A DNA stretch of 44,466 nt. Source: Dehalococcoidia bacterium. Lineage in GTDB: Bacteria; Chloroflexota; Dehalococcoidia; UBA2979. The stretch covers positions 1 through 44,466 of the forward strand of contig JAUXUW010000247.1 in assembly GCA_030684635.1 (NCBI GenBank). Reading direction: 5' to 3'. Within the stretch, counting starts at the first letter, position 1, and every line of letters starts with the position of its first letter. Positions 1 through 44,466 of the stretch are shown here, piece after piece. A model generated the notes under the pieces. The model worked only from the letters and a program-made list of their open reading frames with translations. It was not told the DNA's origin and did not search any database. The position numbers were made by a program, and so were the translations under genes.

Positions 1-612
1 CAGCAGAGCATCCTCAGGTTCCTGGAGGAGTTCATCGCCGAGCACGACTATCCGCCGTCCATCCGCGACATTCAGTCCGGCTGTGACATCTCCTCCACCT
101 CGGTCGTGGACTACAACCTCAAACGGCTCGAGGAGAAGGGCTACATCCGGCGCGACCGGGAGGTGTCCCGCGCGATCGAACTCCTGAACGGCCAGGGCGA
201 ACGTCGTCGCCGCACCCTTCAGGTGCCGGTGCTCGGCAAGATCGCGGCGGGCCTGCCGCTGCCGGTCTATCCGGACACGATGGCGCCCCTCGAGGTGATC
301 GATCTGACCGAGGACATGACCTCCGGCCGCACCGGCAACTTCTACGCGCTGCGGGTGCAGGGTACCTCGATGATCGATGCTCTCATCAATGACGGCGACC
401 TGGTGATCCTGGAGCCGCGCGAGACGGCCGATCCCGGCGACGTGGTCGCCGCGTGGATCGTGGACCGCGAGGAGACCACCCTTAAGAAGTACTACCCGGA
501 GGGCAAGCAGGTCCGCCTGCAGCCGATGAACGCGACGATGGACCCGATCTACGAGGACGCGACGAACGTGCGCGTCCAGGGCCGCCTCGTCGGCACGATC
601 CGCTCCTTCTAG
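1..612 (+). CDS. lexA: LexA repressor (SOS regulator), 5' end cut by the window edge
   Basis: Frame 1 is open from nt 1 (QQSILRFLEEFIAEHDYPPSIRDIQ..., winged-helix N-domain). It continues into the Ala-Gly cleavage region (GKIAAGLP) and the S24 peptidase core, with the Ser motif (VQGTSMIDA) and a Lys (TLKKYY). Stop TAG is at 610-612. Confidence 0.9.
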   Translation, partial: QQSILRFLEEFIAEHDYPPSIRDIQSGCDISSTSVVDYNLKRLEEKGYIRRDREVSRAIELLNGQGERRRRTLQVPVLGKIAAGLPLPVYPDTMAPLEVIDLTEDMTSGRTGNFYALRVQGTSMIDALINDGDLVILEPRETADPGDVVAAWIVDREETTLKKYYPEGKQVRLQPMNATMDPIYEDATNVRVQGRLVGTIRSF

Positions 613-660
613 GTCGCTCGCCGGTCGCTCGCCGCGACGGGCAGGGGCTGCCGCCGTCGG
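612..660. repeat. Copy of a short GC-rich repeat that sits directly after stop codons, here with an 11-nt internal tandem duplication
   Basis: GGTCGCTCGCC-GGTCGCTCGCC-GCGACGGGCAGGGGCTGCCGCCGTCGG starts at the G of the lexA TAG. Most positions are identical by eye to 1799-1837 and to the reverse complement of 2027-2061. Confidence 0.6.
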
Positions 661-714
661 TGGGGGCGGGCGAGGCAGAGGCGACCTGCGGCTACGGCAG
701 AGCAAGATCGAAGG

Positions 715-735
715 GGCCGCGCCTAATGCGCGGCC
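715..735 (+). terminator. Hairpin downstream of lexA (possible intrinsic terminator)
   Basis: GGCCGCGC-ctaat-GCGCGGCC is a perfect 8-bp stem, extendable with one mismatch. It is followed by cggtgttcgtg, a weak T tract. Confidence 0.4.
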
Positions 736-776
736 TCTCGGTGTTCGTGCGCATGAGGCTGCGATAGGCTCGGCGG

Positions 777-1799
777 ATGGAAGTAACCTCCCCGACCGCA
801 CCGTCCACCGAGGCACGTGAACCGCTGATCTCGGCACGGGACGTGCGCGTGACCTACAAGACCAACGACGGCCAGTTGCCCGCCGTGCGCGGCGTGTCGT
901 TCGACCTTCATGCCGGTGAGGTACTGACGTTCGTGGGCGAGTCCGCCTCCGGGAAGTCCACGATCGCGCTCGCGATCCTCGGACTGTTGCCGTCGAACGC
1001 GACGGTGACGGGCGACATCTTCTACCGGGGCCAGTCCGTAGCGGAGATGAGCCCGCAGGAGTTGCGGAACATGCGCGGCACCGAGATCGGGATGATCTTC
1101 CAGGACGGGCGCGCGGCGCTGACGCCGACGATGCGTATCGGCGAGCAGATCGCAGAGGCGTTCCGCGAGCACAAGGGGATGGAGATGGAGGCTTCCCTTG
1201 AGGCCGCCGTCGAGGTGCTCGGGCGCGTGTTCCCTGATCCGCGTCGCGTTGCGGACGCCTACACCTTTCAGATCTCTGGCGGCATGGCCCAGCGCGTGAT
1301 GATCGCGATGGCGACGGCGATGAAGCCGAGTGTGATCATCGCGGATGAGCCGACCGCGAACCTGGACCCCGCCGTGCGGCACGAGATGCTGACGGCGATC
1401 GAGGAACTGCGGGACGCCGGCACGGGGATCCTGGCGATCACGCACGACTTCGGCGTGGTCGCACGCCTCGCCGACCGCGTGGGGGTCATGTACGCCGGGG
1501 TGCTGGTGGAGACGGCGGATGTCCGTACGACCTTCAAGACGCCGAAGCATCCGTACACCTTCGGTTTGCTCAGCAGCATCCCGACGCTGGCGCCGCCGCG
1601 CGGGAAACTGGTCGCGATGCGCGGCAACCCGCCCGACCTGATGACTCTGCAGGACGAGTGCGCGTTTCTCCCGCGCTGCTCGAAGGCGATCGGCGCCTGC
1701 CGGACCGACCCGGAGCCGTCGCTCACGCCGGTCCTCGACTCTTCCGAGGGCCACACCGTCCGCTGCTACAACCCGATGGCCGTCCCCTTCCGCGAGTAG
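777..1799 (+). CDS. ABC transporter ATP-binding protein, oligopeptide/dipeptide (OppD/DppD) type, orphan
   Basis: Walker A GESASGKST, signature ISGGMAQR, Walker B VIIADEPT and H-loop ITHD are present. There is also the C-terminal Opp-type extension (HPYTFGLLSSIP ... C-rich tail). No permease or binding-protein gene is adjacent. Confidence 0.85.
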   Translation: MEVTSPTAPSTEAREPLISARDVRVTYKTNDGQLPAVRGVSFDLHAGEVLTFVGESASGKSTIALAILGLLPSNATVTGDIFYRGQSVAEMSPQELRNMRGTEIGMIFQDGRAALTPTMRIGEQIAEAFREHKGMEMEASLEAAVEVLGRVFPDPRRVADAYTFQISGGMAQRVMIAMATAMKPSVIIADEPTANLDPAVRHEMLTAIEELRDAGTGILAITHDFGVVARLADRVGVMYAGVLVETADVRTTFKTPKHPYTFGLLSSIPTLAPPRGKLVAMRGNPPDLMTLQDECAFLPRCSKAIGACRTDPEPSLTPVLDSSEGHTVRCYNPMAVPFRE

Positions 1800-2060
1800 G
1801 TCGCTCGGCGCGACCGCCAGGGGCTGCCGCGGGTCGCTGACAGCGTTCGGGTTGGCGACCAAGGCTCATCTTCGGCCTCATCGGCGCGTGCGAGGACTGA
1901 CGGCGCGCTTCGACACGCTCAGCGCGAACGGACTCGGAACCGGATGTCATTCGCCCTCCCCGCGCAGGGGAAGGGGCAGGGGGCAGGGGGCCCGCCCTGC
2001 TCGTCGCCGAGGCGCGCACTCAGCGCCCGGCGGCAGCCCCTGGCGGTCGCGCCGAGCGAC
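1800..2060. repeat. Perfect 31-bp inverted repeat (arms 1800-1830 and 2030-2060) bracketing a 199-bp spacer
   Basis: GTCGCTCGGCGCGACCGCCAGGGGCTGCCGC at 1800-1830 is the exact reverse complement of 2030-2060, checked base by base. The left arm begins one nt after the TAG of the ABC ATPase. The right arm lies in the last codons of holA. The same sequence family occurs at 612-660. Confidence 0.8.
1967..1990 (+). other. Canonical G-quadruplex-forming tract
   Basis: GGGGAAGGGGCAGGGGGCAGGGGG has four G runs of 4-5 separated by three 2-nt loops. It lies inside the spacer of the 31-bp inverted repeat, between convergent genes. Confidence 0.6.
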
Positions 2061-3081
2061 TGTGGCGAGGGGCGAGCGAGGCGAGTTGCACCACGAGCAA
2101 CTCGAGCGCGAGCGTATCCGCGAGGCGGCCCGTCTTCACGGAGAAGTCCGTGTGCTCCACCGCCCTCAGCGCGGCCTCCACGGCGCCGCGATGGGTGGCG
2201 CGGGCCTGGCGCATCAGCTTCGTCAGCGGGAAGCCACCGCGCAGATTCGTGGCGGCTGCTACGTCGTCCTGGGTGCCGCCCTGTTCGAGCACCTCGGTGG
2301 CGCGGACGAGCTGCCGGATCTGGCGCGCGACGAGCAGCTGCACATGGCCAGGGGACTCGGAGCCGTCCTCCAGCATCCGCCGCAGCAGTTTCAGGCCGTT
2401 CGAGGCGTGCCCCTCCACGATCGCATCGACCAGTTCGAAGATGCTCTCCTCGCGCGACTGGGGTGTGAGGAGCCGCACGTCGTTCGCGGTGATCGTGCGG
2501 CCGTTGGTGTACGCCCAGAGCTTGTCGAGTTCGCTGGCGAGGCCGCGGAGGTTTGCCCCCATCAGGTCGGAGAGCGTCTGGATCGCCGGCGGCTCGATCG
2601 AGATCCCGCGACGTACGGCGCGGTCCTGCAGCCACTGCGCCACCTCGGACGGACCACCGCGCGCCCAGTCCTTGAGCAGGTAGAACTGCTCCACCTTCAC
2701 GTTCGGGAGCGCCTTGAGCGCGGCGAGCAGGGGGGAGCGCCCGGTCGCGTCGTCGCGGTCGTCCCGCTTCGGCGGTTCCAGCAGCACCACGTGGTTGGTC
2801 TCCGGCATCAGCGGGACGAAGTCCAGGAACGGCTGCCATGCCTCGGCGGCACCCCGGCGGTTGCCGACCGCGCCGAGGAGGCCCTCCACGATGACCAGCC
2901 GCGCAGGCGCCAGGAACGGGATCGCGGAGGCGTGCTGGAGCAACTCCTGCGGCGTCAGCCCGCGCCCGGCGAGCGTCGAGGTGTTCGAGGAGAGCGAGCC
3001 GTCGCTGTCCAGGGACGCGCGCAACTCGCGCAGCCGTTCGGAGGCGCGGAACTCGTCAGGGCCGCTGAACACGTACAGCAC
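2020..3081 (-). CDS. holA: DNA polymerase III delta subunit
   Basis: 353 aa. The N-terminus MLYVFSGPDEF..., the length and the helical C-terminal half (LKLLRRMLEDGESPGHVQLLVARQIRQL...) are typical of HolA. The final ~11 codons (SARPPGAAAGR) are encoded by the repeat arm. Confidence 0.8.
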   Translation of the reverse strand: MLYVFSGPDEFRASERLRELRASLDSDGSLSSNTSTLAGRGLTPQELLQHASAIPFLAPARLVIVEGLLGAVGNRRGAAEAWQPFLDFVPLMPETNHVVLLEPPKRDDRDDATGRSPLLAALKALPNVKVEQFYLLKDWARGGPSEVAQWLQDRAVRRGISIEPPAIQTLSDLMGANLRGLASELDKLWAYTNGRTITANDVRLLTPQSREESIFELVDAIVEGHASNGLKLLRRMLEDGSESPGHVQLLVARQIRQLVRATEVLEQGGTQDDVAAATNLRGGFPLTKLMRQARATHRGAVEAALRAVEHTDFSVKTGRLADTLALELLVVQLASLAPRHSRSARPPGAAAGR

Positions 3082-3117
3082 GAAGGGCTCCCCGGCGCGC
3101 GCCTGCGACGCGCGCGA

Positions 3118-3411
3118 TCAGTCGATCTCGAGCTGCCAGCCGAACCAGGCGACGAGCGTGGTGAGGGCGAAGATCGCCGCACCCGGCCAGAGCAGCGTCC
3201 CGGCGAGATTCGCCCCGTTCGCCGTGGCCTCGTACCCGGCCCAACCAGCGGCGACAACGATGCCGGGGAGAGGCAGCCAGCGCGGGAAGCGCGGGTCGTC
3301 GTCGTCGACCAGGGCCTGACGGAGTAACTCGCCGGCGGTCACCGGGCGGTCCGCAGCATGTTCGCCCGCATGGGCGTCCTTGCCGTCGTGTGCCTCGTGC
3401 TCGTCGCTCAT
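3118..3411 (-). CDS. Small membrane protein with a His/Asp-rich N-terminus (hypothetical)
   Basis: An internal ATG at 3411 gives 97 aa: MSDEHEAHDGKDAHAGEH... followed by two hydrophobic segments. The longer 274-aa ORF upstream overlaps the MFS gene and looks like a GC artefact. Confidence 0.5.
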   Translation of the reverse strand: MSDEHEAHDGKDAHAGEHAADRPVTAGELLRQALVDDDDPRFPRWLPLPGIVVAAGWAGYEATANGANLAGTLLWPGAAIFALTTLVAWFGWQLEID

Positions 3412-3476
3412 CGTTCCCCCGGTCCGCCCTCGATGGTAGGGCGCGGCGCGCGAGGGCGTCGACCGCCGGTGTCCGG

Positions 3477-4706
3477 CTACGCGGGGACGCCTGCCGGCCG
3501 CGCGAGCAGATCGCCGGCGCGGCGCCACGCGAGGTACGCGACAAGGACCGCGGTCGCGTACACCAGAGAGGTCAGGCTCAGCGCGGTCGCCATCCCCAGC
3601 CGGTCGACGCCCAGGCCGACGACGGGCGTGATCAGGATGCTGCCCGCGCTCGCGACCACGCTGGCGACCGAGATCGTGGTAGCGCGCAGGCTGTCCGGTG
3701 CGCGCCTCGAGAGGTAGTCCGCGAAGTGCGGCCACATCACGTTCCACCCGAACGCCGGGAAGATGAATAGCGGATAGAGCCAGATGCTCCCGGGGATCAC
3801 GGCCAGCAGCGCCAGCGTGCTCAGGAGTGGCATCAGCAGGAAGGTCCGGCGCAGCGTCAGCCATCGCCCGAAGCGATCCGCGACCGCGGAGCCGAATGCG
3901 GCCACCGCCATCTGCAGCGCCACGAACAGGCCCACCGACCACAACGGCATTCCGGCGTCCACGACCAGGATCTGCTGCGTCACGCCGACGAGGGCGATTG
4001 AGAACGTCGTGAGCGCCATCAGCACGATCGCCGAGCGCAGCGGCGCGGAGCGGGCGACGCCGGAGAGCGCGAGGCGGCCCGTCTGCAGGTAGGAGTGGCG
4101 CTCGTCCTCACGCGGCGGCTCGTGCATCCGCCAGGCGAGCACGATCGCGGGGAGGCTCAGGGCCGCGCTCAGCAGGATCGGCGTCGTCAGTGGCGTCCAG
4201 CGGACCATGACGCTGCCGATCACCGTCCACGCGGCGATCGCGCTGAGGAGCAGCGCGTTCAGGCGGCCGTTCCAGGCGGTGAACTCGTCCTCGCGCCCCT
4301 CGCCTTTCAGCGAGTCGAAGAGCATCGCGCTGTCGGCGCCGGAGAACAGCGTCTCCGAGAAGCCGAAGAGCGCGTAGGCGAGGAGCAGTACGCCGATGAA
4401 CGGCGACAGCCCGAAGGCGAGGAACCCGAGGATCACCGTGACGCTGCCGACGATCAGCGAGGCACGGCGCCCGAAGCGGTCCGCCAGCATTCCCGTCGGC
4501 ACCTCGCCCAGCACGACGACGGCGGCGAAGACTGCCTCGAATAGCAGGACCTGGCCGAGCGTGAGTCCGCGCTCCCGGGTGAGGTAGAGCACCCAGATGC
4601 CCTCGCCGAGCCACGCCCAGCGAAAGACCCACCACCACGGCAGGAGTTTCAGGTTCCGCTGCATGGCGGAATGGGGCGGTGGCGGGGTGGCTGAGGCGTC
4701 GGTCAC
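3477..4706 (-). CDS. MFS transporter
   Basis: 409 aa and hydrophobic throughout, with about 12 segments. The MFS loop motif GMLADRFGRR recurs in the second half as VADRFGRW. Confidence 0.85.
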   Translation of the reverse strand: MTDASATPPPPHSAMQRNLKLLPWWWVFRWAWLGEGIWVLYLTRERGLTLGQVLLFEAVFAAVVVLGEVPTGMLADRFGRRASLIVGSVTVILGFLAFGLSPFIGVLLLAYALFGFSETLFSGADSAMLFDSLKGEGREDEFTAWNGRLNALLLSAIAAWTVIGSVMVRWTPLTTPILLSAALSLPAIVLAWRMHEPPREDERHSYLQTGRLALSGVARSAPLRSAIVLMALTTFSIALVGVTQQILVVDAGMPLWSVGLFVALQMAVAAFGSAVADRFGRWLTLRRTFLLMPLLSTLALLAVIPGSIWLYPLFIFPAFGWNVMWPHFADYLSRRAPDSLRATTISVASVVASAGSILITPVVGLGVDRLGMATALSLTSLVYATAVLVAYLAWRRAGDLLARPAGVPA

Positions 4707-4761
4707 GAGGAGCGAACGCGCCTCCCGCGCGAAGGTTCCCCCGGGCCCTACGCCCGAGGGG

Positions 4762-5553
4762 CTATGGGAAGAGGTCGAGCGCCATCTCCCGCACGATCTC
4801 GGTCGCCGAGCCCTCGCCGCGGGTGTAGGCGAAGCCCCGCACGATCGCCGCCGGGATCGCGTCCAGTTTGCCCATCACCATCTCCGCCGCGCCGGCGATT
4901 TCGTCCGCGACACAGAGCAGCGTTACGCGCAGCTCGTGGCCGTCCAGGTCGCGCTGGCCGATGTAGTCGTGGAAGGGCTTCATCCCCGCCACGCCGATCG
5001 CCACGTTTGTCTGTCCCAGGCGCCAGGGCCGTCCGAAGGTGTCCGTCATCACCACGGCGACATCGATGTCCAGTCGCGCGCGGATGGCGTCGCGAATGCG
5101 GCGGCAGGAGGCGTCCGGGTCCACCGGGAGCAGGCAGACGAGATCCTGGCCGCCAGTGTTGGAGGCGTCCACACCGGCGTTGGCGCACTTCAGGCCGTGG
5201 TGCGTCTCCGTAATCAGCACGCCGCCGGCCTGACGGATGATCCGCTTCGACTCGCGGAGCACGGCCTCCACGACCCGCGGGTCCTTCTCCGTGCGCTGCG
5301 CGTAGTGGAGCGCGAACGGGCTGGGGACGAAGTGGTCCATCGGGTAGATGCGGCCCTCCGCCTTCGACACGATCCGCTGCGTGATGGCGACCACGTCGCC
5401 TTCCTGCAGCGGCGTGCCCTGCGCGGACGCGGCGGTGATCACCAGGTCGGCGATGTCGTCGTTCGGCTGCACCATCGGGATGCCGCGGACGCCGATCACC
5501 CGCACCTCGGGCGCGGACGGCGGGGGCGGCGGTGGGGTGGGGGTGGACGTCAT
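4762..5553 (-). CDS. cofE: Coenzyme F420-0:L-glutamate ligase (CofE / FbiB N-domain type)
   Basis: The core ...DVVAITQRIVSKAEGR...ITETHHGLKCANAGVDASN...VMTDTFGRPWRLGQTNVAIG...ADEIAGAAEMVMGK is characteristic of CofE. I placed the start at the internal ATG at 5553 (MTSTPTPPPP), which has GAGG upstream. The ORF track extends to 5721. Confidence 0.85.
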   Translation of the reverse strand: MTSTPTPPPPPPSAPEVRVIGVRGIPMVQPNDDIADLVITAASAQGTPLQEGDVVAITQRIVSKAEGRIYPMDHFVPSPFALHYAQRTEKDPRVVEAVLRESKRIIRQAGGVLITETHHGLKCANAGVDASNTGGQDLVCLLPVDPDASCRRIRDAIRARLDIDVAVVMTDTFGRPWRLGQTNVAIGVAGMKPFHDYIGQRDLDGHELRVTLLCVADEIAGAAEMVMGKLDAIPAAIVRGFAYTRGEGSATEIVREMALDLFP

Positions 5554-5599
5554 CGGGGAGCCTCGCTTCGGCGCGGGTGCGCGCGACCGTAGGGTCGCG

Positions 5600-6277
5600 T
5601 TACTGGTGGTCAGAGAGTCCGGCGATGCGCACGCCGGTGTGAGCCTTGTAGCGGCCGTTGATGCCAATGAGGAGGATGGTGAGCCCCTCCACGAAGCGGG
5701 AAAAGCGGAGCGGTCCGGCATCGACCGCCGTCACCCCGGCGATTTCGCCCGCGAGCGCCATCACCGTCTGCTTCGCCTCTGCGTCGCCGCCGGTGACCAG
5801 GACATCCGCGTCTACCGGGGCGTCCGGGTCCAGCAGCACCTCTGCCGCGAGGTTGTGGAACGCGCCGATGACGCGGGAGGCGGGCAGGATCTCGGCGGCT
5901 TCCTCCGTCGCCGACCCGGCCGGCACGTCGACCGGGCGTGGGCCACGGTCGAAGACCACGGGGACGACCGCGTCGACCACGATGCGGCCGTCGAGGGCGC
6001 TCCGGAGCCCCTCCAGCGTCGCGCGGTGTGCCGCGTACGGCACCACGACCACCACGATGTCCGCGTCCGCCACCGCCTGCGCGTTGTCGCCGCCGGTGAC
6101 CCGGTCCGCGGCGACACCGTGGCCGGCGAGGCGCTCTGCGAGTTCGCGCGCGGCGTCCACGCCCCGGGCAGCCTCGCGCGAGCCGATGGCGACGCGGTGG
6201 CCGGCGAGTGCGAACCGTGTCGCCAGGCCACGGCCCTCCGGGCCGGTGCCGCCGACGAGCGCGATCGTGTGAGGCAT
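5600..6277 (-). CDS. npdG: NADPH-dependent F420 reductase
   Basis: MPHTIALVGGTGPEGRGLATRFALAGHRV is a Rossmann N-terminus, and the C-terminus ...LIGINGRYKAHTGVRI is typical of Fno/NpdG. Start is at ATG 6277. The upstream extension to 6442 overlaps the divergent gene. Confidence 0.8.
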   Translation of the reverse strand: MPHTIALVGGTGPEGRGLATRFALAGHRVAIGSREAARGVDAARELAERLAGHGVAADRVTGGDNAQAVADADIVVVVVPYAAHRATLEGLRSALDGRIVVDAVVPVVFDRGPRPVDVPAGSATEEAAEILPASRVIGAFHNLAAEVLLDPDAPVDADVLVTGGDAEAKQTVMALAGEIAGVTAVDAGPLRFSRFVEGLTILLIGINGRYKAHTGVRIAGLSDHQ

Positions 6278-6413
6278 GGAGCGTCCTATCTGCTTCCGAC
6301 CGTCCGGGCGCCGGGCGTACCATCGTGCGGCCGCCGACGCCGCGTGCTGAGCGTCGCTATCCTCGCAGCCCGGCGCTGAGTTCGGAAGCCCCGCCCGAAG
6401 GGACGCCCCCAGG

Positions 6414-7181
6414 TTGTCGATGTCCACCGGCGCCGCCGCCATCGAGGTCCGTGGCCTCGCCCACCGCTATCACGGCGCCGAGGGCGCCCTGCAGGCGCTC
6501 GACCGTATCGATCTGTCCGTGGCGGACGGGGAGTTCGTGTCCCTGGTGGGTCCGTCCGGCTGCGGCAAGACCACGCTGCTGCGCGCCATCGGCGGCCTGC
6601 TCCGTGTGGAGACGGGCGAGGTGCAGGTGCTCGGGGTCGACCCGGAGGAGGCCCAGCAGCGGCGGCTCTTCGGGCTGGTGTCCCAGGAGCCCGGCCTGTT
6701 GCCCTGGCGCAGCGTGGAGGCGAACGTCCGCCTGCCGCTGGAGGTCACCGGCGCCGCCGCAGATGTGCGGGCGCTGCTGACACGGGTGGGGATCGGCGAG
6801 TTCGCCCGCTATGCGCCGCGCCAACTGTCCGGCGGCATGCGCCAGCGGGTCGCCCTGGCACGGGCGCTGGTGCACGGGCCGCGCGTGCTGTTGATGGACG
6901 AGCCGTTCGGTGCGCTGGACGAACTGTCGCGCGAGGCGATGCGGCTGGAGTTGTTGCGCCTGTGGGAGTCCGAACGGATCACGGTGCTGTTCGTAACCCA
7001 CTCGATCCGCGAGGCGGTGCTGCTGTCCGACCGGGTGGTGGTAATGGCGCCGCGCCCCGGCCGCATCCTGGACGACCTGCGCGTGCCGCTCCCGCGCCCC
7101 CGCACCGATGCGCTGGAGGAGACGCCGGAGTTCGCCGCGCTTGTCACGCGTATCCGCGCCGTGCTGCGGGAGGCCCAGTGA
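6414..7181 (+). CDS. ABC transporter ATP-binding protein, NitT/TauT (nitrate/sulfonate/taurine) family
   Basis: Walker A GPSGCGKTT, signature LSGGMRQR, Walker B LLMDEPF and H-loop VTHS are present. The start may be TTG 6414 or ATG 6420. Confidence 0.85.
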   Translation: MSMSTGAAAIEVRGLAHRYHGAEGALQALDRIDLSVADGEFVSLVGPSGCGKTTLLRAIGGLLRVETGEVQVLGVDPEEAQQRRLFGLVSQEPGLLPWRSVEANVRLPLEVTGAAADVRALLTRVGIGEFARYAPRQLSGGMRQRVALARALVHGPRVLLMDEPFGALDELSREAMRLELLRLWESERITVLFVTHSIREAVLLSDRVVVMAPRPGRILDDLRVPLPRPRTDALEETPEFAALVTRIRAVLREAQ

Positions 7182-7954
7182 GGCGCGGGCGGCTGAGCGG
7201 CCTCGCGGCCGGCGCCCTGCCCCCGGCGGTGTTCGTCCTCGTGCTGTTCGTCGCGTGGGACCTGTATGTGCGCTGGCGGGACGTGAAGGCCTACCTGCTG
7301 TCGCCGCCGGTGGAGGTGTTTCGCGCGCTTGCCACCGACCCCGGTCGGTTCGCGGACGCGGCGGCTGAGTCGCTCACTGCCGCCCTCGGTGGGCTCTTGA
7401 TCGCGAGCGTGGTCGCGTTCGGGTTGGCGGTGGTGATGGCGCACTCGCGCACGCTGGAGCGGGCGCTCTACCCGCCGGCGCTGCTGGTGAAGGTGACGCC
7501 GATCGTCGCGATCTACCCGCTGCTCGCGATCTGGTTTGGCTTCGGTATTGGCCCGAAGGTGGCGATCGCGGCGCTGATCACGTTCTTTCCGATGCTGGTG
7601 AATGCGGTGGTGGGGCTGCGCAGCATCGACCCGCAGGCGCACGATTTCATGCGTGTGCTGCACGCCTCGCGGTGGCAGGTCTTCTGGCGGCTCCGCCTGC
7701 CCTCCTCGCTGCCGTACGTGTTCGCGGCGCTGCGGATTAGCGTGCCGCTATCGCTGGTTGGCGCGGTGGTCGCGGAGTTCCTGTCCGGTTCCTCCGGCAT
7801 GGGGCAGTTGATCCTGATCGCGAATGGCGACTTCGACACGGCCGGGCTATTTGGCGCGGCACTGGTCCTGGCGGCGATGGGGGTTTCCCTGACCGCCGCC
7901 GTCTCGTATGTTGAGGGCCGCGTGCTGACCTGGCACGACTCCTCGGGCGGATAG
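7178..7954 (+). CDS. ABC transporter permease, NitT/TauT family
   Basis: The GTG at 7178 overlaps the ATPase stop (GTGA). The product is a six-segment hydrophobic protein with a binding-protein-dependent transport signature region (RVLHASRWQVFWRLRLPSSLPYVFAALR). Confidence 0.85.
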   Translation: MRRGRLSGLAAGALPPAVFVLVLFVAWDLYVRWRDVKAYLLSPPVEVFRALATDPGRFADAAAESLTAALGGLLIASVVAFGLAVVMAHSRTLERALYPPALLVKVTPIVAIYPLLAIWFGFGIGPKVAIAALITFFPMLVNAVVGLRSIDPQAHDFMRVLHASRWQVFWRLRLPSSLPYVFAALRISVPLSLVGAVVAEFLSGSSGMGQLILIANGDFDTAGLFGAALVLAAMGVSLTAAVSYVEGRVLTWHDSSGG

Positions 7955-8063
7955 TGCCCGCGCTCACGGCGCGGATGCCACCCGGCGGACGACCCACTCG
8001 CGCGTGTAGCGCCCGCACGACTGACGTGCGGATGCACGCACCGGACCACCGGGGTGCATCCTC

Positions 8064-9122
8064 ATGCTTCGTCGCATCTTCCTGTCTGGCTTCCTGTTGC
8101 TTGCCGCGTTCACCGTTGCCTGTTCCGGCGACGAGACGCCTGCCACCACGCCCACGCCCACCGCCTCGGCGGGGACGGTGACCGAGGTGGCGGCGACCCC
8201 CACCCCAGAGCCACGCACGATCACGTTCATGGCCGGCTTCCGCCCGCAGGCGAACCTGCCGTTCGCCGCGGTCTACGTCGCCGAGGCGGAGGGGTTCTTC
8301 GCCGAGGAGGGGCTGACGGTCAACATCCAGCACTCGTCCGGGCAGGATGAGCACCTGAAGTTCCTGCTGGAGGGTTCCGTGACCGTCACCACCGGCACCG
8401 CCGCGCAGGCGGTGCGGCGTGTGGAGCAGGACCTGCCCGTGGTCGCGGTCGCGCTCTTCGGCCAGCGTGGCGACCAGGGCTACGTCGCGAAGGCGGACGC
8501 CGGTATTACCGGCCCGGCGGACTTCCGGGGAAGGTCGGTGGGCTTCAAGGCCGGTGTGGTCCCGGCCGAACTCCTCGCGATGCTCGGCGGCGTTGGGCTG
8601 ACCCCGGACGACATCGAACTCGTAAGCGTCGGCTTCGACCCGCGCGTGTTTATCGAGGGCCAGGTGGATATCTACCCGGTGTTCCTGAACAACGAGCCAG
8701 ACACGATCCGCCGTGCCGGCACGGAGATCGCCGTTATCGACCCGCACGACTTCGACGTGCCGACGCTGGGCCTCACCTACCTGGTCACGCGCCAGACGCT
8801 GGCGGACGGCGACCTCGTGGAGCGCTTCCTGCGCGCGACGATGCGGGCGACCGCGTGGATCGAGGCGAACCCGGACGCCGCCGTGGCGATCGTCCTGAAG
8901 CACGCCGAGGGTGCGGACGCGGCGCACCAGCGCTTCCTGTTGGACACCGAGCTCGCGAACGCGCGGCGCGATGGTGGTATGGGGCGCGCCTCGCTCGACC
9001 AGTGGCGGGCGCTCGCCGACCTGCTGCTGCAGTACGAGGTCATCACCTCGGAGGTAGACGTAGCGCAGGTCTTCGACGGCGCGGTGATCGACGGGCTCTA
9101 CGAGCGTGGCGAGATTAGGTAA
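8064..9122 (+). CDS. ABC transporter substrate-binding lipoprotein (NMT1/THI5-SsuA-like)
   Basis: There is a lipoprotein signal with lipobox (LLLAAFTVAC-SG). The mature part resembles NMT1/SsuA-type binding proteins and the gene sits immediately after the cognate ATPase and permease. Confidence 0.75.
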   Translation: MLRRIFLSGFLLLAAFTVACSGDETPATTPTPTASAGTVTEVAATPTPEPRTITFMAGFRPQANLPFAAVYVAEAEGFFAEEGLTVNIQHSSGQDEHLKFLLEGSVTVTTGTAAQAVRRVEQDLPVVAVALFGQRGDQGYVAKADAGITGPADFRGRSVGFKAGVVPAELLAMLGGVGLTPDDIELVSVGFDPRVFIEGQVDIYPVFLNNEPDTIRRAGTEIAVIDPHDFDVPTLGLTYLVTRQTLADGDLVERFLRATMRATAWIEANPDAAVAIVLKHAEGADAAHQRFLLDTELANARRDGGMGRASLDQWRALADLLLQYEVITSEVDVAQVFDGAVIDGLYERGEIR

Positions 9123-9142
9123 GGGCCCGGCGGCCGGCGGCG

Positions 9143-10762
9143 CTAGAAGACCGAGATCGTACCGACGCCGATGACCTTGCCGTCGGCGTGGAGTTCGAAC
9201 TCCCAGGTGCCGGCCTGGATCGGCTGGTCGCCCAGGTAGCCCACCCAGAACCGGGCACTCTCGCCCTCGGTCCACCGGATCGAGGGCGACGTGTATACGG
9301 GCTGGTTGTCCCGGAAGACCACCCACTGAAGCCGGCCGACGCTGCCCATGCCGCTCAGGTCGAAGATCGCGATTAACTGCGGCGCCGTCGCGTACGCGCC
9401 GATCGAGATGTTGCCCTCGGGCGTCACGGTCGTCGCCCCCGCGACCCCGATGGCCGTGGGTGTGTTCGAGGCCGTGACCGTGCCGCCGATGTTGACGGAG
9501 GCGGAGGCGCGCCGGGCGCCGTTCACCCAGACCTCCACGCGCCAGAGTCCGCGCGGGATACCGGCGGCGCCGGGCGACTGGATGCGGTCACTGATCAGCC
9601 CGTAGCCCGACTGGTCCCACACGAACGATGAGGAGAGCGAGTCCTGGAGGACGCTCTCCAGGTACCAGCGCTCTTCGACGGACGCGCCGATCGGGGCGCC
9701 CACGATCGAGTACTCGTAGTACAGGGCCGCCAGGCCCTCGTTGAAACGCGTGCCGTAGTCCAGCAGATCCCGGCCGCCGGCGGAGTCGACCGCATTTCCG
9801 GCGAAGGCAGGACGGCTCACCCAGATCCCATCCGGGGCGACGGTGGTGCCGCGGTAGAGCGGGGCGTTGAACGCGGCGGAGGAGGATCGTGCGCGGTCGA
9901 TAACCGGCGCTAGCAGGTCGCCCGGCCGTACCTGGCCGACCTCGCCGAGTGGGACGTAGATCTCCTGCGCCAGCATGCCGACGAGGGCGCCCGACTGGTC
10001 GAAGGCGGGGCCGCCCGAAGCACCGGCCGGGAGCCGGGCGTCCACCTTGAACCAGGTTCGCCCCGTCTGGCCCGCCTCGCCGCGCTGCCCGGTGACCTTG
10101 GCATTCGTGACGCTCACGGCGTCCGGGCCCTCTGAACCCCCGGCGTGGCTGAACAGCCGCAGTGGGACCCCCGTGTTGATGCCGGTAGCCTGGCCCGGGA
10201 CGACGGCAGGAATCTCCAGCGCGCCCACGCTCCCACCATCGCCCACCCGGCCCACGACGCGGAGCACAGCGACGCCCATGTCCACGTCTGCTGCAGCGAC
10301 CTCGGCCGTGAAGGTGCGGGTGGCAGGCGCGCCCGGATCGTCGTTGATGGCGATTTCGATCGAGGTATAGGCGCGGGAGCCGTCCGCGCGATATGGCGCG
10401 ACGACGGCGTAGGAGGTGAGGATCAACCGCTGTTCCGCGTCCACCACCACGCCGGAGCCGTACCGAGCGATCTGCTCAAAGCCCGCGCTCGTGTCGATGC
10501 CCAGCACCTGCACGACGGAGCGGGCCAGTTCATGGTCGGGGATGGCGGCGGCGGGCGTCCCGCCGGCGCCCACGTTCAGGCCCGGGGTCACGAGGATGGG
10601 GGTGGACTCCGCGGCCGGCGTTGGCGGCGGCGTACGCGGGTCGTCCGCGTTGCCCGGGATCAGCTCCGCGGTACGGTCGCAACCAACGAGGGCCAGCGCC
10701 GAGATCAGCGCCAGCCCCGTGAGAAGCCGTCGGAGGGATCGTGTCAGCCGCATCGCGTGCAA
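9143..10762 (-). CDS. Secreted trypsin-like (S1) serine protease lipoprotein with a C-terminal extension
   Basis: Lipobox LALVGC. The chymotrypsin-fold region has an active-site Ser context (GASGGPAFDQSGALVGM). About 240 C-terminal residues appear to form two related beta-rich modules, ending GLWRVEVWVNG... and GTWEFELHADG... Confidence 0.7.
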   Translation of the reverse strand: MHAMRLTRSLRRLLTGLALISALALVGCDRTAELIPGNADDPRTPPPTPAAESTPILVTPGLNVGAGGTPAAAIPDHELARSVVQVLGIDTSAGFEQIARYGSGVVVDAEQRLILTSYAVVAPYRADGSRAYTSIEIAINDDPGAPATRTFTAEVAAADVDMGVAVLRVVGRVGDGGSVGALEIPAVVPGQATGINTGVPLRLFSHAGGSEGPDAVSVTNAKVTGQRGEAGQTGRTWFKVDARLPAGASGGPAFDQSGALVGMLAQEIYVPLGEVGQVRPGDLLAPVIDRARSSSAAFNAPLYRGTTVAPDGIWVSRPAFAGNAVDSAGGRDLLDYGTRFNEGLAALYYEYSIVGAPIGASVEERWYLESVLQDSLSSSFVWDQSGYGLISDRIQSPGAAGIPRGLWRVEVWVNGARRASASVNIGGTVTASNTPTAIGVAGATTVTPEGNISIGAYATAPQLIAIFDLSGMGSVGRLQWVVFRDNQPVYTSPSIRWTEGESARFWVGYLGDQPIQAGTWEFELHADGKVIGVGTISVF

Positions 10763-10877
10763 CCGTACCTCCCGCGTACCCGGAGTGGCCAGTGACCGGG
10801 GATGCGTGGGCGATTGCGTGCGTGGTGGCGCGCTAGACTGCGGCGGGGCGCCTGGGAGGCGTCGCAGGGAGGGCCAG

Positions 10878-11684
10878 ATGGATTACGAAGCAATCCTCTA
10901 CGACGTCCAGGATCGGGTCGCGACGATCACGTTGAACCGTCCGGAGCGGATGAACGCCTTTAGCGACGAACTGCTGACGGAGTGGGCAGACGCCATCTGG
11001 CGTGCCGCGAAGGACGAGGGCGTCCGCGCGGTGATCGTCACAGGAGCAGGCCGCGCGTTCTGTGCCGGGGCGGATCTCCGGGCTTCCGGGGCGGAAGACC
11101 GCGTGCTCATGGCGGACCGCAACGCCGGTGAGCGCCGTAATTCGCTGAGGTACTCCGTGCACCAGGTGCCTCGGGCGGTGCAGTACCTGGACAAGCCCTA
11201 CATCGCCGCGGTGAACGGCGCGGCGGTGGGGGCGGGGATGGACATGGCCTCCCAGGCAGACATCCGCATCGCCTCCGACCAGGCGCGCTTCGCGATGTCA
11301 TACGTGAACGTGGGCCTGATCCCCGGCGACGGAGGCGCCTGGATGCTGCCTCGCCTGGTCGGCGTCCAGAAGGCGCTGGAGTTGATCTGGTCGGGCGAGA
11401 TGCTGACCGCGGCGCAGGCGCTGGAGATCGGCTACGTCATGAAGGTGGTCCCCCATGACGATCTGATGACGGAGGCGCGCGCCTTCGCGATGCGCCTGGC
11501 CGAGGGGCCGCCGGTCGCCATGCAGCTGGCGAAGCGCCTCGTCTACCGCGGCCTGGACCAGTCCTTCGTCGAAGGCCTGGAGGCGGCGCAGGCGGCGATG
11601 ACGATCGTCCAGTCGACGGAGGACTCACGCGAAGGGCCGAAGGCGTTCCGCGAGAAGCGGAAGCCCGACTTCCAGGGACGATGA
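10878..11684 (+). CDS. Enoyl-CoA hydratase/isomerase (crotonase) family protein
   Basis: MDYEAILYDVQDRVATITLNRPERMNAF..., oxyanion region FCAGADL and ...AAVNGAAVGAGMDMA are present. The ATG at 10878 is preceded by GGGAGGG. Confidence 0.85.
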   Translation: MDYEAILYDVQDRVATITLNRPERMNAFSDELLTEWADAIWRAAKDEGVRAVIVTGAGRAFCAGADLRASGAEDRVLMADRNAGERRNSLRYSVHQVPRAVQYLDKPYIAAVNGAAVGAGMDMASQADIRIASDQARFAMSYVNVGLIPGDGGAWMLPRLVGVQKALELIWSGEMLTAAQALEIGYVMKVVPHDDLMTEARAFAMRLAEGPPVAMQLAKRLVYRGLDQSFVEGLEAAQAAMTIVQSTEDSREGPKAFREKRKPDFQGR

Positions 11685-11796
11685 ATCGGCCTGGCGACCG
11701 TTCGACTCGTTAGCAGTCGCTTCACGAGTTGCTCACTGGGGCTTGACCACTGAGCCCGATGATGCCCTCCTGAAGGTCTTCCGATGGAGGATGGTC

Positions 11797-12918
11797 ATGT
11801 CACAACCCTGGGTCCAGAAGGTCGGCATCGGTTCGCTCATCGTGGCGTCCATGCTCGTCGGTGGGGTCGTTACGGCACTGGTCGCCGGGGATGGCGGCGG
11901 CACGGGCGCGCCAGCCGTGGTCAGCGCGACCGCAGCGACCGAGGGCACCGTCCAGAACAGCGGTGACGTGGCCGCCGCTTCCCTGCCCGACCTGATCGCC
12001 GATGTGCGTCGCTCGGTGGTGGTCGTCACCGCCAGTGGAGGCGGCAACGCCACGAGCGGTGGGACCGGCTCGGTCATCGACCGTGATGGCCACATCCTCA
12101 CGAACTTCCACGTGATCGAGGGCATGTCGAACCTGAAGGTGACGCTGGCGGACGGCACCGCGGCCGTCGCGACTGTTGTCGGCACGGACCCGGGGAGCGA
12201 CCTGGCCGTCCTGAAGGTCGACCTGCCGTCCCACCTCCTGATCCCGGTGCGCATGGCCGACTCGGATCGCGTCCGCGTGGGTGACTCGGTGTTCGCGATT
12301 GGCCACCCGTTCGGCCAGAACTTCACGGTCACGTCCGGCATCATTAGCGCCACCGGTCGGGTCACGGAGTCCGCGTTCACCGGGCGAGGGATTCGGGATG
12401 TCCTGCAGGTGGACGCAGCCGTCAACCCGGGCAACTCCGGTGGCCCGCTGTTCAACGGTGCTGGCGAGATGGTCGGTGTGAACACCTCGATCGAGAACCC
12501 CAACGGCCGCTTCTTCGTCGGCCTGGGCTTCGCGGTCCCATCTAATACCGTGCTGCGTTTCCTGCCGGCGATGATCGCCGGCGAGACGATCGAGCACCCG
12601 CAACTGGGCGTCAGCGTACAGGCACTGGACGATGTGAACGCGGCGACTTTCGGGGTCAGCACGTCGCGAGGGCTGTACGTCCTACAGGTGACCGCAGGCT
12701 CGGCTGCGGAACGCGCGGGCGTCCTGCCCGGCTCCACCGGCTCCGGTCAGGGTGGCGACGTCATCCTCGCGATCAATGGTGAGGCGATGGAGTCGTTCGA
12801 AGCGCTGGCCCGCGTCATTGACCGCTCAGAGGTCGGTGACGTCGTCGCGCTCCGTGTCCGCCGGGGCACGGAGGAGCTGACGCTGGAGGCGACACTGCAG
12901 CCGTGGGACCTGCGATGA
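11797..12918 (+). CDS. htrA: HtrA/DegP-family serine protease with PDZ domain
   Basis: There is an N-terminal TM anchor. The catalytic triad contexts are ILTNFHVI, SDLAVLKV and GNSGGPLF, and a C-terminal PDZ is present (GLYVLQVTAGSAAERAGV...GDVILAINGE). GGAGG lies 6 nt before ATG 11797. In-frame alternative starts exist at 11791 and 11743. Confidence 0.85.
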   Translation: MSQPWVQKVGIGSLIVASMLVGGVVTALVAGDGGGTGAPAVVSATAATEGTVQNSGDVAAASLPDLIADVRRSVVVVTASGGGNATSGGTGSVIDRDGHILTNFHVIEGMSNLKVTLADGTAAVATVVGTDPGSDLAVLKVDLPSHLLIPVRMADSDRVRVGDSVFAIGHPFGQNFTVTSGIISATGRVTESAFTGRGIRDVLQVDAAVNPGNSGGPLFNGAGEMVGVNTSIENPNGRFFVGLGFAVPSNTVLRFLPAMIAGETIEHPQLGVSVQALDDVNAATFGVSTSRGLYVLQVTAGSAAERAGVLPGSTGSGQGGDVILAINGEAMESFEALARVIDRSEVGDVVALRVRRGTEELTLEATLQPWDLR

Positions 12919-12950
12919 CTGCTGCCGACTGAATGAGTCTCCTGGACGTG

Positions 12951-12979
12951 GACGGCCCCGGCACGTCGCCGGGGCCGTC
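12951..12979. terminator. Bidirectional terminator-like hairpin between convergent htrA and cobU
   Basis: GACGGCCCCGGC-acgtc-GCCGGGGCCGTC is a perfect 12-bp stem. Confidence 0.55.
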
Positions 12980-12985
12980 TGCATG

Positions 12986-13549
12986 TCAGGACTCGCCCGG
13001 TGGGGGTAGAGCAAGTGCGCGGCCCGCGACCAGCAGCCACGCGCGGTCGGCGGCGCGCGAGACCTGCTGGTTCACCCGTCCCAGCAGGTCTCGGTAGATC
13101 CGTCCCAGCGCGTACTCCGGGACGATCGCGCTGCCGACCTCGTTCGTGACGAAGATGATCGGCCCGCCGCGACGGCGCGCGGCCTCCAGCACCGCCGAGG
13201 TCTGTGCGTCCAGCGCGTGCTCCAGCGCCTCGACCGCCTCGCCCGAGGGGGCGTCGCCACCGAGGTCGAAGAGGTGGTTTGCCACCCAGAGCGAGAGGCA
13301 GTCGACGAGTACCGCGTCACCGTCGGGTTCGGCGGCAATCGTCTCGGCAAGGGCGCGGGGCGCCTCTACGGTGCGCCAGGTGGACGGACGTTGCGCGCGA
13401 TGCCGTTCTACGCGGGCGCGCAGTTCGTCGTCGCCGGCTTCCATAGTGGCCAGGTAGGTGACGGGCAGGCCGGTGCGGGCGGCGAGACGTTCGGCGTAGG
13501 TGGATTTTCCGCTGCGCGCGCCGCCAGTGACGAAGTCGATCTGTCCCAT
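12986..13549 (-). CDS. cobU: Adenosylcobinamide kinase / adenosylcobinamide-phosphate guanylyltransferase
   Basis: MGQIDFVTGGARSGKSTYAE is a P-loop. The size (187 aa) and the ...IFVTNEVG... motif are typical of CobU/CobP. Confidence 0.85.
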   Translation of the reverse strand: MGQIDFVTGGARSGKSTYAERLAARTGLPVTYLATMEAGDDELRARVERHRAQRPSTWRTVEAPRALAETIAAEPDGDAVLVDCLSLWVANHLFDLGGDAPSGEAVEALEHALDAQTSAVLEAARRRGGPIIFVTNEVGSAIVPEYALGRIYRDLLGRVNQQVSRAADRAWLLVAGRALALPPPGES

Positions 13550-13558
13550 CCAGCGGGC

Positions 13559-14332
13559 CTAGAAGAGCGCTGCCGTCGCCCAGCCGCGTTCGACCGAGGC
13601 GATGACCGCAAACCAGACCACGACCTGCGCGACCTCGATCCCCGCGCCGAAGACATCGCCGGTCACGCCGTGGATCAGGCGGGACGCCGCACCCGCGATC
13701 AGGACCGCGGCGACGCCCGCGATGAGGACGAGGACGAGGCCGGCGACGCCAAACGTTGTTCCCGCGACCGCAAGGGCGGTCAGCGTGGCGATGGGCGCGG
13801 CGGTGGGCCACAGCCCGGCGTGGATCGAGTGACCGAGGCCGCGCGGACGGGCGGGGTGGAAGAGCGCGCCGACCGGCACGACCGTCCAGCGGGCAAGCAC
13901 GGGCGCGACGATCAGCGCAGCGGCGCGCGCGTCCGGCGGGAGCGAGGAGATCGCGGCCCACTCCGCCAGAAGCACGAGCACCAGCGCCATCACGCCGGCC
14001 GGGCCGGTGTTGCCCTCGCTCATCACGCCCAGGCGCTCGGCGCGGTCGCCCTGCACCGCCATGCCGTCCGCGGTGTCCGCGACGCCGTCCAGGTGGAGGC
14101 CGCCCGACACGAGCGCAAGCACGGCGACCAGCAGCGCCGCGGCCGGGGCGGGCGGGAGCAACTCGGTGAGCCCACGGTCCAGCAGGGCGAGGACGCCACC
14201 GATCAGCAGGCCGATGAGCGGATACCACCCCAGCGCCTGCGCGAACGTACGGTCGTCGTAGGTCTGCACGCGGCGCAGGCGCAGCGGCGTGAGGAACTCG
14301 AGGGCGATCGGGATCGCGGCCAGTGTGCGCAC
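13559..14332 (-). CDS. cobS: Adenosylcobinamide-GDP ribazoletransferase (cobalamin synthase)
   Basis: 257-aa polytopic membrane protein with an N-terminal FLTPLRL-type motif and HLDGVADTADG, characteristic of CobS. Confidence 0.85.
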   Translation of the reverse strand: MRTLAAIPIALEFLTPLRLRRVQTYDDRTFAQALGWYPLIGLLIGGVLALLDRGLTELLPPAPAAALLVAVLALVSGGLHLDGVADTADGMAVQGDRAERLGVMSEGNTGPAGVMALVLVLLAEWAAISSLPPDARAAALIVAPVLARWTVVPVGALFHPARPRGLGHSIHAGLWPTAAPIATLTALAVAGTTFGVAGLVLVLIAGVAAVLIAGAASRLIHGVTGDVFGAGIEVAQVVVWFAVIASVERGWATAALF

Positions 14333-14334
14333 GC

Positions 14335-15429
14335 TCAGGCCTCCGGCTCGATGACCTCGTCGGAATCGGACACGCCCGCCTCCGCGAACGTCGCCATCTC
14401 GTCCAGCAGCCGGCAGGCGGCGACGCAGAGCGACATCCCCAGGGCTGCGCCACTGCCTTCGCCCAGGCGCATCCCCAGGTCCAGCAGGGGTTCCAGGCGC
14501 AGATGCTCAAGCGTCGCGGCGTGTCCGGGCTCGGCCGAGCGGTGCGAGGCGATGAACACCCCCCGTGCGTCCGGCGCGATCGCTTCCGCGATCAGCGCCG
14601 CCGCGCCGGAGATCACGCCATCGATCACCGCCGGCACGCGAGCCGCCGCCGCGCCGAGGTACACGCCGGCCAGGACGCCGATCTCGAAACCGCCGATGCC
14701 TGCAAGCATGCCGATGCCGTCCGTCGGGTCGGGCTGGTTCACCTCCAGCGCGCGCTCAATGACACGCACCTTGCGGTCGTACCGCTCGTCGTCGACGCCG
14801 GTCCCGCGGCCGGTGACGGCACGGGGCGGGCGCCCCGTGGCCGTGGCGATGATGGCGGCGGCTGGCGTGGTGTTGCCGATCCCCATCTCACCGAGGGCGA
14901 CGATGTCGCAGCCGGCGGCGTGTTCCGCCTGGAAGAGCGCGATGCCCTCCGCGACTGCGCGCTCGGCGAGGGCGCGGCTCATCGCCGGGCCCTCTGTGAT
15001 GTCGGCGGTACCGGGGCCGAGGCGGAGGCGGATCAGGTCGGGGTGCATCGGGGTATCAAGGGCGACGCCAGCGTCCACGATGCGCACGCGTGCGCCCGCG
15101 TGTGCGGCCAGCACGTTGATCGCGGCACCGCCCGCCAGGAAGTTGCCCACCATCTGCACGGTGACCTCGGCGGGGTAGGCGGAGACACCCTGCGCCGTCA
15201 CGCCGTGGTCGCCCGCCGCGACGATTACCACGCGGTGGTCGAGGCGGGGACGCTCCTGTCCCGTGATCCCGGCGATGCGCGTGGCCAGGTCCTCCAGACG
15301 TCCCAGCGACCCCGGCGGTTTCGTGAGCTGGCCCTGTCGCGACTCGGCGCGGGTGATCGCCACCGTGTCCGCCGGGCGGATCGAGGCGGCCGTCTCGCGG
15401 ATCAGGGCGGCGTGGTCGGTCGTGGGCAT
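14335..15429 (-). CDS. cobT: Nicotinate-nucleotide--dimethylbenzimidazole phosphoribosyltransferase
   Basis: LTKPPGSLGRLEDLA lies about 35 aa after the ATG at 15429, and GEMGIGNTTPAAAI is present. The ORF-track extension to 16254 runs antisense through the GNAT gene and is rejected. Confidence 0.85.
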   Translation of the reverse strand: MPTTDHAALIRETAASIRPADTVAITRAESRQGQLTKPPGSLGRLEDLATRIAGITGQERPRLDHRVVIVAAGDHGVTAQGVSAYPAEVTVQMVGNFLAGGAAINVLAAHAGARVRIVDAGVALDTPMHPDLIRLRLGPGTADITEGPAMSRALAERAVAEGIALFQAEHAAGCDIVALGEMGIGNTTPAAAIIATATGRPPRAVTGRGTGVDDERYDRKVRVIERALEVNQPDPTDGIGMLAGIGGFEIGVLAGVYLGAAAARVPAVIDGVISGAAALIAEAIAPDARGVFIASHRSAEPGHAATLEHLRLEPLLDLGMRLGEGSGAALGMSLCVAACRLLDEMATFAEAGVSDSDEVIEPEA

Positions 15430-15659
15430 GGCGGCGTTTCGGCTGGTAACGGTGTCGGAGGGCCAGTGTACCCGCCCGACCGACCTCGGGCTGCGCCCGT
15501 TGACGGAGGCACGGTGCCATCCGTAGGCTCGCGGCATGACGGACGTGGTACCCGGTACGACGCGCGCGACGACTGCTGGCGCCCTGGTGGCGACGGCTGA
15601 GCGGGCGCGTGGCGTGGGGGTCTCGGCCGGTAGGTAGCAGCAGCACCGCCAGCAGCCGA

Positions 15660-15683
15660 ACGGCCCGTCAGACGACGGGCCGT
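15660..15683. promoter_or_regulatory. Perfect 10-bp hairpin/palindrome in the cobT / GNAT divergent intergenic region
   Basis: ACGGCCCGTC-agac-GACGGGCCGT. It has no T tract on either strand. It lies about 35 nt upstream of the GNAT start and about 230 nt upstream of cobT. Confidence 0.4.
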
Positions 15684-15717
15684 CTGCGTTACTGGCGTGC
15701 GGAGCGGGAGGGCAACC

Positions 15718-16296
15718 GTGCCGATCAAGGGTGAGTTGATCCGCCTGAGACCGCTGGAGCCGGCGGATGCGGAGCGCTACGTCCGGTGGCTGAACGACCC
15801 GGAGGTGACCCGCACGCTGGCCGTCCGCTTCCCCCTGGGCTCGGAGCCCGAGCGCGCGATCATCGAGCGGATGGCGAAGCATGCCGGCTACCGGGACGTG
15901 AACTTCGCGATCGAGGTCCGTGAGACCGGCGAGCACATTGGCACGGTGGGCGTCAGCGACTCCTACCGGGAGAGCCGGTGGGGCACGTTGGGCATCGTGA
16001 TCGGCGCGAAGGAGCACTGGGGCCGGGGCTACGGGGAGGACGCGCTCCGCGAGATGCTGCGCTTCGCCTTCTGGGAGATGAACCTGGACACCGTCCGGCT
16101 GGAGGTCTACGCGAGCAACGCCCGCGCCCGCGACCTCTACGAGCGGGTCGGGTTCGTGGTGGAGGGGCGGAAGCGGGCCGCTGTGCTCCGCGGCGGCGAG
16201 CAGATTGATGTGGATGTGATGTCGGTGACGCGCGAGGAGTTCGAGGCGCAGCACGGGGCGCCGCCGGACCTGCGGGAGCGGAAGGTGCTCCCGTGA
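15718..16296 (+). CDS. GNAT family N-acetyltransferase (RimJ/RimL-like)
   Basis: IRLRPLEPADAERYVRWLNDPEV... and the acetyl-CoA region HWGRGYGEDALREML...RVGF are present. GTG 15718 is preceded by GGGAGGG. An upstream GTG at 15697 is also possible. Confidence 0.8.
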   Translation: MPIKGELIRLRPLEPADAERYVRWLNDPEVTRTLAVRFPLGSEPERAIIERMAKHAGYRDVNFAIEVRETGEHIGTVGVSDSYRESRWGTLGIVIGAKEHWGRGYGEDALREMLRFAFWEMNLDTVRLEVYASNARARDLYERVGFVVEGRKRAAVLRGGEQIDVDVMSVTREEFEAQHGAPPDLRERKVLP

Positions 16297-16886
16297 CCTC
16301 CTCGCCGATCACGCTGCCCTCGCTGATCCGGGGGGACCTGGTCCGCCTGGTGCCCGCGGAATTGTGGATGGCGCCGCGCTTCGCCGCGTGGATGAACGAG
16401 CCGGACACGGTGCACCTGATGGGTGGCGTCGCCTACCCCATCTCGCTTGCCGCGGAGGAGGACTGGGTACGTACCCGCCTGGAGTCGTCGTGGGACGACG
16501 GCGTGTTCCTGGCGATCGAGGCGATCGACGGCTCGGAGGCGCTCGTCATCGGGACGATCGAACTGCGCCACCTCAACGCGGAGGCGCGGCGCGGGGAGGT
16601 CGGGATCCTCATCGGCGAGCCCGAGTACCGCGGGGGTGGCTACGGCACGGAGGCGACGGCGTTGCTGTGCGGGTTCGCCTTCGCCGAACTCGGCCTCCAA
16701 CGGATCGAACTGAATACGTCCGAGTTCAACACACGCGCGGTGCGGGCCTACGAGAAGGTCGGCTTCGTCCTCGAAGGTCGCCAGCGGCGGCGCACCCACA
16801 TCGCCGGCCGCTACTACGACGTACTGCTGATGGGGCTGCTGCGCGAAGAGTTCCGGGGCGCGCCATCCCGCGAGCCACGGCCGTGA
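16293..16886 (+). CDS. GNAT family N-acetyltransferase (RimJ/RimL-like), paralogue of the preceding gene
   Basis: The GTG start overlaps the previous stop (GTGA). VRLVPAELWMAPRFAAWMNEPD..., YRGGGYGTEATALL and ...KVGF are present. Confidence 0.8.
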   Translation: MTSSPITLPSLIRGDLVRLVPAELWMAPRFAAWMNEPDTVHLMGGVAYPISLAAEEDWVRTRLESSWDDGVFLAIEAIDGSEALVIGTIELRHLNAEARRGEVGILIGEPEYRGGGYGTEATALLCGFAFAELGLQRIELNTSEFNTRAVRAYEKVGFVLEGRQRRRTHIAGRYYDVLLMGLLREEFRGAPSREPRP

Positions 16887-17632
16887 CCGCTGACCCGTAC
16901 TACCGCGACTGGGCAGACCTGTACGACGAGCACTCTCGCGGTGTCCCCGGTGATGTCGACTTCTATGTTGGCCTCGCGCGAGAGGCGGACGGCCTGGTCG
17001 TGGAGCTCGGTGTCGGCACCGGCCGCATCGCCGTCCCCAGCGCCGTCGCGGGCGCGCGCGTCCTCGGGATCGACCGCGCGCCTGCGATGCTGGCGATCGC
17101 GCGCCGCCACGCGCAAGAAGCGGGCGTCGCGGACCGCCTCGAACTGGTCGAGGGCGACATGCGCACGTTCACGGTGCCGGAGCCTGCCGCGCTGGTGACG
17201 ATCCCGTTCCGTGCGTTCCTCCACAACCTGACCGTGGACGACCAGTTGGCGACGCTCCGGGCGTGCCGGTGGGCGTTGCGGCCGGGCGGCCGGCTGGCGC
17301 TGAACGTGTTTCAGCCGGATCCCGTGCTGATCGCACGGGCGCGCTCGCGCAGCCCTCGGACGTGGGAGCCGTGGGGCGGCGCGGACAGCGTGATCCGGGG
17401 GCGGCACACGCACGACCTGGCGGAGCAGGTTGTGACGACGCAGTTACGCCGCCGGGGTCAGCATGGGCGCTGGGTGGACTCGTCCGTCACCCTCCGGTGG
17501 GTGCACCGGTTCGAGATGGAGCACCTGTGCGCACGGGCCGGGCTGGAGGTCGAAGCGCTCCATGGCGACTTCGCAGGAGGCCCGCTCGTGGATGGCTCCA
17601 GAGAGATGGTCTGGATTGTCCGTCGCCCATAG
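16883..17632 (+). CDS. Class I SAM-dependent methyltransferase
   Basis: The GTG start overlaps the previous stop (GTGA). Motif I is VVELGVGTGRIAVP, followed by post-I VLGIDRAPAML and motif II-like LVTIPFRAF. Confidence 0.8.
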   Translation: MTADPYYRDWADLYDEHSRGVPGDVDFYVGLAREADGLVVELGVGTGRIAVPSAVAGARVLGIDRAPAMLAIARRHAQEAGVADRLELVEGDMRTFTVPEPAALVTIPFRAFLHNLTVDDQLATLRACRWALRPGGRLALNVFQPDPVLIARARSRSPRTWEPWGGADSVIRGRHTHDLAEQVVTTQLRRRGQHGRWVDSSVTLRWVHRFEMEHLCARAGLEVEALHGDFAGGPLVDGSREMVWIVRRP

Positions 17633-17679
17633 CCGATCCGCTGTTGACAACAAGTTTGTGACAGACGGCACGAAAAGGG

Positions 17680-17707
17680 TTGACAGGCTGATCGTGATGG
17701 TTATGCT
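17680..17707 (+). promoter_or_regulatory. Sigma-70-type promoter candidate in an AT-rich island
   Basis: TTGACA (17680-17685), a 16-nt spacer, then TATGCT (17702-17707). It lies about 50 nt upstream of the riboswitch aptamer and is flanked by inverted repeats at 17645-17663 and 17708-17721. Confidence 0.5.
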
Positions 17708-17754
17708 CTTGTTGTCACAAGCACGAATCTTGCACATACGTAATACTCGTGCTG

Positions 17755-17885
17755 GTGGCCTGCTTAATCGTCACGCGCTCAGCGCACGGCGACCGGGGGA
17801 ACCAACGACTGGGGTGAATCCTCCCACGGGAGGACGGGCGTACTGAACCGGCCCGAACCCGACAGCTAACCTCGGAGGCAGTCTG
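17755..17885 (+). ncRNA. ydaO/yuaA-class riboswitch (c-di-AMP sensing) aptamer
   Basis: Four ordered conserved blocks are present: CUGCUUAAUC (17760-17769), GGGGGAACCA (17795-17804), GGGGUGAAUCC (17811-17821) and CCCGAACCCGACAGCUAACCUCGGAGGCAG (17852-17881). CUGCUU can pair with AGGCAG to form a closing P1. The element sits in the 5' leader of the ORF at 17949. Confidence 0.8.
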
Positions 17886-17948
17886 GGTCAGCCCGACCGG
17901 CGGGATGCCGGATGCGGACGAAACCAGTATGAGTGAAGGAGGGCCGCC

Positions 17949-18161
17949 ATGATCGTGAGCGCCCCGCCGAAGAAGTGCCCCCGCTGCCAGGGCCTGATGA
18001 TTATCGAGGACGACTGGTACGGCCAGTTCGGCACGTGCGTAGCCTGTGGCTACGTCCACGAGGCCCAGCGCTGTGACCCGAAGGACCTCGAAGAGGAAGA
18101 GCGATTGGCCGCGGGCAAGCAGCGCCGCCGCCAGCCGTCCCACGGCAAGCTCCGCCTCTAG
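17949..18161 (+). CDS. Small C4 zinc-ribbon protein (70 aa) with a basic C-terminal tail, function unknown
   Basis: A strong SD (AAGGAGGG) lies 5 nt before the ATG. The Cys pattern is CPRC-N16-CVAC, followed by an acidic patch (DLEEEE) and then KQRRRQPSHGKLRL. The ORF is followed by a terminator hairpin. Confidence 0.6.
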   Translation: MIVSAPPKKCPRCQGLMIIEDDWYGQFGTCVACGYVHEAQRCDPKDLEEEERLAAGKQRRRQPSHGKLRL

Positions 18162-18188
18162 TCCCTTCCGCCCCGCGGAACTCCTTCA

Positions 18189-18213
18189 GGCGTCGCCGGA
18201 ATCCGGCGACGCC
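18189..18213 (+). terminator. Terminator-like hairpin after the zinc-ribbon ORF
   Basis: GGCGTCGCCGG-aat-CCGGCGACGCC is a perfect 11-bp stem, followed by GTTGG. Confidence 0.55.
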
Positions 18214-18299
18214 GTTGGCGTGCCCGCCGGTGCGCCCTATGCTCCCGTCCACGATTCGCTGACGCTCAGGGTGAGCACCCAGCCAGGAGAGAAGGTCCC

Positions 18300-18608
18300 A
18301 TGCCATACGTCCGCATCACGACGATGATCGCACGCACCGGCGAGGAGCAGCGGCTCGAGAAGACCATGCGGGAGCTTTCCGCGTTCTACGCGAAGCAGCC
18401 CGGGTACGTTCACGGCTACATGCTGATGCCGCACCACGACGCCTCGCCTCGGCGGTTCGGCCGGATCGGTGTGTGGCAGGACGAGAAGTCGGCCACGGAT
18501 GCCGCGCAACTGGACCACGCACTGGCGCTCCGCTCCGAGCTCCTGCGGATCCTGGTGGAGGAACTCCATGACGAGTACTCCTTCATCGGGGAGCCTGACG
18601 CCGTCTAG
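18300..18608 (+). CDS. ABM (antibiotic biosynthesis monooxygenase / Dabb) fold protein
   Basis: 102 aa. MPYVRITTMIARTGEEQRLEKTMRELSAFYAKQPGYV...GRIGVWQDEKSA is the typical ferredoxin-like ABM pattern. The SD is AGGAGAGAAGG. Confidence 0.6.
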   Translation: MPYVRITTMIARTGEEQRLEKTMRELSAFYAKQPGYVHGYMLMPHHDASPRRFGRIGVWQDEKSATDAAQLDHALALRSELLRILVEELHDEYSFIGEPDAV

Positions 18609-18625
18609 CGCGTCACCACCGGCCG

Positions 18626-18669
18626 CCATCCGGGGTTGCGCCGCGCACCGTTGGCGTCCCCCCGGATGG
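18626..18669 (+). terminator. Long-loop hairpin followed by a T tract after the ABM gene
   Basis: CCATCCGGGG ... CCCCGGATGG forms a 10-bp stem with a 24-nt loop, followed by aatccgtgcTTTTcg. Confidence 0.35.
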
Positions 18670-18696
18670 AATCCGTGCTTTTCGTCCTCGGAAGTA

Positions 18697-18731
18697 GGGG
18701 GTTCCCTCATAGGGAGCCCTTAGGGGTATCC
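18697..18731 (+). promoter_or_regulatory. Shared leader motif, copy A (upstream of the NarL-type regulator)
   Basis: GGGGGTTCCCTCATAGGGAGCCCTTAGGGGTATCC. Compare copy B at 20151-20182. It contains the palindrome TCCCT-cat-AGGGA and the heptamer AGGGGTA. An inverted TACCCCT lies at 18765-18771. Confidence 0.35.
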
Positions 18732-18786
18732 GTAGCATCAGTGGCCAGGCGTCGAGATACGCTTTACCCCTCTCCCGGAGGCCCCG

Positions 18787-19545
18787 ATGAATGAACGCAT
18801 GCCCACCGCGCCCATTGCCCGCAGCCGCCCGATGACGCGGAGCGGGCAGCGCATCCGCATCCTGGTCGCCGATGATCACGCGCTGCTGCGGCAGGCGCTC
18901 CGGATGCTCCTGGAGGCCCAGGACGGCCTGGAGGTGGTGGGCGAGGCGACCAACGGCCGAGACGCCGTGGAGGTCGCAGAGCGGCTCATGCCGGACGTGA
19001 TCCTCATGGACATGGTCATGCCCGGCCTGAACGGCATCGAGGCGACCCGACAGATCCTGAAGCGCGCCCCCGGGTGCCGCGTCCTGATCCTCACCGCCTA
19101 CCTGGAGGATGAGCGTCTGCTCCAGGCGCTGCGCGCTGGTGCGGCCGGCTACGTCGTGAAGAACTCCGACATGGAGGAACTCCTCCTGGCGATCCAGTCC
19201 GTGTTCCGCGGCAACACCTACTTCTCCACCTCGGTCTCCGACGAGATCTCGGTGAACGAGGTGATGATGCAGGCGAAGCAGACGGAGGGCCGGGCCGGCT
19301 ACGACCTGCTCACGCCGCGCGAGCGGGAAGTGCTCCAGTTGATCGCAGAAGGCCTGTCCAACCAGGCGATCGCGGACGAACTGGTGATCAGCGTGAAGAC
19401 CGTGGAGGCGCACCGCGCCCACATCATGACCAAGCTTCACGCGAAGAACCGCACGGACCTGATCCGCTACGCGATCAAGCGCGGGCTGGTCGGGCTCGAC
19501 TCGGACGACGCGGGCGAAACGGACTCCGACCGCCGCGCGGTCTAG
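18787..19545 (+). CDS. Response regulator, NarL/LuxR (DegU-like) family
   Basis: The REC domain is present (ILVADDHALLRQ...VILMDMVMPGLNG...ILTAY) with a C-terminal LuxR HTH (LTPREREVLQLIAEGLSNQAIADELVISVKTVEAHRAHIMTKL). No histidine kinase gene is adjacent. Confidence 0.85.
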   Translation: MNERMPTAPIARSRPMTRSGQRIRILVADDHALLRQALRMLLEAQDGLEVVGEATNGRDAVEVAERLMPDVILMDMVMPGLNGIEATRQILKRAPGCRVLILTAYLEDERLLQALRAGAAGYVVKNSDMEELLLAIQSVFRGNTYFSTSVSDEISVNEVMMQAKQTEGRAGYDLLTPREREVLQLIAEGLSNQAIADELVISVKTVEAHRAHIMTKLHAKNRTDLIRYAIKRGLVGLDSDDAGETDSDRRAV

Positions 19546-19621
19546 TCCGGCGGTTTCCGACCCCCTTCTTGAGGTGAACGCGCCATGAGCGCCTGCCGCG
19601 GAGCCTGCGGGTGGAGATTTA

Positions 19622-20074
19622 GTGATTGATGTTCCGTCCGCGACAGTGGTCTGGGATGATCTCGCCACCGTGAGCGAGCCGTCACAGCCCACCACGCCGC
19701 CCTCCGTCCTCGTCGTGGAGGATGAGACGAGCGTGCGCTCCATGCTGGCCCTGGCTATCCGAGCCGCCGGCTTCACCGTGCACCTGGCAGTGGACGGCCA
19801 GGATGCATGCGATCAGTTGGACGCTGGGCTGGCCGTGGACGTGCTGCTGATGGACATTCGGATGCCGCGCATGGGCGGCATCGAGTTGCTGCGCTTCCTC
19901 CGTTCCGATCCCCGGTTCGTGGGCCTCCCCGTGATCGCCATGTCCGCCTACAGCGACGAACTGCAGGAGCAGGAGGTTCGCGCCGCCGGTGCTGTCGCCT
20001 TCCTGCCGAAGCCGTTCACGATCGCCGATCTGCGCAGCGTGCTCGACGTGATCTCCGGCCCGCCGGCGCGCTGA
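19622..20074 (+). CDS. Single-domain response regulator (CheY-like receiver)
   Basis: VLVVEDETSVRSML...VLLMDIRMPRMGG...VIAMSAY...FLPKPF are the receiver motifs. The start is GTG, with a ~28-aa N-terminal extension. Confidence 0.8.
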   Translation: MIDVPSATVVWDDLATVSEPSQPTTPPSVLVVEDETSVRSMLALAIRAAGFTVHLAVDGQDACDQLDAGLAVDVLLMDIRMPRMGGIELLRFLRSDPRFVGLPVIAMSAYSDELQEQEVRAAGAVAFLPKPFTIADLRSVLDVISGPPAR

Positions 20075-20150
20075 CGCGCGCCCGCCGTCCCCCTCCCCCG
20101 CGCGCTGAGGTGCGCCCGTTCGGCCCGCCGAGCGCGCCCCGCGAACCTCG

Positions 20151-20182
20151 GGGTTCCCTCAGGGAGAGGGTGGGGTAGTCCC
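20151..20182 (+). promoter_or_regulatory. Shared leader motif, copy B (upstream of the flbD flagellar operon)
   Basis: GGGGTTCCCTCAGGGAGAGGGTGGGGTAGTCC. It shares GGGGTTCCCTCA..GGGAG and GGGGTA with copy A, and both copies are preceded by CCTCGG. Confidence 0.35.
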
Positions 20183-20262
20183 CAATACGGAAGCAGCGTC
20201 CCCCGCCGAACAATGGTTTCCGGCGCCCCGCGCACCCGCGCACTCCGCCGTGGAGGCCTTCC

Positions 20263-20493
20263 ATGATCCGTGTGACCCGCCTGGACCGCAGCCAGTTCTA
20301 CCTGAACGCAGAGCTCGTCCAGAGCGTTGAAAGCACCCCGGACACCCACATCGTCCTGATGAACGGTCACTCCTACGTGGTCCGCGAGACGGACACGGAG
20401 ATCGTGGACGCCATCCTTTCCTACCGGCGAGCCGCGTATGGCGGCGGTGTCTCGCGGCCGCCAATGGTCCTGGTCCAGAGCGAGGCGGAGTAG
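20263..20493 (+). CDS. flbD: Flagellar protein FlbD (SwrD-like)
   Basis: 76 aa. MIRVTRLDRSQFYLNAELVQSVESTPDTHIVLMNGHSYVVRET is the FlbD family pattern, and the gene is immediately upstream of motA. Confidence 0.85.
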   Translation: MIRVTRLDRSQFYLNAELVQSVESTPDTHIVLMNGHSYVVRETDTEIVDAILSYRRAAYGGGVSRPPMVLVQSEAE

Positions 20494-20496
20494 CAG

Positions 20497-21309
20497 ATGG
20501 GCGCGACGACGATCGCAGGACTGGTGATTGCCGCCATCGGCATCCTCGGTGGCTACGTCATCGAAGGTGGCTCGATTGCGTCGCTGATCAACCTGCCCGG
20601 CTTCATGATCGTGGTGGTCGGCACGCTGGGCGCCACCGTCGCCTCCTTCCCGCCGTCGCTGGTTAAGAGCATCCCCACCTCGTACCTGCGCGCCCTGAAG
20701 GGCGGCGGCGGTGCCGAGCCGGCGGAGATGGCGGAACGCCTGGTCCACATGGCCGACAAGGCCCGCCGCGAAGGCCTGCTCTCGCTGGAGGAGGACGCCC
20801 AGAACGTGGGCGACGACTTCGCGAAGAAGGGCCTGATGCTGATGATCGACGGCACGGACGCCGAGGCGTTGAAGTCGATCCTGGAGATCGAGATCGACGG
20901 CGCCGTCGCCCGCGAGGCGGAGAAGGCGGAGGTCTTCAAGGCCGGCTCCGGCTTCGCCCCCACCCTGGGCGTGCTGGGCGCGGTCATGGGCCTCATCACG
21001 GTGCTCGGTGGCCTCGGTGGCGACGTTGCCGCGCTGGGCCACGGCATCGCCGTCGCGTTCGTCGCCACGTTCTACGGCGTGGGTGTCGCGAACGTGATCC
21101 TGCTGCCGTTGGCGAGGAAGTTGGAGGCGATCGCCGGCGAGGAGCGCATCGTCCGGGAGATGATCCTGGAAGGTGTTCTCTCCATTCAGGCGGGTGACAA
21201 CCCCCGCATCGTCCGCGAGAAGCTCCAGTCCTACCTGGCGCCGGAACTCCGCACTGCGGAAGAGGACGAGGGCGGCTCTGCCACCATCGCCGCCCGGCAG
21301 GCCGCATGA
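20497..21309 (+). CDS. motA: Flagellar stator protein MotA
   Basis: 270 aa with 4 TM segments. It has the MotA/TolQ/ExbB channel C-terminal region (APTLGVLGAVMGLI...AFVATFYGVGVANVILLP). Confidence 0.9.
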   Translation: MGATTIAGLVIAAIGILGGYVIEGGSIASLINLPGFMIVVVGTLGATVASFPPSLVKSIPTSYLRALKGGGGAEPAEMAERLVHMADKARREGLLSLEEDAQNVGDDFAKKGLMLMIDGTDAEALKSILEIEIDGAVAREAEKAEVFKAGSGFAPTLGVLGAVMGLITVLGGLGGDVAALGHGIAVAFVATFYGVGVANVILLPLARKLEAIAGEERIVREMILEGVLSIQAGDNPRIVREKLQSYLAPELRTAEEDEGGSATIAARQAA

Positions 21310-22058
21310 GCCGGAAGTCTGGCCCTCACGAAGAACATCCGGACGAGCGCTGGGTCATCTCCTACGCGGACCTGGTCACGCTGCTCTTCGGCTTCTTCAT
21401 CATCCTGTACGCCACCGCCGATGCGAACGAGGTCAAGATGGAGGCCCTTGCACGCGGCCTCTCCGAAGCCTTCAACGTCAGTGTGAAGGACGGTTCCGTT
21501 GGCGGCTCCATCTTCGAAGGCGGCACCGGGATCATCCCCGGCCAGGCGGATGTCGGATCGCTGGAGCTCGACCTGGACCTGGTGCAGCGCCTCATCCAGG
21601 AGGAGTCCGCGCGCGCAGGCTTGGAGGGACAGATCAAGGTCTCGCGGGAGGACGACAGCATCGTCATCCGCCTCGCGGACAACCTGGTCTTTCCGTCCGC
21701 CAGCGCCGACGTCCGCCCCGAGGCGCGTGCGCTCCTGGCGATCGTCGCGAAGGCGCTGAAGAGTACGGGGAACGAGGTCCGCGTGGAGGGTCACACGGAC
21801 AACATCCCGCTCATCACAGACAAGTACCCGTCCAACTGGGAGCTCTCGTCAGCCCGCGCCACTGCCGTGCTGCGGCTGCTCACGGAGGACCTGGGCGTGT
21901 CGCCCGGCCGCGTCTTCGCGGCCGGCTACGGGGAGTTCCGGCCGATCGCCGAAAACCGGACGCCGGAAGGGCGCGCACTCAACCGGCGCGCCGACATCGT
22001 GATCCTCTACCCGCCCGTCCGGATCCAGGGCGCGGGTGCAGCCGGTGGGAGCCGCTGA
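21306..22058 (+). CDS. motB: Flagellar stator protein MotB (OmpA-like peptidoglycan-binding domain)
   Basis: ATGA overlap with motA. The TM/plug region with the conserved Asp is present (RWVISYADLVTLLFGFFIILYA), and the C-terminal OmpA domain is present (VEGHTDNIP...NWELSSARA...NRRADIVI). Confidence 0.9.
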   Translation: MSRKSGPHEEHPDERWVISYADLVTLLFGFFIILYATADANEVKMEALARGLSEAFNVSVKDGSVGGSIFEGGTGIIPGQADVGSLELDLDLVQRLIQEESARAGLEGQIKVSREDDSIVIRLADNLVFPSASADVRPEARALLAIVAKALKSTGNEVRVEGHTDNIPLITDKYPSNWELSSARATAVLRLLTEDLGVSPGRVFAAGYGEFRPIAENRTPEGRALNRRADIVILYPPVRIQGAGAAGGSR

Positions 22059-22688
22059 ATGAGCAAGCCGATCATCCTCGCCGTTGGTGGTGCCGTCGCC
22101 GGTGTCGCCGTCGCGTTTGCACTCTTCACGTTTGTTCTCGGCGGGTCGGGAGAAGCCGCCCCGGTGGCGGAGCCCACGGTCGTGAGCGTCCCCGGGAAGC
22201 TGGGGCCACACATCACGCTCGCGGACCGCGTCTTCAACCTCCGCACCGATGGCGGCTCGCAGATCTACCTGAAGCTTCAGACCGCCATCGAGTTCGAGAC
22301 GAAGGACGCAGCCTGGGCGCACGTGCTGACGGGCTGCGGCGCGTCCGCTCCCCATGGCGCAGACCTCCGCTTGGGGGGCGAGCTGATGGTGTCCTCCGTC
22401 CCGGGCGGGCCGGGCCCGCGCCGAGCGGTGGAGGCGGGCGCCGCGGAGGACCCGTGCGTGGCGGAGCAGAAGCACCTCCTCGCCGAGTTCGAGAAGCAGA
22501 TCGGGACCGGCCGGCAACTGCTGGAGGACGCGATCACCACCATCGTCACCGCCCATACGCCGGCCGATCTGGCGACCACGGAGGGCAAGGAGGCGTTGAA
22601 GGCAGAGATCCTGCACGCCGCCGAGGAGATCTTCCACGGTGAGCCCAGCCCCACGCGCGTGCTCTTTCTGAACTTCATCACCCAGTAG
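22059..22688 (+). CDS. fliL: Flagellar basal-body-associated protein FliL
   Basis: There is an N-terminal TM segment. The FliL core is present (LADRVFNLRTDGGSQIYLKLQTAIEF ... ILHAAEEIF...VLFLNFITQ), with an inserted ~50-aa segment in the middle. Confidence 0.7.
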   Translation: MSKPIILAVGGAVAGVAVAFALFTFVLGGSGEAAPVAEPTVVSVPGKLGPHITLADRVFNLRTDGGSQIYLKLQTAIEFETKDAAWAHVLTGCGASAPHGADLRLGGELMVSSVPGGPGPRRAVEAGAAEDPCVAEQKHLLAEFEKQIGTGRQLLEDAITTIVTAHTPADLATTEGKEALKAEILHAAEEIFHGEPSPTRVLFLNFITQ

Positions 22689-22732
22689 GACTGAGATGCC
22701 GCCCGTGACATCGGGCGGTCGGAGATACGGCC

Positions 22733-23863
22733 ATGGCAGACCAGGGTGCGTTGTCCCGATGGGAGATCGAGGCGCTGCTGAAGGGCATCCCGGCTGAGGA
22801 GGCCGTGGAGCTCGCGGACAGCGCTCAGCCCTCCGCGCCCGAGCGGTCGCTGACCCGCGTCATCAAGGCGTACGACTTCCGTCGCCCCGACAAGTTCTCC
22901 AAGGAGCAGTGGGCAACGCTGCAGGCGATGCATGAGCACTTCGCCCGCATGCTCGGCGCCTCTTTCTCGTCACGCCTGCGCACGCTCGTCACGATCCGAC
23001 TGTCGAGCATCGACCAGGGGCTGTACGAGGAGTGGCAGAGCCAGGTCCCGAACCCGACCGTCTGCTACGTCCTGTCGCTGGCGCCGCTCTCCGGCAACAT
23101 CGTGGTTGAACTGAACCTGGACATCGCCGCGGAGGTGGTCGACCGGCTGCTGGGCGGTACGGGCACCCTCCTGGACCGCTCGCGCGAACTGGGTGAGGTG
23201 GAGGTGGGGCTGCTGCGCACCTTCTCCCGCAACATCAGCAACGCGCTGCAGGAGATGTGGGCGAATGTCCGTCCAATGGAGCCCACGCTCCAGGACCTGG
23301 GCCAGGACGCCAGCCTGATCCAGGTCGCCGCCCCCACCGACGTGGTGCTGACCGCGTTCTTCGAGGTCAGCGTGGCCGGCCACATGGGTGCGATGTCGAT
23401 CTGCGTCCCCTACACGGTGATTGAACCGATCGCTCCGGCGCTGTCCGCGCAGGTGTGGATCGCGTCCTCGCACCGCCAGGCGCTGACAGACGAAGAGCGC
23501 CACACCATGGAGCACCTGATCGGCCGCAGCCGGCTGGACGTCAGCGTCCGCCTCGGCAGTGTCGACCTGCCCGCGCGTTCGATCGTCGGCATCGCGGAGG
23601 GCGACACGTTCATCCTGGACGCCCGCCTCGGACGCCCACTGGAAGTGCTCGTTGGCCAGCACGTCCGTTTCCTCGGCCTGCCGGGCGTCGTCGGAAACCA
23701 TGTTGGGGTGCAGGTGTCCGAAGTCGTCCAGGAGGAGACGTTCGGGTTCCTCGGCCGCAAGCCGATGAACCTGCCGTCCCCGCCGGGCACCCCCGTGGTG
23801 ACCATCTCGCCGCTCATCCAGCCACTCACCACGTCCGCCGGCGACGCCGCCGGCGACGCGTAG
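22733..23863 (+). CDS. fliM: Flagellar motor switch protein FliM
   Basis: An N-terminal CheY-P-binding peptide (LSRWEIEALL) and the FliM core (VIKAYDFRRPDKFSKEQ...) are present, with a C-terminal FliN-like SpoA domain. Confidence 0.9.
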   Translation: MADQGALSRWEIEALLKGIPAEEAVELADSAQPSAPERSLTRVIKAYDFRRPDKFSKEQWATLQAMHEHFARMLGASFSSRLRTLVTIRLSSIDQGLYEEWQSQVPNPTVCYVLSLAPLSGNIVVELNLDIAAEVVDRLLGGTGTLLDRSRELGEVEVGLLRTFSRNISNALQEMWANVRPMEPTLQDLGQDASLIQVAAPTDVVLTAFFEVSVAGHMGAMSICVPYTVIEPIAPALSAQVWIASSHRQALTDEERHTMEHLIGRSRLDVSVRLGSVDLPARSIVGIAEGDTFILDARLGRPLEVLVGQHVRFLGLPGVVGNHVGVQVSEVVQEETFGFLGRKPMNLPSPPGTPVVTISPLIQPLTTSAGDAAGDA

Positions 23864-23896
23864 TTCGCGCTCAGACCGCACTGACGGAGGACCATC

Positions 23897-24985
23897 GTGG
23901 CCCAGGACTTCCCACCGTTCGCTGAAGGCGTGCCGCCCGAGGTCGCCGAACTCCTGATGGCCCGCGGGGCTGGTCTCGCGGACCTCGGCACCCAATTGCG
24001 GGAAACCGCGCTGGTGGGCATCGAGAGCCTTGCCGGGCAGCGCGTGCTGCTCCAGGGCGTGTCGCTGGGGGTCACCGACCCCGCGGCGATCGAGTCCGAG
24101 TTCTCCGCGCTGGAGCACATGGGCTTCGAGGTCCGCCTGGCGTTGGCCCCGGGCGTCTCATTGCCCGCAGCGATCCTCATCTCCCTGGCGGACCTGGGTG
24201 CGCTCCTCCCGATCGACACCGGCGACGGCGACCTGGCCGACCCGGCGGTCGCAGCGGAGCACACCGACATTGTCGCCTCGGCGATGCGCGAATTCCTCGA
24301 CCTGGTGTCGGTGGCGCTCGGTGGTGACGCGCTCGCTGGCGTGGAGGTCTCACTCGCGAGCCAGCGGGTGGGCGCCGCGCAGGAGACCGCCGAACTGCTG
24401 GCCGGAGCCGCCGACGGGCTGTCGCTTGTCCGCGTCGACCTGGAGTTCGAGGCGAACGGCGCATCATCGCATGTGGTCGTCGTGGCCCCTGCGGCGCTCC
24501 TGGATGTCCTGATTGGCGATGACGCCGCAACGCTGCCGTCTCCGGCGTTCGCCGGGATTGGGCGGGACGCCGGCTCTATGGCTCAGGAGGACGCTCCCGT
24601 CAGTAACATCTCGTCGCTTCGTCCGGTCGGTGGCGCTGCCTCCACGCCGTCCGATGATGTGGATGTGCACCCGGTGCGCTTCCCGCCACTCCCGGAGGGC
24701 CGTCCGGCGCCGCTGCACTCGCCGCGCGCGTTCGACCTGATCATGGATGTCTCCATGCGGGTGACGGTGGAACTCGGGCGGTCGTCTATGACGGTGGAGG
24801 AGGTGCTGTCGCTCGGTCCCGGCTCGGTGGTGGAACTGAACAAACTCGCCGGCGAGCCGGTGGACGTGCTGGTCAACGAGCAGTTGATCGCGCGCGGTGA
24901 AGTGGTGGTGGTGGACGAGAACTTCGGCGTGCGCGTGACGGAGATCGTCTCGCCGCGTCGCCGCGTCCAGGCGATGGGGGCGTAG
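23897..24985 (+). CDS. fliY: Flagellar motor switch protein FliY/FliN (long form)
   Basis: The C-terminal FliN/SpoA domain is present (LIMDVSMRVTVELGRSSMTVEEVLSLGPGSVVELNKLAGEPVDVLVNEQLIARGEVVVVDENFGVRVTEI). A ~250-aa N-terminal region matches the size of Bacillus FliY. The start is GTG. Confidence 0.85.
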   Translation: MAQDFPPFAEGVPPEVAELLMARGAGLADLGTQLRETALVGIESLAGQRVLLQGVSLGVTDPAAIESEFSALEHMGFEVRLALAPGVSLPAAILISLADLGALLPIDTGDGDLADPAVAAEHTDIVASAMREFLDLVSVALGGDALAGVEVSLASQRVGAAQETAELLAGAADGLSLVRVDLEFEANGASSHVVVVAPAALLDVLIGDDAATLPSPAFAGIGRDAGSMAQEDAPVSNISSLRPVGGAASTPSDDVDVHPVRFPPLPEGRPAPLHSPRAFDLIMDVSMRVTVELGRSSMTVEEVLSLGPGSVVELNKLAGEPVDVLVNEQLIARGEVVVVDENFGVRVTEIVSPRRRVQAMGA

Positions 24986-24987
24986 CG

Positions 24988-26031
24988 ATGTCCCGCGCCC
25001 AGCACTCCCCCCGCGTCCGCACCGCGCGCCGTGCCGTTGCCGTCGCGGTCGGCGTTGTCTCCGCGCACCTGCTCCGCACCGTGGCCTTCGCGCAGGAAGC
25101 CGCCAGGGAGGTTGTGGAGGTAGGCGGCGGCGTCTCGTCGTTCGGGCTTGGGGACTGGGTGGGGCTGGTGCTCCGCCTGAGCCTGGTGCTGGGCGTGATC
25201 TGGGGCGCCGTTGCGGCGATGCGCTGGTACGTCCGTCGCACGCAGGGTGTGGGTGGCCGCGGGGCACTCGCGGCGCTCGAGGTGATCGAGACGCACGCGC
25301 TCGGTCCGAACCGCGCGCTGCACCTGGTGCGCCTCGGTGACCGCGCGGTGCTCGTGGGCGCGACCCCGGAGCGCATCACCAGCCTGATGACCGTGGACGA
25401 CCCAGAGGAGGTGCGCCGGTTGTCCGAGCACCCGGAGACCTCCGGGCGCCGCTCACTCTCCGCTTCGTTGGCCGGCTCGCTGAGCGGCGCCGCCAGCACG
25501 CTGGCCGGGTCGCGCGCAAGAGCAGAGGCCTCGCCCCGTGCGAATCAGGGCACGCGCCCGTCGCCGTTCGAGGCGATGACTGCCGGCCTGGCCGCCTTCC
25601 GGGAGATGATCCCCTCGATGCCGTCGCGCCCCCGCGCGGACGTCCGGGCAGACGAGGACGATGAGTTCGAAGAGTTCGAGGGCGACGCCATCGACCCGCG
25701 GCGGCCGCTGACGAGCCGCCTGCGGGGTGCGCGCGGCCTGTTCGGCCGTGTCCGCACCGCGCAGGATGCGCCCGCGTTCGACTTCGAGGAGCGCATCGAG
25801 GACCACGCGCCGCGCCGGTCGGCCGGGCTGTTCGAGCGCACGCTGGCCGCCGCTGAGACGGACGGCCGTGCCGACGCCGCGGAGTTCGAGACGTCTCGTG
25901 CGCTCCGTGCCCGCAATGGTTACGCCTCGACCCCCGCCTCGGTCGCCGCAGCGGCCGCCAGCGTGGACCGCGAGCGACGGATCGCAGATGTGCAGCGCGC
26001 GATCGCCGAAGCGCGGAGGAACGCCGGTTGA
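24988..26031 (+). CDS. fliO: Flagellar biosynthesis protein FliO with a long low-complexity C-terminal extension
   Basis: A TM segment and the FliO core are present (WVGLVLRLSLVLGVIWGAVAAMRWY...LEVIETHALGPNRALHLVRLGDRAVLVGATPERIT). About 200 further residues are rich in R/A/E/D/S. The gene sits between fliY and fliP. Confidence 0.7.
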   Translation: MSRAQHSPRVRTARRAVAVAVGVVSAHLLRTVAFAQEAAREVVEVGGGVSSFGLGDWVGLVLRLSLVLGVIWGAVAAMRWYVRRTQGVGGRGALAALEVIETHALGPNRALHLVRLGDRAVLVGATPERITSLMTVDDPEEVRRLSEHPETSGRRSLSASLAGSLSGAASTLAGSRARAEASPRANQGTRPSPFEAMTAGLAAFREMIPSMPSRPRADVRADEDDEFEEFEGDAIDPRRPLTSRLRGARGLFGRVRTAQDAPAFDFEERIEDHAPRRSAGLFERTLAAAETDGRADAAEFETSRALRARNGYASTPASVAAAAASVDRERRIADVQRAIAEARRNAG

Positions 26032-26837
26032 ACCGTCCCCTCCCACGGCCGTTCCCGACCTGGCGTCGCCCGCATCCGTCTCGACGGACGCTGGCGATGC
26101 TCGCCCTCGGCGGCATGGTGATGCTGATGGCGTCCGGTTGCGTGGCGCCGGACGGCACCGTGACCGCGCCGGGCGTGGGCCCTCAGTCGGTGGACGACCC
26201 CTCGGGCCGGGCGAGCGGGGTTCAACTGCTGTTGCTGCTCACCACGCTCTCGCTGGCGCCGGCGCTGCTGATCATGGTGACCTCCTTCACCCGCATCGTG
26301 ATCGTGCTCTCGCTCGTGCGGAACGCGATGGGCGTGCCGCAACTGCCGCCGAACCAGGTGCTGGTGGGCATCGCCTTCCTGCTGACGGTGTTCGTGATGG
26401 CGCCCGTGTGGACCACCGTGAACGAGGAGGCGCTCCAGCCGTACCTCGCGGGGACCATTGACCAGGGCGAGGCCATGGACCGTGCGGAAGGCCCGGTGCG
26501 GAAGTTCATGCTGGCGCAGACGCGCGAGCAGGATCTGGCGCTGTTCGTTGGCCTGAGCCAGGAGACGCGCCCGGCGAACGTCTCCGAAGTGCCGACCTAT
26601 GTGATCATCCCGGGTTTCATCGTGAGCGAGTTGAAGACGGCGTTCCTCATGGGGTTCGTCATCTTCATCCCGTTTCTGGTGATCGACATCGTCGTCTCGT
26701 CGGCGCTGCTGTCGATGGGCATGATGATGCTGCCCCCGGTCGTCGTGTCCCTGCCGTTCAAGATCCTGCTGTTCGTCCTGGTGGACGGATGGAGCCTGAT
26801 CATCGGCTCGCTCGTGACGAGCTTCGTCACTGTCTGA
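26028..26837 (+). CDS. fliP: Flagellar export gate protein FliP
   Basis: LLLLLTTLSLAPALLIMVTSFTRIVIVLSLVRNAMG...IPGFIVSELKTAFLMGF are FliP hallmarks. The TTG start overlaps the fliO stop (TTGA), and a downstream ATG is also possible. Confidence 0.9.
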   Translation: MNRPLPRPFPTWRRPHPSRRTLAMLALGGMVMLMASGCVAPDGTVTAPGVGPQSVDDPSGRASGVQLLLLLTTLSLAPALLIMVTSFTRIVIVLSLVRNAMGVPQLPPNQVLVGIAFLLTVFVMAPVWTTVNEEALQPYLAGTIDQGEAMDRAEGPVRKFMLAQTREQDLALFVGLSQETRPANVSEVPTYVIIPGFIVSELKTAFLMGFVIFIPFLVIDIVVSSALLSMGMMMLPPVVVSLPFKILLFVLVDGWSLIIGSLVTSFVTV

Positions 26838-26864
26838 TCCGCGCCGCATAGGAGTTCACCCGCA

Positions 26865-27134
26865 ATGACGGACGGTAATGTCATCGCTCTGGCTCAGGAC
26901 GCACTGGTCACCACGCTGCTGGTGTCCGGTCCAATCCTCATTGTGAGCCTCGTCATCGGCATGTTGATCTCCGTCTTCCAGGCGATGACCCAGATCAACG
27001 AGGTGACGCTGACGTTCGTGCCCAAGATCCTCGGCGTGTTCGCCGTGGCCGCGGTCCTGGGGCCCTGGATGATCGGCACGATGGTGAACTACACCATCCG
27101 CCTGTTCGCGCTGCTTCCGGTGCTGGCCCGCTAG
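26865..27134 (+). CDS. fliQ: Flagellar export gate protein FliQ
   Basis: 89 aa with two TM segments. GPILIVSLVIGMLISVFQAMTQINEVTLTFVPKI is the FliQ signature. Confidence 0.9.
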   Translation: MTDGNVIALAQDALVTTLLVSGPILIVSLVIGMLISVFQAMTQINEVTLTFVPKILGVFAVAAVLGPWMIGTMVNYTIRLFALLPVLAR

Positions 27135-27914
27135 GTGCTGAGCGAGGTGTTCGCCGTCTCGCCGCAGTGGTCGGCACACTTCCTGCTCGTGCTGGGGCGG
27201 GTGACGGCGGCCGTGGTCGCGGCGCCGCTGTTCGGCGCTCGCTCCGTGCCCACGCAGATCAAGGTCGGGCTGTCCATCCTTCTGGCGCTGATCGTCCTTC
27301 CGCTGGAGGGCACGCCGCTCACGGCGATCCCCGTTGACCTGTTCTCGTTCGCGTCTGCCTTCGGGATGGAGATCCTGATCGGCATCGCGTTTGGCATCGG
27401 TGTGATGCTTGTGTTCCAGGGCATGGAGATGGCCGCCTCGATCGTGAGCATCCAGATGGGCTTCGGCCTTGGCGAGATCTTCGATCCGCTGACCGGCGCG
27501 CAGACCGGTGTGCTGCAGCAGTTTTACAAGATGCTGGTGACGCTGATCTTCTTCGCGATGAACGGCCACTACCTCGTTATCCAGGGCATCCTTCATACGT
27601 TCGAGGTGATTCCGCCGGGCACCGGTGATCTGACCGTGATCGCCGGCGACCGCGTCGCGCCGTTCTTTGGTGCGCTTCTGGTGACCTCGATCCAGATCGC
27701 GCTTCCGGTGTTTGGCGCGCTGATGCTCACCGACCTCGCGATGGCGCTCGTCGGCCGCACGGTGCCGCAGCTCAACGTCCTGGTCGTCGGCTTCCCCGTG
27801 AAGATCGGCGTCGGCCTCGTGACTCTTGCCGCGGCCATGCCGCTCATGACGACATTCATCAGCGCCACCCTGGGGCGGGCGCTAGTGGACGTCAACGGAC
27901 TGTTGAGGCCGTAG
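27135..27914 (+). CDS. fliR: Flagellar export gate protein FliR
   Basis: 259-aa polytopic protein (FLLVLGRVTAAVVAAPLFG...) positioned between fliQ and flhB. The start is GTG. Confidence 0.85.
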   Translation: MLSEVFAVSPQWSAHFLLVLGRVTAAVVAAPLFGARSVPTQIKVGLSILLALIVLPLEGTPLTAIPVDLFSFASAFGMEILIGIAFGIGVMLVFQGMEMAASIVSIQMGFGLGEIFDPLTGAQTGVLQQFYKMLVTLIFFAMNGHYLVIQGILHTFEVIPPGTGDLTVIAGDRVAPFFGALLVTSIQIALPVFGALMLTDLAMALVGRTVPQLNVLVVGFPVKIGVGLVTLAAAMPLMTTFISATLGRALVDVNGLLRP

Positions 27915-27916
27915 CC

Positions 27917-28996
27917 ATGGCAGGCGAGAAGACCGAAGCCCCTACGCCACGCCGGATGGACGACGCCCGCAAGCGCGGACAGGTCGCGCGCTCCCGCGAG
28001 GTCGACAGCGCGATCGTGATCCTCGCGACGCTCCTGGTCTTCCGGTTCTCCGGTGGCGGGATGTGGGCCTCTCTGGAAGCGCTTGCGATCGACGCCTGGC
28101 GAAGACCGGGCGATGAGGTGCTATCTACGGACCTGGCGGGGGTGATTGGCGTCCAGATCGTCATCCGCATCCTGCTCGTCCTGGCTCCGCTGATCGGCGC
28201 GATTACGTTCTTCTCCGTGCTCGGCGGGATGGCTCAGACTGGTGGGCCACTCTTCTCGAAGGATGCGCTGAAGCCCAAGCTCAACCGCATGGACCCGCTG
28301 AAAGGCGGCAAGCGCCTGATCGCGTCTCGCCAGGCGTACGTGAACCTCGTGAAGTCGCTCGCCAAGTTCGGCATCCTCGGCGGGGTCGCGGTCCTGATCT
28401 TCAAGCACCGTTGGGACGACATCACCTCGGCCGGGATGCAGGCCGGCCTGACGCCCGCGGTGGCGATGCTCATCGACGTGGCGTTCGACCTCATGCTCTG
28501 GACCGCGGTCGTGCTGATCGTCATGGCCGCGGCGGACTACCTGTTCCAGAAGCAGGACCTGGCGCGCTCGCTGCGGATGTCTCGCCAGGAAGTCCAGGAC
28601 GAGATGAAGCAGTCGGACGGCGACCCGCAGATGAAGGCGCAGATGGCGCGTGCTCGCCGGCAACTGCTCCAACGGATCATGAAGTCCGTCCCGAAGGCGG
28701 ACGTGGTGCTGATGAACCCCACCCACTACGCGGTCGCGCTCCGGTACGACCCCGCCACCTCGCCCGCGCCGATCGTGGTCGCGAAGGGCATGAACCTCGT
28801 CGCGCTCCGGATCCGCGAGATCGCGGAGGAGAACGGCGTGACCGTGATCACGAATCCACCGCTCGCGCGCGCGCTCTACAAGGCGACGCGTGTGGGCCAG
28901 GAGATCCCGGCCGACCTGTACGAGGCGGTCGCGGAGATCCTTGCCTTCGTCTACCGGCTCCGGACCTCGCGGTTCGGCCGGCGGGCTGTGGCGTAA
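27917..28996 (+). CDS. flhB: Flagellar export switch protein FlhB
   Basis: MAGEKTEAPTPRRMDDARKRGQVARSRE is the N-terminus. The NPTH autocleavage site is present (VLMNPTHYAVAL). Confidence 0.9.
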   Translation: MAGEKTEAPTPRRMDDARKRGQVARSREVDSAIVILATLLVFRFSGGGMWASLEALAIDAWRRPGDEVLSTDLAGVIGVQIVIRILLVLAPLIGAITFFSVLGGMAQTGGPLFSKDALKPKLNRMDPLKGGKRLIASRQAYVNLVKSLAKFGILGGVAVLIFKHRWDDITSAGMQAGLTPAVAMLIDVAFDLMLWTAVVLIVMAAADYLFQKQDLARSLRMSRQEVQDEMKQSDGDPQMKAQMARARRQLLQRIMKSVPKADVVLMNPTHYAVALRYDPATSPAPIVVAKGMNLVALRIREIAEENGVTVITNPPLARALYKATRVGQEIPADLYEAVAEILAFVYRLRTSRFGRRAVA

Positions 28997-29017
28997 CCGG
29001 GCAGAGGGAGCAGGACG

Positions 29018-31129
29018 ATGGCGGCAGCACGGACATCGGCGCGCAGGGACACCACGGACGTGGGGTTGCTCTCCATCATCACGCGCAATTCGGACGTGGC
29101 GCTGGCGATCACGGTGCTCGCGGTCATCGGCCTCATGATCGTGCCGGTGCCGCCGATGGTGCTGAGCCTGCTGATCGTCGCCAACTTCGCCGCCTCCGTC
29201 ACGATCATGCTGATCGCGATGTACACGCGGGAGGTGCTGTCGTTCAGCGTCTTCCCATCCCTCCTGTTGCTGGTCACGCTCTTCCGCCTGGCGATCAACA
29301 TCGCCTCGACGCGCCTGATCCTGCTCTATGGCGACGCCGGCTCGGTCATCGATGCGTTCGGTGAGTTCGTGATCGGCGGCTCGCTGATCGTCGGCATCGT
29401 GGTGTTCCTCATCCTGCTCGTGATCCAGTTCGTGGTGATCACGAACGGTGCCGGCCGGGTCGCGGAGGTCGCCGCCCGGTTCACCCTGGACGCCATGCCC
29501 GGCAAGCAGATGTCGATCGATGCCGACCTGAACGCCGGCCTCATCTCAGACACCGAGGCGCGGACGCGCCGGGCGAAGATCTCCGCGGAAGCGGACTTCT
29601 ACGGCGCGATGGACGGCGCCTCCAAGTTCGTGAAGGGCGACGCGGTCGCCGGGCTGATCATCACCTCGATCAACCTCATCGGCGGCATGACGATCGGGAT
29701 CATGCAGCAAGGGCTTGCGCCGGGGGAGGCGGTCTCCGCCTTCTCCATCCTGACCGTCGGCGACGGCCTCGTCTCGCAGATCCCGGCGCTCCTGGTCTCG
29801 ACCGCGACGGGCATCATCGTGACCCGCGCGGCGTCCGAGGGCCACCTGGGTCAGGACATCGGCGGGCAGTTGTTCTCCAACCCGCGCGTCATGTTCATCG
29901 TCGCGGGCATCCTGACAACCTTTGGCCTAGTACCGGGACTTCCCCGATCCCCGTTCTTCATCATCGCGGCCATCATGGGAGGCGCCGGGTACCTTCTCCG
30001 CCAGCGCCAGCGGGCGCGGGCGGTGGAAGTGGCCGAGGCCCGCGAGGTTGAAGACCGGGATGAAGCGCAGAGCGTGGACTCCGTGGTCAACATGCTCCGG
30101 GTTGATCCGCTGGAGGTGGAGGTCGGATACGGCCTCATCCCGCTGGTGGACGGCGAACACGGCGGGAATCTGCTGCACCGGATCACCATCATGCGACGTC
30201 AGATCGCCACGGACCTTGGCATTGTGGTCCCGATGATCCGGATTCGGGACAACCTGTCGTTGCCCGCGAACCAGTACGTCTTGAAGCTGCGCGGTATCGA
30301 AATCGGCGGCGGCCAGCTCCTCGCCGGCCAGTTTCTGGCGATGGACTCCGGCCTGGCGACGGCAGAGATCGCCGGCACGGCCACGACCGAACCGGCCTTC
30401 GGCCTCCCGGCGCGCTGGATTGCCCCCGCGGACAAGCAACAGGCCGAGTTCCTGGGCTACACGGTGGTCGACCCGCCGTCCGTCCTCATTACTCACGTCT
30501 CGGAACTCATCAAGCGGCACTCGCCGGAACTGCTGTCCCGCCAGGATGTGCAGACGCTCCTCAACCACCTCAAGGAGGAGTATCCAGCCGTGGTGGACGA
30601 GCTGGTCCCCGGCATCCTCACCGTGGGCGAGGTGCAGGGCGTCCTGCAGTTGCTGCTGGCCGAGGGCGTCTCCGTCCGCGACCTGGTCACCATCGCCGAG
30701 ACGCTGGCCGACCTGGGCCGCCAGACGAAGGAGATCGAGGCGCTGACGGAGGGTGTCCGCACTGCGCTGGCGCGCCAGATCACCATGCAGCACCGCGCCG
30801 CGGACAACCGCATCCATGCCATGACGCTGAACCCGCGCCTGGAGCAATCGCTCGCGCAGGCGCTGACGCCCACGGACGCCGGGATGGCGCTCGTGGTGTC
30901 GCCGGACCTGCTGCAGCGACTGCTGACGGCGGTCGCGGCACAACTCGAACGCGCCGCTGCCCAGGGCCGGCAGCCGGTCTTGCTCACGTCCAGCCGCATC
31001 CGGCGGCCGCTCCGACGGCTGCTTGAGCGTTCCGTACCGGCGTTGCCGGTGATCGCCTTCGCGGAGATCGCGCGCGAGGTCGAGGTGGAAGCGATCGCAC
31101 AGGTGGAGGTGGAATATGCAGCAGCCTAA
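29018..31129 (+). CDS. flhA: Flagellar export apparatus protein FlhA
   Basis: 703 aa. The FHIPEP region is present (RFTLDAMPGKQMSIDADLNAGLI...FYGAMDGASKFVKGDAVAG), with a cytoplasmic C-terminal domain. Confidence 0.9.
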   Translation: MAAARTSARRDTTDVGLLSIITRNSDVALAITVLAVIGLMIVPVPPMVLSLLIVANFAASVTIMLIAMYTREVLSFSVFPSLLLLVTLFRLAINIASTRLILLYGDAGSVIDAFGEFVIGGSLIVGIVVFLILLVIQFVVITNGAGRVAEVAARFTLDAMPGKQMSIDADLNAGLISDTEARTRRAKISAEADFYGAMDGASKFVKGDAVAGLIITSINLIGGMTIGIMQQGLAPGEAVSAFSILTVGDGLVSQIPALLVSTATGIIVTRAASEGHLGQDIGGQLFSNPRVMFIVAGILTTFGLVPGLPRSPFFIIAAIMGGAGYLLRQRQRARAVEVAEAREVEDRDEAQSVDSVVNMLRVDPLEVEVGYGLIPLVDGEHGGNLLHRITIMRRQIATDLGIVVPMIRIRDNLSLPANQYVLKLRGIEIGGGQLLAGQFLAMDSGLATAEIAGTATTEPAFGLPARWIAPADKQQAEFLGYTVVDPPSVLITHVSELIKRHSPELLSRQDVQTLLNHLKEEYPAVVDELVPGILTVGEVQGVLQLLLAEGVSVRDLVTIAETLADLGRQTKEIEALTEGVRTALARQITMQHRAADNRIHAMTLNPRLEQSLAQALTPTDAGMALVVSPDLLQRLLTAVAAQLERAAAQGRQPVLLTSSRIRRPLRRLLERSVPALPVIAFAEIAREVEVEAIAQVEVEYAAA

Positions 31130-32429
31130 GCGGTTCCAGGCAGGCACGCTGGCCGAGGCGTACGACAAGGTGCGCCGCGAACTGGGTGCGGACGCCGTGA
31201 TCCTCTCCACCCGCAAGGCGTATGCACCGGGGCTCTTTGGCCAGCCGGGCCGGCAGTTCGTGGAGGTGGTTGCACACCTTCCCACGGTCGCCGAGGCCGC
31301 ACCCACGGGACGCCGCCCCATGCTGGAGCAGGACCTGGCGGCGCACGACATGATCCGTGCGGTCGCGGAGGCCACGGCCGCCGCTCCGCTCGAGGAGTCG
31401 AAGCCTGCCCCTGCCACGCACTCCGGGTTCCTGCGTGCCGCTGCCGCCGCGGACCCAGAGGAGTCCGAGTCGGAGGTCGCCCGTCAGTCGCTGCCTGCCG
31501 CTGAACTGGCGCCGCTCAGCCGGCAACTGGACCAGATGCGCACGCTCCTGGAGTCCCTGGTCGCGGACCGTGCCGGCGCGCGCATGGACGCGGCCCCGGC
31601 CGCTGCCCGCGACCTGCGCGACCGCCTGATCCGCCACGGCGTCTCGCCGCGCCTGGCTGCGACCATCCTCGGCGAGGCCGGGGAGGCCGTGGTGCGCGCC
31701 GACAACGTGGACGCGATGGCGCGGACGGTCGAGCGCAAGATCGCCGCGAAGCTGCCGCAGACGAGCACGCCGACGTTCGGGCGCCGCCCGCTGGCGATCT
31801 TCCTCGTGGGCCCCGGAGGCGCCGGCAAGACCACGGTCGCCGTGCGCCTGGGCCTGGAACTGGAGCGCGCCAACGGCCTGCGCGTGGCGCTGGCCGGCAC
31901 GGACGTGAACCGTGCGGGTGCGCCGCAGCAGCTGCTGGCGTATGGCGCCGCGACCGGGCTGCCCGTGCACCTGTGCTACGGCCCGGAGGAACTCGATGAG
32001 TTGCTCCGGTCGGGCAGCGCCGACGTCGTGGTCGTGGACACCCCCGGCCACAATGGCCTGAAGCGCGACCGCATGGCGGAACTCAGCGCCTTCCTCGGGG
32101 TCGCGCGCACCAGGTCCGTGTTGCTCACCCTGCCGGCGACGATGAAGGGGAGTGACCTCACGGATGTCGTCGCAGCCTTCAGCACCGTGGGTGTGGATGG
32201 TCTGGTCGCGACCCGTTGCGACGAGACCTCGCACTTCGGCGCGCTGGTGGACGTGGCCGTGGATGCCGCAATCGGCTTCGCGTACACCACGCACTCCGAC
32301 CAGGTGAGCGAGGCTCCGCGGACTGCGGACAACCTGGCCCTGGCCACGGCGGTCGTGGCAGCCGAATGGACTGCGCCTTCGCCGGTGAACGCCGCGTCAG
32401 CGCCGCGTCGATTGGCACGGGTGGGCTAG
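31116..32429 (+). CDS. flhF: Flagellar biosynthesis GTPase FlhF (SRP-type)
   Basis: The N-terminal B-domain is MQQPKRFQAGTLAEAYDKVRRELG. The SRP-GTPase motifs are LVGPGGAGKTT, VVDTPG and TRCDET. The gene overlaps the flhA end by 14 nt. Confidence 0.85.
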   Translation: MQQPKRFQAGTLAEAYDKVRRELGADAVILSTRKAYAPGLFGQPGRQFVEVVAHLPTVAEAAPTGRRPMLEQDLAAHDMIRAVAEATAAAPLEESKPAPATHSGFLRAAAAADPEESESEVARQSLPAAELAPLSRQLDQMRTLLESLVADRAGARMDAAPAAARDLRDRLIRHGVSPRLAATILGEAGEAVVRADNVDAMARTVERKIAAKLPQTSTPTFGRRPLAIFLVGPGGAGKTTVAVRLGLELERANGLRVALAGTDVNRAGAPQQLLAYGAATGLPVHLCYGPEELDELLRSGSADVVVVDTPGHNGLKRDRMAELSAFLGVARTRSVLLTLPATMKGSDLTDVVAAFSTVGVDGLVATRCDETSHFGALVDVAVDAAIGFAYTTHSDQVSEAPRTADNLALATAVVAAEWTAPSPVNAASAPRRLARVG

Positions 32430-32435
32430 CCGGGC

Positions 32436-33095
32436 GTGTCCTCCTTCATCGACCTCAAGCCCGGTACACGGGTGAACGTGACCCCCCCGGAGGATCCGGG
32501 AGGGGCCACATACGAGTGCACCATCCGCCAGGTGACCCCTCGCGGCATGCGCCTGAGCACGCCGCGGCGTGATGGCGAGGTGCTGGAGGTCGTCCCGGGC
32601 GAAGAGCTGGCGATGTTCACCATGCTCCACGGGCGGGTCTACCGCTTCCAGGTGGCCGTGCGCCTGGTGGAGTTCACCGAGTACGACAGCATCACCGTGG
32701 AACTCCCGGCAGAGGCGGAGCGTACGGAGCGACGTGCGTACTACCGCCTGCCAACCCGCATCGAGCCGCGCCTCGCCATGCGCCTGGACGATGCGGGGAA
32801 GGAAGTCCAGCGGCTGAACGTGACGGTCATGGACATGTCGGGCGGCGGCATGCTGCTGCAGGTGCGGGAGTACATTCCGTCCGGCGCCCGCATCCGCATC
32901 GTGCTGGAACTGGAGGGCGAGCCGCTGGAGTTGGACATGCTGATGCAGGCCCTCAGCGTGCAGCGCCCCTCGACCTCCGCCCAGTACTACCGCGTGAACA
33001 GCCAGTTCATCGATCCCGACCGCCGGGAGCGCGAGCGCGTGGTCCGCTACATCTTTCGCCAGCAAGTGGAGATGCGACGCAAGGGGGTCATCTAG
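32436..33095 (+). CDS. PilZ-domain c-di-GMP receptor, YcgR/MotI-like flagellar brake candidate
   Basis: The PilZ motifs RRAYYR (RxxxR) and DMSGGG (DxSxxG) are correctly spaced in the C-terminal half. The N-terminal ~95 aa resemble a PilZN/YcgR-N barrel. The start is GTG. Confidence 0.75.
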   Translation: MSSFIDLKPGTRVNVTPPEDPGGATYECTIRQVTPRGMRLSTPRRDGEVLEVVPGEELAMFTMLHGRVYRFQVAVRLVEFTEYDSITVELPAEAERTERRAYYRLPTRIEPRLAMRLDDAGKEVQRLNVTVMDMSGGGMLLQVREYIPSGARIRIVLELEGEPLELDMLMQALSVQRPSTSAQYYRVNSQFIDPDRRERERVVRYIFRQQVEMRRKGVI

Positions 33096-33427
33096 TGCTG
33101 ATCCTGCGCGCCGGCCTCTACCTCGCCGTCGTCGTGGCGGCCTGGACGGTATGGGCGTCCCTGGGGGCCGGCTATCACGTCGAGACCGCGATCGTCCGGG
33201 GCCTGCTGGCGTTCCTGCCCGTGGTGTTCGTCGCCTACCTCGCCGAGATCGTGGTGGTGACGGCCCCCGTCCGGCACCGCGAGGGCCGGGAACGCGGTGC
33301 CGCATATGAGGATGAGATCGGGCGCGCCGAGGATGACGCGCACACCGAACAAGAGAACCGCACGCCAGCCAGCCTCCCCGCGGCCCGCGAACGCGCGACT
33401 GCGATGGAGCGGCGAGCAGCCGCCTAG
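33095..33427 (+). CDS. Small two-TM membrane protein with a charged tail (hypothetical)
   Basis: The GTG shares one nt with the preceding TAG. Two hydrophobic segments are followed by an R/E/D-rich tail. The ORF is wedged between the PilZ gene and fliA. Confidence 0.5.
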   Translation: MLILRAGLYLAVVVAAWTVWASLGAGYHVETAIVRGLLAFLPVVFVAYLAEIVVVTAPVRHREGRERGAAYEDEIGRAEDDAHTEQENRTPASLPAARERATAMERRAAA

Positions 33428-33441
33428 TCTGAGGTAACGAG

Positions 33442-34263
33442 ATGGCCACCCAGCGACGGAAGCCCCTCGATCCGAACGCCCTCACCGGGGAGGCCTTGCA
33501 GCGCGCGAACACCGTGCTGTGGGAGCGCTTCCTGGCGACGAAGGACGCAGCGGTGCGCGAGCAGATCATTCTGCAGTACGCGCCGCTGGTGAAGTACGTC
33601 ATGGGCCGCCTGGCGATCTCTCTCCCGGCGATCCTGGACTATGAGGACATCCTCTCCTTCGGCACGATCGGCCTGATCGAGGCCGTGGAGCGGTTCGATC
33701 ACACCAAGGGCGTGAAGTTCGAGACCTACGCGATCTCCCGCATCCGCGGCGCGATCATCGACGCCCTGCGGTCGTTGGACCGGCTGCCGCGTTCCGTGCG
33801 CCAGAAGGCCCGGGACGCGAACGCGGCGATCCTCACGTTGACCGGCGACCTGGGCCGCGAGCCCACGGACGACGAGGTCGCCAGCGCCCTGGGACTGACC
33901 CCGGACGCTTACCGCAAGACGCTCATCGACGCGTCCTGGATCACCGTGTCACTGGACTCGCTGGGGGCGACCGACGGCGAGGACGACACCGGCGGCCCCA
34001 TGTCCGTGGCAGACCCGGACGACGAGGACTTCTCCGTCGACCTGGAGCGCCAGGAACTGATCGGTGATCTCTCGGCTGTGATTAGGGATTTGCCTGATCG
34101 GGAGCAGTTCATCCTCTCGCTTTACTACAAGGACGAACTGACGATGCGTGAGATCAGCGAGGTCCTACAGATCTCCGAATCCCGCGTCTGCCAGCTCCAC
34201 GCACGGGCGCTTGGCCGGCTCCGCACGGGCCTGCTGAGCCGGCAACATGGACAGGCAGCATGA
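33442..34263 (+). CDS. fliA: Flagellar sigma factor FliA (sigma-28 / SigD / WhiG family)
   Basis: Region 2 is present (LVKYVMGRL...DILSFGTIGLIEAVERFD...KFETYAISRIRGAIID). Region 3 and region 4 are also present (LSLYYKDELTMREISEVLQISESRVCQLHARAL). Confidence 0.9.
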   Translation: MATQRRKPLDPNALTGEALQRANTVLWERFLATKDAAVREQIILQYAPLVKYVMGRLAISLPAILDYEDILSFGTIGLIEAVERFDHTKGVKFETYAISRIRGAIIDALRSLDRLPRSVRQKARDANAAILTLTGDLGREPTDDEVASALGLTPDAYRKTLIDASWITVSLDSLGATDGEDDTGGPMSVADPDDEDFSVDLERQELIGDLSAVIRDLPDREQFILSLYYKDELTMREISEVLQISESRVCQLHARALGRLRTGLLSRQHGQAA

Positions 34264-34739
34264 GCGTCTCACCGGCCATCTTGCTTCTCAGCCTCGCCAT
34301 CGGCGTCCCGTTGATGCTGCTGGCGCTTGGCGTCCTGTATCACGGCTACCTGCTCTCTCAGCAGGCCCAGCGCGACCCGCTGGAGGCGCACGTCGAGTCT
34401 CTGGCAACCGAGTCCACCGAGGCGCTCCTCGCGAGCCTGCAGCACTCCGTCGACCAGCTCCAGGGCCAGATGGCCCGCCAGCGAGACTCGCTCGCCGGCC
34501 TCCTCTCCGACCAGCGCGCTGCCATGACCTTCGTGACCGCCGCCCCTTCCCCGCGTGCTGACGACCGCCCCATGGCGGCCGGCGAACACGTGAGCGCCGC
34601 AGCGCCGGCCACGTCTGACCTGCGCTCTCGGGTGCTCGCACTCACCGAGGACGGGCTCTCTGACCGCGCCATTGCGCGTGAATTGAACGTCGGCCTCGAA
34701 GAGGTCCGCATCGCGCGGCTGCGCGGAGGTCGGGCATGA
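34260..34739 (+). CDS. Membrane-anchored protein with a C-terminal sigma-region-4/LuxR-like HTH (unknown function)
   Basis: ATGA overlap with fliA. There is an N-terminal TM segment (AILLLSLAIGVPLMLLALGVLY), a Q/L-rich helical stretch and a C-terminal HTH (LTEDGLSDRAIARELNVGLEEVRIARL). Confidence 0.6.
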   Translation: MSVSPAILLLSLAIGVPLMLLALGVLYHGYLLSQQAQRDPLEAHVESLATESTEALLASLQHSVDQLQGQMARQRDSLAGLLSDQRAAMTFVTAAPSPRADDRPMAAGEHVSAAAPATSDLRSRVLALTEDGLSDRAIARELNVGLEEVRIARLRGGRA

Positions 34740-35362
34740 CCCGGCGCTTCCTGATGCTTTCCACCGCGCTCGTCGCGCTGGCCCTGGTGGGCGTCATGGT
34801 GATCCCGGCAGGCGCTGCCCGCGCCAACGGCGTTCCGGTGCCCGTGGAACTCAAGTACATCGACCTGTCGAACTGGGGGCCCCAGGACGCGACCGGCAAC
34901 GCCGAGTTGATGTTCGCCGAGGGCGTCCTGCGCCTCGAGGCGTCCGGTCTCGAACGGCTGTCCGGCCGGCTCTACCAGGTGTGGCTCGTGAACTCCGAGG
35001 CGGGCGACGCGATCTCTGCAGGCCGCTTCAACGCGGCGGTGGGTGGGTCCGTGGACTTCACCGGCACCCTGCCTCCGCTTTCCGACTTCGGCTTCGACCT
35101 CCTGATCCTGACCGTGGAACCGGAGCCGGACGACGCGCCGCAGCCGACCGAGGACCGCTCGATCGGCGGCTACTTCAGCCTGGTGGGCCAGCCCGGCGCG
35201 GATGGCAACCAGGCCGCTGCCGGGGGCCTGGGCGCCCCGGGCCGGTTGCCGAACACCGGCGACCCCGGCCTGATCGCTGACCTGGTGCGCTTTGGCGCGC
35301 TGCTGGGCGCTATGTCCCTTTCCGTGTTCGTCGGGCTTCGCCTCGGCCGGAGGGCAGCATGA
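34736..35362 (+). CDS. Sortase-anchored (LPNTG) surface protein with an RskA-like (anti-sigma-K C-terminal) domain
   Basis: ATGA overlap with the previous ORF. A signal peptide ends in AGAARA. An RskA_C-like signature is present (RLYQVWLVNSEAGDAISAGRF). The C-terminal sorting signal is LPNTG, a hydrophobic stretch and RLGRRAA. Confidence 0.65.
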   Translation: MTRRFLMLSTALVALALVGVMVIPAGAARANGVPVPVELKYIDLSNWGPQDATGNAELMFAEGVLRLEASGLERLSGRLYQVWLVNSEAGDAISAGRFNAAVGGSVDFTGTLPPLSDFGFDLLILTVEPEPDDAPQPTEDRSIGGYFSLVGQPGADGNQAAAGGLGAPGRLPNTGDPGLIADLVRFGALLGAMSLSVFVGLRLGRRAA

Positions 35363-36186
35363 TCCGCGGCCTCTACACCGCCGCTTCCGGCATGCTGCTG
35401 GGCCTGCGCCAGCAGGAAGTCGTGGCGGACAACCTCGCCAACTCCAATACCGTCGGCTATAAGGCGGACCAGTCTGCACAGACGGCGTTCTCCGGTGTCC
35501 TCGCGCGCCGTGTCGGCTCCAGCGACGGGCCGATGCGCGGCACCACGGACCGGGTCATCGGCATGGTGGGGACGGGTGCGTTCGTGCAGAACGTCCGCAC
35601 GTTCCTGGGCCAGGGTTCGGAGCGCGAAACGGGCTCACCGCTGGACGTGATGCTCCGTGGGGACGGGTTCTTTGTGGTGCAGGCAGAAAACGGCCTGCGC
35701 TACACCCGTGACGGCCACTGGGACCGCGACGACCAGGAACGCCTGGTGACCGCCGATGGCGCCCTGGTGCTGGATGTCCAGGGCAATCCGATCTCCGTGG
35801 ACACGGACCACATCCGCGTCAAGCCGGACGGACGCCTCGTTCGACTGGTCTCCACCCCCATCGAGTCGGCGGACGGCTCCACCGTCATGGAGGTGACGGA
35901 GGACGAGATTGCGCGGCTTCAGGTGGTGACCGTGGGTGCTGACGATCTGGTGCGCGCGGGGGCCTCACAGTTCCTCGTGATCCCGGGCGCCGCGATCACC
36001 CCACTGGATCCCGCCGAGGGCACAGCGTTTGTCCTCCAGGGCTCGCTGGAGGAAGCGAACGTGAACGTGGGGCAGTTCGCCACACAGCTCTACTCCGTCG
36101 CGCGTTCCTATTCGACGAGCCAGCGCGTCTTCTCCGCCATCAACGACACGCTCGAGAGCGCCGTCCGCGAAGTCGGCCGGGTCTAA
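35359..36186 (+). CDS. flgF: Flagellar basal-body rod protein (FlgF / FlhO-like)
   Basis: The N-terminal rod motif is MIRGLYTAASGMLLGLRQQEVVADNLANSNTVGYK. The C-terminal motif is ...GSLEEANVNVGQFATQL. Confidence 0.8.
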   Translation: MIRGLYTAASGMLLGLRQQEVVADNLANSNTVGYKADQSAQTAFSGVLARRVGSSDGPMRGTTDRVIGMVGTGAFVQNVRTFLGQGSERETGSPLDVMLRGDGFFVVQAENGLRYTRDGHWDRDDQERLVTADGALVLDVQGNPISVDTDHIRVKPDGRLVRLVSTPIESADGSTVMEVTEDEIARLQVVTVGADDLVRAGASQFLVIPGAAITPLDPAEGTAFVLQGSLEEANVNVGQFATQLYSVARSYSTSQRVFSAINDTLESAVREVGRV

Positions 36187-36196
36187 GGGGGCCACA

Positions 36197-37018
36197 ATGT
36201 CTCTGTCCCTGGACGCCGCGATCAGCGGCATGCTCACGCAGCAGCGCAACATCGAGGCGATCGCAAACAACCTCGCGAACGTGAACACCACCGGCTACAA
36301 GCGTGTCAAGATCCACTTCCAGGACATCCTGAACTCCTCCGCGGTGTTCGCGGCCCTGACCGGGCCGGAGAACCTGGCGGACATCAGCCAGTCCTCCGGC
36401 GTCTCCACGGCGTCCACGAAGCGGGATTTCGAGCAGGGTGCCCTGCAGCCCAGCGGTCGTCTGCTGGACTTCGCAATCAGCGGCGACGGCTTCTTCCGTG
36501 TCCTGCTGGATGACGGCTCCACCGCGTACACCCGCGCAGGCGTCTTCATGCTGGACGGCGCCGGCAAGGTCGCCACCAGCAGTGGTGAATTGCTGGACCC
36601 GCCGCTGCAACTGCCGGACCAGTTCCGTGATCTCCGCATTGAGCAGGATGGTTCCGTGACCGTCATGCGCGACTTCACCGACGAGGAACTCGCCGCGCTG
36701 GACGACTTCGCGGCGCGCGATGGCGTGCGCGAGGTGGTGGGCCAGATGGAACTCGCGCGGTTCCCGAACCCGTCCGGCCTCGCCGCCATCGGTAACAGCC
36801 GGTACCGCGAGACTCCGGAGTCGCAGGCGCCGATCTTCGGCCGGCCGGGCGAAGACGGGATGGGTTCGGTGTTCAGCGGCTGGCTGGAGGCGTCCAACGT
36901 GGACATCGCCACGGAGATGACCGGCCTGGTGATGGCCAAACGCGGTTACCAGTTGAACCTTGTCGCCTACCGCACCATCGAAGAGATGCTGACGAAGGCG
37001 AACGACGTCACGGTCTAG
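36197..37018 (+). CDS. flgG: Flagellar distal rod protein FlgG (FlhP-like)
   Basis: ISGMLTQQRNIEAIANNLANVNTTGYKR is at the N-terminus. SGWLEASNVDIATEMTGLVMAKRGYQLN is at the C-terminus. Confidence 0.85.
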   Translation: MSLSLDAAISGMLTQQRNIEAIANNLANVNTTGYKRVKIHFQDILNSSAVFAALTGPENLADISQSSGVSTASTKRDFEQGALQPSGRLLDFAISGDGFFRVLLDDGSTAYTRAGVFMLDGAGKVATSSGELLDPPLQLPDQFRDLRIEQDGSVTVMRDFTDEELAALDDFAARDGVREVVGQMELARFPNPSGLAAIGNSRYRETPESQAPIFGRPGEDGMGSVFSGWLEASNVDIATEMTGLVMAKRGYQLNLVAYRTIEEMLTKANDVTV

Positions 37019-37043
37019 TGCCAGCCGTGCAGGGGATACGACC

Positions 37044-37358
37044 ATGATTCAGCCCATTCGCCCACAGGACGCCAGCGGCATCTACCAGCGGCAGGTCTCC
37101 AGTTCCCGCGAGGCCGGCGAGGCGCCCGCGCAGCGCACCGCCGCCGCGGCACGCGGCGACCAGTCGCGTCGCACGGACCACGTGGCGGTCTCGGACGAGG
37201 CCCGCCTGTTCGCCCGCGTCATGCAGTCCGTGGTGGACGCGCCGGACGTGCGCGCCGCCCGCGTCGCCGAACTGCGCGAGCGCGTGGAGTCCGGCGCCTA
37301 CCAGGTGGATGCAGATGCGCTGGCCCGGCTCATGTTCGAGCGCGGGGTGCAGGGATGA
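37044..37358 (+). CDS. flgM: Anti-sigma-28 factor FlgM
   Basis: 104 aa. The C-terminal FlgM motif is present (DVRAARVAELRERVESGAYQVDADALARLM). Confidence 0.7.
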   Translation: MIQPIRPQDASGIYQRQVSSSREAGEAPAQRTAAAARGDQSRRTDHVAVSDEARLFARVMQSVVDAPDVRAARVAELRERVESGAYQVDADALARLMFERGVQG

Positions 37359-37870
37359 TCGCCGCGGACACCGAACTGACCGGCGGCGCAAACGGCCTGG
37401 TAGCCGTCATGGAATCGCAGGGCGACGTGTACCGCGCGCTCCTGGGTCTTGCCACGTCCGAGCAGGGCGCGATCCTGGAGGGCGACGTGTCGCGCCTCAC
37501 CGAGATTGTGCGCCTCAAGGAAGAACTGTACGACCACCTGCGCGCGCTGGAGACGGAGCGGATGACCGCGCTCGTGGCCATCGAGGCCGCGACCGGCATC
37601 GCGCCCGACCAGGCGACCGTCAGCGAGATTGCCTCCCGGCTGCCGGTCGAGCACGCGACCACGCTCTTGCGTACCGGCCGCGAACTCCGCGGCCAGGCGG
37701 TCGCCCTGGAAGAGGCGCAGACCGCAAATGCGCGGCTGCTGGAGCAGAGTCGGGCGCTGGTCGACCGCTGGCTCCAGTACCTGCGCACCCTCCTTGCCGG
37801 CTCCGTATACACCCCGGACGGCGTCACGCCGTCGCTGCCCGGCGGCCGTGCGCTGGACCGCAGCGCGTAG
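37355..37870 (+). CDS. flgN: FlgN-family flagellar chaperone
   Basis: ATGA overlap with flgM. The 171-aa helical protein (LLGLATSEQGAILEGDVSRLTEIVRLKEEL...) sits immediately before flgK. Confidence 0.55.
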   Translation: MIAADTELTGGANGLVAVMESQGDVYRALLGLATSEQGAILEGDVSRLTEIVRLKEELYDHLRALETERMTALVAIEAATGIAPDQATVSEIASRLPVEHATTLLRTGRELRGQAVALEEAQTANARLLEQSRALVDRWLQYLRTLLAGSVYTPDGVTPSLPGGRALDRSA

Positions 37871-37879
37871 GGGCCCGCC

Positions 37880-39247
37880 ATGGCGATCTCCGTCGGCCTG
37901 AACTCCGTCATGCGCGCGCTCCTGGCGCAGCAGCAGGCGATGGACGCCGTGGCGCACAACGTCGCGAATGTGAACACGCCCGGCTACAGCCGGCAGGTGG
38001 TCCGGCTGGCAGCCGTCGCCCCCGGTGATACGGGTATTGGCAACGGCGTGCAGATTGAGGGGATCGATCGGATCCGCGACCTGTTCGTGGATTTTCAGAT
38101 GCGCACAGAGGCACATGCCGCCGGCGAGTACGCCGCTCGCGCCTCTTCCTTGCAGATGGCCGAGCTCGCCCTCGGTGAACCCGGTGACACGGGGCTGATG
38201 GCCGCTATGGACGGCTTCTTCAACGCCTGGCGGGACCTGGCGAACGCACCCGGGGAGAGCGCTTCCCGCAGTGCCGTCCTACAGGCGGGCGAGACGCTGG
38301 CGTTCTCCGCCCGGCGCCTCTCGCGGACGTTCACGGACATCCGCACGGACGCGAACACGCGGATCGCGAGCGCGGTCGATGAGGTCAACGCGATCGGCCG
38401 CGAGGTGGCCGCCCTCAACCAGCGGATCATCATCGTGCGGGCCACCGGTGACCCGGCGGCGGACCTCACCGACCAGCGTGATCTCGCCCTGGACCGCCTC
38501 TCCCGGCTGGCGGATACGCGCGTCATGCAGCACGAAGACGGGCACGTTGACGTCTTCATCGGCGGGCGCGCGCTGGTCCAGGGCAACCGGGTGAACGAGA
38601 TGGTCCCGGTCCGCAACCCCGCCAACAACGACTACATCGACCTGACGTGGGCCTCGGACGGCGCGGCCGTGAAGGTCGCCAGCGGCGAGATCGGCGGGCT
38701 GCTCCAGCAGCGCGATGTCGACCTCCCCGCACGGCTCGCGGACCTGGACACGCTGATCACGCAGATCATGACAGACGTGAACACCGTCCACGCGGCTGGC
38801 TTCGCCCTGGACGGCGTCACCACCGGCCTCGCGTTCTTCACCGGCACCGGCATCGCTGACATCGCCGTGGATGGTGCACTGGCGGCGGACCTGCGCCTGC
38901 TGGCTGCCGGCGGTGCGGCCGCTGCCCCGGGCGACGGCTCCGGTGCGACGGCGATCGCGCGCCTGCAGGAGGCAGCGAACCTGACCGCGGGTAGCGAGAC
39001 CTACGGCGCCTTCTATAGCGGCGTCACGACCCGCCTGGGCGTGGCCGTCCGTGATGCGAAGCGGCTTGCCGAGTCGCAGGCGCTGACGATCTCTCACCTG
39101 GAACAACTCCGGCAGTCCGTCGCCGGGGTCAACCTGGATGAAGAGATGGTGAACATGGTGCAGTTCCAGCGCGGCTACCAGGCCGCCTCGCAGGTCATCC
39201 AGAAGATCAACGAGATGCTGGATGAGCTGTTCCGGATGGTGCAGTAG
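37880..39247 (+). CDS. flgK: Flagellar hook-associated protein 1 FlgK
   Basis: The N-terminus is LNSVMRALLAQQQAMDAVAHNVANVNTPGY. The C-terminus is VNLDEEMVNMVQFQRGYQAASQVI. Confidence 0.9.
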   Translation: MAISVGLNSVMRALLAQQQAMDAVAHNVANVNTPGYSRQVVRLAAVAPGDTGIGNGVQIEGIDRIRDLFVDFQMRTEAHAAGEYAARASSLQMAELALGEPGDTGLMAAMDGFFNAWRDLANAPGESASRSAVLQAGETLAFSARRLSRTFTDIRTDANTRIASAVDEVNAIGREVAALNQRIIIVRATGDPAADLTDQRDLALDRLSRLADTRVMQHEDGHVDVFIGGRALVQGNRVNEMVPVRNPANNDYIDLTWASDGAAVKVASGEIGGLLQQRDVDLPARLADLDTLITQIMTDVNTVHAAGFALDGVTTGLAFFTGTGIADIAVDGALAADLRLLAAGGAAAAPGDGSGATAIARLQEAANLTAGSETYGAFYSGVTTRLGVAVRDAKRLAESQALTISHLEQLRQSVAGVNLDEEMVNMVQFQRGYQAASQVIQKINEMLDELFRMVQ

Positions 39248-39249
39248 CC

Positions 39250-40137
39250 ATGCGCGTCAGCAACCGGTCCCTGAACGAGCGCCTGCTCATGCACATCCAG
39301 ACGGCGTCAACTCGCCTGAACGAAACGCAGGAACGCGTGGCCAGCGGCAGGCGGGTCCAGCGCGCGTCCGACGACCCGTTTGCGGCGAATCGCTCCATCC
39401 AGGCGCGGTCGGACCGCAACGTCATCGAGCAGCGCGTCCGCACGATCAACCTCGCCCAGTCCGAACTGGCCGTGACGGAGTCGGCGGTCGTGTCGCTCTC
39501 GAACGTCCTGACGCGCGCCCAGGCGCTGTCCGTGCAGGCGGACAGCGCCGGCCTGGATGCCTCTGCGCGCAACCAGATCGCGGCGGAAGTGGACGAACTG
39601 ATCAACGAGGCGCTACAGGTCGCGAACAGCGCCCATGGCGGCCGTCGGATATTCGGCGGGCACCAGTCAGGTGCCGCGCCGTTCGTGCCGGATGTGCCCG
39701 GCCTGCCCACCACCGTCACCTACCAGGGCGACGCGGGGCTGGTGCTCCGCGAGATCGGGGACGGCGAGCAGATCGCCGTGAACCTGGACGGCGATGCGCT
39801 GTTCGATGGCGCATTCACCTCGCTCATCGCGTTCCGAGATGGGCTGCGGGCGAACGACCGCACGGCGATCAACGCTGCGGCGACCGCCATCGGTGCGGAG
39901 ATCGAGGTCGCGCTCCAGGCGCGCGGCGACATCGGCGCCCGGGTGCGCCGGCTGGACATCGTCTCGGAGCGACTCCAGGGCGATGACGAGCGGTTGCGAG
40001 GCCTGGTGGCTGAGTTGGAGGAGGTCGACCTGACCTCAGAAGTCGTGGAACTGCAGATGCGCGACATGGCCTTCCAGGCCGCGCTGTCTGCTACCGGTCG
40101 GTCGCTCAACATGAGCCTGTTGGATTACCTGCGTTAG
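39250..40137 (+). CDS. flgL: Flagellar hook-associated protein 3 FlgL
   Basis: There is a flagellin-like N-terminus (RLNETQERVASGRRVQRASDDPFAA) and C-terminus (DLTSEVVELQMRDMAFQAALSATGRSLNMSLLDYL). Confidence 0.85.
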   Translation: MRVSNRSLNERLLMHIQTASTRLNETQERVASGRRVQRASDDPFAANRSIQARSDRNVIEQRVRTINLAQSELAVTESAVVSLSNVLTRAQALSVQADSAGLDASARNQIAAEVDELINEALQVANSAHGGRRIFGGHQSGAAPFVPDVPGLPTTVTYQGDAGLVLREIGDGEQIAVNLDGDALFDGAFTSLIAFRDGLRANDRTAINAAATAIGAEIEVALQARGDIGARVRRLDIVSERLQGDDERLRGLVAELEEVDLTSEVVELQMRDMAFQAALSATGRSLNMSLLDYLR

Positions 40138-40174
40138 TGCACACGGGCGTGGTGCCCGAGTTGGGGGTGTCATC

Positions 40175-40648
40175 ATGCGGATCAAGACGAATTTCCTGGG
40201 TATGGAGCAGACCGTCGAGGTGGCCGAAGAGCAGATCTTCGCCTTCGAGCCGGGCATCGGTGGCTTTGACGGCCTCCGCCGCTACGCGCTGATCGCGGAA
40301 GAGGACTCGGCGGTGGAGTGGCTCCAGTCGGTGGACGATTCGGACGTGTGCTTCGCGCTCCTCGAGCCGTTCGCGCTCCTGCCGGACTACTCCTTCGAGA
40401 TGTCGGACTCGGACGTGGAGGGCGTGGGCATGGAGGAGCCGGGCGACGTGATCGTCCGTTCCATCCTCACCCTGCACGAGGACCCGGCGCTGATCACGGT
40501 GAACCTGCTGGCGCCGCTGGTGCTGTGCCGGCGCACCCACCTGGCCCGCCAGGTCATCCTGCAGGGCGTGGACTACTCCATGCGCTACCCGGTCCTGACC
40601 GCCATCGAGGCGATGGCCGGCGAGGATGAGCTTCGCGCCTCCGCCTGA
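40175..40648 (+). CDS. fliW: Flagellar assembly factor FliW
   Basis: IFAFEPGIGGFDGLRRYALI...EWLQSVDDSDVCFALLEPF...ITVNLLAPLV is the FliW family pattern, and the gene is adjacent to csrA. Confidence 0.85.
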   Translation: MRIKTNFLGMEQTVEVAEEQIFAFEPGIGGFDGLRRYALIAEEDSAVEWLQSVDDSDVCFALLEPFALLPDYSFEMSDSDVEGVGMEEPGDVIVRSILTLHEDPALITVNLLAPLVLCRRTHLARQVILQGVDYSMRYPVLTAIEAMAGEDELRASA

Positions 40649-40753
40649 CACGCGGCTGTGCCCGCATCGGTGAACGGCCGATGATCCCAGAGGGGTCAGC
40701 GGCAGGGAGCCGTGCGTCCATCACGCGCAGCGTCACAGGCAGGGAGGCCACGG

Positions 40754-41173
40754 ATGCTCATTCTCACGCGTAAGGCCGAACAGGGGATCGTGATCGATGG
40801 CCGGGTGGTGATCCGCCTGCTGTCGATCGAAGGCGAACGCGTCAAGATCGGCGTCGAGGCTCCGCGCTCCATCTCCGTGCTCCGCGAGGAGCTCCTGGGC
40901 GAGGTCGCCGGCGAGAACCAGGCCGCGGCGAAGTTCCACGGCCACGCCGGTCTGGCCGATACGCTGCGCCAGTTGCCCGGCCGCAGCATTACCCCCACGG
41001 ACACGCCCGCCGGCGACTCGCCGGCGAGGGCGTGCCGTCGGCGCGCAGGGCACCCCGCCCGGTATCGCCGCGCGCCCGCAGCGCGTGGTGCTGGCCCCGC
41101 GCCCCCGGGGCCAGCACCTGTGTCCACGTCCCCAGCCGCTCACGAATGCCATTCTGCTCCGCAGGACAGATAA
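40754..41173 (+). CDS. csrA: Carbon storage regulator CsrA homologue, in an unusually long ORF (140 codons)
   Basis: MLILTRKAEQGIVIDGRVVIRLLSIEGERVKIGVEAPRSISVLREEL is the CsrA core. AGGGAGG lies 6 nt before the ATG at 40754. The frame stays open for about 85 further low-complexity codons to 41173. Confidence 0.75.
   Translation: MLILTRKAEQGIVIDGRVVIRLLSIEGERVKIGVEAPRSISVLREELLGEVAGENQAAAKFHGHAGLADTLRQLPGRSITPTDTPAGDSPARACRRRAGHPARYRRAPAARGAGPAPPGPAPVSTSPAAHECHSAPQDR
41087..41118 (+). terminator. Strong hairpin inside the 3' extension of the csrA ORF
   Basis: GGTGCTGGCCCCG-cgcccc-CGGGGCCAGCACC is a perfect 13-bp stem, followed by tgtgtcc with no clear T tract. Confidence 0.4.
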
Positions 41174-41378
41174 CGATGTTGCACCTAACGCTTGCGTTAA
41201 GGTTCGGAATCCTGTGACTCAGCAAACTCTCAGAAAGCAACCGTTATTGCTGGGGCAAAATCTGACGCTCGCGTAAGCGTTTCTATTCATAGATGTTTGT
41301 GATGTCTGATACATGTGCCGATGAAGAAAGGAATAACATCCGTGCTTGACCGGGTTGAGTCGAGCAAGGGGGTGTGCC

Positions 41379-41885
41379 GTGAGGAACCGAGACCGTTTCA
41401 TCTCGCTCTGTGGCGTCCTAGTCCTGGGCGTGGCGCTGGTTGGATGCGGCGGCGGGAGTGCGGACACCGCGTCCGCCAGTTCGCCCGGTTCGGCCGGGCA
41501 GAGTCAGAGTGCTGGCGCGGCCCAGCGGGCCACGTTCAACGCCGCTGCCACACCGGCGCCAGAGGGCACTGATCCGCTGGCCGCAGCGGTCATCAATGCC
41601 TTCATCGCGATGATCGCCAAGGACAAGGCCGGGCTCGACGCACTCTCCACGGCACCGCTCTCAAGCACCGAAGCAGAGACGGCGTACGCCTGTACGGGCG
41701 GCGGCACCTCCCCGACCATCGAGTCGCAGCAGGCTACGGTGAACGGCACGAGCGCGACCGTGGCGGTGAAGTTCCGGTCGAACGCCGGGTTCGCGATCCG
41801 GCGTGCAAGCGGGACGTGGGAACTCGCCCAGCAGGGGGACGGCTCGTGGAAGTTGTCGGCGGCACCCGTCTGCACGCAGGGCTAG
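41379..41885 (+). CDS. Lipoprotein, function unknown
   Basis: GTG 41379 is preceded by AAGGGGG. The lipobox is VALVGC-GGGS. The mature part is a small mixed alpha/beta domain. The TTG at 41346 in the ORF track is less likely to be the start. Confidence 0.6.
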   Translation: MRNRDRFISLCGVLVLGVALVGCGGGSADTASASSPGSAGQSQSAGAAQRATFNAAATPAPEGTDPLAAAVINAFIAMIAKDKAGLDALSTAPLSSTEAETAYACTGGGTSPTIESQQATVNGTSATVAVKFRSNAGFAIRRASGTWELAQQGDGSWKLSAAPVCTQG

Positions 41886-42052
41886 CGAAGCGCGGTACCG
41901 CCAGGTGTGGACGAGGGGCCCCACGGGGCCTCTCGTCATCTCCGTCACGCGCGTCGTACGCTCCGGCCCTGTAAGGATCCGCGACGTCGGGAGGCGCCTG
42001 CCTGGACGATGACGCTCTCCGGCTCCCGCGACTGGCCGAGGCGCCTCGGGCC

Positions 42053-42841
42053 GTGGTCGTCGACCTCGACGGGACACTGCTCGATGCGTCGGGGACGCTG
42101 AGCGCCCGGAGTGCCGCCGCGCTGGAGTCCGTGCTCGCGCGGGGAGTGTCGGTGGTCATCGCCACCGCACGCCCGGCGCGGTCGGTGCGGGTAAAGGTCG
42201 GTCCGCTGTTCGAGCGCGTGAGCGTGGTGCAGATGAGTGGCGTGGCGCTCGTCCACGCGGGCGCGGTCACTCGTCTGGCGTCCCTCGCGCCGGAAGCGGC
42301 CGTCCGCGTCGTCGCCCTCGCGCGGGCGCTCGCCCCGCACGCACGCATCGTCGCGGAGATCGAGGGCCATGAGTTCGGCGTGAACCACGCGATGCCCCCT
42401 AATGAACTCTGGGCGACGAACGCGGCGACGCCGGACATGCTGCTCTCGTTGGAGGCAGCGCTGGAGCGTGGCGTGGCGAAACTGGCGGTCAACGGCCTCG
42501 GCGTGCCGCTCCAGGAGATGGAGTCACGCCTGCGCGAGGAACTGGCCGGTGCGCTGGAGGTCTACGCGGACCGCAGCGGGACGTTCTTGAACCTCGTGCC
42601 GCCCGGCGTGTCGAAGGAAGCGGCCCTCCACCACCTGTGGCGTGAGCACGCCGGCCCGTGGCGGGGCGTGCTCGCGTTCGGGGACGACCTCGCAGATCTG
42701 GAGATGCTCCGTCTCGCCGAGCACGGCGTCGCCATGGCAAACGCGCTGCCGGCGGTACTGGTCGCCGTCCCGTATCGCACCGCCTCGAACGACGCGGACG
42801 GCGTGGCGCTCGCACTCGATGCACTCGCCGGCGAGGGCTGA
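42053..42841 (+). CDS. HAD-superfamily hydrolase, Cof-type (subfamily IIB)
   Basis: Motif I is VVDLDGTLL, motif II is VIATARP and motif IV is FGDDLADLEML. Confidence 0.75.
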   Translation: MVVDLDGTLLDASGTLSARSAAALESVLARGVSVVIATARPARSVRVKVGPLFERVSVVQMSGVALVHAGAVTRLASLAPEAAVRVVALARALAPHARIVAEIEGHEFGVNHAMPPNELWATNAATPDMLLSLEAALERGVAKLAVNGLGVPLQEMESRLREELAGALEVYADRSGTFLNLVPPGVSKEAALHHLWREHAGPWRGVLAFGDDLADLEMLRLAEHGVAMANALPAVLVAVPYRTASNDADGVALALDALAGEG

Positions 42842-42853
42842 CGGGCACGCCGG

Positions 42854-44419
42854 TTACGGCGCCCCGTAGATCTCCGTGTCCGGATACGCCGAGTACCACG
42901 GGAACCAGTACGAGATGTGCCCGACGAGGCGCGGCGCACGCTCACCGTCCGGGCCGACGAGCGCCTCCTCCGTCACGGCCCAGGTGCGTCCGCGGTGGTC
43001 GAGGACCGTGAAGGGGTTCGGGCCGGGCGCGAAGTTCAGGCTCGCCGGCCGCTCGTACGCGCGCACCTCTCCGCCAGCGATGTAGGTGAGTTCGCCCGCC
43101 GGCCCGCCGTCCGCGGCTACCTCGATCGCGTCTCCGAAGCCCACCACCACCACATCCACGTCGCCAACACGGTCGTTCGTGACGCCTCGGCGGATAGCCC
43201 CGCGCAGGCCGTACACCTTCGTCGCCTCGCCCACGCGCAGGCCGAACACCCACGCCTTCGCGATCAGGTCGGCGCTACGTCGTGACAGCGGGTAGAAGAG
43301 GTCGCCGGAGGTGAAGTACTGCAGGTACGGGTGTCCCGGCGTGTAGCCGCTGCCGATCCCCGTCTCCAGGTCCAGCACCGTCGTCTCCGGATGCGCCGAC
43401 CGCCACGACTCCCACGTCGCCACCACCACCGACAGCACGGTGAGCCACGGCCCGTCCGTCCCCGCCGAGGCCTCCACGAGCGGCCCGATCACCGGCCGGC
43501 CCGTGAACTGTTGCCAGAGCGTGTTGGTCTGGCGGTCGTACATCAGCTTGTTGTTCTCGTAGAGCAACCCGGACGTGCTGAACGAGTAGACCGTGCCGTC
43601 CGCGCCTCGGCGGTCGTAGGCGATGCCGCTCCCGCAGAGCGTGCAGTACGCGAGGGCGATCGGGACGCCGCCCAGCGTGTCGTTCGCCATTTCGTGCGCG
43701 TCCATGATGCGGAACGGATAGGCCCGCGCCTCGCCGTTCACGACGAGGCCGAAGACCGGCTCCTCCGGCAGCAGGTAGGTCGCGGCCTCGGCGGGGAGCG
43801 CGGGCGGCTGGTCGAGCGGTGTGATGCCGTCCACGGGGACGCTGCCCCACACCACCGACTCGATGCGGATCGTCGACGGCACGCCTTCGCGCAGGAAGTC
43901 GGCGAAGCGCGGATCGATCCCCGCCAGCAGCGCGCCCTTCCAGGCGAGGAAGCCCGGCGGCGGCGTCAGCGTGGTGCCGCCGTACCACGTAGCCCAGCGA
44001 TCCCAGCCCCGGCCGTACCGCTGCCCCGTCAGTTCCTCCAGCAGCGCGACGTACGAGGCGTCCATGTGGACGACCTTCGTATTCGTCGCGCGCACGATCT
44101 CGATCAGCGGCGCGACGAAACGCACGTCGCGCTCGCGCCGGATCTCCTCGAACGCCTCGGCGAGGGCTGCCGGGTCGGGTGGGTCGTCCAGCAGCAGCGC
44201 CAGCACGTCGCGCGCGCGTTCGTCGGAGAGCGGCGTGCCCGGCGGCAGCGTCACCACCGTCGCCGCCACCTCGCCGCGCGGTGTTGCGCCCACGAACGGC
44301 GTGACGCGCGGTGGCGCAGGCGTCGCCGTGCCGCCGTCGTCCGAGCAGGCGACGAGGAGCACCGACCCTGCCAGTGCGAGGGCGACCAGGACGGCGCGTG
44401 CGACCCTCGGCGCGATCAT
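42854..44419 (-). CDS. DUF3179-domain lipoprotein
   Basis: The lipobox is LLVAC-SDD. The core is DGITPLDQPP...VNGEARAYPFRIMDAHEMANDT...YCTLCGSGIAYDR...SGLLYENNKLMYDRQTNTLWQQ. Confidence 0.7.
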   Translation of the reverse strand: MIAPRVARAVLVALALAGSVLLVACSDDGGTATPAPPRVTPFVGATPRGEVAATVVTLPPGTPLSDERARDVLALLLDDPPDPAALAEAFEEIRRERDVRFVAPLIEIVRATNTKVVHMDASYVALLEELTGQRYGRGWDRWATWYGGTTLTPPPGFLAWKGALLAGIDPRFADFLREGVPSTIRIESVVWGSVPVDGITPLDQPPALPAEAATYLLPEEPVFGLVVNGEARAYPFRIMDAHEMANDTLGGVPIALAYCTLCGSGIAYDRRGADGTVYSFSTSGLLYENNKLMYDRQTNTLWQQFTGRPVIGPLVEASAGTDGPWLTVLSVVVATWESWRSAHPETTVLDLETGIGSGYTPGHPYLQYFTSGDLFYPLSRRSADLIAKAWVFGLRVGEATKVYGLRGAIRRGVTNDRVGDVDVVVVGFGDAIEVAADGGPAGELTYIAGGEVRAYERPASLNFAPGPNPFTVLDHRGRTWAVTEEALVGPDGERAPRLVGHISYWFPWYSAYPDTEIYGAP

Positions 44420-44466
44420 GCCCGGAGTCTACGGGTGGGCCGGCGGAACGAATGTGACGAATCTCA

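Follow-up and report, generated by a model that had tools for sequence, protein, structure and literature searches.

Riboswitches of the c-di-AMP class act as signposts to a regulon, and so far they have pointed to K+/osmolyte transport and to cell-wall remodelling; indeed, the regulon attributed to them is made up mostly of K+/osmolyte and envelope functions (PMC7266159). The locus studied here raises the question of what such an RNA controls when the gene that follows it encodes a very small zinc-ribbon protein. A preliminary description, made from the sequence of a 44,466-nucleotide stretch of DNA from a Dehalococcoidia bacterium (hereafter the window), had placed a ydaO-class riboswitch in front of a single 70-residue open reading frame (ORF). 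We have analyzed the RNA, the protein and their relatives by computational means, and taking the two parts jointly, the identity of the riboswitch and that of the miniprotein as its cargo, we consider this assignment nearly certain.

The c-di-AMP aptamer and its pseudoknot

Scanning of the whole window with cmscan yields a single match at or above a gathering score, which is to the c-di-AMP riboswitch aptamer of the ydaO/kimA class (RF00379). This match lies at 17751–17895 on the plus strand and scores 77.2 bits (gathering score 38; E 2.3e-16), covering the model over its full length (positions 1–134 of 134). The ydaO-class identity, for which an Infernal search had been proposed as the check, is therefore upheld by a score that is twice the gathering score. 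The four blocks from which the class had been recognized, CUGCUUAAUC (17760–17769), GGGGGAACCA (17795–17804), GGGGUGAAUCC (17811–17821) and CCCGAACCCGACAGCUAACCUCGGAGGCAG (17852–17881), are all present, and the segments CUGCUU and AGGCAG are able to close P1 as suggested, the 5′ strand of this helix starting at 17760 and its 3′ strand extending to 17881. In an alignment guided by a model that itself derives from members of the family, the aptamer helices (18 modelled pairs, 79 distinct orthologues) are 98.7% paired, with seven pairs showing double changes and a total of 103 double-changed cells against 21 expected, values which are reached in none of 500 shuffles.

Covariation further delineates a pseudoknot on the same strand, whose 5′ strand, CUGAACCG (17843–17850), is the loop of the last aptamer hairpin (GGGC 17836–17839 paired with GCCC 17851–17854), and whose 3′ strand, UGGGUCAG (17884–17891), is the tail after P1, inside the Rfam match, and shows where the aptamer really ends on its 3′ side. 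In this register 79% of the cells are paired, as compared to 15–40% in slid registers, and the covariation score is 0.256 versus 0.135 (0 of 500 shuffles). One position alternates between A-U (23), C-G (9) and G-C (3). Three of the nine pseudoknot pairs served to fix the register and for that reason do not vary. A pseudoknot between the loop of the 3′-proximal hairpin and the tail following P1 is a feature of the RF00379 class. The Rfam structure line does not annotate it.

By sequence and structure the RNA is thus a full member of the c-di-AMP class, and binding of c-di-AMP is predicted. With the class of the Bacillus subtilis kimA (ydaO) leader it has in common the conserved blocks, P1, the internal helices, the loop–tail pseudoknot and the location in a 5′ UTR; however, an extra conserved 5′-terminal hairpin and a short 3′ hairpin flank the aptamer in the window, a hairpin-plus-U-tract terminator is absent, and the cargo is a 70-residue zinc-ribbon protein instead of a K+/osmolyte transporter or a cell-wall hydrolase. 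A high-GC actinobacterial example of the class is the leader of Streptomyces rpfA, which encodes a secreted muralytic enzyme. The two leaders are alike in their high-GC host, in the aptamer class and in having no recognisable intrinsic terminator, but differ in phylum, the window being from Chloroflexota, and in cargo. In the literature searched, nothing was retrieved that links this riboswitch class to a zinc-ribbon cargo or to Chloroflexota.

The miniprotein gene and its transcription unit

A distance of 53 nt separates the end of the RF00379 match, which comprises the aptamer and the tail 3′ of it, from the ATG of the ORF. The ORF is on the same strand and spans 17949–18161 (stop codon at 18159–18161). 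The encoded protein consists of a zinc ribbon (CPRC...CVAC, residues 10–33), an acidic helix (residues ∼44–55) and a basic C-terminal peptide, QRRRQPSHGKLRL (residues 58–70). The CxxC-N16-CxxC pattern pointed out earlier corresponds to C10, C13, C30 and C33, which are invariant among relatives and form two CxxC knuckles flanking a β-hairpin; an AF2 model (mean pLDDT 74) has strands at residues 16–22, 25–30 and 36–39 and one helix. The conservation of the ORF, a point that the preliminary description had left to be established, is evident from a median dN/dS of 0.136, indicative of purifying selection. The 13 residues of the tail are invariant in 86 distinct coding sequences, with two to five synonymous codons being used at each position, and the tail is always located at the extreme C-terminus, ending L-R-L. 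Versions of 54–55 residues found in databases result from mis-called starts, and the source annotation of the relatives is 'hypothetical protein'. From these sequence patterns, the ORF is judged to be a real gene, translated and under selection.

The association between the riboswitch and the ORF, whose recurrence had also been at issue, was seen in every related locus tested. The aptamer is found 40–95 nt upstream of the ORF in 94 of 94 testable related loci (Chloroflexota/Dehalococcoidia, with protein identities of 55–100%), and RF00379 is detected at 70–82 bits 5′ of the ORF in all 13 testable metagenomic loci, which represent at least five neighbourhoods. A custom covariance model, applied to the 80 closest of 408 genomic matches, finds the aptamer in 80 of 80 loci representing different species; the match is on the plus strand throughout and ends 40–75 nt before the ORF. 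The unit is also present on complete chromosomes, among them OZ252250.1, OY839116.1, OZ253555.1 and OZ241365.1. The aptamer RNA and the miniprotein gene are inseparable in this clade. It could be argued that the ORF is nevertheless incidental, the leader acting in trans as a terminated riboswitch RNA or the aptamer being a relic. Terminated riboswitch RNAs do act in trans in some bacteria; against this stand the low dN/dS, the 13 residues kept invariant in spite of free synonymous variation, the conservation of the Shine-Dalgarno (SD) sequence and of the start codon, and the maintenance of aptamer helices and pseudoknot by compensatory changes, which make an incidental ORF extremely improbable.

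The segment 17680–18213 of the plus strand harbours, in this order, a promoter, a 5′ stem-loop, the aptamer with its pseudoknot, a short hairpin, an SD sequence, the 70-codon gene and a terminator-like hairpin. The promoter is a strong one of the sigma-70 type, with TTGACA at 17680–17685 and TATGCT at 17702–17707 separated by a 16-nt spacer (10 of 12 consensus matches), exactly as first described; it is the single sigma-70-like site within 17400–18700, where shuffles predict 0.1, and it is conserved across related loci, as all 73 distinct upstream regions have a perfect TTGACA, a spacer of 16–18 nt and a TAnnnT −10 element (10–11 of 12 matches). The transcribed leader (CTTGTTGTCACAAGCACGAA..., 17708–17759) is conserved, with a start of transcription predicted at about 17714, and is predicted to form a 5′-terminal hairpin abutting P1, through pairing of GUCAC (17714–17718) and AGCACGA (17720–17726) with UCGUGCU (17747–17753) and GUGGC (17755–17759). 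A GTCACAA(T/G)CAC motif is located directly 3′ of the −10 element in most lineages, and MFE folds of 69 distinct leaders place it in the 5′ arm of the hairpin. The conserved leader motif of the unit reads GTCACAATCAC. The SD sequence GGAGGG (17938–17943) precedes the ATG by 5 nt, both being located where they had been noted, and related leaders likewise have purine-rich SD-like sequences 5′ of the start codon. Past the stop codon, a perfect 11-bp GC-rich hairpin, GGCGUCGCCGG-AAU-CCGGCGACGCC (18189–18199/18203–18213), again as previously noted and devoid of a U tail, is the likely end of the unit. Hairpins of at least 10 bp are present within 110 nt of the stop codon in 51% of 89 distinct 3′ regions as compared to 4% of shuffles (a 12-fold difference), and their stem sequences differ between lineages.

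The next gene is a convergent leuA in 29–31 of 95 loci, and therefore the miniprotein is the regulated cargo. Together with the conserved promoter and the 3′ hairpin, this favours the monocistronic arrangement initially put forward, at least in effect. The opposite view would be that the riboswitch controls a longer operon, in which read-through of 18189–18213 extends into a 102-residue ABM-like gene, the genes for two response regulators and possibly the flagellar ones, the miniprotein being only the first cistron. All these genes are on the same strand, the ABM-like gene comes next in 36 of 95 loci, a GerE-type response regulator is found within 3 kb in 47 of 95, the one neighbouring the unit in the window being at 18787–19545, and the missing U tail of the 3′ hairpin would be compatible with read-through. 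However, where leuA or unrelated genes are the neighbours the riboswitch-ORF pair is unchanged, long perfect hairpins after the stop codon are far commoner than chance, and the ABM-like gene is preceded by a 138-nt gap and by an SD sequence of its own, all of which renders the longer operon unlikely. The vicinity of regulators and of a flagellar cluster, to which the preliminary description had drawn attention, is thus no constant but one of several contexts among the 95 loci; the PilZ receptor mentioned within that cluster is indeed there, as a YcgR-like protein (32436–33095) that has both a PilZNR and a PilZ domain. A conserved second cistron was also considered and rejected, since of the small downstream ORFs at loci L006, L010 and L011 only the last is a homologue of the ABM-like gene of the window. 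We regard it as reasonably likely that 17680–18213 is a self-contained transcription unit, kept as a block in Chloroflexota and mostly in Dehalococcoidia.

The expression platform and the direction of control

Between the aptamer and the SD sequence (17896–17948) no intrinsic terminator with a U tract is found, in agreement with the earlier observation. This region contains a short hairpin (17897–17911; CCGGC at 17897–17901, loop GGGAU, GCCGG at 17907–17911), followed by AUGCGGAC, which is not a U tract. When 71 distinct platforms are compared, about 60 have a hairpin located 13–18 nt past P1, with 27 different stem sequences (such as CCGGA/UCCGG, CCGGU/ACCGG, CUCCAG/CUGGAG and GCCAGC/GCUGGC), and nothing else in the expression platform is conserved. 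In 10 of the 71 platforms, mostly from lower-GC lineages, the hairpin is followed by a tract rich in U (5 or more within 8 nt), and with 7 of 8 U after the hairpin loci L006 and L009 have clear intrinsic terminators. In the high-GC window, both this hairpin and the terminator-like hairpin at the 3′ end of the unit are without a U tract.

To our knowledge, all characterised members of the RF00379 class are off switches. Because binding of c-di-AMP lowers expression in all of them, it is by analogy somewhat more probable that it lowers expression of the miniprotein than that it does not. The bound state would then reduce expression, so that the miniprotein would be made when c-di-AMP is low, and the post-aptamer hairpin would be the likely off element, provided with a U-rich tract in some relatives, mostly those of lower GC content.

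A different possibility is translational control, perhaps with ON logic, whereby the ligand-dependent aptamer and its pseudoknot would change access to the SD sequence with no transcription termination being involved. Such a mechanism would suit a window that has no U-tract terminator, and it had been hinted at by the preliminary description, on account of a complementarity between CCUCCC (17820–17825) and the SD sequence. This claim holds in part: CCUCCC is the direct, and not the reverse, complement of GGAGGG and therefore cannot itself pair, only (U)CCUCC (17819–17824) being able to pair antiparallel with GGAGG(G). But complementarity of at least 5 nt to the SD zone is present in only 18 of 68 relatives. 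Within the aptamer, CCUCC forms the 5′ half of an internal hairpin stem, and in relatives its sequence changes in step with that of its pairing partner; the anti-SD pairing is therefore rejected as a conserved mechanism, and the hint is not borne out.

Two further pairings were tried and discarded. An 'outer helix' between the tail after P1 and a segment adjacent to the SD sequence exceeds shuffles in only 9% of sequences (p≤0.05), and was dropped for this reason and because the tail is already a strand of the pseudoknot; by eye, apparent covariation can be seen in this helix (CUGGAUC/GAUUCCAG, CCGGAU/AUCCGG). The antiterminator suggested by RNAalifold, in which aptamer 3′ strands (CCYCGG) pair with the hairpin arm CCGGNGGG, reaches p≤0.05 in 3–7% of cases, which is not above composition-matched shuffles. 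Hence none of the switching models tested (anti-SD, pseudoknot strand with pre-SD segment, antiterminator) is significant. Accessibility of the SD sequence, as estimated from crude proxies, does not differ between 'bound' and 'free' folds (0.42 vs 0.39). For most platforms the MFE z-score is not significant (median −0.8), and an MFE fold of the leader as a whole is uninformative (z = +0.6), as expected for a pseudoknotted aptamer. At loci L012, L055, L006 and L009 the 3′ strand of the pseudoknot does have a second partner, abutting or overlapping the SD sequence or the U tract (z about −1.8 to −2.0), with which an ON switch fits equally well. Taking into account the rarity of the SD pairings, the equal accessibility in both proxies and, as regards ON logic, the behaviour of the characterised class members, we consider translational control improbable, and retain repression by c-di-AMP as the preferred direction.

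Relatives of the miniprotein and its possible function

No Pfam or NCBIfam family reaches its cut-off for the miniprotein, which together with the outcome of the literature search agrees with the initial remark that such a cargo lies outside the usual regulon of the class; PHROGs returns only families of unknown function, with E≥0.0009. The sub-threshold Pfam and NCBIfam matches are all to ribbons of the TFIIB, RPB9, TFS or Spt4 type, including PF08271 (TFIIB zinc ribbon; 24.5 bits, E 2e-05, below the gathering score of 29) and PF02150 (20.3 bits, below the threshold of 25.2), and some relatives have a precomputed weak match to PF08271. Among PDB sequences, the TFIIB zinc ribbon 1pft matches best (E 0.0016), and Foldseek retrieves the ribbons of ZifS, RPC10, RPB9, TFIIB and Elf1, with weak scores (E≥0.04, TM ∼0.38). 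By sub-threshold similarity, the miniprotein is a TFIIB/TFS-like zinc ribbon. Its ribbon agrees with those of TFIIB/TFB, TFS/RPB9/RPC10 and Spt4/Elf1 in having four cysteines and three strands and in its size; unlike them the miniprotein is bacterial, stands alone and scores below the family thresholds, and its acidic helix and invariant tail have no counterpart in those families.

Among individual proteins, the top Foldseek match is ZifS from Thermus thermophilus (TTHA0897, PDB 8yoz), a bacterial stand-alone zinc protein of about 77 residues, although the resemblance is weak (27% identity over 48 columns, E 0.042, TM 0.38, rmsd 5.3) and ZifS was not retrieved when PDB sequences were searched with a profile at E≤10. 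A literature search on the function of ZifS/TTHA0897 found nothing relevant, and we know of no link between ZifS and a riboswitch. The P2 Ogr and P4 Delta proteins are small zinc-finger transcription activators of phages, stand-alone zinc-binding proteins of about 70 residues. The miniprotein is like them in size, in stand-alone zinc binding, in having a family member on a phage-like contig and in the proposed docking on the host transcription machinery, but the cysteine spacing differs and Pfam gives no Ogr/Delta match at E≤0.1, the likeness being one of possible mode of action and not of membership. That the tail (QPS..HG..R.) resembles the bL34 N-terminus, from the ribosome, was also considered but is unsupported (hhalign probability 0.3%), and a search of PDB sequences with the tail only gave no match.

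The same ribbon and tail are also found at the end of longer proteins of 190–736 residues, which have no riboswitch. The repeats at their N-terminus match no structures other than the helix-turn-helix (HTH) ones of LuxR/GerE and of sigma-70 region 4 (E 0.008–1.6); a search with one such long form, P0075, returned only singletons on short contigs. A phage-like Logan contig (L100) carries a homologue in its replication module, also without a riboswitch, whereas a family-profile scan of IMG/VR viral contigs gave no confirmed relative. A tail that is frozen while synonymous sites drift, in a module which also occurs on HTH proteins and on a phage-like contig, is in keeping with a peptide that docks on a highly conserved machine.

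We are dealing with an ordinary riboswitch that has a new, uncharacterised cargo, probably of regulatory nature, and the view of the miniprotein as a c-di-AMP-controlled 'effector' is kept here as a hypothesis. From the anatomy of the protein we tentatively suggest that the product may be a small trans-acting regulatory adaptor, and not a transporter or a hydrolase, in which the TFIIB/TFS-like ribbon would present the invariant, disordered and basic C-terminal peptide for docking on a very conserved partner. The leading candidates would be the transcription machinery, a LuxR/sigma-4-type regulator or nucleic acid. A more specific proposal, and a slightly more doubtful one, is that the miniprotein relays c-di-AMP status in trans to a transcriptional programme via RNA polymerase or LuxR/sigma-4-type regulators; it would accumulate at low c-di-AMP, and its ribbon together with its invariant tail would dock onto these partners. 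Docking of this kind is suggested by the longer relatives, in which this ribbon and tail are joined to HTH domains (Rosetta-stone logic), and by the occurrence of a GerE-type response regulator within 3 kb in half of the loci. If so, there would be a cascade from riboswitch to protein regulator, possibly the main c-di-AMP output in Dehalococcoidia, and the copy carried by the phage would make use of that docking site as well.

Alternatively, the miniprotein could act in c-di-AMP or osmotic homeostasis, its tail binding a cyclase, a phosphodiesterase, the gating domain of a K+ transporter or a PDZ protease, within a feedback loop. This would be in keeping with a regulon dominated by K+/osmolyte and envelope functions (PMC7266159), with a tail at the extreme C-terminus ending L-R-L, as PDZ and other C-terminus-reading partners require, with the HtrA-like Trypsin-PDZ genes that recur a few genes away and with the HD-domain gene that adjoins two family members. 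Yet no such partner gene is a constant neighbour, the fusions are to HTH domains and not to signalling or transport domains, and the homologue on the phage-like contig belongs to a replication module, so that a homeostatic role seems quite unlikely.

The same RNA is thus tied without exception, at 94 or more loci, to one tiny protein that has no name in databases, in a clade that is environmentally abundant and almost uncultured. This conserved association points to an undescribed output of the c-di-AMP second-messenger pathway. Should the protein turn out to be mundane, the locus would still add a new and unambiguous member to the regulon of a known class of riboswitch. If the regulatory reading is true, it would represent a new kind of c-di-AMP signalling output, namely a small regulatory protein, it would give a function to a protein family with hundreds of members, and it would make available a compact promoter-riboswitch-reporter cassette from high-GC Chloroflexota.

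The c-di-AMP-type aptamer and the gene behind it

The preliminary description had assigned the RNA of this unit (17680–18213 on the forward strand) to the class of c-di-AMP riboswitches, and a sequence check recovered in place every element that it had listed. In the Rfam scan the corresponding family, RF00379, matches at 17751–17895 (+) with 77.2 bits (gathering score 38; E 2.3e-16) and with 134 of 134 model positions matched, being the only one of the 4227 families scanned to reach its gathering score within the 44.5-kb window. The locus RNA passes every RF00379 membership test that was run, and it is predicted to bind the ligand. Comparative analysis places the aptamer on the + strand, with the closing helix P1 starting at 17760 and its 3′ strand running to 17881; the tail beyond P1, UGGGUCAG (17884–17891, +), is predicted to pair in a pseudoknot with CUGAACCG (17843–17850, +), the loop of the last aptamer hairpin. 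In an alignment of 80 loci the modelled aptamer helices are 98.7% paired and seven pairs show double changes, values which no shuffle reached. For the pseudoknot, 79% of the cells are paired among 44 distinct sequences, as compared to 15–40% in slid registers, with the qualification that the register was anchored on three of the nine pairs, which are hence invariant by construction. One position is A-U in 23 of these sequences, C-G in 9 and G-C in 3, and in a sequence-by-sequence comparison with shuffles the median z is −1.8, with 53% of the sequences at p≤0.05. All these structural inferences are computational.

The promoter-like site TTGACA-16-TATGCT (17680–17707, +), also noted earlier, is confirmed as the only one of its kind in 17400–18700, where 0.1 would be expected by chance, and a perfect TTGACA with a 16–18 nt spacer and a TAnnnT −10 box is present in all 73 distinct upstream regions. 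The transcribed leader (17708–17759, +) opens directly 3′ of the −10 box with CTTGTTGTCACAAGCACGAA, and in most lineages the sequence CTTGTTGTCACAA(T/G)CACGAA is kept at this position. The leader is predicted to form a 5′-terminal hairpin (17714–17759, +) which abuts P1 and in which GUCAC (17714–17718) and AGCACGA (17720–17726) pair with UCGUGCU (17747–17753) and GUGGC (17755–17759). Such a hairpin could be an mRNA-stabilising stem-loop, or else an operator or protein-binding site.

The ORF (17949–18161, +), preceded by the SD GGAGGG (17938–17943, +), encodes a 70-residue miniprotein with the cysteine pairs C10/C13 and C30/C33. Database versions of 54–55 residues have mis-called starts: without exception their reading frame continues upstream across CPRC to a start codon that has an SD before it. 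Conservation of the ORF, which the preliminary description had left to be checked, is evident from a median pairwise dN/dS of 0.136 over 86 distinct coding sequences. In all of these the C-terminal tail of 13 residues, QRRRQPSHGKLRL (residues 58–70; 18120–18158), is invariant, while each of its positions uses 2–5 synonymous codons, so that the constraint acts on the protein and not on an overlapping RNA element. Judged from these substitution patterns, the ORF is a real and strongly constrained gene, and a non-coding function of the region would be a most improbable reading. The four cysteines, P11, R12, G15, E20, D22, G25, G34 and V36 are also invariant. The AlphaFold2 model obtained from the family alignment (mean pLDDT 74) has a three-stranded ribbon, an acidic helix at 44–55 and a low-confidence tail.

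Recurrence of the pair in changing neighbourhoods

A collection of 5.8 billion proteins contains 48 close relatives of the miniprotein, of which every named one is annotated 'hypothetical protein', and those with an organism name are from Chloroflexota, except one labelled 'bacterium HR25'. We have compared 14 encoding loci with 55–98% identity and at least five different neighbourhoods, 13 of them having sufficient upstream DNA, and RF00379 was found just upstream of the ORF in 13 of 13, with 70–82 bits. Scanning one GTDB genome per species yielded 408 stretches encoding a relative. The best 80 of these (74–100% identity) are nearly all from Dehalococcoidia or Chloroflexota MAGs, one being labelled only 'uncultured bacterium', and a covariance model of our own, built from seven of the aptamers, matches all 80 with 70–132 bits, once per locus, on the + strand and ending 40–75 nt before the ORF. 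This model derives from family members; the 13 independent Rfam matches include the most divergent loci, and the recurrence of the riboswitch association is borne out by both. Being the closest of the 408 matches, the 80 loci share a common ancestry, and the association may owe its presence to descent and not to repeated selection; its persistence across changing neighbourhoods, together with the compensatory changes in the RNA, argues for its being functional. Over 5.2 kb the window shares 94.8% identity with the contig PHBR01000057.1 ('Chloroflexi bacterium HGW-Chloroflexi-9'). None of the four contigs with more distant or fused members that were examined (L095 and L096, which are fusions, L100 and L101) carries the riboswitch, which indicates that the link belongs to a single clade of orthologues (at least about 55% identity) and does not extend to the whole family.

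The preliminary description had placed the unit directly upstream of regulators and a flagellar cluster. This holds for the window, where GerE-type and stand-alone response regulators and then FlbD-MotAB-FliLMNOPQR-FlhBAF lie past a small downstream gene, with FlhA at 29018–31129 (+) and FlhF at 31116–32429 (+). The PilZ gene reported in this cluster is indeed present, as a YcgR-like PilZNR+PilZ protein (32436–33095, +), followed by a FliA-like sigma factor (33442–34263, +), an RskA_C-type anti-sigma factor (34736–35362, +), and rod, hook and flagellin-like genes further downstream. Across 95 loci, however, this is one context among several: 47 have a GerE regulator within 3 kb, a few have FliW or CsrA downstream, and of the genes tested the one nearest downstream is an ABM-like gene on the unit's strand in 36, a convergent leuA in 29 and a GerE regulator in 14. 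What is invariant across loci is the riboswitch-miniprotein pair. Upstream, cobT is the neighbour in 56 loci, 15 have a btuF-like gene there and 3 have a PduO-type adenosyltransferase; divergent corrinoid-salvage genes thus flank 74 of the 95 units, and in the related locus L011 a cobalamin riboswitch (RF00174, 3482–3622, −, 40.1 bits) shares the intergenic region in the opposite orientation. In the window cobU-cobS-cobT (12986–15430, −) are separated from the unit by two tandem overlapping GNAT (Acetyltransf_3) genes (15697–16296 and 16293–16886, +) and a SAM-dependent methyltransferase gene ending at 17632 (+); close relatives have in this interval the methyltransferase alone or nothing.

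Expression platform and transcript end

The unit probably ends with a perfect 11-bp hairpin (18189–18213, +). Hairpins past the stop codon are long (8–21 bp), perfect, GC-rich and mostly devoid of U tails in 89 loci: stems of at least 10 bp occur in 51% of the 89 distinct 3′ regions versus 4% of shuffles, and in only 10 of the 89 is a stem of 6 bp or more followed by at least four T within 8 nt. The pattern points to common use of U-less hairpins as terminators in these organisms. A longer operon formed by read-through is considered unlikely; the gene that follows in the window (18300–18608, +) encodes a 102-residue protein that faintly matches ABM (antibiotic biosynthesis monooxygenase-like), and it may have a promoter of its own in a weak TTGGCG-17-TATGCT site (18213–18243).

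Between the aptamer and the start codon the window has no hairpin-plus-U-tract terminator, as the preliminary description had stated for the interval up to the SD. From the pseudoknot to the SD, conservation is limited to one element, a short hairpin, CCGGC-GGGAU-GCCGG in the window (17897–17911, +), which immediately follows the aptamer and is itself followed by 26 nt and then the SD. About 60 of 71 distinct platforms have it, 13–18 nt past P1, the stem occurring in 27 sequence variants, and the hairpin's 5′ arm and loop (GGGAU in the window) contain CCGGNGG in 43 of the 71. The loop is conserved while the closing base pair covaries, which is unusual for a plain terminator hairpin and, on this comparative evidence, suggests a contact, either tertiary or to a protein. 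A U-rich tract (at least five U in 8 nt) follows the hairpin in 10 of the 71 platforms, mostly from lower-GC lineages, with textbook terminators in loci L006 and L009 and hairpin-GUUUUG in L012 and L055; none is present in the window, nor in most high-GC relatives. Since terminator-like 3′ hairpins here commonly lack U tracts, a termination role for the post-aptamer hairpin stays plausible but unproven.

Translational control had been suggested from the complementarity of CCUCCC to the SD. These two strings are direct and not reverse complements, so that only (U)CCUCC at 17819–17824 can pair with the SD; this is kept in only 18 of 68 relatives, and the anti-SD model failed controls. So did a model in which the pseudoknot strand pairs with the segment before the SD (significant in 9% of the sequences) and an antiterminator suggested by RNAalifold, CCYCGG with CCGGNGGG. 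Accessibility of the SD zone is alike in crude 'bound' and 'free' folding proxies (0.42 versus 0.39). Characterised riboswitches of the c-di-AMP class follow off logic. As the switching models failed controls and the proxies are equal, this logic is borrowed from them for the miniprotein riboswitch, where we regard it as somewhat favoured; translational or ON control would be a minority prospect.

Protein family and possible partners

No curated family in Pfam, NCBIfam or PHROGs matches the miniprotein at threshold, the best sub-threshold matches being TFIIB (24.5 bits versus 29), RPB9, TFS and Spt4-type ribbons. Among PDB sequences the TFIIB ribbon 1pft matches best (E 0.0016). Foldseek matches are weak, with ZifS from Thermus thermophilus at their head (8yoz; E 0.04, TM 0.38), on whose function the literature search found nothing, the others being RNA-polymerase-associated ribbons. 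A profile search of 1.84 billion representative proteins gave 1664 relatives at E≤0.001, of which 86 reach E≤1e-10; many are small proteins sharing the C-terminus R-R-x-P-S-H-G-x-[LI]-[RK]-L. The ribbon and a slightly varied tail also end proteins of 190–736 residues (P0062, P0064, P0075, P0078, P0114 and others), always at the extreme C-terminus. The N-terminal parts of these long proteins contain one to several 'NPW.L..E..T.L.L....G.S..EIA..LY' units, whose profile matches in the PDB only LuxR/GerE response-regulator HTH and sigma-70 region 4 domains, weakly (E 0.008–1.6) and uniformly, and aligns in register with the GerE domain in the response regulator that the window encodes; sub-threshold Sigma70_r4 and ECF-sigma matches agree with this HTH reading. 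Contig L100 encodes a 68-residue member with an HGKLRL end (5001–5207), translationally coupled to its neighbours in a phage-like block with HNH, Dam methylase, AAA_25 and terminase large subunit genes. In L101 two tandem zinc-ribbon paralogues (4774–4983 and 5001–5207), of which only the second has the conserved tail, are flanked by a Fic-domain gene and an ATP-dependent DNA ligase.

In principle, a PDZ domain could bind the L-R-L at the C-terminus. In several lineages trypsin-like and HtrA-like (Trypsin_2 + PDZ) protease genes are conserved upstream of the unit, a few genes away, in the window at 9143–10762 (−) and 11743–12918 (+) and also in loci L001–L005 and L097–L099. A PDZ-type ligand, or a role inside c-di-AMP or osmotic homeostasis, is rated as rather improbable. 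In the mechanism that we propose, a strong constitutive promoter would drive a leader with a c-di-AMP aptamer, whose liganded form would lower the output of a single small gene; the product, a zinc ribbon with an invariant basic C-terminal docking peptide, would work in trans, on a partner that is highly conserved. Its leading candidates, judged from the type of ribbon, the fusions to HTH domains and the copy in a phage-like block, are the transcription apparatus or a LuxR/sigma-4-type factor.

A full-text literature search, with the supplementary gene lists of two founding papers outside its coverage, found no paper that connects riboswitches of this class with a zinc-ribbon protein or with targets in Chloroflexota. 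Given this, the RF00379 assignment of the RNA and the position of the protein below all family thresholds, we have here a known riboswitch class with an uncharacterised cargo: the riboswitch is ordinary, the cargo family is uncharacterised, and it is the strictness of their linkage that is notable.

Follow-up and report, generated by a model that had tools for sequence, protein, structure and literature searches.

What do the two open reading frames that lie between the sigma-28 gene fliA and the rod genes of a Dehalococcoidia flagellar operon encode, and do they act as one module or as two? The frames, ORF1 and ORF2, lie on contig JAUXUW010000247.1 of assembly GCA_030684635.1; the 44,466-nt stretch that was analysed is referred to below as the window. 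An initial annotation had interpreted the two as a split, cell-wall-anchored anti-sigma sensor module. We hold it moderately probable that ORF1 and ORF2 are instead two independent, lineage-specific flagellar accessory factors of the Chloroflexota operon with different jobs, ORF2 in the wall by the rod and ORF1 at the cytoplasmic face, rather than the halves of one sensor.

Organization of the locus

The four genes fliA, ORF1, ORF2 and flgF are chained by three ATGA overlaps (Table 1). The coordinates and overlaps from which the initial annotation deduced translational coupling are all correct, and the gene that it named flgM at position 37044 carries the FlgM domain. The order of the operon, flbD-motAB-fliLMN-fliPQR-flhBAF...fliA-ORF1, is the same as in Bacillus subtilis. 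A scan of positions 31000–41500 found no promoter-like sites and a single terminator-like site, located inside flgF; chance alone would give 3.2 such sites. ORF1 and ORF2 are genuine coding genes: their GC3 values are 0.84 and 0.89 in a genome of 69% GC whose flagellar genes lie at ~0.9, the conservation of each extends over more than 100 protein clusters, and both occupy the same slot in ~90 independent loci.

Table 1 Genes, junctions and protein regions of the fliA–flgM interval and of flhF, in window positions.
Feature	Positions	Strand	Basis
flhF, SRP-type GTPase, proposed ORF1 partner	31116..32429	+	Pfam SRP54 83.7 bits; presence/absence of flhF and ORF1-like gene covary across loci
fliA, sigma-28 (FliA/WhiG family)	33442..34263	+	TIGR02479 FliA_WhiG 239 bits (cut-off 189.6); Sigma70 r2, r3 and r4 domains
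ATGA overlap, fliA stop/ORF1 start	34260..34263	+	Read directly from sequence
ORF1, 159 aa, SwrB/FipA-like, putative membrane-tethered flagellar assembly factor	34260..34739	+	DUF6115 22.2 bits; conserved behind fliA; GC3 0.84
ORF1 N-terminal TM helix, ~residues 5–32, predicted N-out/C-in	34272..34355	+	AF2 helix 5–37, pLDDT >90; basic residues on C-terminal side only
ORF1 long cytoplasmic helix, probable coiled coil, residues 53–92	34416..34535	+	AF2 helix 53–92; Q74, R75, L78 and S83 invariant
ORF1 C-terminal three-helix HTH-like module, residues 118–157, G132-x15-E148-x2-I151	34611..34730	+	AF2 helices 118–130, 135–142 and 146–157, pLDDT ~90
ATGA overlap, ORF1 stop/ORF2 start	34736..34739	+	Read directly; similar overlaps in loci L026, L032 and L033
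ORF2, 208 aa, secreted RskA_C-like beta-sandwich with LPXTG sorting signal	34736..35362	+	PF10099 35.6 bits (GA 29.4); GC3 0.89
ORF2 Sec signal peptide, residues 1–30, predicted cleavage A-R-A|N-G-V-P	34736..34825	+	MTRR, hydrophobic core and ARA, judged from sequence
ORF2 beta-sandwich, residues 31–138	34826..35149	+	AF2 seven strands (35–127), core pLDDT 78–90; RskA_C covers 42–138
ORF2 flexible low-complexity linker, residues 139–170	35150..35245	+	pLDDT <50 for 139–174; length variable among homologues
ORF2 LPNTG sortase motif, residues 171–175	35246..35260	+	Read directly from sequence
ORF2 remainder of sorting signal, residues 176–208: spacer, hydrophobic segment, RLGRRAA tail	35261..35359	+	AF2 helix 177–207; segment and basic tail conserved
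ATGA overlap, ORF2 stop/flgF start	35359..35362	+	Read directly from sequence
flgF-like proximal rod gene	35359..36186	+	Flg_bb_rod, LlgE_F_G_D1 and Flg_bbr_C domains; TIGR03506 127 bits
flgG-like distal rod gene	36197..37018	+	ORF in window; syntenic FlgG-type proteins with rod Pfam domains in locus L003
flgM, canonical anti-sigma-28 factor, separate gene	37044..37358	+	Pfam FlgM (PF04316) 57.2 bits

ORF2 joins an RskA_C domain to a wall-sorting signal

ORF2 begins with a predicted Sec signal peptide, the cleavage region of which is near-invariant across the wide family at A30, N31, G32 and P34. The domain that follows matches Pfam RskA_C with an E value of 1.3e-8, above the gathering cut-off, and distant members from flagellar loci score 33–46 bits (Thermomicrobium roseum, 28.7 bits); the RskA_C call of the initial annotation is thereby upheld. 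Comparison of the ORF2 fold and sequence against the PDB returned no significant or informative match.

The C-terminal motif has the form LP[NSADE]TG, with N, S, A, D or E in the X position, in 118 of 120 close homologues. In a wide alignment of 51 sequences, the members of which were chosen mostly for carrying the motif, L171, P172, T174 and G175 are invariant and X is variable. Strict LPXTG occurs in 96 of the 150 best cluster representatives, most of the others being truncated or still possessing the C-terminal anchor, and the T. roseum homologue reads LPQTG. Both the signal peptide and the sortase signal originally annotated on ORF2 thus hold, with the motif conserved around a variable X. 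As in the LPXTG surface proteins of Gram-positive bacteria, a signal peptide is combined with the tripartite arrangement of LPXTG, hydrophobic segment and basic tail; ORF2 differs from them in its very small, single-domain passenger, in its host phylum, Chloroflexota, and in the placement of its gene inside a flagellar operon with translational coupling to a rod gene, an arrangement for which no other LPXTG case was found in the literature.

Would such a protein be processed by a sortase? We consider it unlikely that ORF2 stays bitopic or C-terminally anchored in the membrane and unprocessed, with its sandwich close to the outer face of that membrane (around the MS-ring, the proximal rod or the stators, for instance) and the LPXTG-like motif serving a structural or interaction purpose. 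No candidate for a TLxTC-type sortase gene was seen in the 44-kb window or in ~100 flanks, which favours membrane anchoring, as does the unusual conservation of the hydrophobic segment within the close clade (D182, R185, L189, M193 and S196); furthermore, one third of the distant representatives possess the hydrophobic stretch and basic tail with no strict LPXTG in their last 60 residues. However, the motif keeps L, P, T and G constant and leaves X free over sequences that are just 28–45% identical, and the motif is always followed by spacer, hydrophobic stretch and basic tail, which is a textbook tripartite sorting signal. Across the wide family the sequence of the hydrophobic segment is not conserved, and peptidoglycan is present in the ORF2-bearing organisms: flagellated Dehalococcoidia are monoderms with a 20–30 nm peptidoglycan layer and without flgH and flgI (PMC10284905). 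P- and L-rings are absent in these monoderm cells.

ORF2 is bound to the rod genes in sequence divergence and gene order

The ORF2 family is small and tight, comprising 254 clusters out of 1.84 billion and including one named Anaerolineae member. We examined its genomic context in 30 GTDB species representatives, the T. roseum megaplasmid and 59 metagenome loci, among which ORF2 identity falls to 27–35%. Nearly all of the ~90 loci with enough flanking sequence are arranged as fliA-(ORF1 or a small TM ORF)-ORF2-flgF-flgG-flgM, and the linkage to fliA, which the initial annotation had proposed to check in relatives, is syntenic across at least three Chloroflexota classes. In 62 loci out of 78, T. 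roseum among them, ORF2 still shares a 4-nt overlap with the flgF frame; at the fliA/ORF1 junction, a 4-nt overlap occurs in 48 of 84 related loci. The rate of divergence of ORF2 matches that of the rod proteins, both in a nearer comparison (ORF2 65%, FlgF 58%, FlgG 70%) and in a distant clade (34%, 34% and 33%, respectively). ORF2 thus far lacks a published description in the literature searched; it carries a signal for anchoring to the cell wall and is encoded next to rod genes in ~90 related gene clusters.

These observations bear on whether ORF2 could be an ordinary surface protein, an adhesin or a wall protein, that is carried along in the flagellar operon without taking part in the flagellum. 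The usual LPXTG proteins are indeed adhesins or enzymes, and Pfam and fold searches detected no known flagellar domain in ORF2, but we regard this explanation as highly improbable, given that the position between fliA and flgF is strictly conserved through deep divergence, that ORF2 and the flgF start keep their overlap, that the rate of divergence equals that of the rod proteins, and that every one of the ~90 recovered ORF2 loci is a flagellar locus.

From its sequence and neighborhood, ORF2 is probably a component that associates with the rod and is anchored to peptidoglycan. After Sec export it would fold into an RskA_C-type beta-sandwich of ~110 residues, and a sortase would cleave the LPNTG motif and join Thr174 to peptidoglycan, leaving the domain on a flexible tether of ~35 residues. 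Its synthesis is coupled in a fixed manner to that of FlgF and FlgG, the rod proteins, and it may be positioned in the wall near the rod, serving as an adaptor, a bushing or a help to assembly at the point where the rod passes through the thick wall; the absence of flgH and flgI in flagellated Dehalococcoidia leaves the role of wall bushing free. Scaffolds of the FlgP, FlgT, PflA/B and FlgY type are located in the wall or periplasm, around the rod or the MS-ring (PMC13023049). Like these motor scaffolds (FlgY forming the E-ring) and the P-ring protein FlgI, ORF2 is lineage-specific, secreted, non-axial and encoded at a flagellar locus. In contrast to them, its attachment would be covalent, via sortase; it shares no sequence or fold similarity with any of them, and a ring form or a rod contact of ORF2 is purely hypothetical.

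ORF1 resembles SwrB and FipA

ORF1 is predicted to expose only ~4 residues outside the membrane. Its TM helix, in which G15, P17, A22, G24, V25 and Y27 are invariant and H28 is near-invariant, has no charge ahead of it and basic residues after it, and an N-out/C-in topology is predicted on this account. A disordered Pro/Ala linker separates the long helix from the C-terminal module. Among 26 diverse same-slot proteins, this module shows a near-invariant G132, an invariant E148 and, in every case, a hydrophobic residue at position 151. The initial annotation had described a TM helix, a coiled coil and a C-terminal HTH-like module of DUF2802-like flavor, which the AF2 helices and the matches to the SwrB and FipA families corroborate; its further comparison of the HTH to sigma-70 region 4 or LuxR finds no counterpart in Sigma70_r4 or GerE matches, the families recovered being DUF6115 and DUF2802.

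The HTH-like module raises the question of whether ORF1 might be a membrane-tethered transcription regulator, following ToxR/CadC-like logic with a LuxR-type HTH, that acts directly on flagellar or other promoters. The last 33–40 residues superpose on the HTHs of LuxR/NarL, DegU and resolvases with rmsd values of 0.4–0.6 Å, weak HTH_23 and HTH_38 matches were obtained, a PDB profile search returned NarL at E=0.06, and some sources label ORF1 homologues as NarL/FixJ regulators. Yet the structural matches all have E >0.1, which renders the superpositions local and non-significant, and the Pfam search gave neither GerE nor Sigma70_r4. The module comprises three helices whereas LuxR-type domains have four, and its putative recognition helix bears the invariant acidic residues E147 and E148. 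Moreover, the best family matches are to DUF6115 (SwrB) and DUF2802 (FipA), the FipA module binds a protein, FlhF (PMC11620751), and the ORF1 gene covaries with flhF. We therefore judge direct regulation of promoters by ORF1 to be very unlikely.

ORF1 resembles a SwrB/FipA-type protein in having a TM helix, a long helix and a small C-terminal HTH-like domain, with a sub-threshold match over a motif of ~30 residues. The match to Pfam DUF6115 has an E value of 1.9e-4, and its 22.2 bits fall below the gathering threshold of 27 bits; the score of B. subtilis SwrB is itself no higher than 27.0 bits on DUF6115, and on DUF2802 it is a weak 15.7 bits. Half of the ORF1 family members (17 of 34) match DUF6115 at E<0.01, the best at 4.5e-5. 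An hhalign comparison of ORF1 with SwrB gave P = 0.001–0.006 over 33–34 co-linear C-terminal columns only. A distant same-slot homologue, from locus L033, scores 27.5 bits on DUF2802 (GA 33.5) and 24.9 bits on DUF6115, and shares 40% identity with SwrB at the C-terminus.

The correspondence with SwrB extends to gene position, each gene following directly on that for sigma-28 (sigD/fliA) where a fla/che-like gene order ends, and to size (167 aa for SwrB, 159 aa for ORF1). Both proteins have a poorly conserved middle region and a single N-terminal TM helix with basic residues distal to it, in an N-out/C-in orientation that is experimental for SwrB and predicted for ORF1. The C-terminal G-x15-E-x2-hydrophobic spacing is common to the two as well, with G136, E152 and L155 of SwrB corresponding to G132, E148 and I151 of ORF1; L155P, at the position that aligns with I151, is a loss-of-function allele of swrB. 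Apart from the DUF6115 score, the differences are that pairwise and profile similarity is confined to ~33 C-terminal residues, that the TM histidine H13 of SwrB lacks a clear ORF1 counterpart, ORF1 instead possessing the near-invariant Y27-H28 pair at the membrane edge, and that swrB closes its operon whereas the ORF1 gene precedes ORF2 and the rod genes. Factors of the SwrB type act on sigma-D indirectly, increasing its activity.

FipA of Vibrio, Pseudomonas and Shewanella, with 163 aa, is similarly close to ORF1 in size and is organized alike: residues 1–5 lie outside, residues 6–28 form the TM helix, and a cytoplasmic coiled region leads to a conserved C-terminal module (PMC11620751). The +16 and +19 spacing of G132/E148/I151 in ORF1 is identical to that of G110/E126/L129 in VpFipA, when equated via published residue numbers, and the FipA substitutions G110A and L129A abolish FlhF binding (PMC11620751). 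The fipA and ORF1 genes are both encoded beside the flhF-fliA region, and, as for FipA, the occurrence of ORF1-like genes largely follows that of flhF. Unlike the L033 homologue, with its score below the gathering threshold, ORF1 of the window gives no DUF2802 match at all in a Pfam search with E up to 1. FipA has been reported only where FlhF and FlhG co-occur (PMC11620751), whereas no flhG was seen at the ORF1 locus; the hosts also differ, being polar-flagellated gammaproteobacteria for FipA and monoderm Chloroflexota for ORF1.

Across the related loci, flhF and an ORF1-like gene are both present in 39 and both absent in five, the latter from three deep lineages. In three further loci FlhF was undetected, though room for flhF exists, and in T. 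roseum the protein in the ORF1 slot is missing the C-terminal motif although flhF is present. The three deep lineages that have neither flhF nor the ORF1 gene retain ORF2, and ORF1 and ORF2 are therefore not an obligate pair. We envisage ORF1 as a monotopic membrane protein at the cytoplasmic face of the nascent basal body, where its C-terminal module could bind FlhF, the export apparatus, or both, and thereby help the flagellum to assemble; sigma-28 activity would in that case be affected, if at all, only by way of completion of the hook-basal-body and export of FlgM.

Relation of ORF1 and ORF2 to sigma-28

The proposal of a split anti-sigma sensor module does not fare well. Pfam and NCBIfam searches with E up to 1 found no anti-sigma domain (zf-HC2/ASD) in either ORF, neither matches the FlgM domain (PF04316), and the ‘anti-sigma factor’ model NF052375 aligns to the C-terminal part of ORF2 only, with 22 bits against a cut-off of 100. 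With ~4 outside residues, ORF1 cannot receive an extracytoplasmic signal from ORF2. The absence of an anti-sigma domain, the lack of an outside part in ORF1 and the separability of the two genes together make the sensor module a weak reading.

The ORF2 sandwich belongs to the RskA_C family and, as in RskA, the mycobacterial anti-sigma-K factor, lies outside the membrane. ORF2 differs in lacking the N-terminal cytoplasmic anti-sigma domain, in possessing a cleavable signal peptide in place of the TM linker, in adding the LPXTG sorting signal, and in forming a tight subfamily of its own; its neighbor is a group-3 sigma-28 (FliA/WhiG) and not an ECF (sigK-type) sigma factor. In place of the RskA-type linking helix, the N-terminal hydrophobic segment of ORF2 has only MTRR ahead of it and a conserved A-x-A|NG site for signal peptidase behind it, and the N-out, C-in topology of ORF1 is opposite to that expected from fission of an RskA.

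A broader version, in which ORF2 is an RskA-type extracytoplasmic sensor that, alone or with ORF1, tethers or releases FliA according to the state of the wall or rod and adds a second anti-sigma layer beside FlgM, has in our estimation a low probability. Its appeal lies in the true RskA_C membership of the domain, in that family being otherwise known from anti-sigma factors only, and in the constant location of the ORF2 gene directly downstream of fliA or of fliA and ORF1. Neither ORF, however, has an anti-sigma domain or FlgM similarity, mature ORF2 would retain no cytoplasmic part once the signal peptide is cleaved, and ORF1, with its minimal outside portion, is dispensable in lineages that keep ORF2. 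The overlap of ORF2 with flgF is also more consistent than that of ORF1 with fliA, and a canonical flgM is already present.

A sigma-28 link of ORF2 is nevertheless possible in light of a FliA::ORF2 fusion in one Chloroflexi lineage, which hints at a sigma-28-related role. There, a single 541-aa frame consists of FliA, a linker, a TM segment, the RskA_C-like domain and LPVTG. Translated as one chain, the product would tether sigma-28 to the membrane; alternatively, the fusion may merely represent loss of a stop codon, with an internal start in use. It constitutes one of the 254 ORF2 clusters, and the frame is identical in three independent assemblies and present on 15 contigs.

Two overlapping genes follow fliA in the flagellar cluster

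The flagellar genes of the window form a single long plus-strand cluster. It opens with two response regulators, flbD, motA, motB, fliL, fliM, fliN/Y, fliP, fliQ and fliR, continues through flhB, flhA, flhF, a PilZ/YcgR-like gene, a gene for a 110-aa membrane protein, fliA, ORF1 and ORF2, and closes with flgF, flgG, flgM, flgN, flgK, flgL and fliW, a gene order essentially shared with the Bacillus fla/che cluster. The raw sequence places the ATGA start/stop overlaps at precisely 34260, 34736 and 35359, in agreement with the initial annotation, which had linked fliA, ORF1, ORF2 and the rod gene through three such overlaps. The third-position GC contents of ORF1 (0.84) and ORF2 (0.89) are typical of coding sequence in this 69% GC genome, and contig PHBR01000042.1 of ‘Chloroflexi bacterium HGW-Chloroflexi-9’ shows 91–100% protein identity over the region. 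A consensus scan of positions 31000–41500 returned no promoter-like sites; the sole terminator-like hairpin in this interval, at 35654, falls inside flgF and was dismissed, a single site being fewer than expected by chance.

Coordinates of the features discussed; plain positions refer to the window, L-numbers to related loci used for comparison
Feature	Coordinates	Strand	Source
fliA	33442-34263	+	ORF list and raw sequence
ORF1, 159 aa	34260-34739	+	ORF list and raw sequence
ORF2, 208 aa	34736-35362	+	ORF list and raw sequence
flgF-like rod gene	35359-36186	+	ORF list and raw sequence
Counterpart of the SwrB/FipA motif in ORF1	34611-34730		
LPNTG of ORF2	35246-35260		
GNAT acetyltransferase paralogue, first	15697-16296		
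GNAT acetyltransferase paralogue, second	16293-16886		
70-aa zinc-ribbon protein	17949-18161		
LuxR-type response regulator	18787-19545		
Stand-alone CheY-like receiver	19622-20074		
fliN/Y to conserved part of fliP	24985-26028		
PilZ/YcgR-like gene	32436-33095		
110-aa membrane protein	33095-33427		
Divergent ORF2 relative	L033:9403-10035		
T. roseum ORF1-slot protein (TRD_RS09465)	L035:8451-8834		
fliO of a related locus	L096:263-664		
FliA::ORF2 fusion (protein P0399)	L096:6001-7626		
FliA::ORF2 fusion (P0399), GCA_012841665.1 DUUH01000420.1	L097:6001-7626		
FliA::ORF2 fusion (P0399)	L098:4393-6018		

ORF2 is a predicted secreted protein with a conserved sorting signal

The RskA-like domain originally proposed for ORF2 was recovered by Pfam, with RskA_C (PF10099) matching residues 42–138 at 35.6 bits against a gathering score of 29.4. 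The N-terminus is a standard signal peptide consisting of MTRR, a hydrophobic core and an ARA/NGVP cleavage site, and the A-x-A/N-G-x-P site is almost invariant among relatives. An AlphaFold2 model built on a 23-sequence alignment comprises a seven-strand beta-sandwich at residues 35–127 (core pLDDT 78–90), a disordered linker at residues 139–174 and a C-terminal helix. Foldseek gave no significant match for this model in the PDB, the best being the Cu,Zn superoxide dismutase, a generic Greek-key sandwich, at E = 0.013; a profile search of PDB sequences with the ORF2 family found nothing, and NCBIfam scans of ORF1 and ORF2 returned no meaningful family.

At the ORF2 C-terminus, LPNTG is followed, after a short spacer, by a hydrophobic segment and RLGRRAA, which is the sortase signal called previously. 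An LP[N/S/A/D/E]TG motif occupies the same place in 118 of 120 close homologues, and a 51-sequence alignment of proteins just 28–45% identical to ORF2 shows no variation at L, P, T or G. Among the 150 best cluster representatives, 96 possess LPxTG within the last 60 residues; the others are mostly fragments or retain the hydrophobic segment and basic tail. Complete constancy of the fixed positions combined with drift at X is the pattern expected from selection on a sortase recognition site. A motif scan (TLxTC) for a sortase gene nearby gave just out-of-frame noise.

In the most divergent genome-derived ORF2 relative, at locus L033, the tail after LPRTG is rich in Arg, Trp and Cys and poorly hydrophobic, which may reflect either degeneration of the sorting signal or misassembly close to the end of the contig. 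The 1017-aa protein P0328 contains six RskA_C repeats (142.7 bits), so the domain is not confined to anti-sigma factors and can be repeated in tandem as an extracellular module.

ORF2 behaves like a core flagellar gene across Chloroflexota

When 1.84 billion cluster representatives were searched exhaustively with HMMER, only 254 clusters matched ORF2 at E ≤ 1e-3; the family is thus a compact subfamily of few members, distinct from the large anti-sigma RskA family. Two Mb-scale contigs present the order flhB-flhA-flhF-PilZ-small ORF-fliA-ORF1-ORF2-flgF-flgG-flgM-flgN-flgK-flgL-fliW-csrA, and gene order is kept in 30 species-representative genomes, all Dehalococcoidia or Chloroflexi MAGs; one further family member is annotated from an Anaerolineae MAG. 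The megaplasmid of the cultured Thermomicrobium roseum DSM 5159 encodes, in succession, fliA, a 127-aa TM protein, a 233-aa protein and flgF-flgG-flgM. Identity to ORF2 is 36% for the 233-aa protein, whose RskA_C score is 28.7 bits and which terminates in LPQTG followed by a hydrophobic segment and an RRAR tail. A subclade alignment of distant ORF2 relatives, used to seed a metagenome scan, yielded 60 loci; almost all of those with enough flank show fliA, a 400–650-nt gap, an ORF2-like gene and flgF-flgG-flgM, with identity to ORF2 down to 27–35%. The linkage to fliA in relatives, which the initial annotation had singled out for checking, is thus kept for the ORF2 slot in nearly all loci with enough flank. 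The ORF2 stop and flgF start share a four-base overlap in 62 of 78 loci, T. roseum among them, and several of the remaining loci have a slightly longer overlap.

Median protein identity within the close and distant clades; same-slot ORF1-like proteins of the distant clade are too divergent for tblastn
Clade	FliA	FlgG	ORF2	FlgF	FlgM	ORF1
Close	72%	70%	65%	58%	48%	47%
Distant	63%	33%	34%	34%	34%	

ORF2 diverges at the rate of the rod proteins. Its slot position, coupling and evolutionary rate together indicate that it behaves like a core part of the Chloroflexota flagellar gene set, tied to the rod genes as tightly as any core flagellar gene.

ORF1 resembles SwrB and FipA

In the alignment and the AlphaFold2 model, ORF1 begins with four residues followed by a TM helix bearing invariant G15, P17, G24 and Y27 and a near-invariant H28. 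The model continues with a long helix (residues 53–92), a variable Pro/Ala linker and a compact three-helix module at residues 118–157 (pLDDT about 90). Against Pfam, DUF6115 scored 22.2 bits, under its 27-bit threshold, beside weak generic HTH matches; at E < 0.01, DUF6115 was found in 17 of 34 family members. The C-terminal helix-turn-helix of the initial annotation survives as the three-helix module with its weak generic matches, while the likeness to sigma-70 region 4 or LuxR is not supported by Pfam, in which Sigma70_r4 and GerE gave no match. A PDB profile search with the ORF1 family gave nothing useful, and a homologue search with the ORF1 profile returned the same clade alone, the Firmicutes SwrB proteins not being reached.

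The B. subtilis SwrB sequence used for comparison was checked against the published protein and agrees at six of six features (H13, L48, F51, L53, L155 and a length of 167 aa). This sequence matches DUF6115 at 27.0 bits and DUF2802 weakly. The SwrB gene directly follows sigD, and the single-pass, N-out/C-in protein activates flagellar type III export; L155P is one of few loss-of-function alleles (PMC4526659; bioRxiv 10.1101/2021.04.30.442225). FipA, a 163-aa protein with the conserved domain DUF2802, binds FlhF and is required for flagellum formation; its G110, E126 and L129 do not vary, and FlhF binding is abolished by either G110A or L129A (PMC11620751). ORF1 shares the domain layout of FipA, and its G132, E148 and I151 have exactly the spacing of the FipA triad, the SwrB equivalents of which are G136, E152 and L155. 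SwrB (DUF6115) and FipA (DUF2802) thus have a C-terminal G-x15-E-x2-L motif in common, with a counterpart in ORF1; SwrB L155 occupies the position of FipA L129, and the FipA paper does not mention SwrB (PMC11620751).

Intermediate proteins connect the families. A distant same-slot Chloroflexi protein at locus L033 bridges them, scoring 27.5 bits with DUF2802 and 24.9 bits with DUF6115; it shares 40% identity with SwrB over the C-terminus, and it aligns with the ORF1 profile at P = 5.7e-5. In a distant subclade, the product of the gene located between fliA and the ORF2-like gene likewise combines a TM helix at its N-terminus with a C-terminal ...G[VM]D[VI]xxLARRMxxSEEEVRLLL... segment. Directly aligned by hhalign, the ORF1 family and SwrB give P = 0.001–0.006, modest statistics attributable to a common module of just ~30 residues. 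Modest as these are, ORF1 and SwrB/FipA agree in architecture, topology, size and genomic slot as well as in the functionally mapped motif, and ORF1 is best described as a probable new, divergent member of the SwrB/FipA-type proteins. SwrB and FipA may form one superfamily, which would make FlhF a candidate SwrB partner.

The 127-aa T. roseum protein in the ORF1 slot has an N-terminal TM helix and is devoid of the C-terminal HTH-like motif; flhF is present. Its annotation as ‘transmembrane sensory transduction histidine kinase for metal resistance’ is an apparent misannotation.

ORF1 and ORF2 are separable, with a possible sigma-28 link

We examined pairing among loci containing flhA, fliA and an ORF2-like gene. 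Thirty-nine have flhF and room for an ORF1-like gene, and five lack both while retaining an LPXTG-bearing ORF2. In these five, the flhA-to-fliA gap is 427–1233 nt and the fliA-to-ORF2 gap 113–238 nt; they represent three lineages, between which FliA is just 41–45% identical. In 3 further loci, FlhF went undetected by tblastn and the gap size is normal. Joint absence of flhF and the ORF1-like gene with ORF2 kept indicates that ORF1 tracks FlhF, as FipA does, and that ORF2 is independent of ORF1; this suggests that the two are not an obligate pair. TM-TM recruitment of the ORF2 precursor by ORF1 was downgraded since ORF2 persists in lineages without ORF1.

The descriptive calls of the initial annotation on the two ORFs were correct; the split, wall-anchored anti-sigma sensor drawn from them is not supported. 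Neither protein contains its essential element, an anti-sigma domain, by Pfam or NCBIfam; the topology of ORF1 is opposite to that of a split RskA; ORF1 has only some four residues on the outer side of the membrane and would thus be unable to read an extracellular domain; and the cluster has a normal flgM. Fission of an RskA gene into ORF1 and ORF2 was likewise rejected, given the N-terminal TM helix and cytoplasmic C-terminus of ORF1 and the missing ASD.

Two lines of evidence keep a sigma-28 connection alive: i) SwrB-type factors raise sigma-D-dependent expression indirectly, via hook completion (PMC4526659; bioRxiv 10.1101/2021.04.30.442225), and ii) one Chloroflexi lineage carries a single 541-aa frame in which FliA is followed by a 40-residue linker, an ORF2-type signal/TM segment, an RskA_C-like domain and LPVTG. 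Three assemblies from different samples carry this FliA::ORF2 fusion in identical form, and it occurs on 15 contigs; its locus is without flhF, PilZ and an ORF1-like gene. As a single translation product, it would keep sigma-28 membrane-bound and, if functional, would be a new way of doing so for a flagellar sigma factor. Equally, the frame may reflect a lost stop codon with internal start use; no clear Shine-Dalgarno sequence precedes the internal ATG.

A candidate wall-level flagellar part

Chloroflexota flagella were first seen just recently, in Tepidiforma. To our knowledge, what is known of monoderm flagella comes almost entirely from Bacillus. In bacteria without a P- or L-ring, the rod has to pass and rotate through a thick peptidoglycan wall, and ORF2, with its sortase-type sorting signal, is a concrete candidate for a wall-level flagellar part. 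ORF1 is probably a SwrB/FipA-like membrane-tethered helper that would engage FlhF and/or the export gate from the cytoplasmic face. For ORF2, secretion, removal of the signal peptide by signal peptidase and sortase-mediated joining to peptidoglycan through a flexible ~35-residue tether are probable, and the protein would lie beside the rod proteins co-translated with it. Flagellated Dehalococcoidia are monoderms with a 20–30 nm peptidoglycan layer and no flgH/flgI (PMC10284905), which makes a wall-level adaptor or bushing a reasonable role for ORF2. Doubtful, in our estimation, is the fuller proposal that ORF2 is the first flagellar component attached covalently to peptidoglycan by sortase, a Chloroflexota-specific adaptor or bushing around the rod, or guiding it, through the thick monoderm wall in place of the missing P-ring, with the FliA::ORF2 lineage showing that delivery can also gate sigma-28.

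Literature searches on DUF6115, on LPXTG proteins of flagellar operons and on sortases of Chloroflexi returned no LPXTG protein in a flagellar operon and no account of the ORF2 family. With strong comparative support, ORF2 appears to unite a sortase substrate, an RskA_C domain and a flagellar accessory protein, a combination without earlier description. The recently defined E-ring protein FlgY was considered as an analogue of ORF2 and rejected, being an unrelated MgtE_N-domain protein encoded beside fliJ/fliK (PMC13023049). For ORF1, the motif common to SwrB (DUF6115), FipA (DUF2802) and the Chloroflexota post-fliA proteins, together with FlhF co-occurrence, suggests one widespread family of membrane-tethered FlhF/export-gate helpers.

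Other features of the cluster

No flhG (MinD-like) gene lies between flhF and fliA (32436–33427). This slot holds the PilZ/YcgR-like gene and that for the 110-aa membrane protein, which has no family match; both keep their position in most related loci, and in T. roseum the slot is occupied by a hypothetical gene of 89 aa. Upstream of the flagellar cluster lie two neighbouring GNAT acetyltransferase paralogues with a 4-nt overlap and a gene for a zinc-ribbon protein. The LuxR-type response regulator and CheY-like receiver directly preceding flbD-motA-motB may be local transcriptional and motor-control inputs to the cluster. In the ~1 kb separating fliN/Y from the conserved portion of fliP, no confident ORF passed the composition filter, and the listed fliP ORF bears a long N-terminal extension; since related loci have fliO there, this interval may conceal a divergent fliO, or the fliP start may be set wrongly.
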